Assembly (NCBI GenBank): GCA_963812375.1 | Contig: CAWEUW010000007.1 | Coordinates: 225,856 to 289,855 of the forward strand | Reading direction: 5' to 3' | DNA length: 64,000 nucleotides | Source of the DNA: an uncultured Acidimicrobiia bacterium | GTDB lineage: Bacteria > Actinomycetota > Acidimicrobiia > Spongiisociales > UBA5794 | Shown here: piece after piece, positions 1 through 64,000 of the stretch | Layout: each line of letters opens with the position of its first letter | Position numbering within the stretch: the first letter of the stretch is position 1 | Position numbers and translations under genes: made by a program | Notes under the pieces: generated by a model | The model's input: only the letters and a program-made list of their open reading frames with translations | What the model was told of the DNA's origin: nothing | Database searches by the model: none

Positions 1-482
1 GCAAGTACCTGGAGGACCTGGTCGACGCCAAGCCGACCGACTTCTGCATCGGCGTCGGCGGCTACCCCGAGAAGCACGTCGAGGCGCCCAATCTCGCCTG
101 GGACATCGCCAACCTGAGACGCAAGGTCGACTCCGGCGCCGACTACGTCGTCACCCAGATGTTCTTCGACAACCGGCATTACTTCCGGTTCGTCGAAGAG
201 TGCCGGGCGGTGGGGATCACGGTGCCGATCGTCCCCGGGCTCAAGATCCTCGCCACCAGGAACCACCTCCAGTCGCTCCCCCGCACCTTCGGGGCCGAGA
301 TCCCCGAGGCGCTGGCCGACGAAGTCCTGAAGGTCGACACCAACGCCCAAGCGGCCGACGTGGGGGTGGCCTGGGCGAGGGAGCAATCGGCCGAACTGCT
401 CGCCAACGGGGTTCCCGGCATCCACTTCTACATCATGAGCACCGCAACCAACGTGGTGCGGGTGATCGACGGGCTCCGGTGA
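1..482 (+). CDS. metF: 5,10-methylenetetrahydrofolate reductase, C-terminal part (5' end lies outside window)
   Basis: Frame-3 translation KYLEDLVDAKPTDFCIGVGGYPEKHVEAPNLAWDIANLRRKVDSGADYVVTQMFFDNRHYFRFVEECRAVGITVPIVPGLKIL...GVPGIHFYIMSTA is a typical MTHFR C-terminus; stop at 480-482. Confidence 0.8.
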   Translation, partial: KYLEDLVDAKPTDFCIGVGGYPEKHVEAPNLAWDIANLRRKVDSGADYVVTQMFFDNRHYFRFVEECRAVGITVPIVPGLKILATRNHLQSLPRTFGAEIPEALADEVLKVDTNAQAADVGVAWAREQSAELLANGVPGIHFYIMSTATNVVRVIDGLR

Positions 483-495
483 CCGGCGCAGCCTC

Positions 496-2193
496 CTAGC
501 CGGCCTGCGCCCAGGCGGACACCAACCGGTCGAGGGTGCCCAGCGGGATCGAGCCGGAGCCCAACACCGTGTCGTGGAAGCCCTTGATGTCGAAGCCGTC
601 GCCCATCGCCTCCATCGCCTCGGCCCGCATCCGCAGGATCTCCAGCCGGCCGACCATGTACCCGCACGCCTGGCCAGGCATGCCGATGTAGCGGTCGATC
701 TCGGCCTCGATCATCGCCAGCGACATCGGCGAGTTGGCGGCGAAGTAGTCGATCGCCTGCTGCCGGCTCCAGCCGAGGGCATGCAGGCCGGTGTCGACGA
801 CGAGCCTGCTGGCCCGCATCGAGTCGGCGGACAGCATGCCGATCCGCTCCATCGAGCCGGAGTAGAGCCCCATCTCGTCTGCGAGGCGCTCGGTGTAGAG
901 GCCCCATCCCTCGGCATAGGCATTGAGATGGGTGTGCCTGCGGAACGGGGCGATGTTGTCGAGCTCCCCGGCGATCGCCAGCTGCAGGTGATGGCCCGGG
1001 ATGCCCTCGTGGTACGACATGGCCTCCACCTCGTAGCGGTGCCAGCCGGCCGGGTTCGAGGTGTTGATGAAGTAGGTGCCGGGCCGGCTGCCGTCGGCGG
1101 CGGGCGGGTAGTAGAAGGCGAGCGGGCCCACCGGCGTCTCCCGGACCACGCACTCGGCCTTGGGGAGGCGCCCGAACCAGTCGCCCATGGCGGCGCCCGC
1201 CTTGGCCAGCGCCCGCTCGGAGGCGGCCACGATCGACGGCCCGTCTTCGAAGAGGAGGCTGGCGTCGGAGCGAAGCCTGGAGAAGATCTCGTCGAGATCG
1301 TCGGTGTCCAGCACCTCGCTCCCCAGCTCCCGGTACTCGTCGGCGAGGCGAGCGATCTGTCCGAGGCCGATGTCGTGGATCTGCTGTGCGGTCAGGTCGG
1401 TGGACGTGTGGCGGTGGAGCAGCACCCGGTAGGCGTCCTCGCCGCCGTCCAGCCAGCACAAGCCGGGTTGCTCCTCCGGCCGGGCGACCGGTGCCACGGT
1501 CTCGGCGACGACGTGCCGGAACTCGGCCCATGCCGGTCGCACCTCGCGCTCCACGACCCCGGCGAGGCTGGTCGACCACTCCGCGACCTCGTCCTCCGAC
1601 ATCGTCGGCGGCGGTTTGATGCCGAGCAACGGGTCGTCGGGCAGGTCGGATGCGAGGTAGGCGTCGAGTTGCCCGACGGTGAGGTCACACGTGTACCGCG
1701 GCGGGGTTCGCCCGGCGTCGACCCCCTCGACCAGACGCTGCGCCGACTGCCGGATCCACCGGCCCAGCGCAGTGAACTTGGGCATCATGGCGGCAGCGTG
1801 TGCCGGCTCGACGAGGGGAAGCTGCTGGACGAACACTGGCACGTCGACCTGGATGCCGATGGCGTGGTTGACGGCGATCTCGGCCAGGCGGAGGCCGAGG
1901 ACGTCGGCGTTGGTGCCGGCCTCGAAGCAGAGCAGGTCCCGGGCGACCGCCTCGTCGGCGGTCAGGTCGCCCGGGTCGATCGATTGGGCCTTGGCGGAGA
2001 ATTCGCCCAGTGCCGAGATGGCGCTGTCCTCGAACGCGCGGGAGGCGTCTTCCATCTCCTCGTCGAACCGATGGTCGCCCAGCAATAGGGCGTAGGTGGG
2101 CTGCCGCGCCAGCTCGTAGTCCCAGTACTCGTCACCGAGCCGTTCCAACTCCTCGCTTGGCACGCATCCTCCCGGGTCGGCTGCCCGGCACAC
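496..2193 (-). CDS. DUF885 family protein (putative zinc metallopeptidase)
   Basis: 565-aa uninterrupted ORF carrying the characteristic HEGIPGHHLQ motif and DUF885-like N-terminal region; convergent with metF. Confidence 0.8.
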   Translation of the reverse strand: MCRAADPGGCVPSEELERLGDEYWDYELARQPTYALLLGDHRFDEEMEDASRAFEDSAISALGEFSAKAQSIDPGDLTADEAVARDLLCFEAGTNADVLGLRLAEIAVNHAIGIQVDVPVFVQQLPLVEPAHAAAMMPKFTALGRWIRQSAQRLVEGVDAGRTPPRYTCDLTVGQLDAYLASDLPDDPLLGIKPPPTMSEDEVAEWSTSLAGVVEREVRPAWAEFRHVVAETVAPVARPEEQPGLCWLDGGEDAYRVLLHRHTSTDLTAQQIHDIGLGQIARLADEYRELGSEVLDTDDLDEIFSRLRSDASLLFEDGPSIVAASERALAKAGAAMGDWFGRLPKAECVVRETPVGPLAFYYPPAADGSRPGTYFINTSNPAGWHRYEVEAMSYHEGIPGHHLQLAIAGELDNIAPFRRHTHLNAYAEGWGLYTERLADEMGLYSGSMERIGMLSADSMRASRLVVDTGLHALGWSRQQAIDYFAANSPMSLAMIEAEIDRYIGMPGQACGYMVGRLEILRMRAEAMEAMGDGFDIKGFHDTVLGSGSIPLGTLDRLVSAWAQAG

Positions 2194-2480
2194 TACGGGT
2201 TCTTACCTTGGCCGAGTCCGGCGTTCAGCTGCTCACGGCCCACGGTGGGGTTGGGGCCCCATCTATGGGAGGAGGCGAGCGACGCTCGCCGGGTGTTTCA
2301 AACCAGTCCGGAAGCATGACGGCCGCCGTGGGGTCGGGGCCCCACGTGCGGAGGAGGGCCGACCAGCGTCTGTTCGGCGCCTGTGTCATTGTGACTGTGC
2401 CGCCGAAGTCGGCCCGGGAGAGAAACGGTCCCTCCCCGGGAAGGGGGGGTCGGGGAGGGACCGTCGCTCGACCTGTCTGC

Positions 2481-3390
2481 CTACCGGTCCTCGCAGCCGA
2501 CCTCGCCGGGGAGCAGCGGGCGGGGCAGGAGCTGGATCTCCTCGGTGCCGGTGTCCCAGACGGTCGCCTGGGTGGCGTCGCCGAAGACCTCGGCGGCCGC
2601 CGCCGCGTCGGGGCCCTCGAGGATGGTGCAGGGGAGCCCGAAGCTGGTGTGCTCGAAGTCGGCGACGGCGACTTCGAGCGGGTAGGGCCGCACGTCCGGC
2701 GGTAGGCCGGTGTCGCCACCCGGGATGAAGTCGCCGTTCACCACCACCTGCCACCGATCGGAGGAATAGGGCTCGCCTGGTTCTCCCGAGAACGATGCGT
2801 CCTGCAGGGTGAGCATCAGGTCGTTGAGCGCCACCACCTTGGGGTCGCCTGTCTCTGCTTCCGGGTTGAACCCGAGGGCGTACACGCCGTACCGGTGGGT
2901 GCCGTTCTCGTCGAAGTAGGTGAGCACCGTCGTCGAGGCATCGGCCACGTTGCCCGCCGCCTGGTCGTCGATCTCCTCAGTGATGTCGGCGATGCCGATC
3001 CGGTCGAGGATCTCCTGAAGGTCGGGAAGCAGGTCGGCGACGTCCTTGGCCTCATAGGGGGGGACCAGCGGGCCCGGGAAGATCTCGGGTATGGCACCCT
3101 GATAGATGAGCTGGCCGTCGGTGGTCACCGTCGTAAGCAGGCCCCAGCGAGGCGAGCAGGGTCGGGGTCGAGAAACCCCCCTCGTACGTGATCATGAACA
3201 GCGGCTGGCCGGCATCGCCTCCGGCGCCGGACGTGGTGGGGTCGGGAGGGGCAGTCGTGCCGCCGCCATCGGTAGCGCCGCCGTCGTCTGAGCCGCTTGC
3301 GACGTCACCGCCACCACAGGCGGCCGCCACGAGGAGGAGTGCCAGCGATCCGGCGACGAGCCTGAGGGGGGATGTGCGTGCTGATGTCAT
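2481..3390 (-). CDS. hypothetical secreted lipoprotein; reading frame broken around 3050-3130
   Basis: ATG at 3390 gives MTSARTSPLRLVAGSLALLLVAAACGGG (signal peptide + lipobox). The protein continues in another frame as ORF 2481..3128 (GQLIYQGAIPEIFPGPLVPPYEAKD...). Confidence 0.45.
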
Positions 3391-3446
3391 GGCGCTTCGA
3401 CGGAGGCGGGCCGCGGTCCGGTTCCCGACTTCGGGGCCCGGTGCCG

Positions 3447-4689
3447 TCACCCCTGTCCGAAAGCGCCCCCTCGCCTCACCACCAGGTCGCCGTCGATGTC
3501 TGCCACCCGGCGGCATCCGATGAGCGCCATCGTCCGCTTCATGTCCGAAGCGAGCAGCTGCATGACGTGGTCCACCCCCGCCTCACCGGCGGCGCCGAGA
3601 CCGTAGAGGTAGGCGCGGCCGACCATGCAGGCATCGGCGCCCAGGGCGACCGCCTTGACGACGTCGCTCCCCCGCCGCACCCCGCCGTCGCAGATGATCT
3701 CGACCCGTCCCCCGACGGCATCGGCGACTCGCGGGACCAGGTCGAGGGGTGCCGGCGCCGAGTCGAGCTGCCGGCCCCCGTGGTTGGAGAGGGCGATCGC
3801 CTCCACGCCGTTGTCGGCGGCGATGAACGCATCGGCGACGGTCTGGATCCCCTTGAGGACAATCGGCCCTTTCCACCGTTCCCGGAACCAGGCGACGTCG
3901 TCCCAGGACAGCCCGGGGTCGAACTGCCGGCCCACGTACTCGGCCAGGCTGATGGCCTGCGCCCCGTCGCCGACGCCGAGGCCGGCAACGTTGGCGAACA
4001 AGATGGGATCCGACCGGACGAACCTCCAGGCCCATCCGGGGTGGATCGCCCCGTCGAGCAGCGTGGAGAGCCCCACCTTGGGCGGCAGGGTGAAGCCGCG
4101 CCGCACGTCCCGTTCCCTGCGCCCGAGCACCGCGGTGTCCACGGTGATGCACAGCGCCTCGTAGCCGGCTGCGGCGGCCCGCTCGACCAGCTCGGCGACC
4201 AGCCCCCGGTCGCGCCACACGTACACCTGGAACCAGAGACGATCCGACCCGACGGCGGCCACCTCCTCGATCGAGCGCGTCCCCAACGTCGACAGGGCAT
4301 AGGGCACCCCGGCCCGCGCCGCCGCCCGGGCCACGGCCAGCTCCCCAGGAGGGTCGGCAATGCGGGTGAAGCCGGTCGGGGCGAGCACGACCGGCATCGC
4401 CAGCGGCTTGCCCAGCAGCGTCGAGGAGATATCGACCTCGCCGACATCTCGCAGCACCCGGGGGGCGAACTCGACCTTGCGGAACGCAGCGACGTTCGAG
4501 GCCAGGGTCAACTCGTCCTCTGCTCCCCCGTCGATGTAGTCGAAGACGCCCCGGGGCAGCCGGCGCCGGGCGATCCGCCTCAGGTCGGCGACCGACGCCG
4601 CCCGTCCGCAGCCGGCGCTTCACCGGGTCGAGCTCGAACTTGCGGAGGTCGATCACCCCGAGAGCGCCGAGACGGCTCCGTATGGTCAT
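3447..4689 (-). CDS. FMN-dependent alpha-hydroxy-acid dehydrogenase (L-lactate dehydrogenase / glycolate oxidase family); apparent frameshift near 4570
   Basis: C-terminal 354 aa contain ...VLKGIQTVADA...SNHGGRQLD.... The N-terminus MTIRSRLGALGVIDLRKFELDPVKRRL (frame of ORF 3583..4689) joins the ADLRRIARRRLPRGVFDYIDGGAEDELTL frame after a 1-bp shift. The N-terminal arrangement resembles mycobacterial LldD2. Confidence 0.8.
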
Positions 4690-4780
4690 CCTCGGCTCAC
4701 CGGGCCCAGGCTAGGTCGGAAGGGCGGGCGAGCCCCGGTCGAGCGGGCGTGGCCTGGCATCGGTTGCCCTCGGCTGGTCG

Positions 4781-4797
4781 TGTGATGTAGTGTCACA
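4781..4797. promoter_or_regulatory. candidate CRP/GlxR-like palindromic site TGTGA-N7-TCACA in the divergent lldD-like / rhaT promoter region
   Basis: TGTGAtgtagtgTCACA sits inside a locally AT-richer stretch (gtgtgatgtagtgtcacatattacac) between divergent start codons at 4689 and 4925. The spacer is 7 rather than the canonical 6. Confidence 0.25.
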
Positions 4798-4924
4798 TAT
4801 TACACGGATGAACGTCGGGCCACCGGGCCGGCACGACGTCCGACGAGGGAGGAGCCGGCGTGACACGAGGTCGCCCGGAGCATCACACCCCAAGCCGGCC
4901 GGTGCCGCCGAACGGTGCCCGACG

Positions 4925-6430
4925 GTGACGTCACCGGAGAGCTCGCCCGGGCCGGTGTTGCGGATCGAGGGGCGTCTCCAAGCGCTTCGACGCCACCCAG
5001 GCGCTCGACGACGTGTCACTCGACCTCTACCCCGGCGAGGTCCACGGCATCGCCGGCGAGAACGGGGCCGGCAAGTCGACGCTGATCAAGATCATGACCG
5101 GCATCCATCCGGCCGACACCGGATCGATGACCATGGCCGGTGAGCCGTACGCCCCGCACAGCTCCGCCGAGGCTCAGCGCCACGGGGTGGCGGCCATCTA
5201 CCAGGAGCCGTCGATCTTCCCCGACCTCAGCGTCGCCGAGAACATCTTCATCGGGCACGAGGACCAGGGCTGGCTGGTCGACTTCGGCACGATGTACGCC
5301 GAGGCGGAGCGCCTCCTCACCGACCTCGACATCACCGTCAACCCCCGGCTGCCGGCGTCGGGCCTCACCGTCGGCGGGCAGCAGGCGGTGGAGATCGCCA
5401 AGGCGATCTCGCTCGACGTGCGGGTGCTGATCATGGACGAGCCGACCGCCTCGCTCTCCGCCCACGAGGTGGAGCGGCTGTTCCGCCAGGTCCGCCGGCT
5501 GCGCCAGTCCGGGGTGGCCGTGGTCTTCATCACCCACCGGCTCGAGGAGCTGTTCGTCATCGCCGACCGCATCTCGGTCTTCCGCGACGGGCGACGCATC
5601 TCGACCCGGTCGACCTCGGAGGTCACCGAGGAGTCGCTGGTCAGGGAGATGGTGGGCCGCGACCCCAGCGACTTCTTCTCCCGGGTCCACCAAGACCCTG
5701 GCGAGGTGCGACTGGAGGTGGACTCGCTGGGACGGGACGGCGTGTTCTCCGACGTCTCCTTCGACCTACGCGGCGGCGAGGTGCTCGGCTTCGCCGGCCT
5801 GGTGGGATCGGGTCGCACCGACATAGGTCTGGCCTTGTTCGGGGTGGCGCCGGCCAGCGAGGGGTCGGTCCGGCTCGACGGCAAGCCGGTGACCATCAAG
5901 TCGCCCCGCCAGGCGCTGGAGTTGGGGATCGCCTACCTCTCCGAGGACCGGCGCAAGCTCGGCCTGTCGATGTCGCAACCGGTCGCCGCCAACATCACCC
6001 TGGCAACCCTCGACCGGTACACCAACGGTCTGGGCCTGCTCGAGCGGGCCAAGGAGCGCGCCGACGCCGACGCCATGGGCAAGCGGCTGGACATCCGGAC
6101 GCCGAGCATGGCGACCCCGGTCGGCCTGCTCTCGGGCGGCAATCAGCAGAAGACGATGCTCGCCAAGTGGCTGAACGCCTCCCCCGGGGTGCTGATCCTC
6201 GACGAGCCCACCCGCGGGATCGACGTCGGCGCCAAGGCGGACGTGCATCGCTTCATCGACGAGCTCGCTCGCTCGGGGATCGCCATCATCCTCATCTCGT
6301 CCGACCTCCCCGAGGTCCTGGCGATGAGCGATCGAGTGGCGGTGCTGCGCGAGGGCCGGCTGCGGGCGATCTTCGACCGGACCGAAGCCACCGAGGAGAC
6401 GGGTCATGACCACCGCGGTGGGGGCCGCAT
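4925..6430 (+). CDS. rhaT: sugar (rhamnose-type) ABC transporter ATP-binding protein with duplicated ATPase domains; two 1-bp frameshifts (~4968, ~6410)
   Basis: Walker [10 protein letters not shown], signature LSGGNQQK and a second ATPase half. The N-terminus [16 protein letters not shown]|[23 protein letters not shown] needs removal of one G in a GGGG run. The C-terminus ...[12 protein letters not shown] is restored by removing one G in acgggtc. The stop overlaps the next ATG (ATGA). Confidence 0.75.
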
Positions 6431-7536
6431 GACCCAGCAGGCAACGACCGAGCGCGGTAGCCATCGCCGGCACCAGCACCTGGCTCCGGCCGGACCGGGT
6501 CAAGGAGCTGACGCTCCTCGGACTGATCGTGGTGGCGGTGCTGGTGTTCTCGCTGCTGGTCGACGACTACCTGAGCGGGCAGTCGTTCGTGAGGATCACC
6601 ACCACGGTGGCGATCGTGGCCATCCTCGCCGTCGCCCAGGGGCTGGTGATCATCAGCCGCAACATCGACCTGTCCGTCGGGTCGATCGTCGGGGTGGCCG
6701 CTTACCTCACCGGCGACTTCCTCGGCGCCTACCAGGGTGCCGGCCCGGTGGTGGCCATCGTGGTGGCGATGGTGGTCGGGGCGATCCTGGGATCGGTCAA
6801 CGGCGCGCTCGTCGCCTACGGAGGGGTGCCGGCGATCATCGTCACCCTGGGCACACTGGCCGGGTTCCGCACCCTGCTCAGCCTCTATTCGGGCGGCGTC
6901 AACATCACCGCCGCCTCGCTCCCCGATTGGGTGCTCGAGTTCTACAACCTCACCGTGTTCAACATCGGGGAGCTGGAGGTGCGCCTGGTATTCGTGATCG
7001 CCGTCGCCGTCGTCCTCGTCCTGCAGTGGATGCTGGGCCGGGTGCGCTGGGGGCGCCGGCTGTACGCCATCGGGTCGAACCCCGAAGCGGCTCACCAGGC
7101 GGGTCTCCCCGCCACGCGTCTGGTGTTCTGGTCGTTCGTCGGCTGCGGCGCCCTCGCCGGGCTGGCCGGCTTCCTGTACATGGCCAGGGTGGGGACGATC
7201 AGCGCCACCGCCGGTGCCGGGCTCGAGCTGGAGTCGGTGGCCGCCGCCGTGGTCGGAGGGGTGAGCATCCTCGGCGGCGCCGGCACCATGGTGGGTGCGC
7301 TCCTGGGGGCGATCCTGCTCGACACGCTCCGCCTCGGACTGTTGCGGGTCCCCGGCGTCAGCGAGTTCTGGCGCGACGCCTTCCTCGGTGTCCTCATCCT
7401 GGCTGCGGTCATCCTCGACGCCGCCCTGCACCGCCGTTTCGCCCGCCGCTGGTCGGCGGAGGCCAGGCGGGCTGCCGAGGACACCGGTACCCCGGTGGTG
7501 GCCGGGATGCACACCCTCGCCGGCGGGGGTGAGTCG
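6427..7536 (+). CDS. rhaP: ABC transporter permease (first of two), frame disrupted at N-terminus
   Basis: Multi-TM permease sequence [60 protein letters not shown].... The ATG overlaps the rhaT stop, but a frame change is needed within the first ~30 codons. No stop codon separates it from the second permease. Confidence 0.55.
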
Positions 7537-8614
7537 ATGGGTGACTGGGCCCGGGCGCATCGGTGGGAGGTCGTGTTGCTGGTGGTGCTGGCCGCCACCA
7601 TCGTGGTCAACGTGGCGCTGTCGCCCTTCTACTGGGGCGGTGGGAACTTCGTCAACCTGTTCTGGCTGTCGGCGGAGAAGATCATCGTCGTCGTCGCCAT
7701 GACCTTCGTCATCATCAACGGCGAGATCGACCTATCGGTGGCGTCGGTGATGGGTTTCAGCGCCGCCGTCCTCGCCTCGCTCCACGCCGGCGGGTCGGTG
7801 CCCTTCTGGCTGGCCATCGTCATCGCCCTGGTCGCCGCCGGGCTCGCCGGGGTGGTGCAGGGACTCGTGATCACCCGGTTTGGGCTGCCGTCGCTGGTGG
7901 TGACCCTGGCCGGGTTGATCGGGTTCCGGGGTGCCGCCCGGGTCCTCCTCGAAGACCGTTCGGTCGGCGAGTTCCCCGAGTGGTTCGACAGCCTAGGACA
8001 GCAGACGCTGGTGGGCCCGCTCCCCGTAGCGTTGGTGATCTTCGTGGTCGGGCTGGCGGTTGCCTGGATCACCCTCGGCCGAGGTGCATTCGGGCGCAAG
8101 GTCTACGTCAGCGGGGCCGGCGCCGACGTCGCCCGCTACTCCGGGCATCGACGTCTCCTGGCTCAAGCTCCGCCTCTTCATCATCTCCTCGCTGGCCGCC
8201 GGGCTGGCCGGGATCCTCTTCGCCGCCCGGCTCGGGTCGGTGCGGGGCAGCCTGGGCGAGTTCTTCGAGCTGGACATCATCACCATGGTCCTGCTCGGCG
8301 GGGTGAGCATCTTCGGCGGGTCGGGGACGATGCTCGGGGTGGCCCTGGCCATCTTCATCGTGCTCAACATCCGCAACGGCCTCGGACTGGCCAACGTCGA
8401 CGGGATCATCCAGACCGGTGTCATCGGTCTGCTCCTGATCGGGTCGGTGTTGGTCCCGAATATCGCCAGGCGAGTCCGCGATCGGCGCCCGGCGACGGAC
8501 ACGAACCCGCCGACGATTTCGTCGAGTGAATACCCAACGGAGGTGCCAAGCAACTGCAGATGTGATGTGAAGGAGAGCCGACCGAGAGAAGGAGACATCG
8601 TGCGACAGCGATAG
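7537..8614 (+). CDS. rhaQ: ABC transporter permease (second), frameshift ~8140
   Basis: [25 protein letters not shown]...[13 protein letters not shown]... continues after a 1-bp shift (extra G in tccggg) as [31 protein letters not shown]...[13 protein letters not shown]. Confidence 0.55.
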
Positions 8615-9797
8615 ACGACGCATCCCGGCGCCGTCGCCCTGGTGGTGCTGGCGATGAGTCGTAGCCGCATGTGGCGGTGGATGCGAGCCGACACGACCGA
8701 TCGCGAGGCGAGACACCACCGCTGCGGCGGCCACCACGCGTTGCCGCGGACACCACCGCAGCGGCGGACACCACGGTCGCGGCGGACCACCACGGCGGCG
8801 CCGGGAACCACGGTTGCGGCGGAAACCACCGTCGCTGCTGAAGGGCCGGTGAACATCAGCGGGGCGGATTCCATCACCGGTACGTTCCTTCCCAAGTGCA
8901 CCACCATCCTGTGTTCCCGCAGGCGAACGACGGCGCGGTCGAGGCAGCCGGAGAACTCGGCTCCGAACCCGACCGAATTCTCGGGCCCGCCGACTGCGGC
9001 GACGCGACGGCAGGATCGAGATCATGACCAACGCGGTCACCCAGAGCGTCGAGTCGATCATGGTGTCGAACAACGCGGGTGACAGCTGGCCCCGGCGGCG
9101 GCGGCCGCCGCCGGAGGCCGGCATCCCCGTGGTGAGCTGGGACTCGCCGATCCCATCGGCAGAGGGCGAGGCGTGTTCATCGCCCAGGTCGACTTCGACG
9201 GGACCGGCCAGGTGATGGCCGAGATGGCGCTCAGCATCCTGGGGGACGACGGTGGGCAGATGGCCATCCTGTCGGCGACCCCCGAGGCAGCGAACCAGAA
9301 CATCTGGATCGCCGCCATGGAGGAAGCTCTACCGATCCCGCAGTACGCCAACCTCGAGCTGGTCGACACCGTCTACGGCAACGACGTCCCGAGGACAGCC
9401 AGATCGCCGCAGCGGAGGCTCGCCGACGACACCCCGACCTGGAGCTGATCATGGCGCCGACGACCGTCGGCATCGTGGCGGCCGCCCAGGCGATGACCAA
9501 GCCGATGGATGTGAGCAGGTGAAGGTCTCCGGCCTGGGACTCCCCGACGAGATGGCGGAGTACGTCGAGAGCGGGTGCTCGCCGGAGTTCGCCTTGTGGA
9601 GCTTCGTCGACCTCGGCTACCTGGCCTACTACGTGGCGTACGGCATCGCCACCGGGCAGATCGAGGCGGCCGAGGGCCAGGCGTTCGTGGCCGGCCGGAT
9701 GGGTGAGTACGAGATCACCGCCGACCCGACCCGTGACGCCGGGCTGCGCGTGCTGATGGGCCCGTTCACCGTCTACAACGCCGACAACATCGGCTGA
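8591..9797 (+). pseudogene. rhaS: rhamnose ABC transporter substrate-binding lipoprotein, at least 6 frameshifts / one in-frame stop
   Basis: SD aaggaga + GTG 8591. Lipoprotein-signal fragments AVALVVLAMS / VVAACGGG. Then, spread over three frames: [242 protein letters not shown]. These match RhaS-type (TIGR02637-like) binding proteins. Confidence 0.65.
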
Positions 9798-9814
9798 TCG
9801 GCTGCCAGGGCCAT

Positions 9815-9841
9815 CCGGGCCGGGCCTTGCGCCCGGCCCGG
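9815..9841 (+). terminator. GC-rich hairpin (11-bp stem CCGGGCCGGGC/GCCCGGCCCGG, 5-nt loop) downstream of rhaS
   Basis: Perfect inverted repeat ccgggccgggc cttgc gcccggcccgg lies 18 bp after the rhaS stop. No U-tract, as is common in high-GC actinobacteria. Confidence 0.4.
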
Positions 9842-9928
9842 GTAGCCGGGCCAACCGCGAACGATCATGAGGATCCTACCATCGATCGCCCATCGGAGCC
9901 GGAGACGCCGGCGACCGGGAGGCGCACG

Positions 9929-12018
9929 ATGAGCGCATCGGAGACACCGGACGTGGTCGTCGAGCTGCTGGAGCGCTCCAACCGTCTCGGCGCCGACCGG
10001 CGCAACACCAACTACGGCGGGGGTAACACCTCGGCCAAGGGCGACGGCGACCGACCCGGTCTCCGGCGACGAGGTCGACGTCATGTGGGTGAAGGGCTCC
10101 GGAGGCGACCTGGGCACGCATCGGCCGCGGCGGCCTGGCCGCGCTCCGGCTCGACCGGGTGCGGGCGCTGCGGCACCGGTCTACCGGGGCGTCGACCACG
10201 AGGACGAGATGCATCAGTTGCTCGACTACTGCGGCTTCGGGCCGCCCGGGGCGGCGCCCAGCATCGACACTGTCCATGCACGGGCTGCTCGACACCGCAT
10301 CACGTCGACCATCTCCACCCCGACTCGGTGATCGCCCTGGCGGCGGCCGCGGACGGTGAGGAGCTGACCAAGCAGTGCTTCGGCGACGAGGTCGCCTGGG
10401 TGCCGTGGCGTCGACCCGGCTTCGAGCTGGCCCTCGAGATCGACGCGCTGCGCGACGTACCAGCCCGACCTGCAGCGGCGTGGTCCTGGGCGGTCACGGG
10501 TCTGACGACCTGGGGCGAGACCTCCGAGGCGTGCGAGGAGAACGACGCTCGGGATCATCCACCGAGCCAGCCGAGTTCATGGGGACACGAAGGCCGCCCC
10601 GATCCGTCTCGGGACCGGTCCGCGCCGGCTTCGAGCCGCTTGCCGCCCGAGGAGCGACGGCGGCACGCCGCCAGCTCGGCGCCGGTGCATCCGCGGCATG
10701 GCGGCACCGAAGTCCGCCGTCGTCGGCCGTTGGTTCGCAGGACGATCTCGTGCTCGACTTCATCGGCGCGGGAGGCGGCGCCGCGGGTGGTGCCGCTGGG
10801 CACCTCGTGCCCCGACCACTTCATCCGCACCAAGGTGCGCCCGCTGCTGCTCGACCTGCCGCCGACCGCGCCGATCGACGCAGCAGATCGACCGGCTCCG
10901 TGAGCTGCACGCCGAGTACCGCGACCGAGTACGAGGCGTACTACCGGCGCCATGCCGACGAGACGACCCCGCCCATGCGAGGGGCCGACCCGGCGATCTT
11001 CCTCATCCCCGGCGTGGGGATGTTCAGCTTCGGTGCCGACTCGGCCACCGCCCGCATCGCCGGCGAGTTCTACATCAACGCCATCAACGTCATCCGAGGG
11101 GCCGAGTCGGTCTCCACCTACGCCCGGTGCCCGAGGCGGAGAAGTTCCGTGTCGAGTACTGGATGCTGGAGGAGATGAAGCTGCGGCGGCGCCCGGCGCC
11201 CAAGCCGCTGACCGGCAAGGTGGCGCTGGTCACCGGCGGCGGCTCGGGCATCGGGCGGGCCATCGCCCACGGGCTGCGGGCCGCCGGTGCGGTCGTGGTG
11301 GCGATCGATCGCAACCTGAGGCGGCGCAGGCAGACCGCCACCGAGATCGGCTCGGCGGACGACGCCGATGGCCGTCGAGGCGGATGTCACCGACGAGGAA
11401 GCGGTCGGGGCGCCGTCGAACGCGGCGACGCTCCGCGTACGGCGGCATCGACATCGTGATCAACAACGCCGGTTTGTCGCTGTCGAAGGGCCTTCTGGAG
11501 ACCACCGAGGACGACTGGGACCTCCAGCACGACGTGATGGCCAAGGGGTCGTTCCTCGTGTCCAAGCACGCCGCGGCGGCGATGATCGCCCAGGGTACGG
11601 GTGGCGACATCATCTACGTGGTGAGCAAGAACGCCGTGGTCGCCGGGCCCAACAACCTCGCCTACGGGTCGGCCAAGGCGAGCCAGGCCCATCAGGTCCG
11701 GCTGCTCGCCGCCGAGCTCGGCGAGCACGGGATCCGGGTGAACGGGATCAACCCCGACGGGGTGGTCCAGGGCTCGGGGATCTTCGCCGGGGGTTGGGGG
11801 GCCGACCGGGCCAAGGTGTACGGGGTTCCCGAGGAGGAGCTCGGCGCGCTTCTACGCCGACCGCACCCTGCTCAAGCAGGAAGTCTGCCCGAGCACGTCG
11901 CCGACGCCGCGCTCGCCCTGGTCGGCGGGCGTCGCTCGGCCAGACCACAGGGCTGATCATCCCGGTGGACAGCGGCGTCGCTGCGGCATTCCTCACGGTC
12001 CGAGGAGGCGTCCCATGA
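9929..12018 (+). pseudogene. rhaD: bifunctional rhamnulose-1-phosphate aldolase / short-chain alcohol dehydrogenase, many frameshifts
   Basis: GGGAGG SD + ATG 9929. Fragments across three frames: MSASETPDVVVELLERSNRLGADRRNTNYGGGNTSAKG, VMWVKGSGGDLGT, LDRVRAL, VDHEDEMHQLLDYCGFGPPGAAPSIDT, VDHLHPDSVIALAAAADGEELTKQCFGDEVAWVPWRRPGFELALEIDAL, TSEACEEN. Later FRVEYWMLEEMKLRRRPAPKPLTGKVALVTGGGSGIGRAIAHGL (SDR Rossmann) and ...NAGLSLSKGLLETTEDDWDLQHDVMAKGSFLVSKHAAAAMIAQGTGGDIIYVVSKNAVVAGPNNLAYGSAKASQAHQVRLLAAELGEHGIRVNGINPDGV. The stop overlaps the rhaI ATG. Confidence 0.7.
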
Positions 12019-13275
12019 TCGATCCGGGACGCATCGCCGAACTGAACGCAGCGCATCGAGGCGACGCTCTCGCGCGCGACGTCGGGCACCTCGCCGATGA
12101 GCCTCGACCGCGGCGGGTCCGGTGACCGCCGAGCGCGTCGATCGATGCGCTTGGCGAGTTCTCGGTGGCGGCTCCGTCGTGGGCGGTCGGCACCGGTGGC
12201 ACCCGGTTCGGGCGATTCCCCGGCGGGCGGCGAGCCGCGCACCACCGAGGAGAAGATCGACGACGTGGCCGCGCTCGACGCGCTCACCGCCGAGCAACCG
12301 GGCGATCTCGCTCCACGTCCCCTGGGACGACCCCGAGCCGATCCCGACGGGCTCCGCCAATACGCCGAGGAGCGGTCGATCGGGTTCGACGCGATGAACT
12401 CGAACACCTTCCAGGACAACCCGTCCACCACCGGCGACGGCGCCCTCTCGTACAAGTTCGGCAGCCTGGCCAACGCCGACCCGGCGGTGCGGGAGGTCGG
12501 CGGTCGAGCACAACCGACACGTGATCGACCTCGGGCGTGCGACTCGGGTCGGAGGCGCTCACGGTGTGGCTGGCCGACGGGATCAACCATCCCGGGCAGG
12601 CCGATCACCGCACCCAGTTCGAGCGGGTCGCCGACGGGCTCGCAGGCGATCCACGACCATCTCCCCGACGGACTGGCAGATGTACACCGAGCACAAGCCG
12701 TACGAGCCCGCCTTCTACGCCACGGTCAACCACGACTGGGGGTCGTCGCTGCTGCTGGCGCAGGCGGCCGGTGCCAAGGGCGTCTTGCCTCGTCGACCTC
12801 GGGCACCACCTCCCCAACGCCAACATCGAGCAGATCGTCAGCCGGCTCGCCATGGTCGGCCGGCTCGGCGGGTTCCACTTCAACGACTCCAAGTACGGCG
12901 ACGACGACCTCACCACCGGGTCGATCAGGCCGTTCCAGCTCTTCCTGATCTTCTGCGAGCTGATCCGGGCCGGGGAGGGGCGGCTGCCCGGCGCTCGCCT
13001 ACATGATCGACCAGAGCCACAACATCAAGGACCCGCTCGAGGACCTCATCCAGTCGACCGAGGCGGTGGTCATCGCCTACGCCCAGGCGATGCTGGTCGA
13101 CCGGGCCGCGCTGGCCGAGGCCCAGGAGGACAACGACGCCGCCCGGGCCCAGGAGGTCCTCCAGGATGCGTTCCGAACCGACGTCCGCCCGCTGGTCGCC
13201 GAGGCGCGCCGGCGCGCAGGGGGCGCCATCGCCCCGCTCCAGGCCTACCGGGCCGTGGGCTACCGCCGGCGATGA
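12015..13275 (+). pseudogene. rhaI: L-rhamnose isomerase (actinobacterial RhaI type), multiple frameshifts
   Basis: Fragments PSWAVGTGGTRFGRFPG, EEKIDDVAALDALT, IGFDAMNSNTFQDNPSTTGDGALSYKFGSLANADPAVREVGG, LTVWLADGINHPGQADHRTQFERVADGLA, NANIEQIVSRLAMVGRLGGFHFNDSKYGDDDLTTGSIRPFQLFLIFCELIRAGEG, MIDQSHNIKDPLEDLIQSTEAVVIAYAQAMLVDRAALAEAQEDNDAARAQEVLQDAFRTDVRPLVAEARRRAGGAIAPLQAYRAVGYRRR* are spread over three frames. Confidence 0.7.
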
Positions 13276-13312
13276 TCGAGGAGCGCGGGCTGGCATCGGT
13301 GGCGACCGGGCT

Positions 13313-14711
13313 GTGACCGACGCCGGCCGGGTCCTCGCCGTCGATCTCGGGGCGACCTCGGTGCGGGTCGCCGCCGTCGATCTCGCCGCCGACCAGCCGG
13401 CGGTCGAGGTGGTGCACCGCTGGCCGCACACGCCGCGTCGCGGGTCCGGATGGGGCGCTGCGCTGGCGACTGGGACCGGATCGTCGCCGAGGTGGAGGAC
13501 GGGCTCGAGAGCGGCGATGGCGAGTCGGGTCCGGTGGCGTCGATCGGAGTCGACGGCTGGGGGGTCGACTACGGGCTGCTCGACGCCGACCGGAAGCTGG
13601 TGGCGCCGCCCTTCTCGTACCGCGATCCGCGGACCGCCGGATGGGGCCGGACCGCCGACGCCATCGGGCCGAGCGGCTCTATCGAGATCACCGGCATCCA
13701 GATGATGGGGATCAACACCATCTTCCAGCTCGCCGCCCATGACCGAGGCCGAGCTGGAGCGGGCCGACCGGCTGCTCCTCCTCCCCGACCTCCTCGTCGC
13801 ATCATCTCACCGGCTTCGAGGGAGCCGAGGCGGTCGAACGCATCCACCACCGGCCTGCTCGACGCCGCAGCCGGCGCATGGTCAACCGAGCTGGTCGACC
13901 GCTCTGTCGCTGCCACCGACGCTGCTCCCGGAGGTCGTCGCCGCCGGGCCGGCCGTCGGCACCTGGCGGGGTGTCCCGGTGCACCTCGTCGGCAGCCACG
14001 ACACCGCCTCGGCGTTCCTCGGCATGCCCGGTGGCAGGGAGCCCGGGACCGTCTTCGTGTCCGCCGGTACCTGGGTGATCGTCGGCGTCGAGCGACCCGC
14101 CGCCGACACGTCGCCGGCGGCCCGGGCGGCCAACTTCTCCAACGAAGCCGGCGCCCTCGGAGGCGTCCGGTTCCTGAGGAACGTGATGGGGTTCTGGATG
14201 CTGGAGCGGTGCCGGTCCGCCTGGGGCGACCCCACCGATCGAGGAACTGGTGGAGGAGGCGACAATGGTCGACGAGCCGGTGCCCGAGTTCGACGCCGGC
14301 GACGACCGCTTCCTCTCCCCTGCCGACATGGAGAGCGAGATCAGGATCCGCCGCCGGGCTCGGCGACGACGCACCCCGGCCCGTGGTCGTCCGCTCCGTG
14401 CTCCAGTCGATCGCCGCCGGCACCGCCGGCGTGGTCGACGACCTGACCGCGGTGACCGGCGAAGCACCGCGGCGGCTGGCTCTCGTCGGCGGCGGCGCCC
14501 GGGTCGGGCTGCTCCGGGACCTCCTCGCCGAGCGGACCGGGCTCGAGGTCATCGCCGGCTCGACCGAGGCGACCGCCCTGGGCAATGCCGTGGTCCAGGG
14601 CATCGCCCTCGGCCGGTTCGACGGGCTGCCGGCCGCCCGGACCGTGGCTGGAGCCCACCGGAAGGCCGGCCATGAACGGACAAACGGCCCCGCCGAGGCG
14701 GTGTCATGGCT
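13313..14711 (+). pseudogene. rhaB: rhamnulokinase (FGGY family), multiple frameshifts
   Basis: GTG 13313 VTDAGRVLAVDLGATSVRVAAVDLAADQPAVEVVHRWPHTP. Later VASIGVDGWGVDYGLLDADRKLVAPPFSYRDPRTA, EITGIQMMGINTIFQLAAHD and the C-terminus VVRSVLQSIAAGTAGVVDDLTAVTGEAPRRLALVGGGARVGLLRDLLAERTGLEVIAGSTEATALGNAVVQGIALG lie in different frames. The end is approximate. Confidence 0.65.
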
Positions 14712-15465
14712 GACCGCGTGTTCCACAGCCCCGAGGAGCGCCTCACCGAGGTCCGCAACCTGATCGCCGGGCGCGGTGCCGTCCGCATCGACGAGCTGGC
14801 CCGCGACTTCGGGGTGAGCGAGATGACCATCCGGCGCGACCTGGACGAGCTGGAGGCGCTGGGGCTCGCCCGCCGAGTACGCGGTGGCGCCATCGCCGTC
14901 GGGCCCGAGCCGTTCGCCCAGCGGCACCGGCACAACGCCAGGGCCAAGGTGCGCATCGCCGAGAAGCTGCTCCCGCTGATCCCGGTGAGCGGGACGGTGG
15001 CGTTCGACGCCTCGACCACCGTCTACCGCCTCGCCGCCTCGTTGGAGACCGCCCGCGACCTGGTCGTGGTCACCAACGGGCTCGACTCGTTCCACTCGCT
15101 GATCGCCAAGCCGGGGATCACCGCAACGCTGACCGGGGGATCGCAGGAGCCCCGTACCGGGAGCCTGGTCGGGCCGATGGCGGTGCGGGCCGCCCAGGGG
15201 TTCCTCTATGACGCTCTGGTGTGCTCGGCGGCCGCGCTCGACGCCGACGCTGGGGTCATCGGAGGCGAGCCTGGCGGAGTCGGAGGTGAAGCGCGCCTTC
15301 AGCGCCGGCAGCGCCCGCATCATCCTGGCCGTCGACCACAGCAAGCTGGGGACGAGGGCCCCGGCCCGCATGTTCGAGCTCGAAGCCGTCGACCACCTCG
15401 TCACCGACCTCGACCCGGACGACCGGCGCCTCGACGCCTACCGATCGGCGGTGAGGCTCATCTGA
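14706..15465 (+). CDS. rhaR: DeoR-family transcriptional regulator of the rhamnose locus; one frameshift ~15270
   Basis: MADRVFHSPEERLTEVRNLIAGRGAVRIDELARDFGVSEMTIRRDLDELEALGLARRVRGGA (DeoR HTH) plus sugar-binding DeoR_C region. The C-terminus ...EASLAESEVKRAFSAGSARIILAVDHSKLGTRAPARMFELEAVDHLVTDLDPDDRRLDAYRSAVRLI* is in frame +1. Confidence 0.7.
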
Positions 15466-15511
15466 CCCATCGGCCCACCCCCGGGCTCCGCCAGCATCCA
15501 GAAAGGGGAAC

Positions 15512-15845
15512 CGTGAACCGCATCGGGTTCGTGCTCAAGGTGAAACAGGACCTGATCGACGAGTACCGCCGCCGCCACGCCGAGGTCTGGCCGGAGATGC
15601 TCCACGCCCTGTCCGAGTCCGGCTGGCAGAACTACTCGCTCTTCCTGTGCCCCGACGGCACGCTGTTCGGCTATTTCGAGACACCGGGCTCATTCGCCGA
15701 AGCTCTCGACGCCATGGCGAGCCGTGAGGTCAACGACCGCTGGCAACAGGAGATGGCGCCGTTCTTCGAGACCGTCGGGGGCGACACCTCCCAGATGGCC
15801 GACCGGATGATGGGGCAACTCGAAGAGGTGTTCCATCTCGAGTGA
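15512..15845 (+). CDS. rhaM: L-rhamnose mutarotase
   Basis: SD aaagggga + GTG. VNRIGFVLKVKQDLIDEYRRRHAEVWPEMLHALSESGWQNYSLFLCPDGTLFGYFETPGSFAEALDAMASREVNDRWQQEMAPFFE... has typical RhaM length and sequence. It is the only rhamnose-locus gene without a frame break. Confidence 0.8.
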
Positions 15846-15884
15846 GTCGACAGTCTCTGCGGCGTCCCTCTCCCGGCCGGGATC

Positions 15885-17295
15885 TCAGGTCACGATGGCG
15901 CCGGGCAGGGTCACCACGAACCGGGCTCCGCCGCCGGGGGTGTTGGAGGCGGTAACGGTGCCACCGTGGGCGGCGACGATCGCCTGGACGATCGCCAGCC
16001 CCAGGCCGCTGCCCCCCGATCGGCGGGAGCGCGACCGGTCGGCCCGGTAGAACCGTTCGAAGACGTGGGGCAGGGCGTCCACCGGGATACCGGGGCCGTC
16101 GTCGGAGACGACGAGTTGCGCCGTTGCCGACGTGGGGTCGGCGTCGACGTCGACCTCGACCTCGGTGCCCGGCGGTGTGTGGACCCTGCACATTGGCCAG
16201 CAGGTTGGCCACCACCTGGTGGAGGCGCTGCGGGTCGGCCACGACGACCGGACGCCGGTCTGCCGGGGCGTGCACGGTCACCGGTCGGGTGGGGTCGGTG
16301 ACCCGATGATCCGCGGCGGCCTCGTTCGGCAAACGGCCACGCAGGTCGACATGGAAACCGGTCGGAGGGGCTCGGTGCGGCCGAGCCGGGCGAGGGTGAG
16401 GAGATCCTGCACCAGGCGACCCATCCGGCCGCTCTCGCTCTCGATCCGGTCCCAGGCCTTGGCTCTCGTCGTCGGTCGACTGCAGGCCGCCGCGTGCGGT
16501 GCAGCTCGGCGTAGCCTGTGATGGTCGCCAGCGGGGTCCGCAGCTCGTGGGAGGCGTCGGCGACGAAGCGGCGCAGCCGCTCCTGGCCCTCTCGCTCGGT
16601 GTCGAACGCCTCCTCGATGTGGACCAGCATCTGGTTGAGAGCGCCACCGAGCCGGCCCAGCTCGGTGTCCTGGTCGAGCGCGGGAACCCGTTGTCCCAGG
16701 TCGCCGGCGGCGATGGCGGTCGCCGTGTCGACCATCTCGTCAACCGGCCGCATCGCCCGTCGCACCGTCCACCAGGTGGCGGCGGCGCCGATGAGCAGGA
16801 TCACGGCCGCCGGCGAGCAGCAGCGTCTGGACCAGCGAGTCGGTAGCAGTGGCGACACCGCCAGCGGAGCGGCGTGGACCAGCACCGAGCCGTCTGCCAG
16901 CGACTCCACGTATCCCCGGTAATCGAGGTCGCCGTCGACGCTGGCGAGGTCGACCATGCCCTCGTCCCCGGCGAGCCCGGAGACGTCGGGGAGCGGGTCG
17001 GGATCGTCGGCGAACCCGGACGGCTTGGCCCAGGCGACAGTCACCGTCGCCGGTCACCGCCACCTCGGCGAACGGCCTGAGGAACGGCTCGTCCTCCGAG
17101 CCGGGGCCGGGCCCGAAGCCGGGGTCGCCGGGGCCTTCCGGCCCGGGGCCCCGGTCGGCGAAGCTGAGCAGGGACTGCTCGGCCTGAGCCACGAGGATCG
17201 ACCTGATCGGAGCGGGAGGCGACCAGGCCAACGGCGGCGATGACCGCCACCAGCAGCAGGGTGAACGAGATGACCAGCTTGGTGCGCAGCGCCAT
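15885..17295 (-). pseudogene. two-component sensor histidine kinase (TM-HAMP-HisKA-HATPase_c), at least 3 frameshifts
   Basis: The ATG at 17295 overlaps the regulator stop (TGATG). [29 protein letters not shown]..., HAMP/HisKA ...RRFVADASHELRTPLATITGYAELH..., and ATPase end ...DDGPGIPVDALPHVFERFYRADRSRSRRSGGSGLGLAIVQAIVAAHGGTVTASNTPGGGARFVVTLP* sit in three different frames. Confidence 0.7.
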
Positions 17296-18002
17296 CAGCC
17301 TGTGGCGCGGCGGACGACGTAGCCGACACGCCCGCACCGTCTGGATGAGCGACCCGTCGTCGTCACCCAGCTTCTTGCGCAGGTAGGAGATGTAGGTCTC
17401 GACCATGCCGTAGTTGCCGTCGAAGTCGTACTCCCAGACGTGGTCGACGATCTGCGCCCTTGGACATCACCTTCCCCGGTTGATGCATCAGGAACCGGAG
17501 CAGCCGGAACTCGGTCGGGCGAGAGCTCGACCTCGCTACCGTCGCGGGTGACCTGGTGGGCGTCCTCGTCGAGGGTCACGTCGCCGACGGTGATCCGGGC
17601 CGACGGTGCTCGTCGCCCTTGCGACCGTCGCAGCAGCGCCTCGATGCGCAGACCCAGCTCCTCGAGGCTGAACGGCTTGGTCAGGTAGTCGTCGCCGCCC
17701 TGGCGGAACCGGTGCGGAGGTCGTCGATGTCGTCGCGGGCGGTGAGGAAGATGACCGGGGTCTGGATGCCGTCGCGGCGGATGCGGCGGCACACCTCGAA
17801 GCCGTCGAGCTCGGGCATGTTGACGTCGAGCACGACCAGGTCGGGCGGGTCCGATCTGGATCCGCCGCAGGGCGTCGTAGCCGTTGCCCTCGGTGTGCGC
17901 CTCGTAGCCGGCGAACCGGAGGGCGCTGGCCACCAGGTCGGCCAGGCCTTCCTCGTCGTCGACGACCAGGATCGAGGCTCGGGGTTCTTGGCGATCGTTC
18001 AT
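17295..18002 (-). CDS. OmpR/PhoB-family response regulator; frameshifts in the receiver domain
   Basis: [48 protein letters not shown].... In a second frame [23 protein letters not shown]. Then [25 protein letters not shown]...[22 protein letters not shown] and C-terminus [36 protein letters not shown] across frames. Confidence 0.7.
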
Positions 18003-18130
18003 CTGCCGAGCAGCGTAGGTCGCCAACCTGGGAGCTCCCTGTGAGCCCGCTGCGGCCCGTGGAGGGGACCATTCTCGCACAGGCCGCGCAGACCATCGAG
18101 TCTGCCGAAGGCCGCCGAGCATCGAAACAG

Positions 18131-18162
18131 GAGACGGGCCCGGATCGCTCCAGGCCCGTCTC
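18131..18162 (-). terminator. stem-loop (10-bp perfect stem GAGACGGGCC/GGCCCGTCTC) downstream of gene 18198..18503 and upstream of the response-regulator gene
   Basis: gagacgggcc cggatcgctcca ggcccgtctc. On the minus strand it is followed by ctgtttcg. A second small hairpin agccggctatgccggct sits immediately after the stop at 18198. Confidence 0.4.
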
Positions 18163-18197
18163 TCCTCCTTGTTGGTCGATAGCCGGCATAGCCGGCT

Positions 18198-18503
18198 TCA
18201 GACGTCGGTGCTGGACTCCTCTCCGGTCGTTCCCTGGTCGTCGGTGCCGTCGTCGGCGCCGTCCCGATCACAGTCAGGGCCACCCGATCGATCTTCCTGA
18301 CCGTCCTGGTCGGTGTCACCCGTGGTGTCGTCGGGGGCGACCGTCGCCTCGGTCGTGTCGCCCGGGGCCTCGACCACCGTGGTCGTCGTGTCCTCCTGGG
18401 CGGGCGCCGCCGCGGTGCCCAACACCGTGGTGACGCCCAGGGCGGTGGCGAGCGCTCCCGCCACCGCCCAGGGCTTCACCGATCGCTTCTTCTCGTCCGG
18501 CAT
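18198..18503 (-). CDS. small secreted acidic Thr/Asp-rich low-complexity protein, hypothetical
   Basis: Strong SD gaggagg 7 nt before ATG 18503. MPDEKKRSVKPWAVAGALATALGVTTVLGTAAAPAQ signal peptide, then EDTTTTVVEAPGDTTEATVAPDDTTGDTDQDGQEDRSGGPDCDRDGADDGTDDQGTTGEESSTDV. Confidence 0.5.
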   Translation of the reverse strand: MPDEKKRSVKPWAVAGALATALGVTTVLGTAAAPAQEDTTTTVVEAPGDTTEATVAPDDTTGDTDQDGQEDRSGGPDCDRDGADDGTDDQGTTGEESSTDV

Positions 18504-18663
18504 CGGGACCTCCTCGTGTAGCGGATGCCTGACCATCAGGATCGGGCGCCCACCTCCGAGAATCCTCACAACCGTCGTACAACTCCATCAGAGGCCGGCC
18601 CGGACGCGCAACGAGCGGGTACCATGAAGGCCCGCTCGTCGGATGCCGGAACTCAGGATCAGG

Positions 18664-19441
18664 TCATCGGGACAGCCACAGCTGCACCTCGAGGACACCG
18701 TGATCCTCCACCGCCAGCACCATCGGTGCGGTGGGGATCGAGACGTCGTAGTCGGCGAAGACGATGTCGGTGGAGCCGACCACCAGGATCATCCCGTCGA
18801 CCAGCTGTGCCTCCAACGGGATCTCGACCTGGTTGGTGACACCGTTGATGGTCAACTCCCCGGTGGCGGTCACCGGTCACGGTCTCACCGTCGGCGGCGG
18901 CTTCGCCGAAGTCGATCGGCTCGGTGAGCACGAAGGTCGCCTCGGGGTTGGCGTCGGTGCCGAGGGCTTCCTGGATACGGCTGTCACGGCGGGACTCGTC
19001 GCTGACGATGGCGGTGAGGTCGACCGTGTAGTCGGCCGACGTCAACGTGGTCCCCTCGATGACCATGCTCCCGGCGACGCCGGGGGTGCGACCGACGGCG
19101 GTGGCGGAACCGATGGTGGCCAGCTCCTCCTCGATGCGGAAGCCGACGAACGTCGCCGTGGTGTTCTCGGTGACCGAGAACTCGCCGACCGAGGTGTCCA
19201 CGGTCCAGGTTCCTTCGATGCCCTCGGCGGTCGCCGCCGGGGCCTCGCCGGCGGAAGTCGGCGACACCGTCACCGCGGCAGCTGTCTCGCCGAGGTCGGC
19301 CTGGTCGGGGGCGTCACCGCTGAAGAACCACACAACCGCGGCCACGGCGGCGGCGATCAGCACACCGCCACCCAGGGCGATCCACCTCCACGGCCGCCGC
19401 CGGGTGGACGTCGGTGCCGGCTCTGTCTCCGTGTCGAGCAT
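18664..19441 (-). CDS. YceI-like (polyisoprenoid-binding) protein with N-terminal TM anchor; frameshift ~18870
   Basis: ...WRWIALGGGVLIAAAVAAVVWFF (TM), TWTVDTSVGEFSVTENTTATFVGFRIEEEL..., then in another frame ATGELTINGVTNQVEIPLEAQLVDGMILVVGSTDIVFADYDVSIPTAPMVLAVEDHGVLEVQLWLSR* (YceI C-terminal beta-barrel). Confidence 0.65.
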
Positions 19442-19619
19442 GTCGTTCCTCTCATCGTCACAGGATGGTCGATGTCCAGAGCATCTCCGCTACCGCTGGC
19501 CGTTGGCTGCGCAGAGGCTGGGAGTCTCCTGTGGCCTCCCAAAGGCCGGTTCGGTCGGGAGCAGCCGGCGGCGGAGCAGGCCGATACCCTGCGTCCCATG
19601 CCAAGCCGGCTCGACGACG

Positions 19620-20476
19620 TTGGCTGAGATCACCACGCTGGCGGACGCAGTCGCCGAGCTGGTCGGTGACGGCGACACCGTGGCGCTGGAGGGCTTCACC
19701 CATCTGATCCCCCACGCCGCCGGCCATGAGATCATCCGCCAAGGTCTCCGTGACCTGACCCTCTGCCGCCTCACGCCGGATCTCGTCTACGACCAGCTGA
19801 TCGGCGCGGGCTGTGCGGCCAAGGTGGTCTTCTCGTGGGGCGGGAACCCCGGGGTCGGGTCGCTGCACCGGTTTCGGGACGCCGTCGAGCATGGTCACCC
19901 GAGGCCGATCGAGCTCGAGGAGCACAGCCACGCCGGGATGGCCGCCCGCTACAGCGCCGGTGCCTCCGGCCTCCCGTTCGGCGTGCTGCGGGGCTACCTG
20001 GGGACCGATCTGATGGAAGCTACCGCCACGGTGTCCACGGTCGACTGTCCCTTCACCGGTGAGCGGCTGGCGGCGGTGCAGGCATTGCGACCCGATGTCG
20101 CCGTGGTCCACGCCCAGCAGGCCGACCGTGCGGGGAACGTCGCCCTGTGGGGGATCACCGGAGTCCAGCGGGAGGCGGTGCTGGCGGCGAAGCGCTCCAT
20201 CGTCACCGTGGAGGAGGTCGTCGACGAGTTGCGCCCGCACGGGCCCAACCACGTGGTCCTCCCATCCTGGGTGGTGACCGCGGTGGCGGTGGTGCCGGAC
20301 GGATGCCATCCGTCCTACGCCCACGGGTACTCGAGTGCGGGACAACCGCTTCTACCTGGAGTGGGATCACATCTCCGCCGACCGTGACCGGTTCGACGCC
20401 TGGCTCGACCGTCACGTCCTCGGTACGCCCGACCATGCCGGCTACCTGGCCCTGGTCCGGGAGGGGTCGGTTGGCT
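19620..20476 (+). CDS. CoA-transferase subunit A (glutaconate/3-oxoacid CoA-transferase family); frameshift ~20325 near C-terminus
   Basis: LAEITTLADAVAELVGDGDTVALEGFTHLIPHAAGHEII...SWGGNPGVGSLHRFRDAVEHG.... The tail ...DNRFYLEWDHISADRDRFDAWLDRHVLGTPDHAGYLALVREGSVG* is in frame +1. Confidence 0.7.
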
Positions 20477-21241
20477 GAGCCCGTGCGCTACACGCCAGAG
20501 GAGATGATGACGATCACCGCCGCCCGCCATCTCCGCAACGGCGCCGTGTGTTTCGTGGGGATCGGGCTGCCCAGCGAAGCGGCCAACCTGGCCAGGCTCA
20601 CCCACGCCCCCGACCTGGTGCTGGTGTACGAGTCCGGAACCATCGGGAGCCGCCCGGAGGTGCTCCCGCTCTCCATCGGCGACGGCGAGCTCGCCGAGAC
20701 GGCGGTGTCGGTGGTCGGGGTCCCCGAGATCTTCGCCTACTGGCTGCAGGCAGGCCGGGTCGACGTCGGGTTTCTCGGTGCCGCCCAGGTCGACCGCTTC
20801 GCCAACCTCAACACCACCGTCGTCGGCACCTATGCCCATCCCCGGGTGCGGCTCCCCGGCGCCGGAGGCGCTCCCGAGATCGCTTCCTCGGCCGCCGAGG
20901 TGTTGGTGATGGTGCGTCACCAGCCGCGGGTACTGGTCGAGTCGGTGGACTTCGTGACATCGGTGGGCTTCGGGAGGGACGGCAGGAGTCGACCCGCCAC
21001 CGGTGGGGCCGGGCCGAGCGCGGTGATCACCGATCTCGGCGTGCTCCGCCCCGACCCGGAAACCCACGAGCTGACGCTGGGAGCGGTGCACCCCGGTGTC
21101 GCCGTGCCCGAAGTTCTGGCCAGCACCGGCTGGGACCTCGCCGTCGCCTCGGATCTGGAGATCAGCCCGCCGCCCCAGCCAGAAGAGCTGGCCACGTTGC
21201 GCGCCCTCCAGGAGCGCTCCGCCGAGGCCCACCGGCAGTGA
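20471..21241 (+). CDS. CoA-transferase subunit B
   Basis: TTG start overlaps the subunit A stop. LAEPVRYTPEEMMTITAARHLRNGAVCFVGIGLPSEAANLARL...GAAQVDRFANLNTTVVG...HELTLGAVHPGV... intact. Confidence 0.75.
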   Translation: MAEPVRYTPEEMMTITAARHLRNGAVCFVGIGLPSEAANLARLTHAPDLVLVYESGTIGSRPEVLPLSIGDGELAETAVSVVGVPEIFAYWLQAGRVDVGFLGAAQVDRFANLNTTVVGTYAHPRVRLPGAGGAPEIASSAAEVLVMVRHQPRVLVESVDFVTSVGFGRDGRSRPATGGAGPSAVITDLGVLRPDPETHELTLGAVHPGVAVPEVLASTGWDLAVASDLEISPPPQPEELATLRALQERSAEAHRQ

Positions 21242-21269
21242 CCGAAATCGGCAGATGCTCTGCCGGAGC

Positions 21270-22652
21270 TCAACCTCCGGGAGGGATGTTGGCGTTGAGC
21301 CGGAAGAGGTTGCCCGGGTCGTACTTCTGCTTCACCTCGACCAACCGGTCCCAGGTCGAGTTGGGGTAGGCCGCCCGGACCCGTTCCTCGCCCTCGTCCT
21401 CGAGGAACCCGATGTAGGCGCCGGCGACCTGATCGCCCCGCAGCGTGGCGGCGAGATCGGTCACCCACGGCACGTGCTCGACCTGCCGCCCCGGCTCGAA
21501 GTCGATGGCCACCACGTTCACCATGAGCTTCCGCTGCCGGTGGGCGAATGCGGTGGCGTCGACCGGCACCCGGGCGATGGCACCGCCGAGCACCCGGACC
21601 TGGACGACCGCCATCGCCGAGGTGGCGTCCGGCAGCCGGTCGATGACGGCCGCCACCGCGTCGTCTTCCAACCGGTCGAGGAACTGGGTGCGGACCACGT
21701 TGGCCGGACGGAAACCTTCGGGCACCGGCTCGACGATCTCCGGATAGCTCATCGGCTTCAGCATGTCGGCGAGGGGTGAAGCCAGCGCCCGGAACGGGGC
21801 GAGGGCGGCTTCACCGGCACCCGGTTGCCCGGAGTGGAACAGGAACGCCAGGACCACGGGCTTCCCGTGGAGTTCCTCTGGCAGGAACGGCATCGGCGGC
21901 GCGGTCATCACGTTGAGGATGGTTGACAACTCCTCGGGGGCGTCGGCGGCGGCGGCGATGAACCCGGAGACGACCTCGGCGGTGGCGGGCAGCACCAGCA
22001 TCCCGCCGGTGCACGTCTCCAGGTCGTGGAGCTTGTAGCGGAAGCGGGTGGCGACCCCGAAGTTGCCGCCGCCTCCCCGGATCGCCCAGAACAGGTCGGG
22101 CTCGGTCTCGGCGTCGGTGCGGACCAGCGCCCCGTCGGCGGTGACGACCTCGGCGGCGAGCAACGAGTCGATCGTCAAGCCGTGCTTGCGAACCAGGAAC
22201 CCGATGCCGCCGGCCGTCGTCAGCCCGCCGGTGCCGACGTCGGCGGTGTCGCCGAACCCGGTGCCCAGGCCGTGCTCGGCCGCCGCCGCCGTGTAAGCGC
22301 CGGCGGTGAGGCCGGTCTGCGCCCACGCGGTCCGGCCGGCGACGTCGATGTCGAGGCCCGTCAGGTCGGCCAGGTCGAGGACGATCCCGCCGTCGGTCGT
22401 CCCATGCCCGGCCGCGCTGTGGCCGCCGCTGCGCACCGCGAGCTCCATCCCGGTGTCGGCGGCGAAGCCGACCACCCGGCGCACATCGTCGTCGCCGGCC
22501 ACCCGCACGACCGCGGCCGGCCGCCGATCGTGGTTGGACAGGAAGACGCGCCTGGCTTCGTCGTAGCCGGTGTCGGGGGGCAGGATCATCGACCCGGTGA
22601 GGTCGGAGCCCAGCCGGTCGAGCGCGGGCACATCGGGGGGCGTGGTCATGGT
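21270..22652 (-). CDS. FAD-binding oxidoreductase (PCMH-type / BBE-like FAD-linked oxidase)
   Basis: GAGGAGGAAACACC + ATG 22652. MTTPPDVPALDRL...AAVVRVAGDDDVRRVVGFAADTGMELAVRSGGHSAAGHG...FWAIRGGGGNFGVATRF...KYDPGNLFRLNANIPP*. Intact. Confidence 0.75.
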   Translation of the reverse strand, partial: TMTTPPDVPALDRLGSDLTGSMILPPDTGYDEARRVFLSNHDRRPAAVVRVAGDDDVRRVVGFAADTGMELAVRSGGHSAAGHGTTDGGIVLDLADLTGLDIDVAGRTAWAQTGLTAGAYTAAAAEHGLGTGFGDTADVGTGGLTTAGGIGFLVRKHGLTIDSLLAAEVVTADGALVRTDAETEPDLFWAIRGGGGNFGVATRFRYKLHDLETCTGGMLVLPATAEVVSGFIAAAADAPEELSTILNVMTAPPMPFLPEELHGKPVVLAFLFHSGQPGAGEAALAPFRALASPLADMLKPMSYPEIVEPVPEGFRPANVVRTQFLDRLEDDAVAAVIDRLPDATSAMAVVQVRVLGGAIARVPVDATAFAHRQRKLMVNVVAIDFEPGRQVEHVPWVTDLAATLRGDQVAGAYIGFLEDEGEERVRAAYPNSTWDRLVEVKQKYDPGNLFRLNANIPPGG

Positions 22653-22829
22653 GTTTCCTCCTCTGCTCCGGCGATGCATCGCGCGGTGGCACCGCCGCCT
22701 GGGATGAGCGAACCCGGAATCTACCCCGCTGATCTCAGCGAGATGACGGCCGGGGAGGGCGGGTCGTCGATCCAACCGGGGAAGGCGAGGACGATCTCCG
22801 GCACGTCGCGGTGCGTTGACGATCAACCG

Positions 22830-23675
22830 TCAGGCGTTCGAAGGGGGAGGCTCCTCGAAGGCGGCGGTCCGGTCGGCGGGCGCCAACGCCCCGGCGGTGT
22901 ATGTGGACGTCCCGGAGGTCAGCAGTTCACGGGCGGCGGCGGCGAGGGCTCCGTAGGCGGCGAAGGCCAGCGACCCGCCGGTCGACACCCTCCGCACCCC
23001 GACAGCGGCGAGATCGGGAACGGCCGGCCCGTGGCGGAGCAGCAGCACGTTGACCGGGGCATCCACTGCGCCGACCAGACGGGAGATGTCGTCTAAGTCG
23101 ACCAGCCCCGGGGCATAGACGACGTCGGCCCCGGCCGCCCGAAAGGCGCCCAGCCGGGCGATGGTGTCGGCGAGGTCGTCCACGCCGTAGAGGTGGTTCT
23201 CGGCGCGGGCGGTGAGCACCACCGAATGCCGGGTGGCTGCCTCGACGGCAGCGGCGACCCGTTCCACGGCGACCTCGAGCGGGAACAACCCGGAGCCGGG
23301 GTGGTAGTCCTCGATGGAGACACCGGCGACTCCGGTCTCCCCCAGCAGATCGACCGCTTCGGCGACCCCTTCCGGGGTGTCGGCGTAGCCATGCTCGGCG
23401 TCGACGCTGACCGGGATGGCCACGGCGTCGGCCAATGCCGCCGCATGGGCGAGCAGCTCGGCGAGGGTGAGCCGCTGGTCCATCCGGCCGAGCGTGGCGG
23501 CGAACCCCGAGCTGGTGGTGGCGACCGCCTCGAACCCGAGCGATTCGAGGATCCGAGCCGATCCCACGTCCCAGGCGTTGGGCATCACCAGGATTCCGTC
23601 CCGGTGGAGCCGGGCGAACGTCGCTCGCAGCTCTGCTGCGCGCCCGGCTGCGGCGGTCACGAACGTTCCGCCCAT
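22830..23675 (-). CDS. isocitrate lyase / PEP mutase family enzyme (2-methylisocitrate lyase- or carboxyvinyl-carboxyphosphonate phosphorylmutase-like)
   Basis: ILVMPNAWDVGSARILESLGFEAVATTSSGFAATLGRMDQRLTLAELLAHAAALADAVAIPVSVDAEHGYADTP...GVAGVSIEDY... intact 281 aa. Confidence 0.75.
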   Translation of the reverse strand: MGGTFVTAAAGRAAELRATFARLHRDGILVMPNAWDVGSARILESLGFEAVATTSSGFAATLGRMDQRLTLAELLAHAAALADAVAIPVSVDAEHGYADTPEGVAEAVDLLGETGVAGVSIEDYHPGSGLFPLEVAVERVAAAVEAATRHSVVLTARAENHLYGVDDLADTIARLGAFRAAGADVVYAPGLVDLDDISRLVGAVDAPVNVLLLRHGPAVPDLAAVGVRRVSTGGSLAFAAYGALAAAARELLTSGTSTYTAGALAPADRTAAFEEPPPSNA

Positions 23676-23846
23676 CGGTCCGGCCCTGCGATCTCGACGT
23701 CGTCCACTTCGCTCCTGGTTGGTTCGGCGTCAAGCTAGGCCGCCGGACGAATGCTCGGTGCCGTTGGGTCGAGACGGCCGGCTCGGCGGAAGGGCGACCG
23801 CGGTCGGATCCCGATACGCTTCCGCCCGCTCACCAGGGAGGGCGCC

Positions 23847-24934
23847 ATGACGGACGCACCGGCGGAGGCACCAACTCAGACGCGCCGTCGATCCGCGGTG
23901 TCACGCTCACGGTGGCGGTCGTCGCCCTCGCCGGATCGGCGGTGCTCAGCCTGCTGGCGGCGACCCTGGTGACCACCGTCGACAACAACGTGCTGGACAC
24001 CGAACAGTTCGTCGAGTTGGTGGGACCGCTCGTCGAGGACCCGGCGGTGCGGGGGACGCTATCGGACCGCCTCACCGAGCAGACGCTCGACGCCCTGGCG
24101 CTCGAGGAGCGGATCCCTGCCCGGCTCGCCGAGATCGGCCCCAGGCTCGTGCTGCTCGCCCCGCCAATCGTGGCCGCCACCCAAGGGTTCGTGGAGCATG
24201 CGGTCGACACCGCCATCGACAGCGACGAATTCGCCACGCTGTGGAACGAGGCGTTGCGACTCGGCCACAGCCGGGCCATCGCCCTGCTCGAGGAGGACGA
24301 GGCCAGCCTGGGGAACCTCGGAATCGACGATGGTGGGGTCACCCTGGACCTGCTCGGCGTCGTCACCATCGTGATCCGCCGGGTCGTCACCGGGATCGGC
24401 GAGCTGATCGGGGCGAACCTCGAGCTGCCCGAAGCCGTGTCGAACGAGGACCGCCGCCAAGCAATCGACCAGCTGGCGACAGTCTTCGGGGTGACCCTCC
24501 CGACCGACTACGGGCTGGTGACGGTGATGAGCTCCGACGATCTCGACATGGCGCAGCGGTTCTACCGGTTCGTCCAGCGACTGGGCCCGGCCCTCATCGT
24601 GGCGGCCTTGCTCACCGGGGCCGGCGCCATCGTGCTCGCCGCCAACCGTCGCCGGACCATCGCGTGGATCGGGCTGAGCGTCGCCGTGCTGGCGGTTGCG
24701 ACCCGTTTCGCGCTCTCGATCGGTGTCGACCGGGTCGCCGAGAACGAACCGGACCCCCAGGCCCGGGAAGCGGCGCGGACCGTCGTCGACGCCCTCTTCG
24801 ACCCGTTCAGCGCCGCCCTGTGGTGGCTGGCGGCGGTCGGCCTGGTCGCCGCTCTCGTCGCCTACCTCTTCGGGCGGGCGTCGTGGCAGCGGACGAGGTC
24901 GGGCCGGGTCACCACCGTCTCCGACTCGGTGTGA
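23847..24934 (+). CDS. hypothetical integral membrane protein; probable frameshift ~23890 at N-terminus
   Basis: GGGAGGG SD + ATG 23847 MTDAPAEAPTQTRRR joins (+1 frame) IRGVTLTVAVVALAGSAVLSLLAATLVTTVDNNVLDTEQF...; hydrophobic segments at both ends; no recognisable domain. Confidence 0.45.
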
Positions 24935-24952
24935 CCCGCCGTCCCGGCCCGG

Positions 24953-26182
24953 TCACCGGTCGGGGATCGCCGCGTCGACGAACCAGGTGTCGACGACACC
25001 CTTTCCCTTCACCTCGATCTTCCCCCTCGGGATGCACGTGAAGGCGTCGGCGATCAGCCGGTAGGTCGGCTCCGACACCTGGATCCGCCCGGGTTCGCCG
25101 TGCGACTCCATGCGGCTCGCCGTGTTCACCGTGTCGCCCCACACGTCGTACTGGTACTTGCTCCGACCGATCACCCCGGCCACGACCGGACCGGAGCTGA
25201 TCCCGACCCGGAACGCCAGCCCACGGTCCCGGCAGTAGTCCAGGATCTCCAGGCCCATCGCCGCCAGGACCTCGGCATGGTCCGCTCGCGGGACGGGGAC
25301 ACCGGAGGCGACCATGTAGGCGTCGCCGATGGTGCGGATCTTCTCACAGCCGTACTTCTCGGTGAGCTCGTCGAAGTAGCTGAACACCTCGTCGAGCTCG
25401 GCGACCACCTGGTCGGCGGGGATCCGCTCGGAGCGAGCGGTGAACCCGACGGCATCGGCGAACAGCACGCTGATCGACTCGAACCTCCTCGCCTCGGCAC
25501 GCCCGGTCTCCTTCAGTTCGGCGGCCACCTCCTCGGGGAGCAGGTTGAGCAGGAGGCGTTCGTTGCGGTCCCGTTCGAAGGAGAGGCGGCCGAGCAGGTA
25601 CCACACCACCGGGGTGAGCACGAGGATGTTGCCGACCATCACCGCGACGAACATCGTGGAGGTCACCATCTGCTGGGGAGCCGCCCGGCTGGCCGCCAGC
25701 GTCGGCTCCAGGAGCCCCATCGTCACCGCCAGCACGATGTAGACGACGACCACACTCACCGTGAGTCTTCGACCCCACGGCAGCGCGATGAGGACGGTCC
25801 CGGCGATACCCCACATCATCACCGCCCCCGAGTTGGCGAAGCCGCCCAGCGTGATGTGGACGAGGACCTGGTTGGCCATGCTGACGACGAGGCCGATGAC
25901 GCTGGCGGTGAAGACGCTGCCGGTGACGGCGTACCAGGTCCAGGCGACGGCCAGGCCGATCACCAGCAGGACGGTGTCCCACGCGGCGGCGGTCTCACCG
26001 GCGGCGAACAGCCACCCGGCGGTCCCCATCGAGAACATGAACGCCAGCAACAGCGAAAGCGTGAACACGCGTGCCACGGTCATCCGGTTCTCGAACGCGG
26101 TCAGGTACCCGGCCGGCTTCGTGCGGGCGGCGAGGCGATCCCAGAATCCGGCCATCGCGGGATAGGTCGCCACGGCCCGCAA
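24953..26182 (-). CDS. membrane-anchored class III adenylate cyclase (6 TM + CHD catalytic domain)
   Basis: N-terminal hydrophobic helices, then ...SISVLFADAVGFTARSE...IRTIGDAYMVASGVP...YDVWGDTVNTASRMESHGEPGRIQVSE.... Intact 409 aa. Confidence 0.8.
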   Translation of the reverse strand: MRAVATYPAMAGFWDRLAARTKPAGYLTAFENRMTVARVFTLSLLLAFMFSMGTAGWLFAAGETAAAWDTVLLVIGLAVAWTWYAVTGSVFTASVIGLVVSMANQVLVHITLGGFANSGAVMMWGIAGTVLIALPWGRRLTVSVVVVYIVLAVTMGLLEPTLAASRAAPQQMVTSTMFVAVMVGNILVLTPVVWYLLGRLSFERDRNERLLLNLLPEEVAAELKETGRAEARRFESISVLFADAVGFTARSERIPADQVVAELDEVFSYFDELTEKYGCEKIRTIGDAYMVASGVPVPRADHAEVLAAMGLEILDYCRDRGLAFRVGISSGPVVAGVIGRSKYQYDVWGDTVNTASRMESHGEPGRIQVSEPTYRLIADAFTCIPRGKIEVKGKGVVDTWFVDAAIPDR

Positions 26183-26245
26183 GCTAGACGCCCGGCCGGA
26201 CCGTCGCCGGTACCCTCAGGGGCCCGGCGGGCGGACGAGGAGCGC

Positions 26246-27232
26246 ATGCGTTACAGGACCATCGAGCGAGCCGGCCTCACCGTGTCGACGGTCGGGTTCG
26301 GCGCCTGGGCCATCGGCGGGAGCTGGGGCACGGTCAGCGACGACGAGTCGATGGCGGCGCTGCACGCCGCCGTCGATACCGGGGTGACCTTCATCGACAC
26401 CGCCGACGTGTATGGCGATGGTCGCAGCGAACGGCTGGTCGCCCGGCTCCGTGGCGAGCGACCGGATGCCGACCTGGTGGTCGCCACCAAGGCGGGACGA
26501 CGGCTCGACCCTCACGTCGCCGGCGGCTACACCGCCGGCAACCTGACGGCCTTCGTCGATCGCAGCCTGGCCAACCTCGCCACCGAGCGCATCGACCTCC
26601 TCCAGCTGCACGGGCCGCCTACCGACGTGTACTACCGGCCCGAGGTGTTCGCCGCCCTCGACGACCTGGTGGCGGCAGGAAAGCTCAGGTCGTACGGGGT
26701 GAGCGTCGAACGGGTCGAGGAGGCCGAGAAGGCGATCCTGTATCCGGGTGTGGCCAGCGTCCAGATCATCTTCAACATCTTCCGCACCCGACCCGCCGAC
26801 CGGTTCCTCGCCGACGCCGCCGCCAAGGGAGTCGGGGTGATCGCCAGGGTGCCGCTCGCCAGCGGGCTGCTCAGCGGCCGGATGACCGCCGCCACCACCT
26901 TCGAAGCCGACGATCACCGGTCGTTCAACCGGCACGGGGAGTCGTTCGACATCGGGGAGACCTTCTCAGGCGTGCCCTACGAGGACGGGCTCGCCGCGGT
27001 CGATGAGATCCGCCCGCTGGTCCCCGAGGGCTGGACCATGGCACAGCTGGCGCTGCGCTGGATCCTGATGCACGAAGGCGTCTCGACGGTGATCCCGGGG
27101 GCCAAGACCCCCGAGCAGGCGATCGCCAACGCCGCCGCCGCCGATCTCGACCCGATCCCGGAGGCGACCATGGCGGCCCTGGCCGATCTATACGCCGCCC
27201 GAATCGCCCCCCACGTCCACCAACGGTGGTGA
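26246..27232 (+). CDS. aldo/keto reductase
   Basis: gaggag SD + ATG. MRYRTIERAGLTVSTVGFGAWAIGGSWG...FIDTADVYGDGRSERLV...IPGAKTPEQAIANAAAADL... intact. Its upstream part in the six-frame track (25100..26245) is antisense to the cyclase. Confidence 0.85.
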   Translation: MRYRTIERAGLTVSTVGFGAWAIGGSWGTVSDDESMAALHAAVDTGVTFIDTADVYGDGRSERLVARLRGERPDADLVVATKAGRRLDPHVAGGYTAGNLTAFVDRSLANLATERIDLLQLHGPPTDVYYRPEVFAALDDLVAAGKLRSYGVSVERVEEAEKAILYPGVASVQIIFNIFRTRPADRFLADAAAKGVGVIARVPLASGLLSGRMTAATTFEADDHRSFNRHGESFDIGETFSGVPYEDGLAAVDEIRPLVPEGWTMAQLALRWILMHEGVSTVIPGAKTPEQAIANAAAADLDPIPEATMAALADLYAARIAPHVHQRW

Positions 27233-27309
27233 GCCGGGAGGCCGTCTCCTCTCACCCGCCGCTCAACCTGCCAGGAAGCTGAGCCTACCTGGCGGTCCGG
27301 GTTGTCGGC

Positions 27310-27680
27310 GTTGGTGTCGACCAGCACGATCGACTGCCAGACGCCCAGCGCCGGCGCCCCGTCGAGGACGGGCACGCACAGGGTCGGGGCGAGAAAGGCG
27401 GGGACCACGTGGTCGGCACCGTGGCCCGGCGCCCCATGGCGATGGCGGTACAGCTGGTCGTCATGGGGCAGCAGGTGCTCGAGCCGGTCGAGCAGGTCGT
27501 GGTCGCTGCCGGCACCGGTCTCGATGATGGCCAGCCCGGCGGTGGCGTGCGGGACGAACACGTTGAGGAGCCCGTCGCCACGGCCGCGCAGGTAGGCCCG
27601 AACCTCCGAGGTGAGGTCGTGGACGCCCGGGCGACGTCCGGTGACGACCGTGATGACGATGGTGTCGATTGCCGGCCTCC
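27310..27680 (-). CDS. YjbQ/UPF0047 family protein (secondary thiamine-phosphate synthase-like); start and stop unclear
   Basis: AGGAGG then ...AIDTIVITVVTGRRPGVHDLTSEVRAYLRGRGDGLLNVFVPHATAGLAIIETGAGSDHDLLDRLEHLLPHDDQLYRHRHGAPGHGADHVVPAFLAPTLCVPVLDGAPALGVWQSIVLVDTNADNPDRQ. No canonical start codon in frame after the SD. The frame runs on for 100 extra codons into the AKR 3' end, so the C-terminus is probably frameshifted. Confidence 0.5.
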
Positions 27681-27772
27681 TCGGCTTCGGTGCGAACGAC
27701 CTGAAGATAGGTCCGCGACCCGGTCCCGGGCTGGCGCCGCTGGTACGGTTCGACGGATGAGGAGGTGACAGC

Positions 27773-27955
27773 ATGGCACAGGCACCGTTTACCGGTTCGG
27801 GCACCGCCGACGACCCGTGGGTCCTGAAGACACCCAGCCTCGGGTCCGAGATCCTGATGCACCGGGACGAGCTCCACGACCCGCCCATCCTCGTCTGCAC
27901 CGTGGGAAGCACCGTCCTGCACTACGACCTCAGGATCATCGACGACCTCCACTGA
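27773..27955 (+). CDS. small hypothetical protein (upstream part of a two-ORF unit separated only by an in-frame TGA)
   Basis: MAQAPFTGSGTADDPWVLKTPSLGSEILMHRDELHDPPILVCTVGSTVLHYDLRIIDDLH*. The stop TGA 27953-55 is immediately followed in the same frame by ATG 27956. Confidence 0.4.
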   Translation: MAQAPFTGSGTADDPWVLKTPSLGSEILMHRDELHDPPILVCTVGSTVLHYDLRIIDDLH

Positions 27956-28192
27956 ATGTTGCAGGAGCGGGGCGACTGGGTGCCGCTGGGCAACGCCGAC
28001 GAGCAGAAGCCGGCGGCCGAGGGGACGGTGGAAGCGTGGGCGAGGTCACCGGACAACCCGGTCGGAGGCTGGTACGGCCTGAAGAAGGGGCTCCGGGGCC
28101 GGGTGGGGAACTACGTGCCGCCGGTCCTCGAGGCGCTCGGGCTGGCCGAGGTGGAGCACAACGCCCGGGGTAACCGGATGCGGGCGATCTGA
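27956..28192 (+). CDS. small hypothetical protein (downstream part)
   Basis: MLQERGDWVPLGNADEQKPAAEGTVEAWARSPDNPVGGWYGLKKGLRGRVGNYVPPVLEALGLAEVEHNARGNRMRAI*. Confidence 0.45.
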   Translation: MLQERGDWVPLGNADEQKPAAEGTVEAWARSPDNPVGGWYGLKKGLRGRVGNYVPPVLEALGLAEVEHNARGNRMRAI

Positions 28193-28232
28193 CCGACTGT
28201 CCTGCTCCCGCGCTCTGATCGAGCTCGCTTGG

Positions 28233-28607
28233 TCACCGATCGGGGCCGGGCTCCCAGAGCTCGAGCCGGTTCCCGTCGAGGTCCCAGCACCAGCCGAAGC
28301 GACCGTTCTCGTCCTCGAGCACCTCGTCGTCCACGCGTACCCCGCCCGAGCGCAGCCGGGAGATCACGGCATCGAGGTTGTCGACCCGGTAGTTGACCAT
28401 CCACTGCTGGCGGTCCGAGCCGAAGTAGTCGGTATCGGCAGGGAAGGGCGCCCACACCGTCGATCCCCGCACGTCCCCTCCCCACGTCATGACGACGTAG
28501 CCGTCGGTGGCCGAGTCGAGCCCGAGGTGCTCGACGTACCACGCCTGGAGCGCCGCAGGGTCCGGCGACCGGAAGAAGACGCCGCCGATGCCGGTCACGC
28601 CTGCCAT
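28233..28607 (-). CDS. VOC (glyoxalase/bleomycin-resistance) family protein
   Basis: GGAGGGAGGA SD + ATG 28607. MAGVTGIGGVFFRSPDPAALQAWYVEHLGL...RLELWEPGPD*. Confidence 0.7.
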   Translation of the reverse strand: MAGVTGIGGVFFRSPDPAALQAWYVEHLGLDSATDGYVVMTWGGDVRGSTVWAPFPADTDYFGSDRQQWMVNYRVDNLDAVISRLRSGGVRVDDEVLEDENGRFGWCWDLDGNRLELWEPGPDR

Positions 28608-28632
28608 CTCGTCCTCCCTCCAGTATCGACGG

Positions 28633-31575
28633 TCACGGAATACCGACACGGGTCTCGCACGAGGTCGCCGTGTCGGTGCCGGCACCGCCGGCGCAGGTGT
28701 CGCTGCCGCTGCCGCCCGCCAGCGCGTCGTTGCCGGCGTCACCGGACAGGTCGTCGGCGCCGGCCTGGCCGTTGAGTTCGTCGGCGTTGGCGTTGCCCTC
28801 GAGCGTGTCGTTCTCACTGCCGCCGTTGACCGTGTCGTTACCGCTGCCGCCGGCCAGCACGTCGACGCCTCCCTGTCCGTTCACGAGGTCGACCCCGCCG
28901 CCACCGTCTCCCTGATCGGCGCCATCCCCGCCGTTCAGGGTGTCGTTCCCCGTCCCGCCTTCGATGTCGTCGCTGCCGATCTCCCCCGACAGCTGGTCGG
29001 CACCGGCGCCGCCGTCGAGAGCGTCGGCGCCGGTGCCGCCGGCCAGGGCGTCGCTGCCGGCCCCGCCGTTGAGCGTGTCGGCGCCTGCACCTCCGGTGAT
29101 CGTGTCGTTGTCGATGCCGCCGTTGAGCACGTCGCCCGCCTCGTTGCCATTGACCGTGTCGTTGCCGGCGCCGCCGAGGAGGGTGTCCTCCCCGGTCCCG
29201 CCGAGCAACGTGTCGCCTTCGGTGCCCCCGGCCAGCGTGTCGTCGCCGGCACCGCCGTCGAGCGTGTCGTTCCCGGCATTGCCGTTGATCGTGTCACCGC
29301 CGTCACCGCCGGTCACCTGGTCCTCACCCGAACCGCCGCTGAGCGTGTTGGCGACGCCGTCGCCGGTGAGGACGTCGTCATGGGGCGAGCCGGTGAGGTT
29401 CTCGACGCCGGTGAAGGTGTCGCTGCCGCCACCGCCGGTCGCCGAACCGGCGTCAATCCCGGCGGTCACCGGCGCCGTGGCGTCGGCGAAGCTGACCGTG
29501 TCACTTCCGGTGCCGGCCTCGATGGTGTCGTCGCCGAGACCGCCGTCGACGACGTCGTCGCCGGCACCGGTGCAGATGACGTCGTCGCCACCGAGCCCGT
29601 CGACGGTGTCGGCGCCGATCCCGCTGTAGATGACGTCGTTCCCGGCGGTGCCGATCACATCGTCACTGCCGTTGGTGCCGACGATGCCGGCCACCAGCCC
29701 GTCGCACATCGCCGGCCCGCGTTCGATGTGGAGGTTGACCAACCCGTTCTGCGCCGCCACGCCGTCGACCCGGATGCGGTACGTGATGCCGGACGACACC
29801 AATATCTCGACCAGGCTTCGCTCGCCCTCGCCGCCGTTGTTGTCATAGGCGACCTGGGTGAGGTTGCGCACCGCCCCGCCGGTGAACACCGCCAGCTCGG
29901 TGTCGAAGGTGGTCACGTTGCCGCCGCCGTCGTCGGTCGAGATGACGGCGACCCCGGCGGCGCCCGGGGTCCACGACCACCACACCGTGTTCTGCGGCAG
30001 GCCGATGCCTGGTTCGTTCGCCTGGATGTCGGCGCACACATTGAACGCGTCGTCATCGATGAGGTCGTCGGCGGGGAGGACCCGAGCCGAGGCGAACTGG
30101 TTGTTGGGGACGTTGCTGGTGGCCGCCAACCGGACGTTGATGCGGGGCCGGGTGACCCCGTCATGGGTGACCTCGGTGTCGGTGTTCGCCAGGTCGGCGG
30201 CGACGTCCGCCGGGGTGTCGTTGCCGACGCACTCGCGGAGCAGGGCGAAGGCCCCGGTGACGTGAGGGGCGGCCATCGACGTCCCCGAGAGGTTGACCCG
30301 GGCGTTCCGGCCGGTGTTGGACGGGGCGTTGATGTCGACCCCGGGCGCCCACCAGTCGGTGATGGCGTTGTTGTTGGAGAAGCCGGCGGGCACGCTGAAG
30401 TCGTCGGTGGCGGCCACCGCGTAGCTGGCCGTGAGGCATCCCGGGTAGCTCACCTGGGTAGCCGAGCCCTGGTTGCCGGTGGCGGCCACCACGGCGACCC
30501 CGGCGGCGGCGAGGTTGTCGACGAGGCTCGCCGTGTTCGGAAAGGCGGCGTCACAGGCGCTCTCCGTGGTGAACAGCTCGCCGCCGAGGCTGAGGTTGAC
30601 CACGGCGAGGTTCCGCCCGTCGTCCTCCAGGGTCAGCACGTGCTCGAGGGCGAGGTCGAGGTCGGAGAAGAAGTAGAGCCAGCAAGGGTCCGGGCCGGCG
30701 TCGCAGCTCGCCCCGGTGAACATCGAGCCGACCTGGATCGAGACGATCCCCGCCCCCCGGGCCACCCCCTCGTGGCCGCCGGTGTGGGCAGCGCCGGCGG
30801 CGATGCCGGCCACGTGGGAACCGTGGTTGCACTGGGTCGAGTAGGTGCAGGCGTTGCCGGCGGCGATCCCGGTCTGCGACTCGGTCCCGTTCGGGCAGTC
30901 GCCGACGCCGTTGGCGGTGTCGTCGCCGCCGCGGGAGAAGCAGGCCCCGGCGACGATCCGCCCGGTGAAGGCGTTGTGCGTGGTGAACACCCCGGTGTCG
31001 ACGATCGCCACCTCGAAGGCGCCGGCGGTGGCGCCCTCGTAGTTGTCGCCGAGGACGCCGGCGGTGTTGAGGAGGTCGGAGTCGATGACGCCGGTCGACA
31101 CGTCGAGCGCCAGCGGGAACGCCCGGTCGAGGGTGATCGCGGTCACGGCTTCGCTGGCCTCGAGCCGAGCCAGCCCGGCGGCATCGAGGAGCACCACCGC
31201 GGCCGGGACCACGGTGAACGGGGTGAGGACCTGCGAGGCGGTGCCGGCGAGCTCGGTGGCGAGACCGGCGATCGCCTGCGCGATGTCGTCCCGCTGGGCG
31301 GCGACCTCGGCCGTCGTCAGGTCGGCCTCCAGCTCGACGTCGAGGTCGACCGTGACCACGGCGCGGATGAGCCCGTCGTCGGCGGCGGCGACCGCAGCCT
31401 CGAGGGTGGCCGAGCCGTCTCCCTGCTGCCGGTCGGAGCTCGTCGATGCCGAGTCGTCGAGAACGTTGGGTTCGACCGCACCGGCGGCGGCAACGCCGGA
31501 GGCGATCAGGACGAGCGTCGAGCCGAACGCGGCCAACCGGTGAGGGGTGCGACTGCGATGGACGGGTCCGGACAC
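28633..31575 (-). CDS. large secreted subtilisin-like (S8) serine protease with C-terminal hemolysin-type (RTX) calcium-binding repeat array
   Basis: The ORF runs uninterrupted to 32139. Likely start is GTG 31575 (gggagga SD), giving VSGPVHRSRTPHRLAAFGSTLVLIASGVAAAGA signal; the alternative is ATG 31665. S8 catalytic triad contexts VAIVDTGV, HGSHVAGIAAG, GTSMAAPHVTGA are present. The C-terminal ~350 aa consist of GGxGxDxL/I nonapeptide repeats, ending ...CAGGAGTDTATSCETRVGIP*. Confidence 0.8.
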   Translation of the reverse strand: MSGPVHRSRTPHRLAAFGSTLVLIASGVAAAGAVEPNVLDDSASTSSDRQQGDGSATLEAAVAAADDGLIRAVVTVDLDVELEADLTTAEVAAQRDDIAQAIAGLATELAGTASQVLTPFTVVPAAVVLLDAAGLARLEASEAVTAITLDRAFPLALDVSTGVIDSDLLNTAGVLGDNYEGATAGAFEVAIVDTGVFTTHNAFTGRIVAGACFSRGGDDTANGVGDCPNGTESQTGIAAGNACTYSTQCNHGSHVAGIAAGAAHTGGHEGVARGAGIVSIQVGSMFTGASCDAGPDPCWLYFFSDLDLALEHVLTLEDDGRNLAVVNLSLGGELFTTESACDAAFPNTASLVDNLAAAGVAVVAATGNQGSATQVSYPGCLTASYAVAATDDFSVPAGFSNNNAITDWWAPGVDINAPSNTGRNARVNLSGTSMAAPHVTGAFALLRECVGNDTPADVAADLANTDTEVTHDGVTRPRINVRLAATSNVPNNQFASARVLPADDLIDDDAFNVCADIQANEPGIGLPQNTVWWSWTPGAAGVAVISTDDGGGNVTTFDTELAVFTGGAVRNLTQVAYDNNGGEGERSLVEILVSSGITYRIRVDGVAAQNGLVNLHIERGPAMCDGLVAGIVGTNGSDDVIGTAGNDVIYSGIGADTVDGLGGDDVICTGAGDDVVDGGLGDDTIEAGTGSDTVSFADATAPVTAGIDAGSATGGGGSDTFTGVENLTGSPHDDVLTGDGVANTLSGGSGEDQVTGGDGGDTINGNAGNDTLDGGAGDDTLAGGTEGDTLLGGTGEDTLLGGAGNDTVNGNEAGDVLNGGIDNDTITGGAGADTLNGGAGSDALAGGTGADALDGGAGADQLSGEIGSDDIEGGTGNDTLNGGDGADQGDGGGGVDLVNGQGGVDVLAGGSGNDTVNGGSENDTLEGNANADELNGQAGADDLSGDAGNDALAGGSGSDTCAGGAGTDTATSCETRVGIP
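28700..29700 (-). repeat. array of >25 RTX-type nonapeptide (GGxGxDxUx) coding repeats within the subtilase gene
   Basis: Repeated DNA/peptide motif (e.g. GGAGNDTLNGG, GGTGADALDGG, GGSGNDTVNGG). It is responsible for the long antisense ORF 28507..32031. Confidence 0.6.
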
Positions 31576-31806
31576 CGATCCTCCCGAACGTGCTCGCTTC
31601 GCGGTGACAATAACGGCGCGGCCGTCGCCGGGCTCGAACGGATAGCTACGGGAGGTCGTCGGCATACCGCGGCGAGCGGCGATAGGGTCGTTGGGAGCAC
31701 CCGGAGGTCGATCTGGTCCGTGGCCCCGATTGCTCATCGGACGACCGATGAGTCTCGACGGCCGGCGACGTTTTACCTCAGACAGACGATCGAAGGAGAG
31801 GGCGCG

Positions 31807-32200
31807 ATGGACTACAAGCTCGAGATGGTGCTGCTGCCGGTGGCCGACGTCGACCGGGCGAAGGCGTTCTACCAGCAGGCCGGCTTCAACCTCGACGTCG
31901 ACCACCAGCCCAGCGACGAGTTCCGGGTGGTCCAGTTGACCCCGCCGGGCTCGGCCTGCTCGGTCGCCTTCGGCATCGGCATGACCGACGACCGACGCCC
32001 GGCTCCGTCCAGGGGCTCCACCTGGTGGTGACCGACATCGAGACGGCCACGCGACGAGCTGGTCGGGCGCGGCGTCGAGGTGAGCGACGTCCGGCACATG
32101 TCCCCGGAGGGCTGGAAGCCGGGGGCCGACCCGGAGCACGCCCGACTACAACTCGTTCGCCGACTTCGCCGACCCCGACGGCAACAGCTGGGTGCTCCAG
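31807..32200 (+). CDS. VOC/glyoxalase family protein, frameshifted; no stop before the following sigma-factor reading frame
   Basis: ATG 31807 MDYKLEMVLLPVADVDRAKAFYQQAGFNLDVDHQPSDEFRVVQLTPPGSACSVAFGIGMTD. It continues in other frames: ...VQGLHLVVTDIETAT / DELVGRGVEVSDVRHMSPEGWKPGADPEHA / DYNSFADFADPDGNSWVLQEVGYGT.... Confidence 0.55.
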
Positions 32201-32230
32201 GAGGTCGGGTACGGGACGGAGCCGGGCAGC

Positions 32231-33190
32231 GTGACCGCTCACCGCCGACGAGGCAGGACTTCGCCGCCGCTCGCCGAGCGGCACCGCCGGGAGCTGCACG
32301 TCCACTGCTACCGGATGCTGGCCTCGTTCGACGAGGCCGAGGACGCCGTGCAGGAGACCTTCCTGCGGGCGTGGCGTCATCGGGACAGCTTCGACGGCGA
32401 CGGCGCTGTCCGGGCGTGGCTCTACCGCATCGCCACCAACGTCTGCCTCGACATGCTCCGCCGCCGCGCGCGCCAGGCGCGGCGGGTGGCGAGCCACACG
32501 CCGAGGTGCCGTGGCTGCAGCCCTACCCCGACGTGCTGCTCGACGAGGTGGCGCCGACCGACGGACGGGCCCGAGGCGGCGGCGGTCGACCGGGAGACGA
32601 TCGAGCTCGCCTTCCTCGCCGCCCTCCAGGTGCTGCCGCCGCGCCAGCGGGCGGCGCTGATCGTCCGCGACGTGCTCGGGTGGCCGGCCGGCGAGACGGC
32701 GGCGCTGCTGGAGACGCAGCGTGGCGGCGGCCAACAGCGCCCTGCAGCGGGCCCGGGCGACGATGCCGCGAGCACCTGCCCGCGCGGCGGTCCGAGTGGT
32801 CGGCCGGCCGCCGAGCGCCGAGGAGCGGGAGCTGCTCGATCGCTTCATCGACGCCCACGAGCGGTGCGACGCCGCCGCCGCCATCGCCATCGCCGCCGAG
32901 GACATCCGCATCACCATGCCGCCGTACCCGATGGCTGTACGAGGGGCTCGACCAGCTGGCGCCGCTGCTGGAGCGGGCCTTCGGCGAGGATCGCGACGGC
33001 GACTGGCGGCTGCTGCCCACGATGGCCAACCGGATGCCGGCCGCCGCCAGCTACCTGCGCCGCCCCGGCGACACCGTGTTCCGCGCGTTCAAGCTCGACG
33101 TCCTGCGGATCGGAGGGCGGCGCCATCGCCGAGATCACCACCTTCGGCCCCGAGCTGTTCGACCACTTCGGCCTGCCGGCGAGCGTGTGA
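32231..33190 (+). pseudogene. ECF sigma factor of the SigG/SigJ-like class with C-terminal SnoaL/NTF2-like extension; at least 3 frameshifts
   Basis: AERHRRELHVHCYRMLASFDEAEDAVQETFLRAWRHRDSFDGDGAVRAWLYRIATNVCLDMLRRRAR (region 2). Then EVPWLQPYPDVLLDEVAPTDG, ETIELAFLAALQVLPPRQRAALIVRDVLGWPAGETAALLET (region 4), SVAAANSALQRARATM, EERELLDRFIDAHERCDAAAAIAIAAEDIRITMPPYPM, WYEGLDQLAPLLERAFGEDRDGDWRLLPTMANRMPAAASYLRRPGDTVFRAFKLDVLRI, GGAIAEITTFGPELFDHFGLPASV* lie in alternating frames. Confidence 0.6.
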
Positions 33191-33199
33191 CCCGGCTCC

Positions 33200-33773
33200 T
33201 GGTCGGGAATCTCGAGCCCCGACGCCGGCGTCAGCCCGCCTCATGGCCGGCGTCGAAGTCGGCGGCGGCTTCGGCGGTGAACGGTGCCCGGTCGACACCG
33301 GCCACGGCCGGCGATCGGATCGAGCACGAACCCGGTGTGATCACCCAGCGGGATCGTCGCCACGATCCTTCCCGCCCACCAGCTGTCGACATCGAGGAGC
33401 ACCGGGGCGCCGCCGGGCCCCGGGACCAGGCGACACCGGCGAACTTGTCCACCTCGTCGCCGGTCTCCTCGCCGAACCACCGGGCGAGGTCGACGTCGCC
33501 GGCGTCGACATGGTGCACCACCATGGTGTCGACCTCGGAGGCCACCTCGAAGGTCCGATTCCGCGTGGACAGGCACACGAGATAGCGGGCAGGCTCGACG
33601 CTGCACCGGGTATGGAAGCCCACCAGACAGCCGGCAGCCTCGCCATCGATCGACGACACCGTGGCGATCACCATCGGGTGACGTGAGCGGTCCGTGATGG
33701 ACTCGAACGGTCCCGGCCCATCGGTCGACCCGGCAATGCGGTGCGCCGGATCGTCGCCGGACTCGATCGACAT
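33200..33773 (-). CDS. flavin reductase-like domain protein (NAD(P)H:flavin oxidoreductase component); frameshift near 33420
   Basis: ...RHPMVIATVSSIDGEAAGCLVGFHTRCSVEPARYLVCLSTRNRTFEVASEVDTMVVHHVDAGDVDLARWFGEETGDEVDKFAGVAW, then in another frame ...GGAPVLLDVDSWWAGRIVATIPLGDHTGFVLDPIAGRG.... Confidence 0.6.
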
Positions 33774-33831
33774 GGCTGCGTCCCTATCCGGTCCTGACGT
33801 CGATGAAACCGCCGCCGGCGGCCGCGTCTGG

Positions 33832-34528
33832 TCAGCCGATGAGGGGCAGCCGCGGGTCGGGGTGGTCGGATCGTCCCGAGGCGGCGCGGACCCAAGCCAG
33901 TGTCGTCGACCAGGTCGGCCGGGCGTCCGGCGACCGTACGGCGGGCGAGCAGCTCGTCGAGGATCGCGCGGCGGTGACGGCGACCGCCGTCGTCGGTGGC
34001 GATCCGGTCACGACCCGAGGGCGTCGGTGAGGTCGATGCCGTGCACCACCGCCTCGACGATCCGGCTGGGCACGAACTCGTCGAGCCGCATCAGGGCGTA
34101 GTAGCCGGAGCCGACGGTCTCGGGCGGGGTCGCCCGCGACTCCTCGATCGTCTTGCCGAAGGTCTCGCGCGAGCACGGCCGGCATGTCGGCCGGGGTCTT
34201 GCCCTCGACCATCGTGTAACGCGTAGTCGTAGACCACCGGGGCGACCTCCGACCGCGGGAAGATGAAGAAGCTGACCCGGTCGCGGCCCGGGCTGGCCCG
34301 TCCGGGCGCTGGTCGGCGATCAGCATCCGGGTGAGCCCGATCGAGATGTCGAAGTGGCCGGCGAGCTCGAACAGCGTCCAGTGCGCCTTGGCCTCGTCGA
34401 GCGGGACCAGCTTGGGTTGCCGCCTGCCACTCGTCGTCGGACAGCCCGGCGAAGACGTCCACGATCTGGTCGAGCTCGGTCTCGAGGATGTCGACGTGCT
34501 CCGCATACGACGGCATGGTCAGCTCCAC
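33832..34528 (-). pseudogene. mycothiol-dependent maleylpyruvate isomerase N-terminal domain (DinB_2/TIGR03083) family protein, frameshifts
   Basis: MELTMPSYAEHVDILETELDQIVDVFAGLSDDEWQAATQ then (shift) KLVPLDEAKAHWTLFELAGHFDISIGLTRMLIADQRP, then further shifted fragments (VSFFIFPRSEVAPVVYDYALHDG / TPADMPAVLARDLRQDDRGVAG). Confidence 0.5.
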
Positions 34529-34624
34529 TCTCGGAGGAGGCGGACGGCGAGTCCGGGGTTCGAGCCGAATCTACCGGAGCATGCCCGGCCGCGCCCGGCG
34601 GACGGTGCCGATAGCCTGGATCTC

Positions 34625-35658
34625 GTGGAGAAGATCGGGTTCCTCTCGTTCGGCCACTGGCACCCATCGCCCCAGTCGCGTACCCGCACCGCGCCAGGAG
34701 GCGCTGCAGCAGACGATCGAGCTCGCCGTGGCCGCCGAGGAGATCGGCATCGACGGCGCCTTCGTGCGGGTGCACCACTTCGCCCGGCAGCTCGCCTCGC
34801 CGTTCCCGCTGCTGGCCGCCATCGGGGCCCGGACCAGCCGCATCGAGATCGGCACCGCGGTCATCGACATGCGGTACGAGAACCCGCTCTACATGGCCGA
34901 GGAGGCGGCCGCGGCCGACCTGATCGCCGGAGGCCGTCTGCAGCTGGGCATCAGCCGGGGCTCGCCCGAGCCGGCGCTGCGTGGCTCGGAGGCGTTCGGT
35001 TACGTGCCCGCCGACGGGCAGAGCGACGCCGACCTGGCCCGGGCCAAGACCGAGGTGTTCCGCGCCGCCATCGCCGGCAACGGGGTGGTGCGAGGCCGAC
35101 CCGCGGATGACCGGGCTCGACGGGATGCTGCCCATCCAACCGCTCTCCCCGGGACTGGCCGACCGCATCTGGTGGGGCTCGGGCACCCGCGCCACGGCCA
35201 CCTGGGTGGCGGAGCAGGGGATGAACATGATGAGCTCGACGCTGCTCACCGAGGACACCGGCGTCCCCTTCGACGAGCTGCAGGCCGAGCAGATCGCCAT
35301 CTTCCGGCAGGCCTGGTCGGACGCCGGCTGGGACCGGGAGCCCCGCGTCTCGGTGAGCCGCAGCGTCATGCCCATCACCACCGACGAGGACCGCCTCTAC
35401 TTCGGTCGGGACGCCGCCGAGCGGCAGGACCAGGTCGGCTGGCTCGACGGCAGCCTGTCCCGGTTCGGGAAGAGCTACATCGGTGAGCCCGACGTCATCG
35501 CCGCCGAGCTGGCCGAGGATGCCGCCGTCGCCGAGGCCGACACCCTGCTGCTGACCGTCCCCAACCAGCTCGGTGTCGACTACAACGCACGCCTGCTCGA
35601 GACCGTCGCCCGTGACGTGGCCCCCGCCGTAGGGTGGAAGCCGGCGTCGACCGGTTGA
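34625..35658 (+). CDS. LLM-class (luciferase-like) flavin/F420-dependent oxidoreductase; two frameshifts (~34660, ~35090)
   Basis: VEKIGFLSFGHWHPSPQS | EALQQTIELAVAAEEIGIDGAFVRVHHFARQLASPFPLLAAIGARTSRIEIGTAVIDMRYENPLYMAEEAAAADLIAGGRLQLGISRG... | ADPRMTGLDGMLPIQPLSPGLADRIWWGSGTRATATWVAEQGMNMMSSTLL...LLLTVPNQLGVDYNARLLETVARDVAPAVGWKPAS*. Confidence 0.6.
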
Positions 35659-35665
35659 CTGGAAT

Positions 35666-36488
35666 GTGACGGGGAAGAAGAGAACGATCGTTGTGATCAA
35701 CGACGACCTCGTCGATGAGATCAAGCGCCAGGCGAGGGCCACCTGGGCGGCGGGGAACTACGACGCCGCGGTAGACAACATCTGGGCGGCCGGCGGTGTG
35801 GTGGCCCACGCCGCCCGGGTGGGTCCCGGCGACGAGGTGCTCGACGTCGCCTGCGGCACAGGCAACGCCGCCATTCAGGCCGCCCGGGCCGGGGGTCGGG
35901 TCACCGGTGTCGACCTGACGCCCGAGCTGTTTGCGGCGGCACGGCGCCGGGCCGCCGCAGCCGGGGTCGAGATCGACCTCGTCGAGGGCGACGCCGAGCA
36001 CCTCCCCTTCGAGGACGGGTCGTTCGACGTCGTGCTCTCCACCTTCGGGGCCATGTTCGCTCCTCGCCATGCGGTGACGGCCAACGAGATCGTCCGCGTG
36101 TTACGGCCCGCGGGGGCGCATCGCCCTGGCCAACTGGGAGCCGGAGGGCTCGGCCTGGGAGCTGTTCCGCACCATGGCTCGCCACCTGCCCCCGCCGCCG
36201 CCGGCCGCCGAGCCGCCGTTACTGTGGGGGACCGAGGAGCACGTCCGGGAGCTCTTCGACGGGCGGCTGGAGCTCCAGTTCACCCGCCACCGCATCCCTC
36301 CCAACGAGGGCGACCCATCCGAGCTGGCCGAAGGGTATGTCGCGTCCTTCCCGACGATGGTGAGCGCCCGAGCGTTGCTCGAGCCGCAGGGGCTGTGGGA
36401 GGCAGCCGTGGCCGACGCTCGCTCGGCCGTGGAGCAGATTTACATCGAGCCGCCCACCTACTTGGTGGTGAGCGGCACCAAGCGCTGA
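35666..36488 (+). CDS. class I SAM-dependent methyltransferase; frameshift ~36115
   Basis: ...VLDVACGTGNAAIQAARAGGRVTGVDLTPELFAAARRRAAAAGVEIDLVEGDAEHLPFEDGSFDVVLSTFGAMFAP...IVRVLRP then (+1) GGRIALANWEPEGSAWELFRTMARHLPPPPP...YIEPPTYLVVSGTKR*. Confidence 0.65.
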
Positions 36489-36593
36489 CGCGGCCTCACC
36501 CGGGCCGGCACCGAGCCGCTGACGCCACCCGACTACCATTGCACCTGATCGTGCGGCGCCCGCTCGGGTGGCGCCGACCACTCATGAAGACCT

Positions 36594-36667
36594 GCGCCCG
36601 TAGCTCAATTGGACAGAGCGTCTGACTACGGATCAGAAGGTTGGGGGTTCGAGTCCCTCCGGGCGTG
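36594..36667 (+). tRNA. tRNA-Arg (anticodon ACG)
   Basis: GCGCCCG acceptor stem pairing with CGGGCGT, D-arm GCTCAATTGGACAGAGC, anticodon arm TCTGA-CTACGGA-TCAGA (ACG), T-arm GGGGGTTCGAGTCCCTC, discriminator G. CCA not encoded. Confidence 0.85.
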
Positions 36668-36673
36668 CTACGC

Positions 36674-36698
36674 GAAGCCCTGCTCAGGCAGGGGCTTC
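36674..36698 (+). terminator. hairpin immediately downstream of tRNA-Arg (GAAGCCCTGC-tcag-GCAGGGGCTTC)
   Basis: Near-perfect 10-bp inverted repeat starts 7 bp after the tRNA. The adjacent sequence gggcttcggcgcgtcgg recurs in near-identical form at 43141-43158 (gggcttctgcgcgtcgg). Confidence 0.35.
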
Positions 36699-36797
36699 GG
36701 CGCGTCGGACGGAGCAGTCGTTGTCGGCGAGGACCCTGATTCGCGGGTGGCAGAGCCGGAGGATCACCGCCATTGCGAGACGCGCTCGGACCCGGTC

Positions 36798-39700
36798 CTA
36801 GAGGCGGCGCAAGGCGGCACGGGTGAGATCGACGAAGTGTCTGGTCTGGAGCTCCTCGAATATGTCGAGAGCTCGGTGGAGTCGTTCTCGATCGAGATCG
36901 AGACGACCCAGGTTCATCTGGCTCAGGGCCTCCTCGAAGGGTATCTGAAGCCCGCTGGCGAGCTCTATCGCCGTGACCCACTCCTTTCTCGCTCCTGCGG
37001 CGTCTCCGCCCTGCGCTTTGAGACGCCCCCGGTAGCGGTGGGCGGCGGGTTGGCCGATGGGGAAGACGCGGCTATACGCGGTCAGCTTCTTGACCGCCCG
37101 CTCAGCCGAGGCCCCGGCATCGCCACGGCTGCGTCCCGTCCTCCAATGGACGAAGGTGGTCTCGGCGACGCCGGTGAAGCCGTCGAGGGCGAAGACGACC
37201 GTCGGCCGCTCGCCGTAGAGGGACTCGGCGGCCGAGGCGGCGGCAGCCCGGGCCCGGACGGGGTCGTTGAGCCTGGTGTAGGTCTCCGCCATCAGACCGT
37301 GGAGCCAGCCAACATTGGCGCCCCCCACGCCGGCATGGAGGAGGCGCTCCCCGTTGCGGAGGCAGACCATGGCCTCCCTGGCATCACCGCGTCGTAACAG
37401 GCTGGTCCCCTGGTACAGCCATCCCCACAATTCGGCCTGGGCATCGTCGAGACGGCTGCCCAGCTCACGGAGCTCCTCCCCGAGGTCGTACACCTGGAGG
37501 AACCTTCCTCGGGCCGTCAACATCTGACCGGTGGTCCCGAGGTTCTCGGCGAGCTGGCGGTAGTCGCTGAGACGTTTGTACAGATCGTACGACTCCCGCA
37601 ACTCCCATTCTACGGTGTCCCAGTCAGCCACTCCCACCCCATAGACGCTGGTCGACAGCTTGACCCAGGCGAGTTCGGTCATCCGATCCACCGCTTCGGC
37701 CACCTCGAAGCTCCGGGCTCGGTACGTGCGGGCCAGGCCGTGGAGGGGGATGATCCCGGCGACAATGCTCATGTTGGCGTAGATACGGGCCAGCACGGGA
37801 GAGGTCCCCGCTCTTTCCCGCGAGGTTGAGGCCGGAAACGGCGGCTGTCAGCAGGGCGCCGGGGTCGTTGGCGTAGTAGTAGATCTTCATCAATCGCTCG
37901 TGGGCCGTGGCCGCCTCGATCAGGTCCTCCCGGGCCTCCGGATCTAGAGTCCGTCCCTGGAATCTGGTGATTCGGTGGGCAGCCTGTAAGACGACGGCAG
38001 TCATCAACCGAGCCCCTACTCCCACCTTGCTCTTGCCGATCGGGTGACCGTGAAGATCGAGAGCCCGCTCAAAATGCTGGAGACTCTGGTCCACGCGGCC
38101 CATACCGAGATACGCCTCGGCGCGGTCCTGCTCCCACCTCGCCAGGATGCGGTCCGGGACCGACTTGGTCGGCTTTATGCCGGACAGTTCGGGATCCCCC
38201 TCACCGCCGCGGGCGATAGCGACGGCGTCGCTGAGGAAACCGATTGCCTCACGGTGAGCGAAGGTGCGAAGCGACTTCCGCCCCGCTCGACCCAGGTAGT
38301 CGAGGGCACGATCGACGTCCTCCCCCGGGGTGCTGGGTGAAAGGCTGTGTCGGTAGTGGTACGCCACGACGGCCAACACAGATTCTGGATCGTCGGCGTA
38401 CTCGTCCTCCAATGATCGAGCCACAGCTGCGTGCAGTTGATGGCGCTGCTCGAAGAGGAGCAGCTCGTAAGCGATATCCCGGGTTATGGCATGACGAAAG
38501 CGAAAGCGCTCGCTGTCGTTGAGTACGGGCTCCACCAGGTCCAGGGGGACAAGACCATGGAGGGATTCGACCACATCGAGAATGGAGATCTCACCAGGAA
38601 ATATCCCCACCAAAGCCCTCGGTGAAAACTCCCGTCCGATCACGCTGGCGACCTTGAGGATCGACTGCTGTCGTACCGGTAACCGGTCTAAGCGCCCGAT
38701 GATCATGTCCTGAACGCTCCGCGGAAAGTCGACCTCCCGCAGGTCCTGCACCTCGGGTGCCAGTCTGCTCTCCCGGTCCTCGATGATGAGCAACCCGGCG
38801 TCACGGAGAGCGAAACCAACCTCCTGGCTGAAGTAGGGGTGGCCCTCGGCGTGTTCGAGGATCAGTTCGGCGACTGGCCCGGGAAGGCTGGCCACTCCGA
38901 GGCAACTCTCCACCAGCTCCAGGGTCTGTGAGGGTTCGAGCTCACCCAGCACGATGTGCACAGTGTCGTCCTCGGCCATGAGGTGTCGGTACTCCTCGGG
39001 TGGAGGACTGGCCGATCCCTCGACGAAGGGCCTCGTCCCTATGACCACCAGCGCAGCGGGGATCTCGTGGATCACTCTTTCGGCCATCGTCCAGGAGGCC
39101 GAGTCCATCCAGTGGCCGTCGTCAAAGACCAGCATCAGCGGGCCATCCGACCGTGGGACGTCCCGCACGATCTCGACGATTAGTTGCTGGGTGTTTTCGT
39201 TGCGAAGATCGGGCTCCATGCCGCTCGTCAGGTAGGTGTCTTCCACTCGGCTGGCGATGATCGGCCGCAGCAGCCCTACCCGCTCCGCTTTCCAGGGGTC
39301 GGCATTCACGAACTCGAGAAGCCGGGCCTCGGCGGCCATGTCGTTTCCACCGAACGATTGCCGGAGCAGAGACCTCCAGGCGTAGTAGGCGGTGGCATAC
39401 TCGATCTCTTCCCCCGCCGTCACTATCACGCTCGTCCCCATTCCGCGGGCCTGGTCCATGAAGTCGGTGAGCAGATGAGACTTACCGATCCCGGCAGGAC
39501 CCTCGACGAGGACGGCGCCTCCTCGACCCCCGTGGAGCCGCCCCAGGGCCTCGCCGAGCAGCGACCGCTCCCGATCACGCCCGATCAGCCTCCCCTGTCC
39601 GGTGGGCCGCGCCGCCGAGGCTCGATCGAGATGGGGTGAGGCCTCGAAGAGGATCACCGGGTCCTCGAACCCCTTGAGACGAGTCGGTCCCACCGTGGAG

Positions 39701-40848
39701 AAGGACGCCCTCTGCCCCCGGGCCGAGGCGATCTCCTCGGTCACATAGACCCCTCCAACAGGCGCCCGCTGCATCAGCCTTGCCGACAGGTTGACGCTGG
39801 GCCCGATGACCCCGTAGGTCATCCTGGTACTGCCCCCATATGCGCCCACAAAGACCACCCCAGATGCGATCCCCACTCGCAGCGGTGCCGCACCGGGCAG
39901 CTTCGTCATGTCGAAAGCCGCTATCACGGCACGCCGAGCATCATCCTCGTGGGACACCGAAGCGCCGAACACCGCGTAGATATGGGCGCCTTTGTCGTCG
40001 AGCAGCGCTTGAAGAACCATTCCTTCATAAGAGGCGATCACCTCCTGAGCCCGACAGACGGAGACGTCGAACAGTTCGGCGGCTTCGTCGCCGATGGCGA
40101 AGTCGATCCCCTCGAAACCAACGAAGAGAGTCACCACGTTGCGGAGTTGACCCATCAACCGATCGAGTCCAAGCTCAAGATGTCCCGCAACAACGGGCAG
40201 GATCCACGCCTGCGCCTTCTGTCTGTCCAGAGTCATCAGGTCGGGATGAGGCACGGCCCCTTCCACATCCCCTGCCCCGTCCACCAGATATCGAACTCGA
40301 CCGTGCTCCTCCACAGGCCGCACCATCGCCCGAGACCTGATCGCGCGGGCCACACGTTCTGTGACGACGACCTCGCCGGCCTTCAACAGAGCCGCCTCTC
40401 CGGAGAGGGCCATGACGATCTCGCCGGCGAGGACATCCAAATAGGACTGTGCGGCGTTCCCGACCCGCAATCTCCGACCGGTCCCCGAGGCGACAGCCAC
40501 CTTTATTTCGAGGGCGTGTCCCTCCTGGTCCCGCAAGTCGTGGATCACATTGACGAGTTCCACGCCTACGGCAGTAGCCCGATGCCCGTTGTCCCCCTCG
40601 AACCAGCAGGTGACGGAGTCGCCGGCGAAGCTGATCACGCTGCCCCCGGCTTCGTCAATGACACCGATGACGGCGCCGAAGACACGGTTGAGGACCGCGG
40701 CCAAAGTCTCGGCCCCGAGACGAGGCCCATGGCGCCGGCTCAGATCGGCGGTGAGAGTGGTGAATCCTGTGATATCGGCGAACAGCGCCGACCCGTCGGA
40801 CAGGGTTCGCACGCGCCCCAGCCCGGCCAGCTCCAGTCTCCGATCCAT
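36798..40848 (-). CDS. very large multidomain signalling protein: tandem class III adenylate/guanylate cyclase domains + P-loop AAA/STAND-type NTPase + TPR-like helical repeats; one frameshift ~37650-37800 joins ORFs 37624..40848 and 36798..37796
   Basis: N-terminal CHD motifs FADITGFTTL... and FVGFEGIDF...GVIGPSVNLSARL. Walker A VLVEGPAGIGKSHLL, Walker B LMLVFDDGHWMD. Long helical repeat region. The downstream ORF (MLARIYANMSIVAGIIPLHGLARTYRARS...TPR-like) is contiguous in another frame. Architecture as in mycobacterial Rv0386/Rv1358-type cyclases but without a C-terminal LuxR HTH. Confidence 0.8.
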
Positions 40849-41329
40849 CGCCAGGTAGGCACCAAGCGATGGCTCCGCGCTGGTGTTGTCTGGTCGCCTG
40901 CAACGCTTCGTGGCCTTCTCTTGGAGGACTATGGAAGGGCAGGTGACGCCTCGGGTGCGTAGGTCTTCGCCATCGTAGGGCAGGACCGACCCGGGGAATC
41001 TCCACTTGATGCCCTCTCGCTCTCGCGACGGCTACCGCCGACCAGATCCTCGACCGCCATGGCCGCCTATCGCCACCGAATATTTGACTGAGGAGACTCA
41101 GCCACATCGTCGAGGCAGCGGACCTCGTTCTCTGTGGTGAGATCATCGAGCTCGACGGTGTCGGTACGCCATTGCTTTCGGCCCGGCCAACGCTCTCGTC
41201 GCCCTCAGCCCACCGGATTGACGGCGGCGCGACGAATCTGACGAGACCTGGGAGCGTCGGCGGCTCGCTTCCCCGACGACGGCGTCCCAAGCGGCGGCGT
41301 CACCCGGCTCCGACCACCCATCCCACGCT

Positions 41330-42292
41330 TCACTCGACCGGAAGCTGTCGGCCGCCTTCCCAGCGGATGGTGCGGGCCTCGTGGCCCACCTGCCGCCAGG
41401 AAGCGTCGAGTGCGAAACGTCCCAGAAGTGTGCTGGTCCGCCACCCTGCGATCTGATCGGGTGTGAGACCCCGTTCCAGGGCTTCGCCGGCGAGGAAGCC
41501 TGCGGCGGCGGCCTGGGCCGCCACGTAATCGGGTGGGATGCCTTGCGTCGTCTCGTATTCACGAGCGAATGAGGCGCCACTCGGGCCGACTTCGGGGGCC
41601 GCGGTCTCGGGGAGCCACTGCACCGGGCCCAGCACCCCCTCGGCGCCGGGACCGAGCCGCGTTCCGAACTCACGCAGTCCGGCGGCCACAGATCCGATCA
41701 GCCCCGGCCGGCCACGGCTTAGCTCAGGCACAAGGGCCACTTCGTCTTCGAAGGCACCGGCCACGAGGACCGCCGATCTCGGCGAGACAGCATCGGCGCC
41801 CAGAGCCGTGCTCAACCGGATCGCCCTTACCGTAAGCCCGATCCGGCTCGCCTCCGAGCGAGCACCCGAGGCGACGGCGGAGGCGAATCGCCCAGGACCC
41901 ACCACCAGCAGGATGTCCTCCATGCCGGCTTCGCCGGCGAGCTGCACGGCACGCTGAAGATAGGTCGAGGCAGGAGCGGGCAGGGTTGCGACCAGCGGCC
42001 GGGCCAGGTCGTCGGCGGATCCACCGTGATTCCACAACACGGCTCCGGTTGCCGTCACCAAGGGGCCGACGCGCCGCACCAGCCCGCTCCCGTAGGGACC
42101 GAGCAGGATGTCGACGCCGTTCTCCAACCATCGTGCGTACCACCCGGCAGCCGTGGAAGGCGACCCCGCGTCGTCTTCGAGAGCCAGGGCAACTCCGGAC
42201 TCGGAGGCCCACCATTGCAAGGCCAGGGCTGCCTGCCGGCCCTGAAGTGAGAGCGGCCCGGTCAGACTGACCGTGGCGGCTGCGCTCACCAC
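41330..42292 (-). CDS. periplasmic-binding-protein type I (LivK/amide-binding-like) domain protein without recognisable signal peptide
   Basis: MVSAAATVSLTGPLSLQGRQAALALQWWASESGVALALEDDAGSPSTAAGWYARWLENGVDILLGPYGSGLVRRVGPL... resembles the Leu/Ile/Val-binding fold. No N-terminal hydrophobic signal. Confidence 0.55.
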   Translation of the reverse strand: MVSAAATVSLTGPLSLQGRQAALALQWWASESGVALALEDDAGSPSTAAGWYARWLENGVDILLGPYGSGLVRRVGPLVTATGAVLWNHGGSADDLARPLVATLPAPASTYLQRAVQLAGEAGMEDILLVVGPGRFASAVASGARSEASRIGLTVRAIRLSTALGADAVSPRSAVLVAGAFEDEVALVPELSRGRPGLIGSVAAGLREFGTRLGPGAEGVLGPVQWLPETAAPEVGPSGASFAREYETTQGIPPDYVAAQAAAAGFLAGEALERGLTPDQIAGWRTSTLLGRFALDASWRQVGHEARTIRWEGGRQLPVE

Positions 42293-42409
42293 ACCGAGCC
42301 TCCGCGGAAAGGGCGCCTCTTCGAGGTCACAGACAGCACGCCTGCCAGGAGAGAGTGGTCAATCCCGCCGTCATACGCCCTCGGCAACGTAGGTTCCGTT
42401 CGGTACCAG

Positions 42410-42600
42410 CCGCGATGCCGGAGCAAGTGCGGAAGGTGCAATTGACCATCATCATCATCGGGACTCTGCGAAACTTCATCAACAGTGAGCCTGTCGACTC
42501 GGCCCGGGGCGCCACCATGCCGGTGATCAACCCAGCCACCGGGGAGGAATACGCCCGGCCCCCCTTTCGACCGCACCGGACATCGATGGCGCCTGTCGAG
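42410..42600 (+). pseudogene. remnant of an aldehyde dehydrogenase gene (N-terminal ~50 codons only)
   Basis: ...LRNFINSEPVDSARGATMPVINPATGEEYARPPF... matches the conserved ALDH N-terminus (..FINGEWVDS.SG.TFPVINPATGE..). The frame then degenerates and no ALDH body follows. Confidence 0.4.
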
Positions 42601-42817
42601 TCGCCCTCGAGGCCTACCCCCGCTGGCGCGATACCGACACCAGAGACAACGCTCATCAGCCTCACGTCATCAATCCGAAGCGGAGGCTTGGGGAGCCAAG
42701 TTGGGAGCCATTCTCTGCGGACCGCCATGGACTGACCTGGATGGCCATGGATGAGGAACCGTTGCGCCTCAAGGGTTCCCGGACCCTCATGGACGCCTGT
42801 GGACCCCGCTTGGAGAC

Positions 42818-42859
42818 CTACGGATCAGAAGGTTGGGGGTTCGAGTCCCTCCGGGCGTG
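42818..42859 (+). repeat. 42-bp perfect direct repeat of the 3' part of tRNA-Arg (anticodon loop to 3' end): att-like island boundary
   Basis: ctacggatcagaaggttgggggttcgagtccctccgggcgtg is identical to 36626..36667. With the intact tRNA it brackets a 6.2 kb segment (36626..42859). Confidence 0.8.
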
Positions 42860-43191
42860 TAAGCCGTAGGTCCCTGACCCGCGCAAACATGCGAGAACCC
42901 CCGCCGTCTGACGCTCCTGGCAGGCGGCCTTCGGCTTACGCCCGACCTGGCTTGGCGTCCCACCACGTACCTCCGCCCAAGTTCCACCGCGACCACGACC
43001 TCGATGAAACCTGCTGGTCTGGCTCCCGAAGAACGAGGACTCCGCGTTCAGAGCGCTACCCCCCCTGAGCTCGGTCGCGGAGCGGCATTCGGTCAGGGAG
43101 CCGGGCTGTGGCTGCCAGGCGTGCTTCTAAAGGCTTGCGCTGCAAGGGCTTCTGCGCGTCGGGGTTGCGTCCCTCGGGCCGACCTGATGAC

Positions 43192-44050
43192 CTAGGTAGC
43201 CGCTCGGACGAGGCGGAACACCTTGCGCGCGCCGGGCAGACCCTTCATCTCGTGGGTGCCTGCTTCCTCGAGCTTCAATCCCGAACCCTCGAGGAGATCG
43301 AATGTCGTCGAGGACACGAGGACTTCGTCCGGACCGCCGACAGCCATGATCCGGGCGGCGGCGTGGACGGCGAGTCCCCGGGCGTCATTACCGACCAGCT
43401 CGACCTCGCCCGTGTGGAGGCCCACCCGGATCGGGAGATCCATCTCGCGCGCCGAACGGGCCATCGCCGCACCGCACCGCACTGCCCGTGCGGCGCTGTC
43501 GAACACCGCAAGGAAACCGTCACCGGTGGTTTTCACCTCACGCCCTCGGAAGACATTGAGCTGGTCGCGGAGACGAGTGTTGTGGACCAGTAAGAGGTCG
43601 CGCCAGGCCGTGTCGCCCACCATGTGCAGGGTCGCCGTTGAGTCGACGATGTCCGTGAACAAGACGGTGACAAGGACTCCTTCACCGGCTCCCTCGGGAA
43701 CGAGCCCGAAGACCCGGGCGCTCGTCCATTCGACGGTCAGCCATGGATCGTCGCCAACGACCCAGGCGTCGTGACCGGGTGGGATCTCATACACCGAAGC
43801 CGGCGGGATGTCGATCGCCTGGCCATCGTCCATCTCGACGTGCATCGAGCCAGAGATGGAGTAACCCAGGTGGTGGAGCTGACAGCTGCACAGTCCCCGC
43901 GATTGCCGGCATTGCGGTCGACCAGCGCCAACCGGGCTCATACGTCGCACGACCGACGACAGAATCATCGAGACTGACAACTTCGGCGCGGCCATTGGGG
44001 AAGGCTCGCACTTCATCCGGCGACGTAAAGGTCTTGTACTGAAGTCGAGG
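43192..44050 (-). CDS. cupin-domain + class III adenylate cyclase (CHD); frameshift between the two domains (~43790)
   Basis: ATG 44050 MPRLQYKTFTSPDEVRAFPNGRAEVVSLDDSVVGRATYEPGWRWS (cupin). In another frame ...MHVEMDDGQAIDIPPASVYEIPPGHDAWVVGDDPWLTVEW...VLVTVLFTDIVDSTATLHMVGDTAWRDLLLVHNTRLRDQLNVFRGREVKTTGDGFLAVFDSAARAVRCGAAMARSAREMDLPIRVGLHTGEVELVGNDARGLAVHAAARIMAVGGPDEVLVSSTTFDLLEGSGLKLEEAGTHEMKGLPGARKVFRLV*. Confidence 0.65.
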
Positions 44051-44342
44051 CATACGGAACCCTCTAGGAATCCGCGAGCGGCGTCCCGGTCCGGACCGCC
44101 TCGCCGGCATCGAGAATCGCCTGGCTGGCCATGGAGGGTAGGCGTCCCGTGATGTGGGCGAAGTTGGGGGGGGGTTCCTTCGAGTTGACGGGCCACCGGT
44201 AGACTCTCAGCGAGATCATCCACGAGCTCGTAGAGGCGGAGCGGCCCGCATGGCCACACGCCTCGCTCGTTTCCCGGATGCGCCGAAGCTCGCTTGGGTA
44301 GGCTCGGCTGCGGCAGCAGGCGACGGGCGAAAGGATCCCGCG

Positions 44343-45161
44343 ATGGGCGAATGGCAGTTCCTCGACTCGGCCTCACGCACCAACCTGGTTACCGCTGCGG
44401 AACGTGAGTCTGAGGGGTTCTTCGAGCTGGCCTCGGACCCGGATCGTTGGGAGTCTCCGACGGGCGCCGGGCATTGGCAGGTGCGAGATGTCGTCGGCCA
44501 TCTCGTCGACACCACCGAGACCTACTTCATCGGGTTCGACGCCGCACGCGGAAACGGCGAAGGGCCGGAGAACCTCGGCCTGGCCGACATGGCGTCGTGG
44601 GTGGACAAGGGCGGCCAGTCGTTCCGGGGAACGCCGCAGGACGAGATGATCGCCCGGTGCAAGGCGGCCCGGGCACGCTTCAACGGAATCGTCGACGAAC
44701 TGAGCGACGACGAGTGGGCGGGTCTGATGGTTCCGCACAAGTACATGGGACCGCTCCCCGCCGCCTTCTACCCGCTCTTCCAGCTGGTCGACTACGGCGT
44801 CCACAGCTGGGACATGCGGGAGGGAACGGGTGGGGGCCACGCCCTCGACGGTGACAGCGCCGACCTACTCGTCCCGCTCGCCTTCATCCTGTGGCAATCG
44901 ACCCCGAGCATCCCGCCCGACACCGAGCCCTACGACGTGGGCGTCGAGGTCACCTCGGGACACAACGCCGGGAAGCATCGGATCTCGGTGTCGCCGGATG
45001 GGCTCGGCGTGACCGATGGCGAGCTCGACGACCTGCCGGCGGTGCTCGAATTCGATCCGGCCACCCTGGTGCTGACCTCCTACGGACGGATGAACGCCGG
45101 AACGGTGCGTGGCGACCGCGAGATCGCCGAGCGCTTCCTCAACTCGTTCTTCCGCATCTAG
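44343..45161 (+). CDS. TIGR03083-family (mycothiol-dependent maleylpyruvate-isomerase-like / DinB_2) protein
   Basis: SD aaagga + ATG. MGEWQFLDSASRTNLVTAAERESEGFFELASDPDRWESPTGAGHWQVRDVVGHLVDTTETYFIGF... intact 272 aa. Confidence 0.65.
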   Translation: MGEWQFLDSASRTNLVTAAERESEGFFELASDPDRWESPTGAGHWQVRDVVGHLVDTTETYFIGFDAARGNGEGPENLGLADMASWVDKGGQSFRGTPQDEMIARCKAARARFNGIVDELSDDEWAGLMVPHKYMGPLPAAFYPLFQLVDYGVHSWDMREGTGGGHALDGDSADLLVPLAFILWQSTPSIPPDTEPYDVGVEVTSGHNAGKHRISVSPDGLGVTDGELDDLPAVLEFDPATLVLTSYGRMNAGTVRGDREIAERFLNSFFRI

Positions 45162-45174
45162 AGAAGGGATCGCC

Positions 45175-45679
45175 ATGACGGCAATCGACCTGGAGGCGAT
45201 CGAGCGCGAACGAAGCCGCATCGCCGACACGTACCTCACCCAGCCGAATGCCGAGTCGTCGGCCCGTGGCATCCATCACGTGGCCTTGCTGTCATCGGAC
45301 GTCGAGCGAACCGTTCAGTTCTACCAAGGGCTGCTCGAGTTCCCCATGCTGGAGATCTTCGAGAACCGCGACTACCAGGGATCGAGCCACTTCTTCTTCA
45401 GCCTCGGCAACGGGAACACGCTTGGCGTTCTTCGACTTCCCCGGTCTCGACCTGGGCCCCTATGCGGAGGTGCTCGGCGGGTTGCACCACGTCGCCATCT
45501 CCGTGGAGCCGGAGAGGTGGGAGCATCTCCGCGCCAAGCTCGACGACGCCGGGGTCGACTACCTCCTGGAGAGCGAGGTCTCGATCTACTTCACCGATCC
45601 CGACGGAGCGCGCATCGAACTGATCGCCGACCCGCTCGGGGAGATGTACGGCAACCAGCTCCTCGACAAGAAGGAGTGA
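45175..45679 (+). CDS. VOC/glyoxalase family protein; frameshift ~45425
   Basis: GAGAAGGGA SD + ATG. MTAIDLEAIERERSRIADTYLTQPNAESSARGIHHVALLSSDVERTVQFYQGLLEFPMLEIFENRDYQGSSHFFFSLGNGNTL then (+1) AFFDFPGLDLGPYAEVLGGLHHVAISVEPERWEHLRAKLDDAGVDYLLESEVSIYFTDPDGARIELIADPLGEMYGNQLLDKKE*. Confidence 0.65.
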
Positions 45680-45700
45680 GGAGAGTCGCGTGGGTCGGCG

Positions 45701-46608
45701 ATGCGGCTGAGCGTCTCACTGCTGAGCCGCTACGACGACCCCGACCCGCGCCGCGGGGCCGAGGCGATGGTGGAGCGCACCATCGCCGCCCGGGAGGCGG
45801 GGCTGGACGCGCTCTATCTGGGTGACCACCACTCGGTGCCGTCCGGGTACTACCAGAACACGCCGATGCTGGGCCGTCTCCTCGCCGAGTGGCCACGGAC
45901 CACCGGAGCGCTGTACCTGTTGCCCCTGTGGAACCCGGTCATCCTCGCCGAGCAGGTAGCCACCCTGGCGGCCATCGCCCGAGGCACGTTCATCCTCCAG
46001 GTCGCCCTCGGCGGCGGAGAGGAGCAGTTCGGTGCGATGGGCGTTCGGCTGCGGGACCGGGTCCGGCGATTCGAGGCGGGCCTCGACATCGTGCGCCGGC
46101 TGCTCGCCGGTGAGGAGGTGTCGACGGAGCACCATTCCCCACGCATCGCGCCCGCATCTCGCCGTTGCCCGTCGAGCCGATCCAAGTCTGGCTGGCCGGG
46201 CACGCTCCCCCGGCTCTCGCCCGGGCCGCCCGGCTGGCCGACGGATGGGTGGGCGGCCCCGAGGTGACGATCGACGGAGTGGCGGCACTCGCCGACGGCT
46301 ACCGGGCCGCCTGCGCGGCGATTCGACGCCACCCGGGCCCGATCGTGGTGCGCCGTGACATCCATGTCGCCGGCGATCACGAGGAGGCCGATCGGGTGAG
46401 GGCACGGGCCGTAGAGACGGGCTACCGAGGGTTCGATCCGGACGTGTTGGTGATCGGTGTGGTCGACCAGGTCGTCGCCGAGCTCGGGTCGCTCGCCGCT
46501 GCCGGTGTCGACGAGGTGGCGGTCAGGCACCTTGCGGAGGATCAAGCCGACGTCCTGGCATCGATGGCCCGTCTGGCCGACGTCCACGAGGCGTTGATGG
46601 CTGCTTAG
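45701..46608 (+). CDS. LLM-class F420-dependent oxidoreductase (luciferase-like); frameshift ~46150
   Basis: MRLSVSLLSRYDDPDPRRGAEAMVERTIAAREAGLDALYLGDHHSVPSGYYQNTPMLGRLLAEWPRTTGALYLLPLWNPVILAEQVATLAAIARGTFILQVALGGGEEQFGAMGVRLRDRVRRFEAGLDIVRRLLAGEEVSTEHH then (shift) PVEPIQVWLAGHAPPALARAARLADGWVGGPEVTIDGVAALADGYRAACAAIRR...VDEVAVRHLAEDQADVLASMARLADVHEALMAA*. Confidence 0.65.
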
Positions 46609-46741
46609 CGAGCGACAACGTCCTCACGACCGACCAGCCCTGCTTCGTGTGTTTCCCGAGGGGATCCGCGGGAGCCGTCGGAAGGCGAGAAGGGCTGAAT
46701 GCCCGGCCCGGCCCGATCGATGGATGAGCCAGACTGCCTCG

Positions 46742-47130
46742 ATGAGCGAGACCTACGAAGTGCGGCCGGTCGGCTACGTGCGCTCGGCGCTGACCGACCC
46801 GACGGACGCCCCGATGCAGGGAGCAGAGGGGCGCCCCCGACGCCTGGCTCGAGTTCGACCCTCCCGTAGGTGAGGCGGTGAGCGACCTGGCGGTCGGCTC
46901 CGAGGTGATCGTGATCACCTGGCTCCACCTGGCCAGCCGCGACGTCCTCCGGGTCCATCCCCGGGACGACGAGAGCAGGCCGATGGAGGGCGTCTTCAGC
47001 ACTCGGTCCCAGGACCGTCCCAATCCCATCGGCCTCCACCCGGTAACGGTCCTCGAGATCGACGGGTTGCGGGTCAAGGTGAACAACCTCGAGGCCGTCG
47101 ACGGCACACCGATCCTCGACATCAAGCCTG
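46742..47130 (+). CDS. TsaA/TrmO-like (YaeB family) tRNA methyltransferase; frameshift ~46840
   Basis: MSETYEVRPVGYVRSALTDPTDAPMQGAEG then (shift) ...SDLAVGSEVIVITWLHLASRDVLRVHPRDDESRPMEGVFSTRSQDRPNPIGLHPVTVLEIDGLRVKVNNLEAVDGTPILDIKPVLRD. Confidence 0.6.
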
Positions 47131-49491
47131 TCCTCCGTGACCGACTTCCCCTTGGGGTGACGCCGGCGCCTCTCTGCAGTTCCCGATGACTTGGCCCGGA
47201 CACACGCCGAGGGGACTCCACAGGGGAGTCCCCTCTGACGGCAGGCCTGGCGTCAGCCGACCGGGACCAGCTCCCGCTCTTGCTCGACCTGCTCGGGGGC
47301 CGGCGACGGGTGACACCGCGCCTTCGATGTGGACTTCGGGGAGCCACTCGAGCCACGACGGCAGGTACCAGTTGCGGTCGCCGAGCAGCTTCATGGTGGC
47401 GGGGACCAGGATCGAGCGGACGATGGTGGCGTCGAGCGCCACGGCCACCGCCAACCCGAACCCCATCTGCTGCAGCGCCACCAGGGACCCGGCGGCGAAC
47501 CCGGCGAACACGGCGACCATGATCGCCGCCGCCCCGGTGATCAGCGCGCCGGTGGTGCGCAGCCCGTAGGCGACCGACTCGGTGTTGTCCCCGGTCTGGT
47601 CGAACCGTTCCCGGATCCGGCTCAACAGGAACACGTGGTAGTCCATCGACAGCCCGAACAGGATGGCGAACAGGAACAGCGGCATCCCGGCCTCGATGGC
47701 CTCGACCTGGCCGAAGCCGAGCCAGCCGGCGATGTCCTTGAACACCTCGGGCCCGACACCCTCCTGGAAGAAGAGGACCACCAGCCCGAACGCCGCCGCC
47801 ACCGAGAGCAGGTTCATCACGATCGCCTTCGCCGGGATGACCAGCGACCGGAAGGCGACGGTGAGCAGCACGAATGACAGCCCGAGCACGAACAGGATGA
47901 CGATCGGGGTGTAGAGGCTGGTCTGCGCCAGGTAGTCGACGTTGTAGGCGGTGTCGCCACCGACGAGGACCTCTACGGGCAGATCACCGAAGGTGCCCGG
48001 CACGACCTCGGTACGCAGCTCCCGGACCGTGTCCATAGCCGCCTCGGCGGCGACGTCCCCGGTCAGCGGGGCGCTCACCAGCGCCACATCCCCGCCCTCC
48101 CCCAGTTCGACCTGGACCGGGCCGAACGACGGGTCGGCGTCGAGCGTCGCCTGCAGGTCGGCGATGGCGGACGTCACCGGCGGGGTGAGCTCTCCGTCGA
48201 CCACGATCTCCACCGGCGACCCGAGCCCACCGGAGAACTCGCTCTCCAAGACGAGAAACGCCTGCTTGGACTCGACCTCGTCGGGCAGGGTGCTAACGCC
48301 CGAGAACCCTTCCGACATGCTGAGGAAGGGCAGGGCCGCCAGCAGCAGTACCCCGGCGGCGAGCACCAGGCTGACGACCGGCCGACCCATGACGGTGCGG
48401 GCAATCCGGTCCCAGAACCGGCCCTGTCGCTCGGGGTGTCGCCGGCCTCGGATACGAAGCCACTCGACCCGGTCGCCGAGCAGCGCCAGCACGGCGGGCA
48501 GCAGGGTCAGCGAGGCGATGACAGCCACCACCACGACCAGGATCGCCCCCAGCCCGATGCTCCGGTAGATGGTGTTGGGTAGCAGCAGCATGCCGGCCAG
48601 GGCGACCACCACGGTGAGGCCGGAGAACAGCACCGCCCGGCTCGCCGTTGCTCCTGCCCGGGTGATCGCCTGGAGCACGTCGTCGCCGGCGGCGCGCTCC
48701 TCCCGGTAGCGGGACACGATGAACAGCGAGTAGTCGATGCCCACCGCCAGGCCGAGCATCGTGATGATGTTGGCGATGAAGAACGGCAGGTCGAAAGCGA
48801 AGCCGAACAGGGCGGCGGCGCCGAGGGCGATGGCGATCGCCGTCACCGCCAGCATTATCGGGATCAACCCGGCGACCACGCCACCGAACACGAACACCAA
48901 CACGACCAGTGCCACCGCCAGGCCGATGCTCTCGCCGCGCTGCAGCCCCTCCTCCGCCAACCGGATGAAGTCGTTCTCCAGCGTGGCCGGCCCGGCGACG
49001 TGCGCCTCGAAGCCATCAGGGGCGTCGACGCCGGCGACCGCCTCCACCACCAGCTCGGCGTTCTCGCCGACGGCGGTGTGGTCTTCACCGGCCACGGCCA
49101 CCGGCAGAAGGGTCGACCGCCCGTTCTCCGAGACCGGTCCCTCCTCGGTCAGGTAGCTGCCCACGTCACGGACGACGTCGACGCCGAGGGCGGCGATCGC
49201 GGTGTGCAGCCCGTCTACGTACGCCTGGTATCCCGGGTCGGTGACGGGCACCTCGCCGGTGACCACCACGAACTCCGTGGCGTCATCGGCAGAGCCGAGC
49301 CGGTCCGCCACCAGGGCTGCCGCCCGCTTGGACTCCGGTTCGTTCGTGAAGTCGGTGTCGGTGGTGAGGGCATCGCCCAGGAACAGCGAGGACACCACGC
49401 CGGCGGTGACGAGGGCGACCACCCACGTCGCCAGGGTTCTCCATGGACGGCGTGCCGCCGATCGAGCCAGTGATTCGGTGGACGGTCTCAC
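47122..49491 (-). CDS. mmpL: MMPL-family RND-type membrane transporter
   Basis: ~790-aa intact ORF with 12 predicted TM segments and two large loops. Likely GTG 49491 (GGGAGAGG SD). VRPSTESLARSAARRPWRTLATWVVALVTAGVVSSLFLGDALTTDTDFTNEPESKRAAALVADRLG... Confidence 0.85.
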   Translation of the reverse strand: MRPSTESLARSAARRPWRTLATWVVALVTAGVVSSLFLGDALTTDTDFTNEPESKRAAALVADRLGSADDATEFVVVTGEVPVTDPGYQAYVDGLHTAIAALGVDVVRDVGSYLTEEGPVSENGRSTLLPVAVAGEDHTAVGENAELVVEAVAGVDAPDGFEAHVAGPATLENDFIRLAEEGLQRGESIGLAVALVVLVFVFGGVVAGLIPIMLAVTAIAIALGAAALFGFAFDLPFFIANIITMLGLAVGIDYSLFIVSRYREERAAGDDVLQAITRAGATASRAVLFSGLTVVVALAGMLLLPNTIYRSIGLGAILVVVVAVIASLTLLPAVLALLGDRVEWLRIRGRRHPERQGRFWDRIARTVMGRPVVSLVLAAGVLLLAALPFLSMSEGFSGVSTLPDEVESKQAFLVLESEFSGGLGSPVEIVVDGELTPPVTSAIADLQATLDADPSFGPVQVELGEGGDVALVSAPLTGDVAAEAAMDTVRELRTEVVPGTFGDLPVEVLVGGDTAYNVDYLAQTSLYTPIVILFVLGLSFVLLTVAFRSLVIPAKAIVMNLLSVAAAFGLVVLFFQEGVGPEVFKDIAGWLGFGQVEAIEAGMPLFLFAILFGLSMDYHVFLLSRIRERFDQTGDNTESVAYGLRTTGALITGAAAIMVAVFAGFAAGSLVALQQMGFGLAVAVALDATIVRSILVPATMKLLGDRNWYLPSWLEWLPEVHIEGAVSPVAGPRAGRARAGAGPGRLTPGLPSEGTPLWSPLGVCPGQVIGNCREAPASPQGEVGHGGQA

Positions 49492-49524
49492 GATGCCTCT
49501 CCCTTGCCTGGAACCCCACACTCT

Positions 49525-49578
49525 TCGTACGTCGTAAGGTTGTCGTACGGCGTAAGTTAACCGTACAGCGTAAGGACG
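49525..49578. promoter_or_regulatory. three tandem 18-bp repeats each containing near-palindrome CGTAC(G/A)NCGTAAG: candidate TetR operator array between tetR stop and mmpL start
   Basis: tcgtacgtcgtaaggttg / tcgtacggcgtaagttaa / ccgtacagcgtaaggacg at exact 18-bp phasing (49525, 49543, 49561). A fourth copy is at 50358. Confidence 0.55.
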
Positions 49579-49632
49579 TCAAGACGCGACATCGGTTGAG
49601 ATGTGCGGGGTGTCCCGGAGGCGGGCTCGGGT

Positions 49633-50331
49633 CAGGCGGTTCGGAGCCGGGCGAGGCCGTCGAGGATGAGATCGAGCCCGAACTCGAACTCGGTCTGGTC
49701 GTCACACCAGCCCAGCGTCGAGTCGGGGTCGTCGTGACTGACCGTCATCGTCATCTCTACGAGGTGAGGGATCTGGGGCGCCATCTCCTCGAACAGCGGC
49801 CGTGTTCTCCTCCTCGGCGCCGGGCTCGTCGGGCTCGAACAGCTCCTGGGAGAAGCCGATGGCCCGGCTCCCCAAGGCGTGCAGGGCGTGGTGGGTCAGG
49901 TCGTAGGAGAAGCCCCCCTCACGGAAGAGACCGACCAGCGAGTCGAAGTAGCGCAGCACGGGCGGGTTCATCGGGGTGTGACGCCCGATGATCCCGGGCA
50001 TCCACTTGTGAAGGAGCAGCACCCGGCGGGCCGCCAGGATCCTGGCTCGCATCGCACCGACCCAGTCCTCGGTCGCCGACGGGCCGTCGACGGCGTCGAC
50101 AGCCTGGTTGATCTCGTCGATCACCATCTCGACGACACCGTCGAGGATGGCGTCCTTGTTGGCGACGTGGTAGTACAGCGACATCGCCTCGACGTCCAGC
50201 GCTTCGGCGAGCCGGCGCATGGTGAGCGCCTCGATGCCGCCTTCGTCGGCAAGGGCGACGGCCGCCGCCAGCACCCGCCGTCTGCTCAGCGGGATCCTGG
50301 GCGCCGCCCGGGGATCGGTCTGCGTGGCCAT
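49633..50331 (-). CDS. TetR/AcrR-family transcriptional regulator (upstream of mmpL); frameshift ~49815 in C-terminal third
   Basis: MATQTDPRAAPRIPLSRRRVLAAAVALADEGGIEALTMRRLAEALDVEAMSLYYHVANKDAILDGVVEMV.... The C-terminus ...LFEEMAPQIPHLVEMTMTVSHDDPDSTLGWCDDQTEFEFGLDLILDGLARLRTA* is in frame +1. Confidence 0.75.
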
Positions 50332-50357
50332 CGGTCCACCTCTCCGCCGAATCCTAA

Positions 50358-50370
50358 CGTACGCGGTAAG
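50358..50370. promoter_or_regulatory. fourth copy of CGTACGNCGTAAG motif, ~27 bp upstream of tetR start (autoregulation site candidate)
   Basis: cgtacgcggtaag at 50358-50370. Confidence 0.45.
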
Positions 50371-50407
50371 GCTCCACGGGTCTGTTCGTGTCCCGGGCCC
50401 GGCCTTC

Positions 50408-50761
50408 TCAGCTCAGGGCGCGGCCGGCTTCGCTACGCAGGCGGTCGATGTCGGTGCCGGTCTCCTCACCGAGGATGCGGCGCACCGCCGGGGATGCATG
50501 CTCGAGCACGTCCGCCATCTCCCCGAGGACGGCCCGCTGCGCCTTGGTGCGGGCCGCCTCATCCGGCGGGGTCACCAGGTCGTCGACGATCGAGTCCTCG
50601 GCGCGGGATGCCACCAAGGGGTCGGGCAACCCCCGCATCCACACCAGGGTGCGCCGTCCGGGACCCCGGCCCTCGAGGATGGGCTCGACGGCGACGACAT
50701 CGTCCGACCGGACGTACTTCCCGTATCCGAGCGCCACGAGCTGTCCCGACTGGATCCGCAT
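50408..50761 (-). CDS. small conserved hypothetical protein, possibly DUF370/RemA-like
   Basis: MRIQSGQLVALGYGKYVRSDDVVAVEPILEGRGPGRRTLVWMRGLPDPLVASRAEDSIVDDLV.... The N-terminal 30 aa loosely resemble the RemA/DUF370 core (INIGFGN.V.A.R...IV.P). Weak call. Confidence 0.3.
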   Translation of the reverse strand: MRIQSGQLVALGYGKYVRSDDVVAVEPILEGRGPGRRTLVWMRGLPDPLVASRAEDSIVDDLVTPPDEAARTKAQRAVLGEMADVLEHASPAVRRILGEETGTDIDRLRSEAGRALS

Positions 50762-50838
50762 CCACCTGCCTCCGGAGCGGTGTCGGCCTGACGCTACCCG
50801 GGTCGTGGAAGCGTGGCCACAGCTGGCACACTGGCCGG

Positions 50839-51216
50839 GTGCCCCTACCCCGACGCCTGGCGGAACTCAACCGGACCGTCACCAACCGGATCCTCGGGCC
50901 GATGGCGGAGTACCTCCCGTGGTTCGGGTTGGTCCACCATCGCGGCCGCCGCAGCGGGACCGCCTACACCACGCCGGTGAACGTGTTCGTCGAAGGCGAC
51001 CGGTTCGTCATCGCCCTCACCTACGGCGCCGACACCGACTGGTTGCGCAACATCACCGCCGCCGGCGGCTGCTGGCTGGGCCATCGCGGTCGCCTGGTCC
51101 GCCTCACCGACCCGCAGCGGATGGCCACCGACGCCGGGATGGCGGCGATGCCGGCACCGGTCCGGGTCATCCTCCAAGCCCTCGGGGTGACCGAGTTCGT
51201 CGAGCTCCGGCGCTGA
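50839..51216 (+). CDS. deazaflavin (F420H2)-dependent nitroreductase family protein (DUF385/PNPOx-like)
   Basis: GTG start. VPLPRRLAELNRTVTNRILGPMAEYLPWFGLVHHRGRRSGTAYTTPVNVFVEGDRFVIALTYGADTDWLRNITAAGGCWLGHRGR... intact 125 aa. Confidence 0.7.
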   Translation: MPLPRRLAELNRTVTNRILGPMAEYLPWFGLVHHRGRRSGTAYTTPVNVFVEGDRFVIALTYGADTDWLRNITAAGGCWLGHRGRLVRLTDPQRMATDAGMAAMPAPVRVILQALGVTEFVELRR

Positions 51217-51385
51217 CTGTGGGAGAGCACGGGCACCGACCACCCCGACGGGTGGTACCATTGCCGTAGCTGCTCTCGGCGGCGACTCACTCTCCCCTGT
51301 TCACGGACCGGACGACAGCAGAGTCGGTACCGGATCAACTGCACCAGAGGAGCACGAAGCTCTTCGTTCTCAGAGGCGAGTCGCC

Positions 51386-51637
51386 ATGAACATCTACGTA
51401 GGCAACCTTCCCTTCGACGCGACCGATGCGGAGCTCCGCACGCTGTTCGCCGAGTATGGGACGGTCACCTCGGCTTCGGTCATCACCGACCGTGAGACCG
51501 GCCGCTCGCGGGGCTTCGGCTTCGTGGAGCTGGCCGACGAGACCGGCGCCGGCAAGGCCATCGGCAAGCTCGACGGCCACGACTGGAACGGTCGCCGGCT
51601 CACCGTCAACCAGGCGAAGCCACGCTCGGTCAGGTAA
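51386..51637 (+). CDS. RNA-binding protein with RRM domain
   Basis: MNIYVGNLPFDATDAELRTLFAEYGTVTSASVITDRETGRSRGFGFVELADETGAGKAIGKLDGHDWNGRRLTVNQAKPR. RNP-2 (IYVGNL) and RNP-1 (RGFGFVEL) motifs. Intact. Confidence 0.8.
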   Translation: MNIYVGNLPFDATDAELRTLFAEYGTVTSASVITDRETGRSRGFGFVELADETGAGKAIGKLDGHDWNGRRLTVNQAKPRSVR

Positions 51638-51801
51638 CCACCTGACCGCAGGACATCGAAGCGGCGTCGCTCGACCGATGGGTCGGCGGCGCCGCTTCCA
51701 TTTGGTGCGGTGACCGCCCGAGCACGGCACGCTTCGGGAATCCCCGGCACCGCTCGGGGTCGACTGCCTATCCTCGGCCGCAGTCGAGAGAGGGGTTCGC
51801 C

Positions 51802-52244
51802 CATGCGGAGAGCAACTTCCATCGCCATCGATCGTCATCGGCATCATCCTGGTCGTGGGAGGCATCGTCACCTGGGTCGTCGTGACCCAGACGCTCGCCG
51901 ACCAGAACATCGTCGTCTCCGACGACGCCGACTGCCTCGCCGGCGACGAGGTGGACGGGCCGTTCAGCGCCTACTGCCAGGCGCAGGTCATCGACAAGCA
52001 CGCCCTCGAGGCCACCGGCGGGCTGCGCTACGCCGAGCTCGATCGGGAGGATCCTCTGCGCGAAACGGCGATGAACGCCTCGTTCCTCCAGGCCTCGCTG
52101 TTCACCTCGGTTGTCGCCTTCGGCGTCGCCGGAATGGCGGTGCTCGTCGGCGTGCTGTTCGTCATGATCGGGCTGGGCATCCGTGACGTCGCCGAACGCG
52201 TTCCCGAGCCGATGCCTGCGCCGGCCGACACCGACGCCGTGTGA
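51802..52244 (+). CDS. conserved actinobacterial membrane protein (two TM helices flanking a soluble loop); frameshift ~51830
   Basis: SD gagagagggg + ATG 51802 MRRATSIAI then (+1) IVIGIILVVGGIVTWVVVTQTLADQNIVVSDDADCLAGDEVDGPFSAYCQAQVIDKHALEATGGLRYAEL...SLFTSVVAFGVAGMAVLVGVLFVMIGLGIR.... Confidence 0.5.
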
Positions 52245-52268
52245 TCTCCGCCGGACAGTCGGGGCGGA

Positions 52269-52826
52269 TCAGCCCGCCGGGTTGCCCACGCCGGCAGGGC
52301 TGAGGTAGCCGTGCTCGACGATCCGCTGACCCATCTCCTCGTACAGCTCGGGATCGGTCGGCGTCCACGCAGCCAACCCGTCGACGTACCGGTTGTACAT
52401 GCAGAAGGCGGCGGCGATGAGCACCGTGTCGTGGATCTCGACGTCGGTGGCGCCCTCGGCGCGGGCGGCGGCGATGTCCGCCTCGTTGACCGTGCGCCCG
52501 TCGGCGCGCACCTTGGCGGCGATGGCCAGCAGGGCGCGCATCTTGGCGCCGATCTCGGCGAGGTCCGGGTCGGCCTTCACCTGGTCGACCAGAGACATCC
52601 CCCCTTCGAGTTGCAGGGCGGCGAACGTGCTGTGTGACGTCTGGCAGAACTCGCACTCGTTGAGGTTTGACACGTAGGCGGCGATCAGCTCGCGCTCGCC
52701 CCGGCTGAGGGTGTTGTCACCTCGCAGCAGCACCTCGGCCAGCGCCGACATCGGTTCGGCGGTCTCCGGCCGGAACATGAAGGCACTGCGGATGCCCGGT
52801 ACTCCGTCGGGAAGGCTGATGTGTGG
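52269..52826 (-). CDS. carboxymuconolactone decarboxylase / AhpD-like peroxidase-related family protein
   Basis: Probable TTG 52826. ...GVPGIRSAFMFRPETAEPMSALAEVLLRGDNTLSRGERELIAAYVSNLNECEFCQTSHSTFAALQLEGG.... CxxC-H AhpD-type motif (CEFCQTSH). It shares a reading frame with the upstream methyltransferase ORF. Confidence 0.7.
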   Translation of the reverse strand, partial: PHISLPDGVPGIRSAFMFRPETAEPMSALAEVLLRGDNTLSRGERELIAAYVSNLNECEFCQTSHSTFAALQLEGGMSLVDQVKADPDLAEIGAKMRALLAIAAKVRADGRTVNEADIAAARAEGATDVEIHDTVLIAAAFCMYNRYVDGLAAWTPTDPELYEEMGQRIVEHGYLSPAGVGNPAG

Positions 52827-52879
52827 CAATGGGTCTCCTCGATCGTCGGGGCGCCATCGTATCCGGGTGTCAGACCGGG

Positions 52880-53644
52880 TCGCTCCCGGGGGCGGCGCCC
52901 CGCGCGCCGCCCACGCCTTGGCGGTGAGTGTGAACGGCCCCGACGGCAGGTGGGCGGCGCACCGGTCGCGCAACAACCGCCGTCGGTCGGCATCGAGCCC
53001 GGCGACGTACCTGCCGGCAGGTCCGACGCCGAGGGTGAACGGCTCCCACCATGCCGCGAAGCCGTCGAACGGCACCGACACCTCGAGGAGGTCGTCTTCG
53101 ATCCCCATCAGCCCTGCCGATCGGAACAGGGCGGGCAGGGATCCCCGGCGGGCGCCGGGTAGGTCGGCTTCGTCGACCGCCGACCGGTCGATCCCCCGGA
53201 CGGCGTCCCAGAAGGCGGAGAGAGGACCGTCACTCCCGGCGTGGTCCCAGACGCAGGCGGCGACCACGCCGCCCGGCCGCGTCACCCTGGCCATCTCCCG
53301 GAGCCCGGCTACGGGTCGGGCATGAAGTGCACCACCAGTTGGGCGAGGGTGCGATCGAACTCGCCGTCGTCGAACGGCAGGGCGGCGGCGGTGGCGATGC
53401 GGACGTCCACGCCCGGGTGGCGCCGGTCGGCGGCGGCGGCGAAGGACTCCGACGGGTCGACGGCGGCGACGTTCTCCGCTCCGACGAGATCGACGAGCAC
53501 CGAGGTCAGGGCACCGGGGCCGCTGCCGACGTCGAGCAGCCGCTCCCCGGCGGTGACACCGGCGAACTCGGCGAACGTCGGGCCGAGCGGCTGTGAGAAG
53601 CGGCCCATGAACCGGTCGTAGGCGTCGGCGGGGACGTCGAAGCT
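52880..53644 (-). CDS. class I SAM-dependent methyltransferase; frameshift/stop at ~53300
   Basis: MSFDVPADAYDRFMGRFSQPLGPTFAEFAGVTAGERLLDVGSGPGALTSVLVDLVGAENVAAVDPSESF...LAQLVVHFMPDP* then ...MARVTRPGGVVAACVWDHAGSDGPLSAFWDAV... continues in the 52269..53294 ORF. Confidence 0.55.
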
Positions 53645-53745
53645 CATCCGGCCGATCGTAACGGCCCCCACCAATCCGCTCAGGCCTCAGCCGACACCCG
53701 CTGCACAGAATCCGATCGGATCTTCTGGAAAGTTCTCCTAGACAT

Positions 53746-53774
53746 GCTATGTAGTATGTGGCATACTACATAGC
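53746..53774. promoter_or_regulatory. perfect AT-rich 13-3-13 palindrome GCTATGTAGTATG tgg CATACTACATAGC, 21 bp upstream of the SARP regulator start, in divergent intergenic region
   Basis: Exact inverted repeat within a ~70-bp AT-rich stretch (tcttctggaaagttctcctagacatgctatgtagtatgtggcatactacatagcagagaggg) in a 70% GC background. Confidence 0.5.
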
Positions 53775-53794
53775 AGAGAGGGAGAGAGAGCCTT

Positions 53795-54547
53795 ATGACC
53801 ACGCTCGCGGAACCGGTCACCACCGTCTCCACCGAAGCCTCGCCGGGGCCCTGGATCGGGCTCCTCAACGGATTCGATCTCCGGATCGACGGGCACCCGG
53901 TCGCTCTCCCACTGAACGCCCAGCGACTGCTCGCCTTCCTGGCCCTGCACCGGCGTCTCCTGCTGCGCACCCACGTCGCCGGCAACCTGTGGGCGGACAC
54001 GCCCGATTGCAAGGCCAGCGCCAGCCTGCGGTCGGCGGTGTGGCGAATCGAGCGCCTCGGGCACCGCCTGCTCGAGGCCACCCGCACCCATCTCCAGCTC
54101 TCGCCGAGCGTCGGTGTCGACATCGCCGAAGCGGCGCACGTCGCCCGGTTCCTCACCGGCCCCCTCGAGCGGACCGCCGAGCTGCCGCCGAACCTGCACC
54201 TCGCCTTCTCGGCCGGCGACCTACTCCCCGACTGGTACGACGAGGCCGACTGGCTGCTCATGGAACGCACCCGCTTCCATCAGTTGCGGCTCCACGCCCT
54301 CGAGCACCTCTGCGAGCTGCTCATCGCCCACCGCCGGATCGTCGAGGCGGTCGACGCCGGGCTCGCCGCCGTCACCGCCGACCCACTCCGGGAGAGCGCC
54401 CACCGCGCCGTCATCTCCGCCTACCTGGCCGAGGGCAACACCGTCGAGGCGATCCGCCAGTACGACACGTTCCGCCGCCTCCTCGCCGAGGAGATGGGGA
54501 CGGTCCCCACCCAGCACATGGAGAACCTCATGGCCGGTGCCTGGTGA
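53795..54547 (+). CDS. SARP-family transcriptional regulator (OmpR-type winged-helix DNA-binding domain + BTAD)
   Basis: MTTLAEPVTTVSTEASPGPWIGLLNGFDLRIDGHPVALPLNAQRLLAFLALHRRLLLRTHVAGNLWADTPDCKASASLRSAVWRIERLGHRLLEATRTHLQLSPSVGVDIAEAAHVARFL...AISAYLAEGNTVEAIRQYDTFRRLLAEEMGTVPTQHMENLMAGAW*. Intact. Confidence 0.75.
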   Translation: MTTLAEPVTTVSTEASPGPWIGLLNGFDLRIDGHPVALPLNAQRLLAFLALHRRLLLRTHVAGNLWADTPDCKASASLRSAVWRIERLGHRLLEATRTHLQLSPSVGVDIAEAAHVARFLTGPLERTAELPPNLHLAFSAGDLLPDWYDEADWLLMERTRFHQLRLHALEHLCELLIAHRRIVEAVDAGLAAVTADPLRESAHRAVISAYLAEGNTVEAIRQYDTFRRLLAEEMGTVPTQHMENLMAGAW

Positions 54548-54555
54548 CGGTCCCA

Positions 54556-54782
54556 TGACGACGACCCGTTACCGTCCGACCATGGCCACCGCAGGTCACC
54601 TCGGGATGCTCATCATCCGGGTGTGGAGGGAGGACACCGGCGACCCTGATGCGCTGCGAGCGCGCCTGACCGAGAGCATCGACATCGAATCCGGCGAGCG
54701 GACCATCGCCACCACCGCCACCGTCGAGGGCATCTGCAGCGAGGTCCGCGAGTGGCTCGACCGATTCCTGCGGGTGCGCTGA
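54556..54782 (+). CDS. small hypothetical protein immediately downstream of, and probably co-transcribed with, the SARP gene
   Basis: ATG 9 bp after the SARP stop. MTTTRYRPTMATAGHLGMLIIRVWREDTGDPDALRARLTESIDIESGERTIATTATVEGICSEVREWLDRFLRVR*. Confidence 0.45.
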
Positions 54783-54819
54783 CGTCGCTTCGGCCCGGCC
54801 GGGTGTCGTCGGGGTGCCG

Positions 54820-55074
54820 TTACTTGGGCGGCAGGCTCTCCGCGTAGGCGACACCCTGGTCGATCCAGGCCGCCAACGCGGCGTCGTCGGCGAACCCGTC
54901 GGGAGAGACCACCACCCATCCCCGCATCGGGCGCTCCCCCATGTCGAAGATGCGGGCCCCGGGCCGGGACACCGCCTCGTCGTGGGCGTCCTTGCCGACA
55001 CGGACCATGAGCGAGTCACCGCTGACCCCGACCGCCATGTTGCCGTCGACCAGGAAGGCGATGCCGCCGAACAT
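54820..55074 (-). CDS. TfoX/Sxy N-terminal-domain protein
   Basis: MFGGIAFLVDGNMAVGVSGDSLMVRVGKDAHDEAVSRPGARIFDMGERPMRGWVVVSPDGFADDAALAAWIDQGVAYAESLPPK* matches the TfoX_N domain. Confidence 0.7.
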   Translation of the reverse strand: MFGGIAFLVDGNMAVGVSGDSLMVRVGKDAHDEAVSRPGARIFDMGERPMRGWVVVSPDGFADDAALAAWIDQGVAYAESLPPK

Positions 55075-55199
55075 CTCCTTCTCGGACAGCCCGCGGCGCG
55101 TCCCGAGGTGGGCGCGAACGTCGTCGGCGAGACCCTGCGTCGTACGCCACGACCCCGATGCTACGCCGGGGCGTGGCGCCGTCGCCCGACCGCCTCATC

Positions 55200-56160
55200 T
55201 CGCCGGCGGTACGCTTCGCCACCGTGCCCGCCGTTGCGCCGATCCGTTACGCCCGCTCCGGCGAGCTGGACATCGCCTACCAGGTGATGGGCGACGGCCC
55301 CATCGACATCGTGGGGATGATCGGCTGGGTCTCCCACCTCGAGGTCCTGGTGGAGCTCCCCGAGGCGGCTCATTTCATCGACCGGTTGGCGGCGATGGGT
55401 CGGCTGGTCGTCTTCGACAAGCGCGGCACCGGGTTGTCCGACCGGCCGACGAAGGCGGCCACCATACGAGCGAGATGGTCCCTGATGTGCTGGCGGTGAT
55501 GGACGCCGCCGGCATGGAGCGGGCCGCCCTGCTCGGGTGGGCGGACGCCGCCGGGTTGGCGATGACCGTCGCCGCCCGGCACCCGGAGCGGGTCAGCGCC
55601 CTGGTGCTCGGCGAGACCCTCGCCACCACCGTCGCCGACCAGACCCACCCGTGGGGCTTGGACCCGGTGACAATCCGGGCGGTGGCCGACGCCATCGAGG
55701 GCGGCATGTGGGGTCAGGCGATTGTGATCCCCTTCATCGCCCCGTCCTCCGCCGGTGGCACAACCTGCTCGAGACCCACCGCGTCGGAGTGCGGCGCCTG
55801 CTCACCCGCCACGGCGGCACCGAGGTGGACACCGCTGGCGATGGCTTCCTGATCACGTTCGACAGCCCCACCAGCGCCATCCGCTGTGCCCTCGCCATGT
55901 CGGCGGGCAGTCGGGCCGACGGGCTCCCGGTGCGGATCGGCATCCACACCGGCGAGGTGGTCCAGCAGGGCGCCGACGTCACCGGAATGGCGGTGCATAT
56001 CGGCGCCCGGGTTTCCGCCCTGGCGTCCGGTGACGAGGTCCTGGTGTCGGGAACGGTGCGCGACATGGTGATCGGGTCCGGATTCACCTTCACACCCAGA
56101 GGACGACACCAGCTCAAGGGTGTGCCGGGCGATTGGGAGTTGTTCTCGGTTGATCCCTGA
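55200..56160 (+). pseudogene. alpha/beta-hydrolase-domain + class III adenylate cyclase (CHD); at least 2 frameshifts
   Basis: ...IRYARSGELDIAYQVMGDGPIDIVGMIGWVSHLEVLVELPEAAHFIDRLAAMGRLVVFDKRGTGLSDRP | ...EMVPDVLAVMDAAGMERAALLGWADAAGLAMTVAARHPERVSALVLGE... | ...GVRRLLTRHGGTEVDTAGDGFLITFDSPTSAIRCALAMSAGSRADGLPVRIGIHTGEVVQQGADVTGMAVHIGARVSALASGDEVLVSGTVRDMV...*. Confidence 0.6.
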
Positions 56161-56180
56161 CCGTCGCCGCTACCGCCGGC

Positions 56181-56594
56181 TCAGTCCCAGACGGCGACGA
56201 TCACCGCCACGATCGAATAGGCGATCACCGCGTTCACCCCGTTGATCAGCCAGTAACTGGGCCCCTTCTGCTCGTAGAGCTGGCTCACCAGGGCGCCCAC
56301 CACACCGAAGCCGACCCCGAGGACCACACCGAGGGCGAGCCCGTCGCCGAAGCTGGTCGCCCCGATGCCCTCCGCCACCAGGGCGATGGCGACGGTCGTC
56401 ACCAGGTACCCGACGAACGTGGGTATCAAGACAGCGGCGAACGACCCGCCTTCTGCCGGGTCCACCTTGGCGGCGGCCTGCCACGCCTGGCTGATGGGCG
56501 GCACCGAGTACCAGATGGCGCTGAAGGCGAACCAGGCGACGGCGGCCACGACGACGGCGAGCCAGTTCAGGTCGCCGAGGAAGTCGAAGATCAT
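56181..56594 (-). CDS. DUF1761-like small integral membrane protein
   Basis: gaggag SD + ATG 56594. MIFDFLGDLNWLAVVVAAVAWFAFSAIWYSVPPISQAWQAAAKVD... four hydrophobic segments. Confidence 0.45.
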   Translation of the reverse strand: MIFDFLGDLNWLAVVVAAVAWFAFSAIWYSVPPISQAWQAAAKVDPAEGGSFAAVLIPTFVGYLVTTVAIALVAEGIGATSFGDGLALGVVLGVGFGVVGALVSQLYEQKGPSYWLINGVNAVIAYSIVAVIVAVWD

Positions 56595-56743
56595 CGAACT
56601 CCTCTCGCTGCTACCTGGAACGCTACCCGCCGCCTCGCCGTCGATCGGGCTTCTCCTGAGGGCGCCGGGCATCAACGACGCCGCGGCGGGTGGGGTTACG
56701 ATCCGCCGATGGTGCTCGGCGAGGTCTGTGACAGGGCACTTCG

Positions 56744-57897
56744 TTGACCGCCCCCGAGCCCGACCGTCCCGTCGCCGAGGTCGCCCGGCTCTTCGGTCGG
56801 ATGGGGCTCACCGCCTTCGGCGGGCCGGCGGCGCACATCTCCATGATGCACGACGAGGTCGTGACCAGGCGGCGATGGCTCGACGACCGGCACTTCCTCG
56901 ACCTCATCGGGGTCACCAATCTCATCCCGGGGCCCAACTCGACCGAGATGGCGATGCATGTCGGGCATCAGCGAGCCGGATGGCGGGGACTGCTCGCCGC
57001 CGGCGTCTCTTCATCGTGCCGGCGGCGCTGATCACCCTCGCCTTCGCCTGGGCGTACGTCGAGTACGGCAGCACCCCCGGCGGCGAGGCGGTCCTGTACG
57101 GCATGGAGCCGGTGGTCGTGGTGATCATCGCCCAGGCACTTGTCAGGCTCAGCCGCTCGGCGATACAGGGATGGCTCAGCGGCGCCATCGCCGTCGCCGC
57201 CGCCATCACCTATCTGTTCGGGGTCAACGAGTTGCTCATCCTGGCGGTCGGGGCGGCCCTGGTCCTCGTGCTCCGGACTTCGATCCGGTCCGACCTCCTG
57301 GCCTTGGCCGCGGTGGGTGCCGGCGGCTGGGCGGCAGCCGAGGTGGCCGGCACCGACCAGATCTCGCTCGGCCGGCTGTTCCTCGTGTTCCTCGAGGTGG
57401 GAGCCTTCCTCTACGGGGGCGGCTACGTGCTTCTCGCCTTCCTGCAGAACGACCTGGTCGACCAGCTGGGGGTCCTGACCCAAGACCAGTTGCTGGACGC
57501 CGTCGCCGTCGGCCAGCTGACCCCGGGACCGGTCTTCACCACGGCGACCTTCGTCGGCTACGTCCTCGCCGGCCTTCCCGGCGCCGTGGTGGCAACCGTC
57601 GGGATCTTCCTCCCCGCCTTCGTGTTCGTCGGGGCGGTGACCCCGATCGTCCGCCGTATCAGGGACCGGGTATGGACGGCGGCCCTGCTCGACGGGGTCA
57701 GCGCCGCCGCCCTGGGACTGATGGCCGGCGTGACCCTCCAGCTGAGCCGGGATGGCCTGGTCGACCCGCTCACCGTCGGGATCGCCGCCGTGGCCGCGCT
57801 GCTCCTGTGGCGTACCCGGGTCAACAGCGCGTGGCTGATCCTCGGGGGAGCGCTGGTCGGGCTCGCCGCCGAGGCCCTCGGTTCCGTCCCGACGTGA
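56744..57897 (+). CDS. chrA: chromate transporter (two fused CHR domains); frameshift ~57010
   Basis: TTG start. LTAPEPDRPVAEVARLFGRMGLTAFGGPAAHISMMHDEVVTRRRWLDDRHFLDLIGVTNLIPGPNSTEMAMHVG... then (+1) LFIVPAALITLAFAWAYVEYG...VGAFLYGGGYVLLAFLQNDLVDQLGVLTQDQLLDAVAVGQLTPGPVFTTATFVGYVLAGLPGA.... Confidence 0.75.
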
Positions 57898-58016
57898 GCC
57901 TGCGTTGGACGCACGCGGACAGGGGCGATCCGCCAATCAGGTAGTTGCACCAGGCATGGCCGGCGGGCAGCGGTTCCGGTAGCGTCTGGGTTCACCGAGC
58001 CTCGGGAGGGCACACC

Positions 58017-58430
58017 GTGAGCGTCATCGTCGGGTATCTACCGACCAACCGGGGCCAGGCCGCCGTCGATCTGGCGATACGTGAGGCGAAGCTGCGCAAC
58101 ACCGACCTCGTGGTGGTCCATTCGATCCACGGCGATCGGCGGCACGACGACGATGACGCCATCGCCAGCGACCGTGACCTCGCCGCACTCGACAAGCAAC
58201 TCGCCGCCGAAGGCATCGAGTACGCCGTGCACAACTACGTACGGGGGAACGAGCCTTGCGAGGACGTCGTTCAGGCTGCGAAGGACTTCGACGCCGAGCT
58301 GGTCGTCATCGGGCTGCGCAAGCGGACGGCGGCGGGGAAGTTCTTCCTCGGCTCGAACGCGGACGACATCATGATGAACTCTCCGTGTCCGGTGCTCGAC
58401 GGTCAGGGTCGAGCACGCCAAGGAGTGAGG
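58017..58430 (+). CDS. universal stress protein (UspA family); frameshift ~58395 at C-terminus
   Basis: GTG. VSVIVGYLPTNRGQAAVDLAIREAKLRNTDLVVVHSIHGD...AELVVIGLRKRTAAGKFFLGSNADDIMMNSPCPVL then (+1) TVRVEHAKE*. Confidence 0.65.
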
Positions 58431-58465
58431 GCCGGTCTCCGGTCCAGACGACCCGGCGGCGCCGG

Positions 58466-58786
58466 TCACGCCCCCGGAGGCCGGAAGGCGACCTCGGTCG
58501 AGCCGATCCTGTCCATCTCCTCCGGGGTGATGAGGACGGTCGTCTTCATGGTCCCGGCGCCGCTGGCCGACACCGAAGTGGACACGGCCCCGGCGGCCAC
58601 GTTGTCGGGTAGGTCGGCGACGACGATGACATCCGTGCCACCGAAGGCGAAGTAGAAGGCCTCCACGGTCCCTCCGGCTCCGGTGACGGTGGCCTCGATG
58701 GCCGCTCGCCGCCCGGTTCCCCCCTCCTTGCGCAGTCCGCTGATCCCCTGCTGGGAGAGGGCGCCCTGGAACAGGTACTTCGGCAC
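58466..58786 (-). CDS. GYD-domain protein
   Basis: GTG. VPKYLFQGALSQQGISGLRKEGGTGRRAAIEATVTGAGGTVEAFYFAFGGTDVIVVADLPDNVAAGAVSTSVSASGAGTMKTTVLITPEEMDRIGSTEVAFRPPGA*. Confidence 0.65.
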   Translation of the reverse strand: MPKYLFQGALSQQGISGLRKEGGTGRRAAIEATVTGAGGTVEAFYFAFGGTDVIVVADLPDNVAAGAVSTSVSASGAGTMKTTVLITPEEMDRIGSTEVAFRPPGA

Positions 58787-58931
58787 GTGGAGTCCTTCGT
58801 TCGGGTGGTCGATGGTAATCAGCGGGATCTGCGCCCGACCAGATGATGGGAAGGTGCCTGGCAAACGTCCATCGGGTCGCTCCTACCGTCCCTTCCGCTG
58901 ACCGTGCCGGCGGTCCTCGGCGGGGGTGCGG

Positions 58932-59759
58932 TCAGGTCGTTGCGCTGGGCAGGCGGCGCAGCCCGTCGACCAGTTCGGCGCCGGCCTCCTCGCCGAGGAC
59001 GTCGAAAGACCGCTGGGCGAAGGCGTTGGTGTCGTCCTCGATCGCCTCGCGCACCCGCCGTCCCCGGGCGGTGGGCCGCGCCGGATCCGCCTCGGCGTAA
59101 CCCCGCTCCACCAACGAGGCCAGCCCGGGCCGATCGGCCTCGACGGTCTCGTCTTGCCACAGCGCGGTGAACACCGGCATCTCCGTTGCGGTCAGGTGCC
59201 GGCCCAGCCAGGCGGCCGCGTGGTCGTGCTGGCGCACGTACCGGAGCGTGATCAGCCGACGAAGCAGCCGGGCGGCGGGGTCCTCGGGCTCGGCGATCTG
59301 GCGATGCGCCACCGCAACGAGGTGGTCGGCAGGAGCGGCCGCGCCGACGCGGGCGGCGTGGTCCGACACCGTCGCCATCAGCTCGGGATGCGGTCCCCAT
59401 ACCGACGACACCACGCTCGCCTGGGCTTCGGCGATGGCGTCCAGCAGCGGCACCATGCGCTCGGTGGCGGCGTAGGTGTCGTCTTCCCGGCGTACGGCCA
59501 GGCCCTTCTCCACCAGGCCGGCGAGATGGCCGGTGACCATCGCCGGGTCGGCGTAGCGCATCCGGAGGGTGGCGATCTGCTCGGTGAGCACTCCTGCCTG
59601 GAGGAACGGTGCCACGTTGGTGGGCAGAGGAGCCACCCCGTCGAGCCCGAGCTCGGCGGCGATGCCACGAAGCCGCTCTCCATGCAGCTGCCCGACGCCG
59701 GCATTCGCCGAGAGCACCAGTCGGTCGATTTCGGGGGCGGCGAACCGGGCCGTGCTCAT
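58932..59759 (-). CDS. hypothetical protein
   Basis: MSTARFAAPEIDRLVLSANAGVGQLHGERLRGIAAELGLDGVAPLPTNVAPFLQAGVLTEQIATLRMRYADPAMVTGHLAGLVEKGLAVRREDDTYAATERMVPLLDAI... uninterrupted 275 aa. No domain recognised. Confidence 0.4.
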   Translation of the reverse strand: MSTARFAAPEIDRLVLSANAGVGQLHGERLRGIAAELGLDGVAPLPTNVAPFLQAGVLTEQIATLRMRYADPAMVTGHLAGLVEKGLAVRREDDTYAATERMVPLLDAIAEAQASVVSSVWGPHPELMATVSDHAARVGAAAPADHLVAVAHRQIAEPEDPAARLLRRLITLRYVRQHDHAAAWLGRHLTATEMPVFTALWQDETVEADRPGLASLVERGYAEADPARPTARGRRVREAIEDDTNAFAQRSFDVLGEEAGAELVDGLRRLPSATT

Positions 59760-59846
59760 GTCCCCGGACGATACCCGCCTCCACTCAGCCTGAGGTTCTG
59801 GCATACCGGAGCGGTATGCGTGAACCTCAGGTTCGGAACCCTCTCG

Positions 59847-60676
59847 TCAGTATCTCGTGGAGAGCGTGGCGGCGTACTCGGCGAGCAGGTCGGCGCCATC
59901 GGCGACCACCGGCTCGCCATGGCCGAACAGGATCGTCTCGAATGGATAGCCGGCCAGCTTGAGCACGCTCTGCCGAGCCTGGGCGTCGTCGGCGGTGAAC
60001 TCGGGGTTGGAGCCGGAGACGGTGGCACCGTCGTCGCCGCCGGACAGGGCGTCACCGACCACGAGGACACCGGTGTCGGGGTCGAGCACCGAGATCGACC
60101 CGGCGGTGTGACCCGGGGTCTCGATGACGGTGAGCCCCATGACCTCCGACCCGTCGCCCACCGCCATCAGGTCACGGGGGGCGTCGATCGAGCCGATGTC
60201 CGCCTCGCCGGCGTAGAGGGTGGCGGCCGAGGCGAGCTCGGCGGCGGCACCGAGGCCTCCCGACGTGGTCCGAGTGGTGGTGGGTCAGGATGATGTGGTC
60301 GACCTCGGCCCACCCCAGCCCGGCTTCGGCGAGCGCCGTCTCGATCGCCGCCTGACCTCCGTCCACACCGGTGTCGACGATCGCCGCCCGACCGCTCCGG
60401 TTCGAGGATGTACGCCGAGACGAACACGAAGGACGCCCTCGTCCAGGTGAGGGGCCCGGCGGCCGCATCGGTCTCGCCGGCGGTGGTCGAGGTGGCGGAA
60501 CCGGCCGCGTCAGGTCCCCCGGTGGTCGAGGTGACCCGGAGCGTCGACCCGGGCTCGACCGCCGGGTCGCCACAAGCGGCGACGCCGAGCACGCCGACCG
60601 CCAGGGCGCCGCTCCCCACGGTCCAGATGAACCGCCGGCGCTCGATCACCCGGCTCTGGTGACGCATCGGAGCCAT
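59847..60676 (-). CDS. MBL-fold metallo-hydrolase with Tat/lipoprotein-type signal; two frameshifts (~60290, ~60400)
   Basis: MAPMRHQSRVIERRRFIWTVGSGALAVGVLGVAACG (RRxF twin-arginine + lipobox) | ...RAAIVDTGVDGGQAAIETALAEAGLGWAEVDHIILTHHHSDHVG | ...MAVGDGSEVMGLTVIETPGHTAGSISVLDPDTGVLVVGDAL...FGHGEPV.... Confidence 0.6.
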
Positions 60677-60721
60677 CGCCGCAGGAGTACGAAGGAGGCT
60701 TCCCCCCGGTTCGCCACGTTC

Positions 60722-61095
60722 AGTCGTCCTCGGAGAGGGGCGCCAGCACGCAGAACTCGTTGCCTTCGGGGTCGGCCATCACCACCCAGCTCACCTCACC
60801 CTGGCCGATGTCGACCCTGGAGGCACCGAGCGCCTCGAGTCGGCGCCACCTCGGCGACCTGGTCGTCGGGCCGCAGGTCGAGATGGACCCGGTTCTTCAC
60901 CGTCTTCGCATCGGGCACCCTGAGGAACAGCAGGTCAGGCGACACCCCGTCCTCGGGACTGCCTTCCGGCGGCTCCAGGACGACCTCGTCATCGTCCTCG
61001 AAGGTGATCCGCCACCCCAGGGCCTCCGCCCACCACGCCCCGAGCGTTGACGGATCGGCGCAATCCACCGCCCAGTTCTGCATCCGCAACGACAT
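60722..61095 (-). CDS. VOC/glyoxalase family protein; frameshift ~60830
   Basis: MSLRMQNWAVDCADPSTLGAWWAEALGWRITFEDDDEVVLEPPEGSPEDGVSPDLLFLRVPDAKTVKNRVHLDLRPDDQVAEV then (shift) ERLEALGASRVDIGQGEVSWVVMADPEGNEFCVLAPLSEDD*. Confidence 0.55.
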
Positions 61096-61201
61096 GGGGG
61101 CAGTCTATTGCGACGCACCGGGGGGACACCCCCCTACACTCGAAGGGCGGCGATGCCACCGGGCTGAGGCTTCGCCGCCGAACGAGCGGGGAGTATCGCG
61201 G

Positions 61202-62908
61202 ATGTCCGAAACACCCCCTCCGCCTCGTTCCGTCATCGTGGTAGCGGTCCGCGACGAACAGCGCGCCGACCAGGTGGCGACCGAGCTGCGGAGACGGTAT
61301 GACGCCGACTACGAGGTGCGCGTGGCGAACACCGCGGGCGCGGCTGCCGCCGTCGTCGACGAGGTGTGCGCCGCAGGCGGGACCGTCGCCCTGTTGCTGG
61401 CCGACGACGCGTCACCGCTCGAGTCGGACGTCAGCGTGTTCGTCCACGCCCGCCGGGTATTCCCCGACGTGCGGCGCGGGCTGCTGGTCGAGTGGGGGGC
61501 GTGGGCCGACCCGGTCGAGTCGCAGACCGTGCTCGGGCTGATGGCGGAGGGCCACATCGACTACTACGTGCTCCGCCCCTGGCGCACCCCCGACGAGTAC
61601 TTCCACCGGACCGTCACCGAGTTCCTGCTGGAGTGGGACCGCGCCTACGACCAGCGGGCGCGCGAGGTGACCATCATCGCCGACCCGTCATGGTCGAGGG
61701 CCCATGACCTGCGCAGCCTGCTGGGCCGTGCCGGGGTTCCCCACGCCTTCCGCGACATGCGTTCGCCCGAGGCGAGCCAGCTGCTCGACGCGCTCGGGGA
61801 GCCACCGCCCGAGGCGCCTCTCCTCGTGCTGCACGACGGCCGGGTGCTGCGCGACCCCAGCAACGTCGAAGCCACCCAGGCCTACGGGCTGCCCACCGAG
61901 CTGCCCGAGGTCGACGAGGCCGACGTCGTGGTGATCGGCGCCGGGCCCGGTGGGCTCGCCGCCGCCGTCTACGGTGCCTCCGAGGGGTCTGACCACCGTC
62001 GCCGTGGAACGCGACGCCATCGGAGGCCAGGCCGGCTCGAGCTCGCTGATCCGCAACTACCTCGGGTTTGCCCGGGGCATCGGCGGGGCAGAGCTGACCC
62101 AACGGGCCTACCAGCAGGCCTGGGTGTTCGGCACCCAGTTCTCACTCACCAGGGAGGCGGTTGGCTTGCGGCAGGAGAACGAGCGGCTGGTGGTGTCGTT
62201 GGCGCCCGACGGCGAGCTCCGCACCAAGGCCGTGGTCCTCGCCACCGGGGTGTCGTACCGGCGCCTCGGCGTCCCCGAGCTGGAAGCGAGCGGCGGGGTC
62301 TTCTACGGCGCGTCCAACTTCGAGGCGAAACAGCTCGAGGGCCGGGTGGCGCACGTCGTCGGCGGCGGCAACTCGGCGGGGCAGGCGGCGCTCCACCTGG
62401 CTCGCTTCGCCAAGGCGGTCAGCCTCCTGGTCCGCGGCCAGGCGCTGGCCGAGAGCATGTCCGCCTACCTCATCGAGCAGCTCGAGGCCGCCGGGGTCGA
62501 GGTCCGGCTCAACGCCGAGGTGATCGGGGGCGGAGGCACCGACGGCCTCGACCACATCGTGGTGCGGGACCGCAAGGAGGGCACCGACACCACCATCCCC
62601 ACCGACGCCCTCTTCGTGCTCATCGGCGCATTGCCGCAGACCGGATGGTTGCCTCCCGAGGTACGGCGCGACCAGTGGGGGTACGTGGTCACCGGCGACG
62701 ACCTGCTCCAGGACGAGGGTGCGCCCAGATGGCCGCTGGAGCGGGACCGCACTTCCAGTTCGAGACGTCGCTGCCCGGGGTCTTCGCCATCGGCGACGTG
62801 CGACGGAAGTCGGTCAAGCGGGTCGCCTCGGCGGTCGGCGAAGGATCGGTCGTCATCTCCAGCGTCCACAACCACCTGGCACACCTCGAGGGCCGCCTAC
62901 CGACATGA
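61202..62908 (+). CDS. fusion of an N-terminal receiver(CheY)-like domain with a thioredoxin-reductase-like FAD/NAD(P) pyridine-nucleotide-disulfide oxidoreductase; frameshifts ~61985 and ~62745
   Basis: ggggag SD + ATG. MSETPPPPRSVIVVAVRDEQRADQVATELRRRYDADYEVRVANTAGAAAAVVDEVCAAGGTVALLLADD... then ...EADVVVIGAGPGGLAAAVYGASEGL | TTVAVERDAIGGQAGSSSLIRNYLGF...GGGNSAGQAALHLARFAKAVSLLVRG... | PHFQFETSLPGVFAIGDVRRKSVKRVASAVGEGSVVISSVHNHL.... The position of the TrxR CATC redox motif reads FYGAS (no cysteines). The stop overlaps the next ATG (ATGA). Confidence 0.7.
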   Translation: MSETPPPPRSVIVVAVRDEQRADQVATELRRRYDADYEVRVANTAGAAAAVVDEVCAAGGTVALLLADDASPLESDVSVFVHARRVFPDVRRGLLVEWGAWADPVESQTVLGLMAEGHIDYYVLRPWRTPDEYFHRTVTEFLLEWDRAYDQRAREVTIIADPSWSRAHDLRSLLGRAGVPHAFRDMRSPEASQLLDALGEPPPEAPLLVLHDGRVLRDPSNVEATQAYGLPTELPEVDEADVVVIGAGPGGLAAAVYGASEGSDHRRRGTRRHRRPGRLELADPQLPRVCPGHRRGRADPTGLPAGLGVRHPVLTHQGGGWLAAGERAAGGVVGARRRAPHQGRGPRHRGVVPAPRRPRAGSERRGLLRRVQLRGETARGPGGARRRRRQLGGAGGAPPGSLRQGGQPPGPRPGAGREHVRLPHRAARGRRGRGPAQRRGDRGRRHRRPRPHRGAGPQGGHRHHHPHRRPLRAHRRIAADRMVASRGTARPVGVRGHRRRPAPGRGCAQMAAGAGPHFQFETSLPGVFAIGDVRRKSVKRVASAVGEGSVVISSVHNHLAHLEGRLPT

Positions 62909-64000
62909 CCGGTCAGGCCGCCGGCCCCGACCAGCCCCTGGAGGGGATGGGGGGGACCGGCCCGACCCCGGCGTCTCCGGACCGCCGGCGGCTGGTGACC
63001 GCAGCGGTCCTCTTACTGATCCCGATCTTGGGGCTCGCCCTGCTCATCGCCCGCCCCGAGCTCGACAAGGAGTGGCGTCACCAGCCGGCGCACTTCTGGT
63101 TGGTGCTGACCGCCGCCGCCATCAACGTCGCCCTCGCCTACGGCACGGGAGCCGCCGCCCGCCGCAGAGGCGACGCCCGGGTGTTCCTGGTCTCCCTGGC
63201 TTTCCTCGCCGCCGCCGGGTTCCTCGCCCTCCATGCGCTGGTCACCCCGGGAGTGTTGCTCGCCGCGCCGAACGCCGGCTTCATCATCGCCACCCCCATC
63301 GGGTTGGCGGTGGCATCGGTGTTCGCCGCCGCTTCCAGCGCCGATCTCGGTGAGCAGCGGGCGCAGGCGTTGATGCGCCACTCCGGGCTCATCCAGTGGT
63401 CGTTGATCGCGGTGATGGCCGCCTGGGCGGTCGCCTCGCTGGCGCACTTGAGGCCGCTCGACGATGCCACCGTCGCCGAACGTGCCTCGGGGGCGATGGC
63501 GGTGATGGCGGTCGCCGCCGTGATCCTGTATCTGGTGGCGGTGGTGCGCTACCTCCGGGTCGCTCGACAGGGGACCTCGTCGCTGCCGCTGTCTTTTGCG
63601 GCGGCATTCACGCTCCTGGCCGAGGCGATGGTCGCCGTCACCCTTGGTCGCGGACTGGCACGTCTCCTGGTGGGAGTGGCACCTCCTGATGCTCGCCGCC
63701 TTCGTGGTGGTGGCGGTGTCGGCGCAGCGGTCGTGGCGCGAGGAGCGCTGGGTGGGGTTGTACCTGCCCGACACCGCCTCCGCACAGCGGGAGTCAGCGT
63801 GGTGTTCGCCGACCTCCAGGGGTTCACCGCCTTCTCCGAGCGGCACACGCCGCAGCAGGTGAGCGCCATGCTCAACGCCTACTTCAGCGAAGCCATCCCT
63901 CACGTGGTCAAGCGGTTCGGCGGTGAGATCGACCGGTTGGTAGGGCGACGCCATGATGGTGACCTTCAACACCCGCGGCGACCAACCCGACCATGCCCAG
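62905..64000 (+). CDS. membrane-anchored class III adenylate cyclase (3' end outside window); frameshifts ~63640, ~63790, ~63945
   Basis: MTGQAAGPDQPLEG...RRRLVTAAVLLLIPILGLALLIARPELDKEWRHQPAHFWLVLTAAAINVALAYG... (6 hydrophobic helices) then ...GVSVVFADLQGFTAFSERHTPQQVSAMLNAYFSEAIPHVVKRFGGEIDRLVGDAMMVTFNTRGDQPDHAQ in shifted frames. Confidence 0.65.
   Translation, partial: MTGQAAGPDQPLEGMGGTGPTPASPDRRRLVTAAVLLLIPILGLALLIARPELDKEWRHQPAHFWLVLTAAAINVALAYGTGAAARRRGDARVFLVSLAFLAAAGFLALHALVTPGVLLAAPNAGFIIATPIGLAVASVFAAASSADLGEQRAQALMRHSGLIQWSLIAVMAAWAVASLAHLRPLDDATVAERASGAMAVMAVAAVILYLVAVVRYLRVARQGTSSLPLSFAAAFTLLAEAMVAVTLGRGLARLLVGVAPPDARRLRGGGGVGAAVVARGALGGVVPARHRLRTAGVSVVFADLQGFTAFSERHTPQQVSAMLNAYFSEAIPHVVKRFGGEIDRLVGRRHDGDLQHPRRPTRPCP

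Follow-up and report, generated by a model that had tools for sequence, protein, structure and literature searches.

A cysteine-less thioredoxin reductase-like flavoprotein coupled to a membrane class III cyclase: a candidate redox output of cyclic-nucleotide signalling

In the window (the whole 64,000-nucleotide stretch of Acidimicrobiia DNA analysed here), a gene for a thioredoxin reductase (TrxR)-like flavoprotein, gene A, overlaps with its stop codon the start codon of a gene for an eight-helix class III nucleotide cyclase. The two form a conserved two-gene unit in soil actinobacteria, in which the flavoprotein may be an undescribed redox enzyme under cyclic-nucleotide control. Three independent architectures tie one Cys-less TrxR-like flavoenzyme to cyclic nucleotides (cNMP): a cNMP-binding domain fused to it, a cNMP-binding kinase that acts on a receiver, and an adjacent cyclase. 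Taken together, these make the enzyme a candidate redox output of cNMP signalling that is concrete enough to be tested. The reading that we favour, tentatively and as something not quite probable, is that the flavoprotein would be the enzyme at the output end of a cyclic-nucleotide pathway in which the cyclase provides the local signal, the two being made from a translationally coupled two-gene unit.

A flavoprotein without its redox disulfide

The features of gene A are as follows.

61202..62908, + strand: gene A, pseudo-receiver / glutaredoxin-like / Cys-less TrxR-like flavoprotein (three-frame translation, full-length homologues)
61229..61645, + strand: CheY-like (beta-alpha)5 domain in degenerate form (residues ~10-148), carrying LLVEWGAW, an insertion specific to the family (AF2, hhalign, alignment with canonical-REC relatives)
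61667..61879, + strand: glutaredoxin/thioredoxin-like fold without cysteines, residues ~156-226 (AF2 topology, Pfam match in a relative)
61919..62890, + strand: TrxR-like FAD/NAD(P)H-binding body with GAGPGG, GGQAGSSSLIRNYLGF, GGGNSAGQA and GDVRRKSVKRVASAVGEG (Pfam Pyr_redox_2, NCBIfam, PDB profile matches)
61988..61988, + strand: frameshift 1, a single-base insertion relative to contig L087 (CCGAGGGGTCTGACC in the window, CCGAGGGC-CTGACC in L087)
62301..62315, + strand: FYGAS, at the site where TrxRs have their redox-active CxxC (profile aligned with TrxRs of the PDB, family alignments)
62749..62758, + strand: two single-base insertions (62749, 62758) restoring the original frame (comparison with L087)

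The gene starts at the ATG at 61202, and its product, which begins MSETPPPPRSVIVVAVRDEQ and includes LLLADD, comes to about 568 aa in three-frame translation without the three single-base insertions. Homologues that cover its full length number in the thousands; lengths of 567-570 aa are seen among them, with 91% as the best identity. Pfam Pyr_redox_2 matches the C-terminal body (E 7.7e-34), a PDB profile search with that body returns TrxRs at E 1e-45 to 1e-47, and GAGPGG, GGGNSAGQA and the GD motif are invariant in family alignments, so that the FAD and NAD(P)H motifs are kept. The TrxR-like FAD/NAD(P)-binding body claimed by an earlier, sequence-only reading on the strength of two GxGxxG motifs is thus borne out, with GAGPGG and GGGNSAG.

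That reading had also placed FYGAS where TrxR has CATC, and the profile alignment agrees: "vfyGas-vfe" falls opposite "vtyCAA-CDG" and "vssCAT-CDG" of PDB TrxRs. Y-G-A-S is invariant or nearly so in family alignments of 12 and 97 sequences, and no CxxC appears after frame correction. A Cys pair at this site is absent from every member of all three related architectures, and the whole window protein has a single Cys, which is not conserved. Since the TrxR-like body lacks the redox disulfide, the product, judged from its sequence, cannot be a classical disulfide reductase of the TrxR mechanism, as had been argued before. It scores 177.2 bits against NCBIfam TRX_reduct (TIGR01292; cutoff 343.45), below the equivalog threshold, and 124.5 bits against AhpF (TIGR03140; cutoff 502.9), and it is also far under the NCBIfam cutoff of the AhpF homologue family. 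The AF2 model of the flavoenzyme is confident, and its best Foldseek match is full-length AhpF.

The N-terminus was rightly read as CheY-like, since the AF2 model has five beta-alpha units over residues 10-148 with pLDDT >90. What had been taken for a ~190-aa linker is actually the second half of this (beta-alpha)5 domain followed by a glutaredoxin-like domain of topology b-a-b-a-b-b-a, at whose equivalent site a Nostoc relative (L100) has a Pfam Glutaredoxin match. The receiver is degenerate in its residues. By the hhalign register, D68 corresponds to D57 and R125 to K109 of CheY; in the window protein the Asp (D68) is kept, the acidic pair reads V16/R17, the Thr/Ser has given way to the EWGAW insertion, and the Lys is R125. 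Across its clade the Thr loop is lost to an invariant WGxW insertion (seen throughout the 83-locus set wherever a member shows the region), and the acidic pair, the Asp and the Lys are variably lost. The receiver Asp, whose conservation had been raised as a check, is therefore kept in the window but not throughout the clade. Pfam Response_reg (PF00072) finds no match in residues 1-237 of the window protein, even at E<=10. With the acidic pair, the Thr/Ser and mostly the Lys gone, the phospho-receiver input suggested earlier is unlikely.

The cyclase and the conservation of the pair

The coupled gene adds four features.

62905..62908, + strand: ATGA start-stop overlap of gene A and the cyclase gene (sequence reading)
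62905..64000, + strand: 5' part (~365 codons) of the gene for an 8-TM class III nucleotide cyclase, which exceeds the window end (Pfam, intact orthologues)
62983..63740, + strand: predicted 8-helix membrane domain with an outer-face His/Trp/acidic cluster (HQPAHFW, LHAL, DWHVSWWEWH; AF2, conservation)
63793..64000, + strand: start of the catalytic domain (VSVVFADLQGF ... RLVGDAMMVTF) with both metal-binding Asp (Pfam Guanylate_cyc, alignment to CyaB 3r5g)

The assignment to class III stands: Pfam Guanylate_cyc (PF00211) matches the window fragment at E 1.5e-8 and an orthologue at E 1.2e-25, and the metal-binding Asp of VVFADLQGF and of VGDAMM both lie within the window. Intact orthologues (in L001 and L087) have 476-478 aa; in the orthologues the transition-state residues Asn417 and Arg421, in the region past the window end, are conserved. 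The specificity positions are Arg340/Thr410 (>=90% conserved) rather than the adenine-specifying Lys/Asp, which makes the earlier label "adenylate" a putative one. The membrane part was previously given six helices; the AF2 model of an orthologue (P0121, pLDDT 86) has eight. Its His/Trp/acidic cluster, with four to five conserved His, is conserved in sets of 25 and 80 sequences. The membrane domain has no sequence or fold match in the PDB and only a weak, sub-threshold match to 7TMR-DISM_7TM. It stands as a putative 8-TM sensor domain of class III cyclases, as yet uncharacterised.

The overlap of stop and start described earlier is confirmed in acATGAcc (62903-62910), where the TGA of gene A occupies 62906-62908 and the cyclase ATG 62905-62907. 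Among 27 orthologous pairs, 25 overlap in this way, 19 through an in-frame (A/G)TGA and six over a longer stretch; chance alone, roughly estimated, would give an in-frame RTGA start in about one pair in eight. In 23 of 80 species-representative loci, the next gene downstream on the same strand encodes an orthologous 8-TM cyclase (56-72% identical, membrane domain included). Jiangella, Agromyces, Cryobacterium and many MAGs are among them. The pairing is also found on Acidimicrobiia and Solirubrobacterales contigs, and the orthologous pair with its overlap is conserved in at least four orders. The sequence-only reading would have been refuted by the lack of such an association in other genomes; it withstands this test, for the coupling is kept across actinobacterial orders. 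It had not recognised the pairing as a described system, and we likewise found no publication that describes it.

Class III cyclase domains are associated with the flavoprotein more widely than this. One lies within ~6 kb in 38 of the 80 loci, adjacent in about 33, and five other architectures occur nearby: PAS-PAS-CHD, cupin-CHD, SCO4226-like-CHD, truncated globin with an HNOBA-like CHD, and CHD-STAND. Clustering of the flavoproteins by sequence identity leaves the cyclase types intermixed. In four loci a Bac_globin gene stands between the flavoprotein gene and that of the HNOBA-like cyclase. About half of the clade loci have no adjacent cyclase, and 14 of these carry a DUF4062-STAND-TPR gene. 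No adjacent kinase was found in the window clade.

In Acidimicrobiia relatives (70% protein identity) the pair sits in conserved chromosomal synteny with Usp, HTH_67, MBL and glyoxalase genes; elsewhere it recurs in many genera with mostly different flanking genes. An Apyc1-like MBL hydrolase gene lies two genes upstream of the pair.

Sister architectures and known systems

Relatives of gene A occur at no fewer than 577 places in a collection with one genome per species, a superfamily that includes cNMP-domain-fused, kinase-coupled and cyclase-coupled forms. The first sister form consists of proteins that NCBI names [quoted passage not shown] (WP_260640578, WP_088899720, WP_095423187), for which we found no characterisation. 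They carry Pfam cNMP_binding and Pyr_redox_2 domains and are 45-46% identical to residues ~156/170-560 of the window protein, where the solved structures listed, TrxRs and AhpF for the most part, reach 20-30%. They share GGQAxxSSxIxNYLGF, GGGNSAGQA and SVKRVASAxGEG with it and likewise have no Cys pair at the CxxC site, where they read VYYAAT. On the other hand, an N-terminal cNMP-binding domain replaces the (pseudo)receiver, and their glutaredoxin-like domain keeps one Cys (SCYSP) where that of the window protein has none. The two actinobacterial loci examined (L090, L091) have a dnaJ-cbpM-clpB-trxA-zf-UBP context rather than a cyclase; a Paraburkholderia locus (L101) has a different context from these.

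The second sister form comprises full-length relatives, ~40% identical, whose Response_reg domain is genuine (48-57 bits against a cutoff of 30.2). A cNMP_binding-HATPase_c histidine kinase gene follows in all six loci, which span four phyla, and overlaps the flavoprotein gene by 4 nt in four of them; the hosts are Deinococcus, Gloeothece, Nostoc, Streptomyces, Tsukamurella and Caballeronia plasmids. The order of the three domains, the Cys-less body and the position of the downstream signalling gene are those of the window pair, whereas the receiver is canonical (DDD, D-x-MPxMxG, LLTAYA, KPW) and a kinase that senses cNMP takes the place of the cyclase as partner. By their domain content, both sister architectures place the flavoenzyme in an output position behind a cNMP sensor.

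How does the window pair compare with better-known proteins? With TrxB and AhpF, gene A shares the two-Rossmann FAD/NAD(P)H body (GxGxxG, a GGQ...ENYxGF-like segment, GxGxxA and the C-terminal GD), and TrxRs are its best PDB sequence matches (E ~1e-45). In overall architecture only, it resembles AhpF in having N-terminal alpha/beta domains before the TrxR-like part. Unlike both, it lacks the CxxC of the NADPH domain, its N-terminal Trx-like domain is free of Cys, and its first domain is CheY-like, where AhpF has a double thioredoxin fold with CxxC. Ferredoxin-NADP+ reductases of the YumC / Chlorobaculum FNR type, which pass electrons straight from FAD to a partner, also combine a TrxR fold with the lack of CxxC, and the profile built on the gene A family detects them at E 1e-15 to 1e-18. 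However, these are single modules of ~330 aa that have no N-terminal signalling domains, and gene A is much farther from them in sequence than from true TrxRs. We know of no link between this type and cyclases or cNMP.

The window cyclase shares with Rv1625c/Cya and other membrane class III cyclases a polytopic membrane domain directly followed by one catalytic domain, which must homodimerise. The catalytic domains are similar, but eight helices are predicted in place of the six of Rv1625c, the specificity pair is Arg/Thr, and neither sequence nor fold likeness to Rv1625c/Cya was detected in the membrane part: the PDB sequence match to 7yzi is limited to the catalytic domain, and the full-length Foldseek alignment to 7yzk has an rmsd of 19.8. 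To our knowledge, Rv1625c has no flavoprotein partner, many actinobacterial cyclases have no known downstream targets, and, apart from regulators of the CRP type, a handful of enzymes under cNMP control, and channels, few bacterial cyclic-nucleotide effectors have been described.

Direction of the signal and other readings

Which of the two proteins would act on the other? Because the sister forms put the flavoenzyme behind cNMP sensors, comparison suggests that information in the window clade flows from cyclase to flavoprotein, with the cyclase as likely source. Moreover, each of the associated cyclases has a sensor domain of its own, so that the flavoprotein is unlikely to serve as their sensor. 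The outer-face cluster of the 8-TM cyclase would presumably sense an extracytoplasmic or membrane cue. Its signal might reach the flavoenzyme, a putatively cytoplasmic member of the TrxR/AhpF lineage that has lost all redox cysteines, via the pseudo-receiver, which would either touch the cyclase directly or bind the nucleotide. The signal would then switch a non-thiol, NAD(P)H-dependent redox activity. Since the clade flavoprotein has no recognisable cNMP-binding domain (nor did a crude HMM find one elsewhere in the window), this route is pure inference. Rather more doubtful is the further idea that the WGxW pseudo-receiver is a new receptor module for a cyclic nucleotide or for the cyclase itself, and the whole superfamily a class of unrecognised cNMP-controlled redox effector enzymes. 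In that case, the window pair would be a self-contained pathway from membrane signal through cNMP to a non-thiol NAD(P)H/FAD redox output.

Several observations weigh against the output reading besides the missing cNMP-binding domain and the half of the clade loci that show no adjacent cyclase. There are five cyclase genes within the 64-kb window, so that adjacency in this genome alone is weak evidence, and one of four independent reverse look-ups gave the cyclase with no flavoprotein beside it. The cyclase has Arg/Thr, not Lys/Asp, as specificity residues, and the truncated-globin loci suggest a reductase role. Adjacency, moreover, carries no direction, and the pseudo-receiver could equally act on the cyclase domain.

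The last point leads to a possible but somewhat unlikely alternative, in which the flavoprotein would sense redox state or NAD(P)H/NAD(P)+ in the cytoplasm and modulate the cyclase catalytic domain through the pseudo-receiver, so turning the redox state of the cell into cyclic nucleotide. The conserved overlap of stop and start implies that both proteins are produced in stoichiometric amounts, as is typical of partners that interact; receivers regulate cyclase domains in known receiver-cyclase fusions; the invariant alpha4-beta5-alpha5 surface of the pseudo-receiver could be a protein interface; and the association spans cyclases that have only the catalytic domain in common. Against this stand the sensor domains that every associated cyclase already has and the downstream position of the flavoenzyme in both sister architectures. 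Of the two-protein module with a relay from redox state to cAMP that was first proposed, the tight, conserved coupling therefore survives, but the direction is not favoured, the sister forms suggesting the reverse.

Could the flavoprotein instead be a dedicated NAD(P)H-dependent reductase that holds a redox cofactor of the cyclase sensor in a state competent for signalling, either a metal or heme at the 8-TM His cluster or, in other loci, the truncated globin? By analogy, its role would then be that of the reductase module in flavohaemoglobins. Electron donation to protein partners is known for TrxR-like enzymes that lack CxxC (the TrxR-like ferredoxin-NADP+ reductases, among which are the PDB matches 3ab1 and 3lzw), and the intervening Bac_globin genes and the four to five conserved His would fit. 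However, the His/Trp cluster is predicted to face outward, away from the cytoplasmic flavoprotein, the PAS, cupin and SCO4226-like cyclases have no obvious need of a redox cofactor, and the cNMP-binding sister architectures would be left unexplained. We consider this reading improbable.

The two genes might also be co-transcribed without a direct functional link, or the window copies might be decaying pseudogenes. The frame of gene A changes at 61988, 62749 and 62758 and that of the cyclase gene at 63651 (+1), 63793 (-1) and 63942 (+1), which makes six frameshifting indels; the genome is very rich in cyclases (the five in 64 kb), and half of the family loci lack one. In the window both genes are thus broken as ORFs, and the earlier reading had spliced the frames silently. 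Both genes are intact on a 96.1%-identical contig (L087), where gene A encodes a 567-aa orthologue with 10 aa differences and the stretch at 62749-62758 gives ERDPLPFETS, the same as in P0001. Indels are equally dense in neighbouring genes and intergenic DNA (19 in 6 kb), and pN/pS between the window and this contig is 0.12 and 0.18 for the two genes. Given the intact genes and these ratios, the six indels are almost certainly assembly errors. The same ratios and the thousands of full-length homologues put the coding signal far above chance, and purifying selection on the flavoenzyme is evident at the level of codons. As the pairing and overlap are also conserved in the four or more orders, with RTGA well above its chance frequency, absence of a link or decay is quite improbable.

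Still less credible is a Pycsar-like anti-phage pair of an infection-sensing cyclase and an NAD(P)H-consuming effector. The cyclase domain does match PADLOC PycC models (E 1e-20), STAND NTPases stand beside other family members, and the Apyc1-like hydrolase is close by. The PycC match, however, extends over the generic catalytic domain only, and no PADLOC model matches the flavoprotein; the pair lies in conserved chromosomal synteny, with housekeeping-type genes around the 8-TM pairs examined, and many genera carry it between mostly different flanks. Mobile-element genes were not noted, in passing, in the few annotated flanks of 8-TM pairs.

Finally, a plain thioredoxin reductase, the name ("thioredoxin reductase (NADPH)") that several JGI and NCBI annotations give and that the best PDB matches might suggest, is scarcely tenable for a protein with one non-conserved Cys and 177 bits against a TRX_reduct cutoff of 343, in a family whose members all lack CxxC. 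The widespread annotation is thereby corrected for proteins that are unable to reduce disulfides by the TrxR mechanism.

Reading frames and surroundings of the gene pair

Neither the flavoprotein gene nor the cyclase gene that follows it can be read without interruption in the window. From its ATG, the flavoprotein frame shifts by +1 near 61988 and is restored by single-base insertions at 62749 and 62758; splicing the frames yields a protein of ~568 aa. The cyclase gene changes frame at 63651 (+1), 63793 (-1) and 63942 (+1) before running past the window end, and its spliced frames give the N-terminal ~365 residues of a class III cyclase.

Gene boundaries and frame-broken neighbours (window positions)
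55224-56157, alpha/beta-hydrolase-cyclase gene, frame-broken
59850-60649, minus strand, MBL hydrolase gene, frame-broken
60723-61095, minus strand, glyoxalase gene, frame-broken
61202, plus strand, flavoprotein gene start ATG, frame beginning MSETPPPPRSVIVVAVRDEQ
62905-62907, plus strand, cyclase gene start ATG, within acATGAcc and overlapping the flavoprotein TGA
62906-62908, plus strand, flavoprotein gene stop TGA, with no uninterrupted frame from the ATG at 61202

Why are the frames broken? In contig L087 (ENA ERZ25039456 contig_58914, 1.76 Mb), the flavoprotein orthologue is an intact ORF of 567 aa and the cyclase an intact ORF of 478 aa, joined by the same ATGA overlap. Window 57972-64000 is 96.1% identical to it, with 19 single-base gaps in 6 kb, in coding and non-coding DNA alike, and the substitutions are strongly biased towards synonymous ones (pN/pS 0.12 for the flavoprotein gene, 0.18 for the cyclase gene). 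The MBL hydrolase, glyoxalase and alpha/beta-hydrolase-cyclase genes are likewise frame-broken; the Usp and HTH_67 genes are intact, and long intact ORFs are present elsewhere in the window. Since the ORFs of L087 are intact, the indels extend to neighbours and non-coding DNA, and the substitutions are mostly synonymous, the simplest reading is that the six indels in the two genes arose as consensus errors in an error-prone assembly, not through pseudogenisation. True pseudogenes were set aside as the main reading on the strength of the L087 comparison and the pN/pS values. (A frame-plot estimate of frameshift density over the whole window was too noisy for use.)

The region 55224-64000 is rich in indels, and the HTH_67 gene of L087 seemingly carries one indel error of its own. 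A G6-ACA-C6 palindrome lies at 61120-61134, in the 107-nt divergent stretch between the glyoxalase and flavoprotein genes, and one of its Cs is an indel relative to L087. An Rfam scan of window 57-64 kb gave no match. The MBL-fold hydrolase (59850-60649, minus strand), encoded two genes before the flavoprotein, has an L087 orthologue (1950-2777) that matches Pfam Anti-Pycsar_Apyc1, and may be a cyclic-nucleotide phosphodiesterase of the same signalling neighbourhood.

A flavoprotein lacking the reductase cysteines

What kind of protein does the first gene encode? Pfam recognizes only a pyridine-nucleotide-disulphide oxidoreductase body (residues 241-549), and the product scores far under all cutoffs of the NCBIfam TrxB, AhpF and AhpF-homologue families. 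An AlphaFold2 model was built for P0001, a homologue 91% identical to the window protein, from a 97-sequence alignment (mean pLDDT 83.9). It has five beta-alpha units in a CheY/flavodoxin-like fold (residues 10-148), a b-a-b-a-b-b-a glutaredoxin/thioredoxin-like fold (156-226) and a TrxR-like body (240-561), and a Nostoc relative has a Pfam Glutaredoxin match at the position of the second of these. What the sequence-only reading took for a ~190-aa linker is thus half of the receiver fold plus a Grx-like domain. Full-length AhpF is the best Foldseek match to the whole model, with TrxRs next; PDB sequence and Foldseek searches with the N-terminus gave nothing informative beyond this AhpF-like overall architecture.

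Family alignments and a profile alignment to solved TrxRs agree with the earlier claim that FYGAS replaces the CxxC motif. The family reads (F/Y)YGAS directly opposite the CAA-C or CAT-C of solved TrxRs, and the YGAS residues vary little or not at all in alignments of 12 and 97 sequences. Correcting the frame errors does not bring a CxxC to light: YGAS or a variant of it stands at this site in the corrected sequence and in all homologues. There are no conserved cysteines in the family (the window protein has a single, non-conserved one), and the motifs for FAD and NAD(P)H do not vary. Taken together, these features point to a flavoenzyme or flavin-binding module in which the dithiol mechanism of TrxR would be impossible. 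The body shares its lineage with TrxR and AhpF, but does not qualify as either TrxB or AhpF by the tests that define them. Most alike in working are the CxxC-less TrxR-like ferredoxin-NADP+ reductases, which likewise do without thiol chemistry but are not close in sequence. The most conserved family segments, GGQAGSSSLIRNYLGF and RRxSVKRVAS (273-292 and 535-541 in P0001, which correspond approximately to window 62020-62080 and 62810-62830), are the sole internal parts of the model with pLDDT <50, possibly because they fold around the flavin.

The receiver is degenerate. Response_reg does not match the window N-terminus even at E<=10; hhalign against five classical receivers is in register but statistically weak, and the same residues pair up when canonical-receiver relatives are aligned instead. 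The phospho-Asp position is retained in the window protein (D68), but V16/R17 occupy the acidic-pair positions, Arg (R125) has replaced the Lys, and the Thr/Ser strand end is supplanted by an invariant insertion, LL(V/I)(E/D)WGAW. This WGxW insertion is universal over 83 related loci, where the Asp, acidic pair and Lys are variably present. Because of the unmatched Response_reg, the replaced strand end and these variable residues, the phosphorylation input suggested earlier is unlikely for this clade. Searched alone against a representative library, the pseudo-receiver gave 1153 clusters, almost all N-terminal pieces of the flavoprotein family or fragments, and no clear new architectures.

Conservation of the pair and its cyclase

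The sequence-only reading would have fallen if the two genes were not neighbours elsewhere, but their adjacency recurs. Scanning a collection with a single genome for each species located flavoprotein relatives at at least 577 of the 599 places listed, and the best 80 loci were inspected. In 23 of these 80, the next gene downstream, in the same orientation, encodes an orthologous 8-TM cyclase (56-72% identical between residue 46 and the C-terminus); one further locus has it convergently placed. The pair also occurs in Acidimicrobiia MAGs sharing the window synteny (Usp, HTH_67, MBL, glyoxalase) and in one Solirubrobacteraceae MAG. The start-stop overlap noted in the window is common: an in-frame (A/G)TGA in 19 of 27 pairs, with overlaps of 8-14 nt in six and a short gap in two. 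Looking up from the cyclase instead, the flavoprotein gene is immediately upstream in three of four independent cases and absent in one.

By catalytic-domain HMM, 38 of the best 80 loci have a class III cyclase within ~6-kb flanks, ~33 of them adjacent, and several architectures are represented.

Other cyclase architectures at flavoprotein loci
PAS-PAS-CHD and cupin-CHD, directly upstream of the flavoprotein gene
SCO4226-like-CHD, among the 80 loci
HNOBA-like class IIIa cyclase preceded by a truncated globin gene, four loci
CHD-STAND protein, among the 80 loci

Since these types intermix in a clustering of the flavoproteins by sequence identity, the flavoprotein is linked to cyclases in general and not to a single membrane domain. 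Nor is the adjacency a density effect, because non-adjacent cyclases are rare in the flanks (about 5 in ~800 kb), despite the cyclase-rich window genome. In the window itself, five genes carry class III catalytic domains, an unusually dense set.

Cyclase-domain genes in the window
24956-26215, minus strand
37627-41031, minus strand, with two matched cyclase stretches
43195-44388, minus strand
55486-56157, plus strand
62905-64000, plus strand

At the globin loci, a truncated globin (Pfam Bac_globin) stands immediately upstream of the HNOBA-like cyclase (L019 2569-3992, L044 2565-4060, L077 1662-3141, L079 7726-9157); the two directly follow the flavoprotein gene in L019, L077 and L079, and precede it in L044. 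In layout, these loci recall a gas-sensing module accompanied by a candidate reductase.

The orthologous cyclases are 450-480 aa long, with PF00211 the sole domain recognized. Where six transmembrane helices had been counted, the AlphaFold2 model of orthologue P0121 (pLDDT 86.4) predicts eight long ones (23-45, 58-84, 87-107, 120-141, 146-175, 192-214, 223-243 and 251-274), with the catalytic domain directly after; by the positive-inside rule on these helices, both termini are probably cytoplasmic. The strictly conserved residues D50, W53, H55, H59, W61, H106, W247, H248, W251, W252, E253, W254 and H255 all map to helices 2, 3 and 8, at the ends predicted to face outwards, a cluster suggestive of a metal or ligand site on the outer face. 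The membrane domain has no match in the PDB by sequence or Foldseek, and 7TMR-DISM_7TM matches only below threshold; such an 8-TM anchor on a class III cyclase appears to be previously undescribed. The catalytic domain retains the two metal-binding Asp residues and the Asn/Arg. The earlier label "adenylate" is unproven, however, because the specificity pair is Arg/Thr instead of Lys/Asp.

Is the flavoenzyme input or output?

Two sister architectures, found by tblastn of annotated plasmids, bear on this question. Proteins annotated as [quoted passage not shown] are 45-46% identical over residues ~156/170-560; solved structures among the fold-search matches listed, mostly TrxRs and AhpF, stand at 20-30%. 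Besides a cNMP-binding domain they have a Grx-like domain that keeps a single Cys (SCYSP) and the same signature motifs, and they read VYYAAT at the CxxC site. Both of the actinobacterial loci examined, on plasmids of Streptomyces and Rhodococcus, are dnaJ-cbpM-clpB-trxA-zf-UBP operons. The second form, ~40% identical over its full length, occurs in Deinococcus, Gloeothece, Nostoc, Streptomyces, Tsukamurella and Caballeronia and has a bona fide Response_reg (48-57 bits) with DDD, D-x-MPxMxG, LLTAYA and KPW. In six of six loci the next gene, usually overlapping by 4 nt, encodes a cNMP_binding plus HATPase_c protein of ~470-490 aa, by its domains a cyclic-nucleotide-sensing histidine kinase. No such kinase adjoins the flavoprotein gene in the 80 closest loci, all of the window's clade, and a crude HMM found no cNMP-binding domain in the window. 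Relative to the sister form, the kinase is gone, the receiver's phosphorylation chemistry is lost, and a cyclase stands in the kinase's place.

Because both sister forms place the Cys-less flavoenzyme behind a cyclic-nucleotide sensor, we tentatively favor a pathway that ends in the flavoenzyme and takes its local signal from the cyclase, a reading to which we give somewhat less than even chances. The cyclase in the kinase's place, a source of cyclic nucleotide equipped with a sensor domain of its own, would make this signal, which the pseudo-receiver would take up by direct contact or nucleotide binding. The opposite direction, from redox state to cAMP, as first proposed, stays a serious rival, but the output position in the sister forms tells against it and we consider it clearly less probable. 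A dedicated reductase for a cofactor-bearing sensor, suggested by the truncated-globin loci, is more doubtful still. Also unlikely are hitch-hiking or pseudogenes (the latter at odds with the low pN/pS), a Pycsar-like defence pair, to which PADLOC gives no defence-system membership, and a true TrxR, given a TrxB score far under the cutoff.

The domains are already known, as are two-gene signalling units; the flavoprotein partner and the implied cNMP-to-flavoenzyme logic are undescribed. Full-text searches and a look-up in a review, incomplete in coverage and so absence of evidence only, found no papers on any of the three architectures, in keeping with the earlier remark that the pairing is not a described system.

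Small UBP-type zinc-finger proteins recur beside all three flavoprotein architectures, often with 4-nt overlaps, and may be a partner or substrate of the flavoprotein; among the 80 closest loci, only L044 has such a gene.

UBP-type zinc-finger genes beside flavoprotein genes
L094, 9131-9484
L098, 6137-6487
L090, 4249-4512
L091, 4235-4501
L044, 5648-5911

In 14 cyclase-free Microbacteriaceae loci (L022, L027, L030, L032, L035, L042, L048, L052, L054, L056, L057, L071, L072 and L074), a large DUF4062-STAND(NB-ARC/AAA_16)-TPR gene (about 3200-6000, minus strand) divergently adjoins the flavoprotein gene, and in L063 a cyclase-STAND fusion lies nearby.
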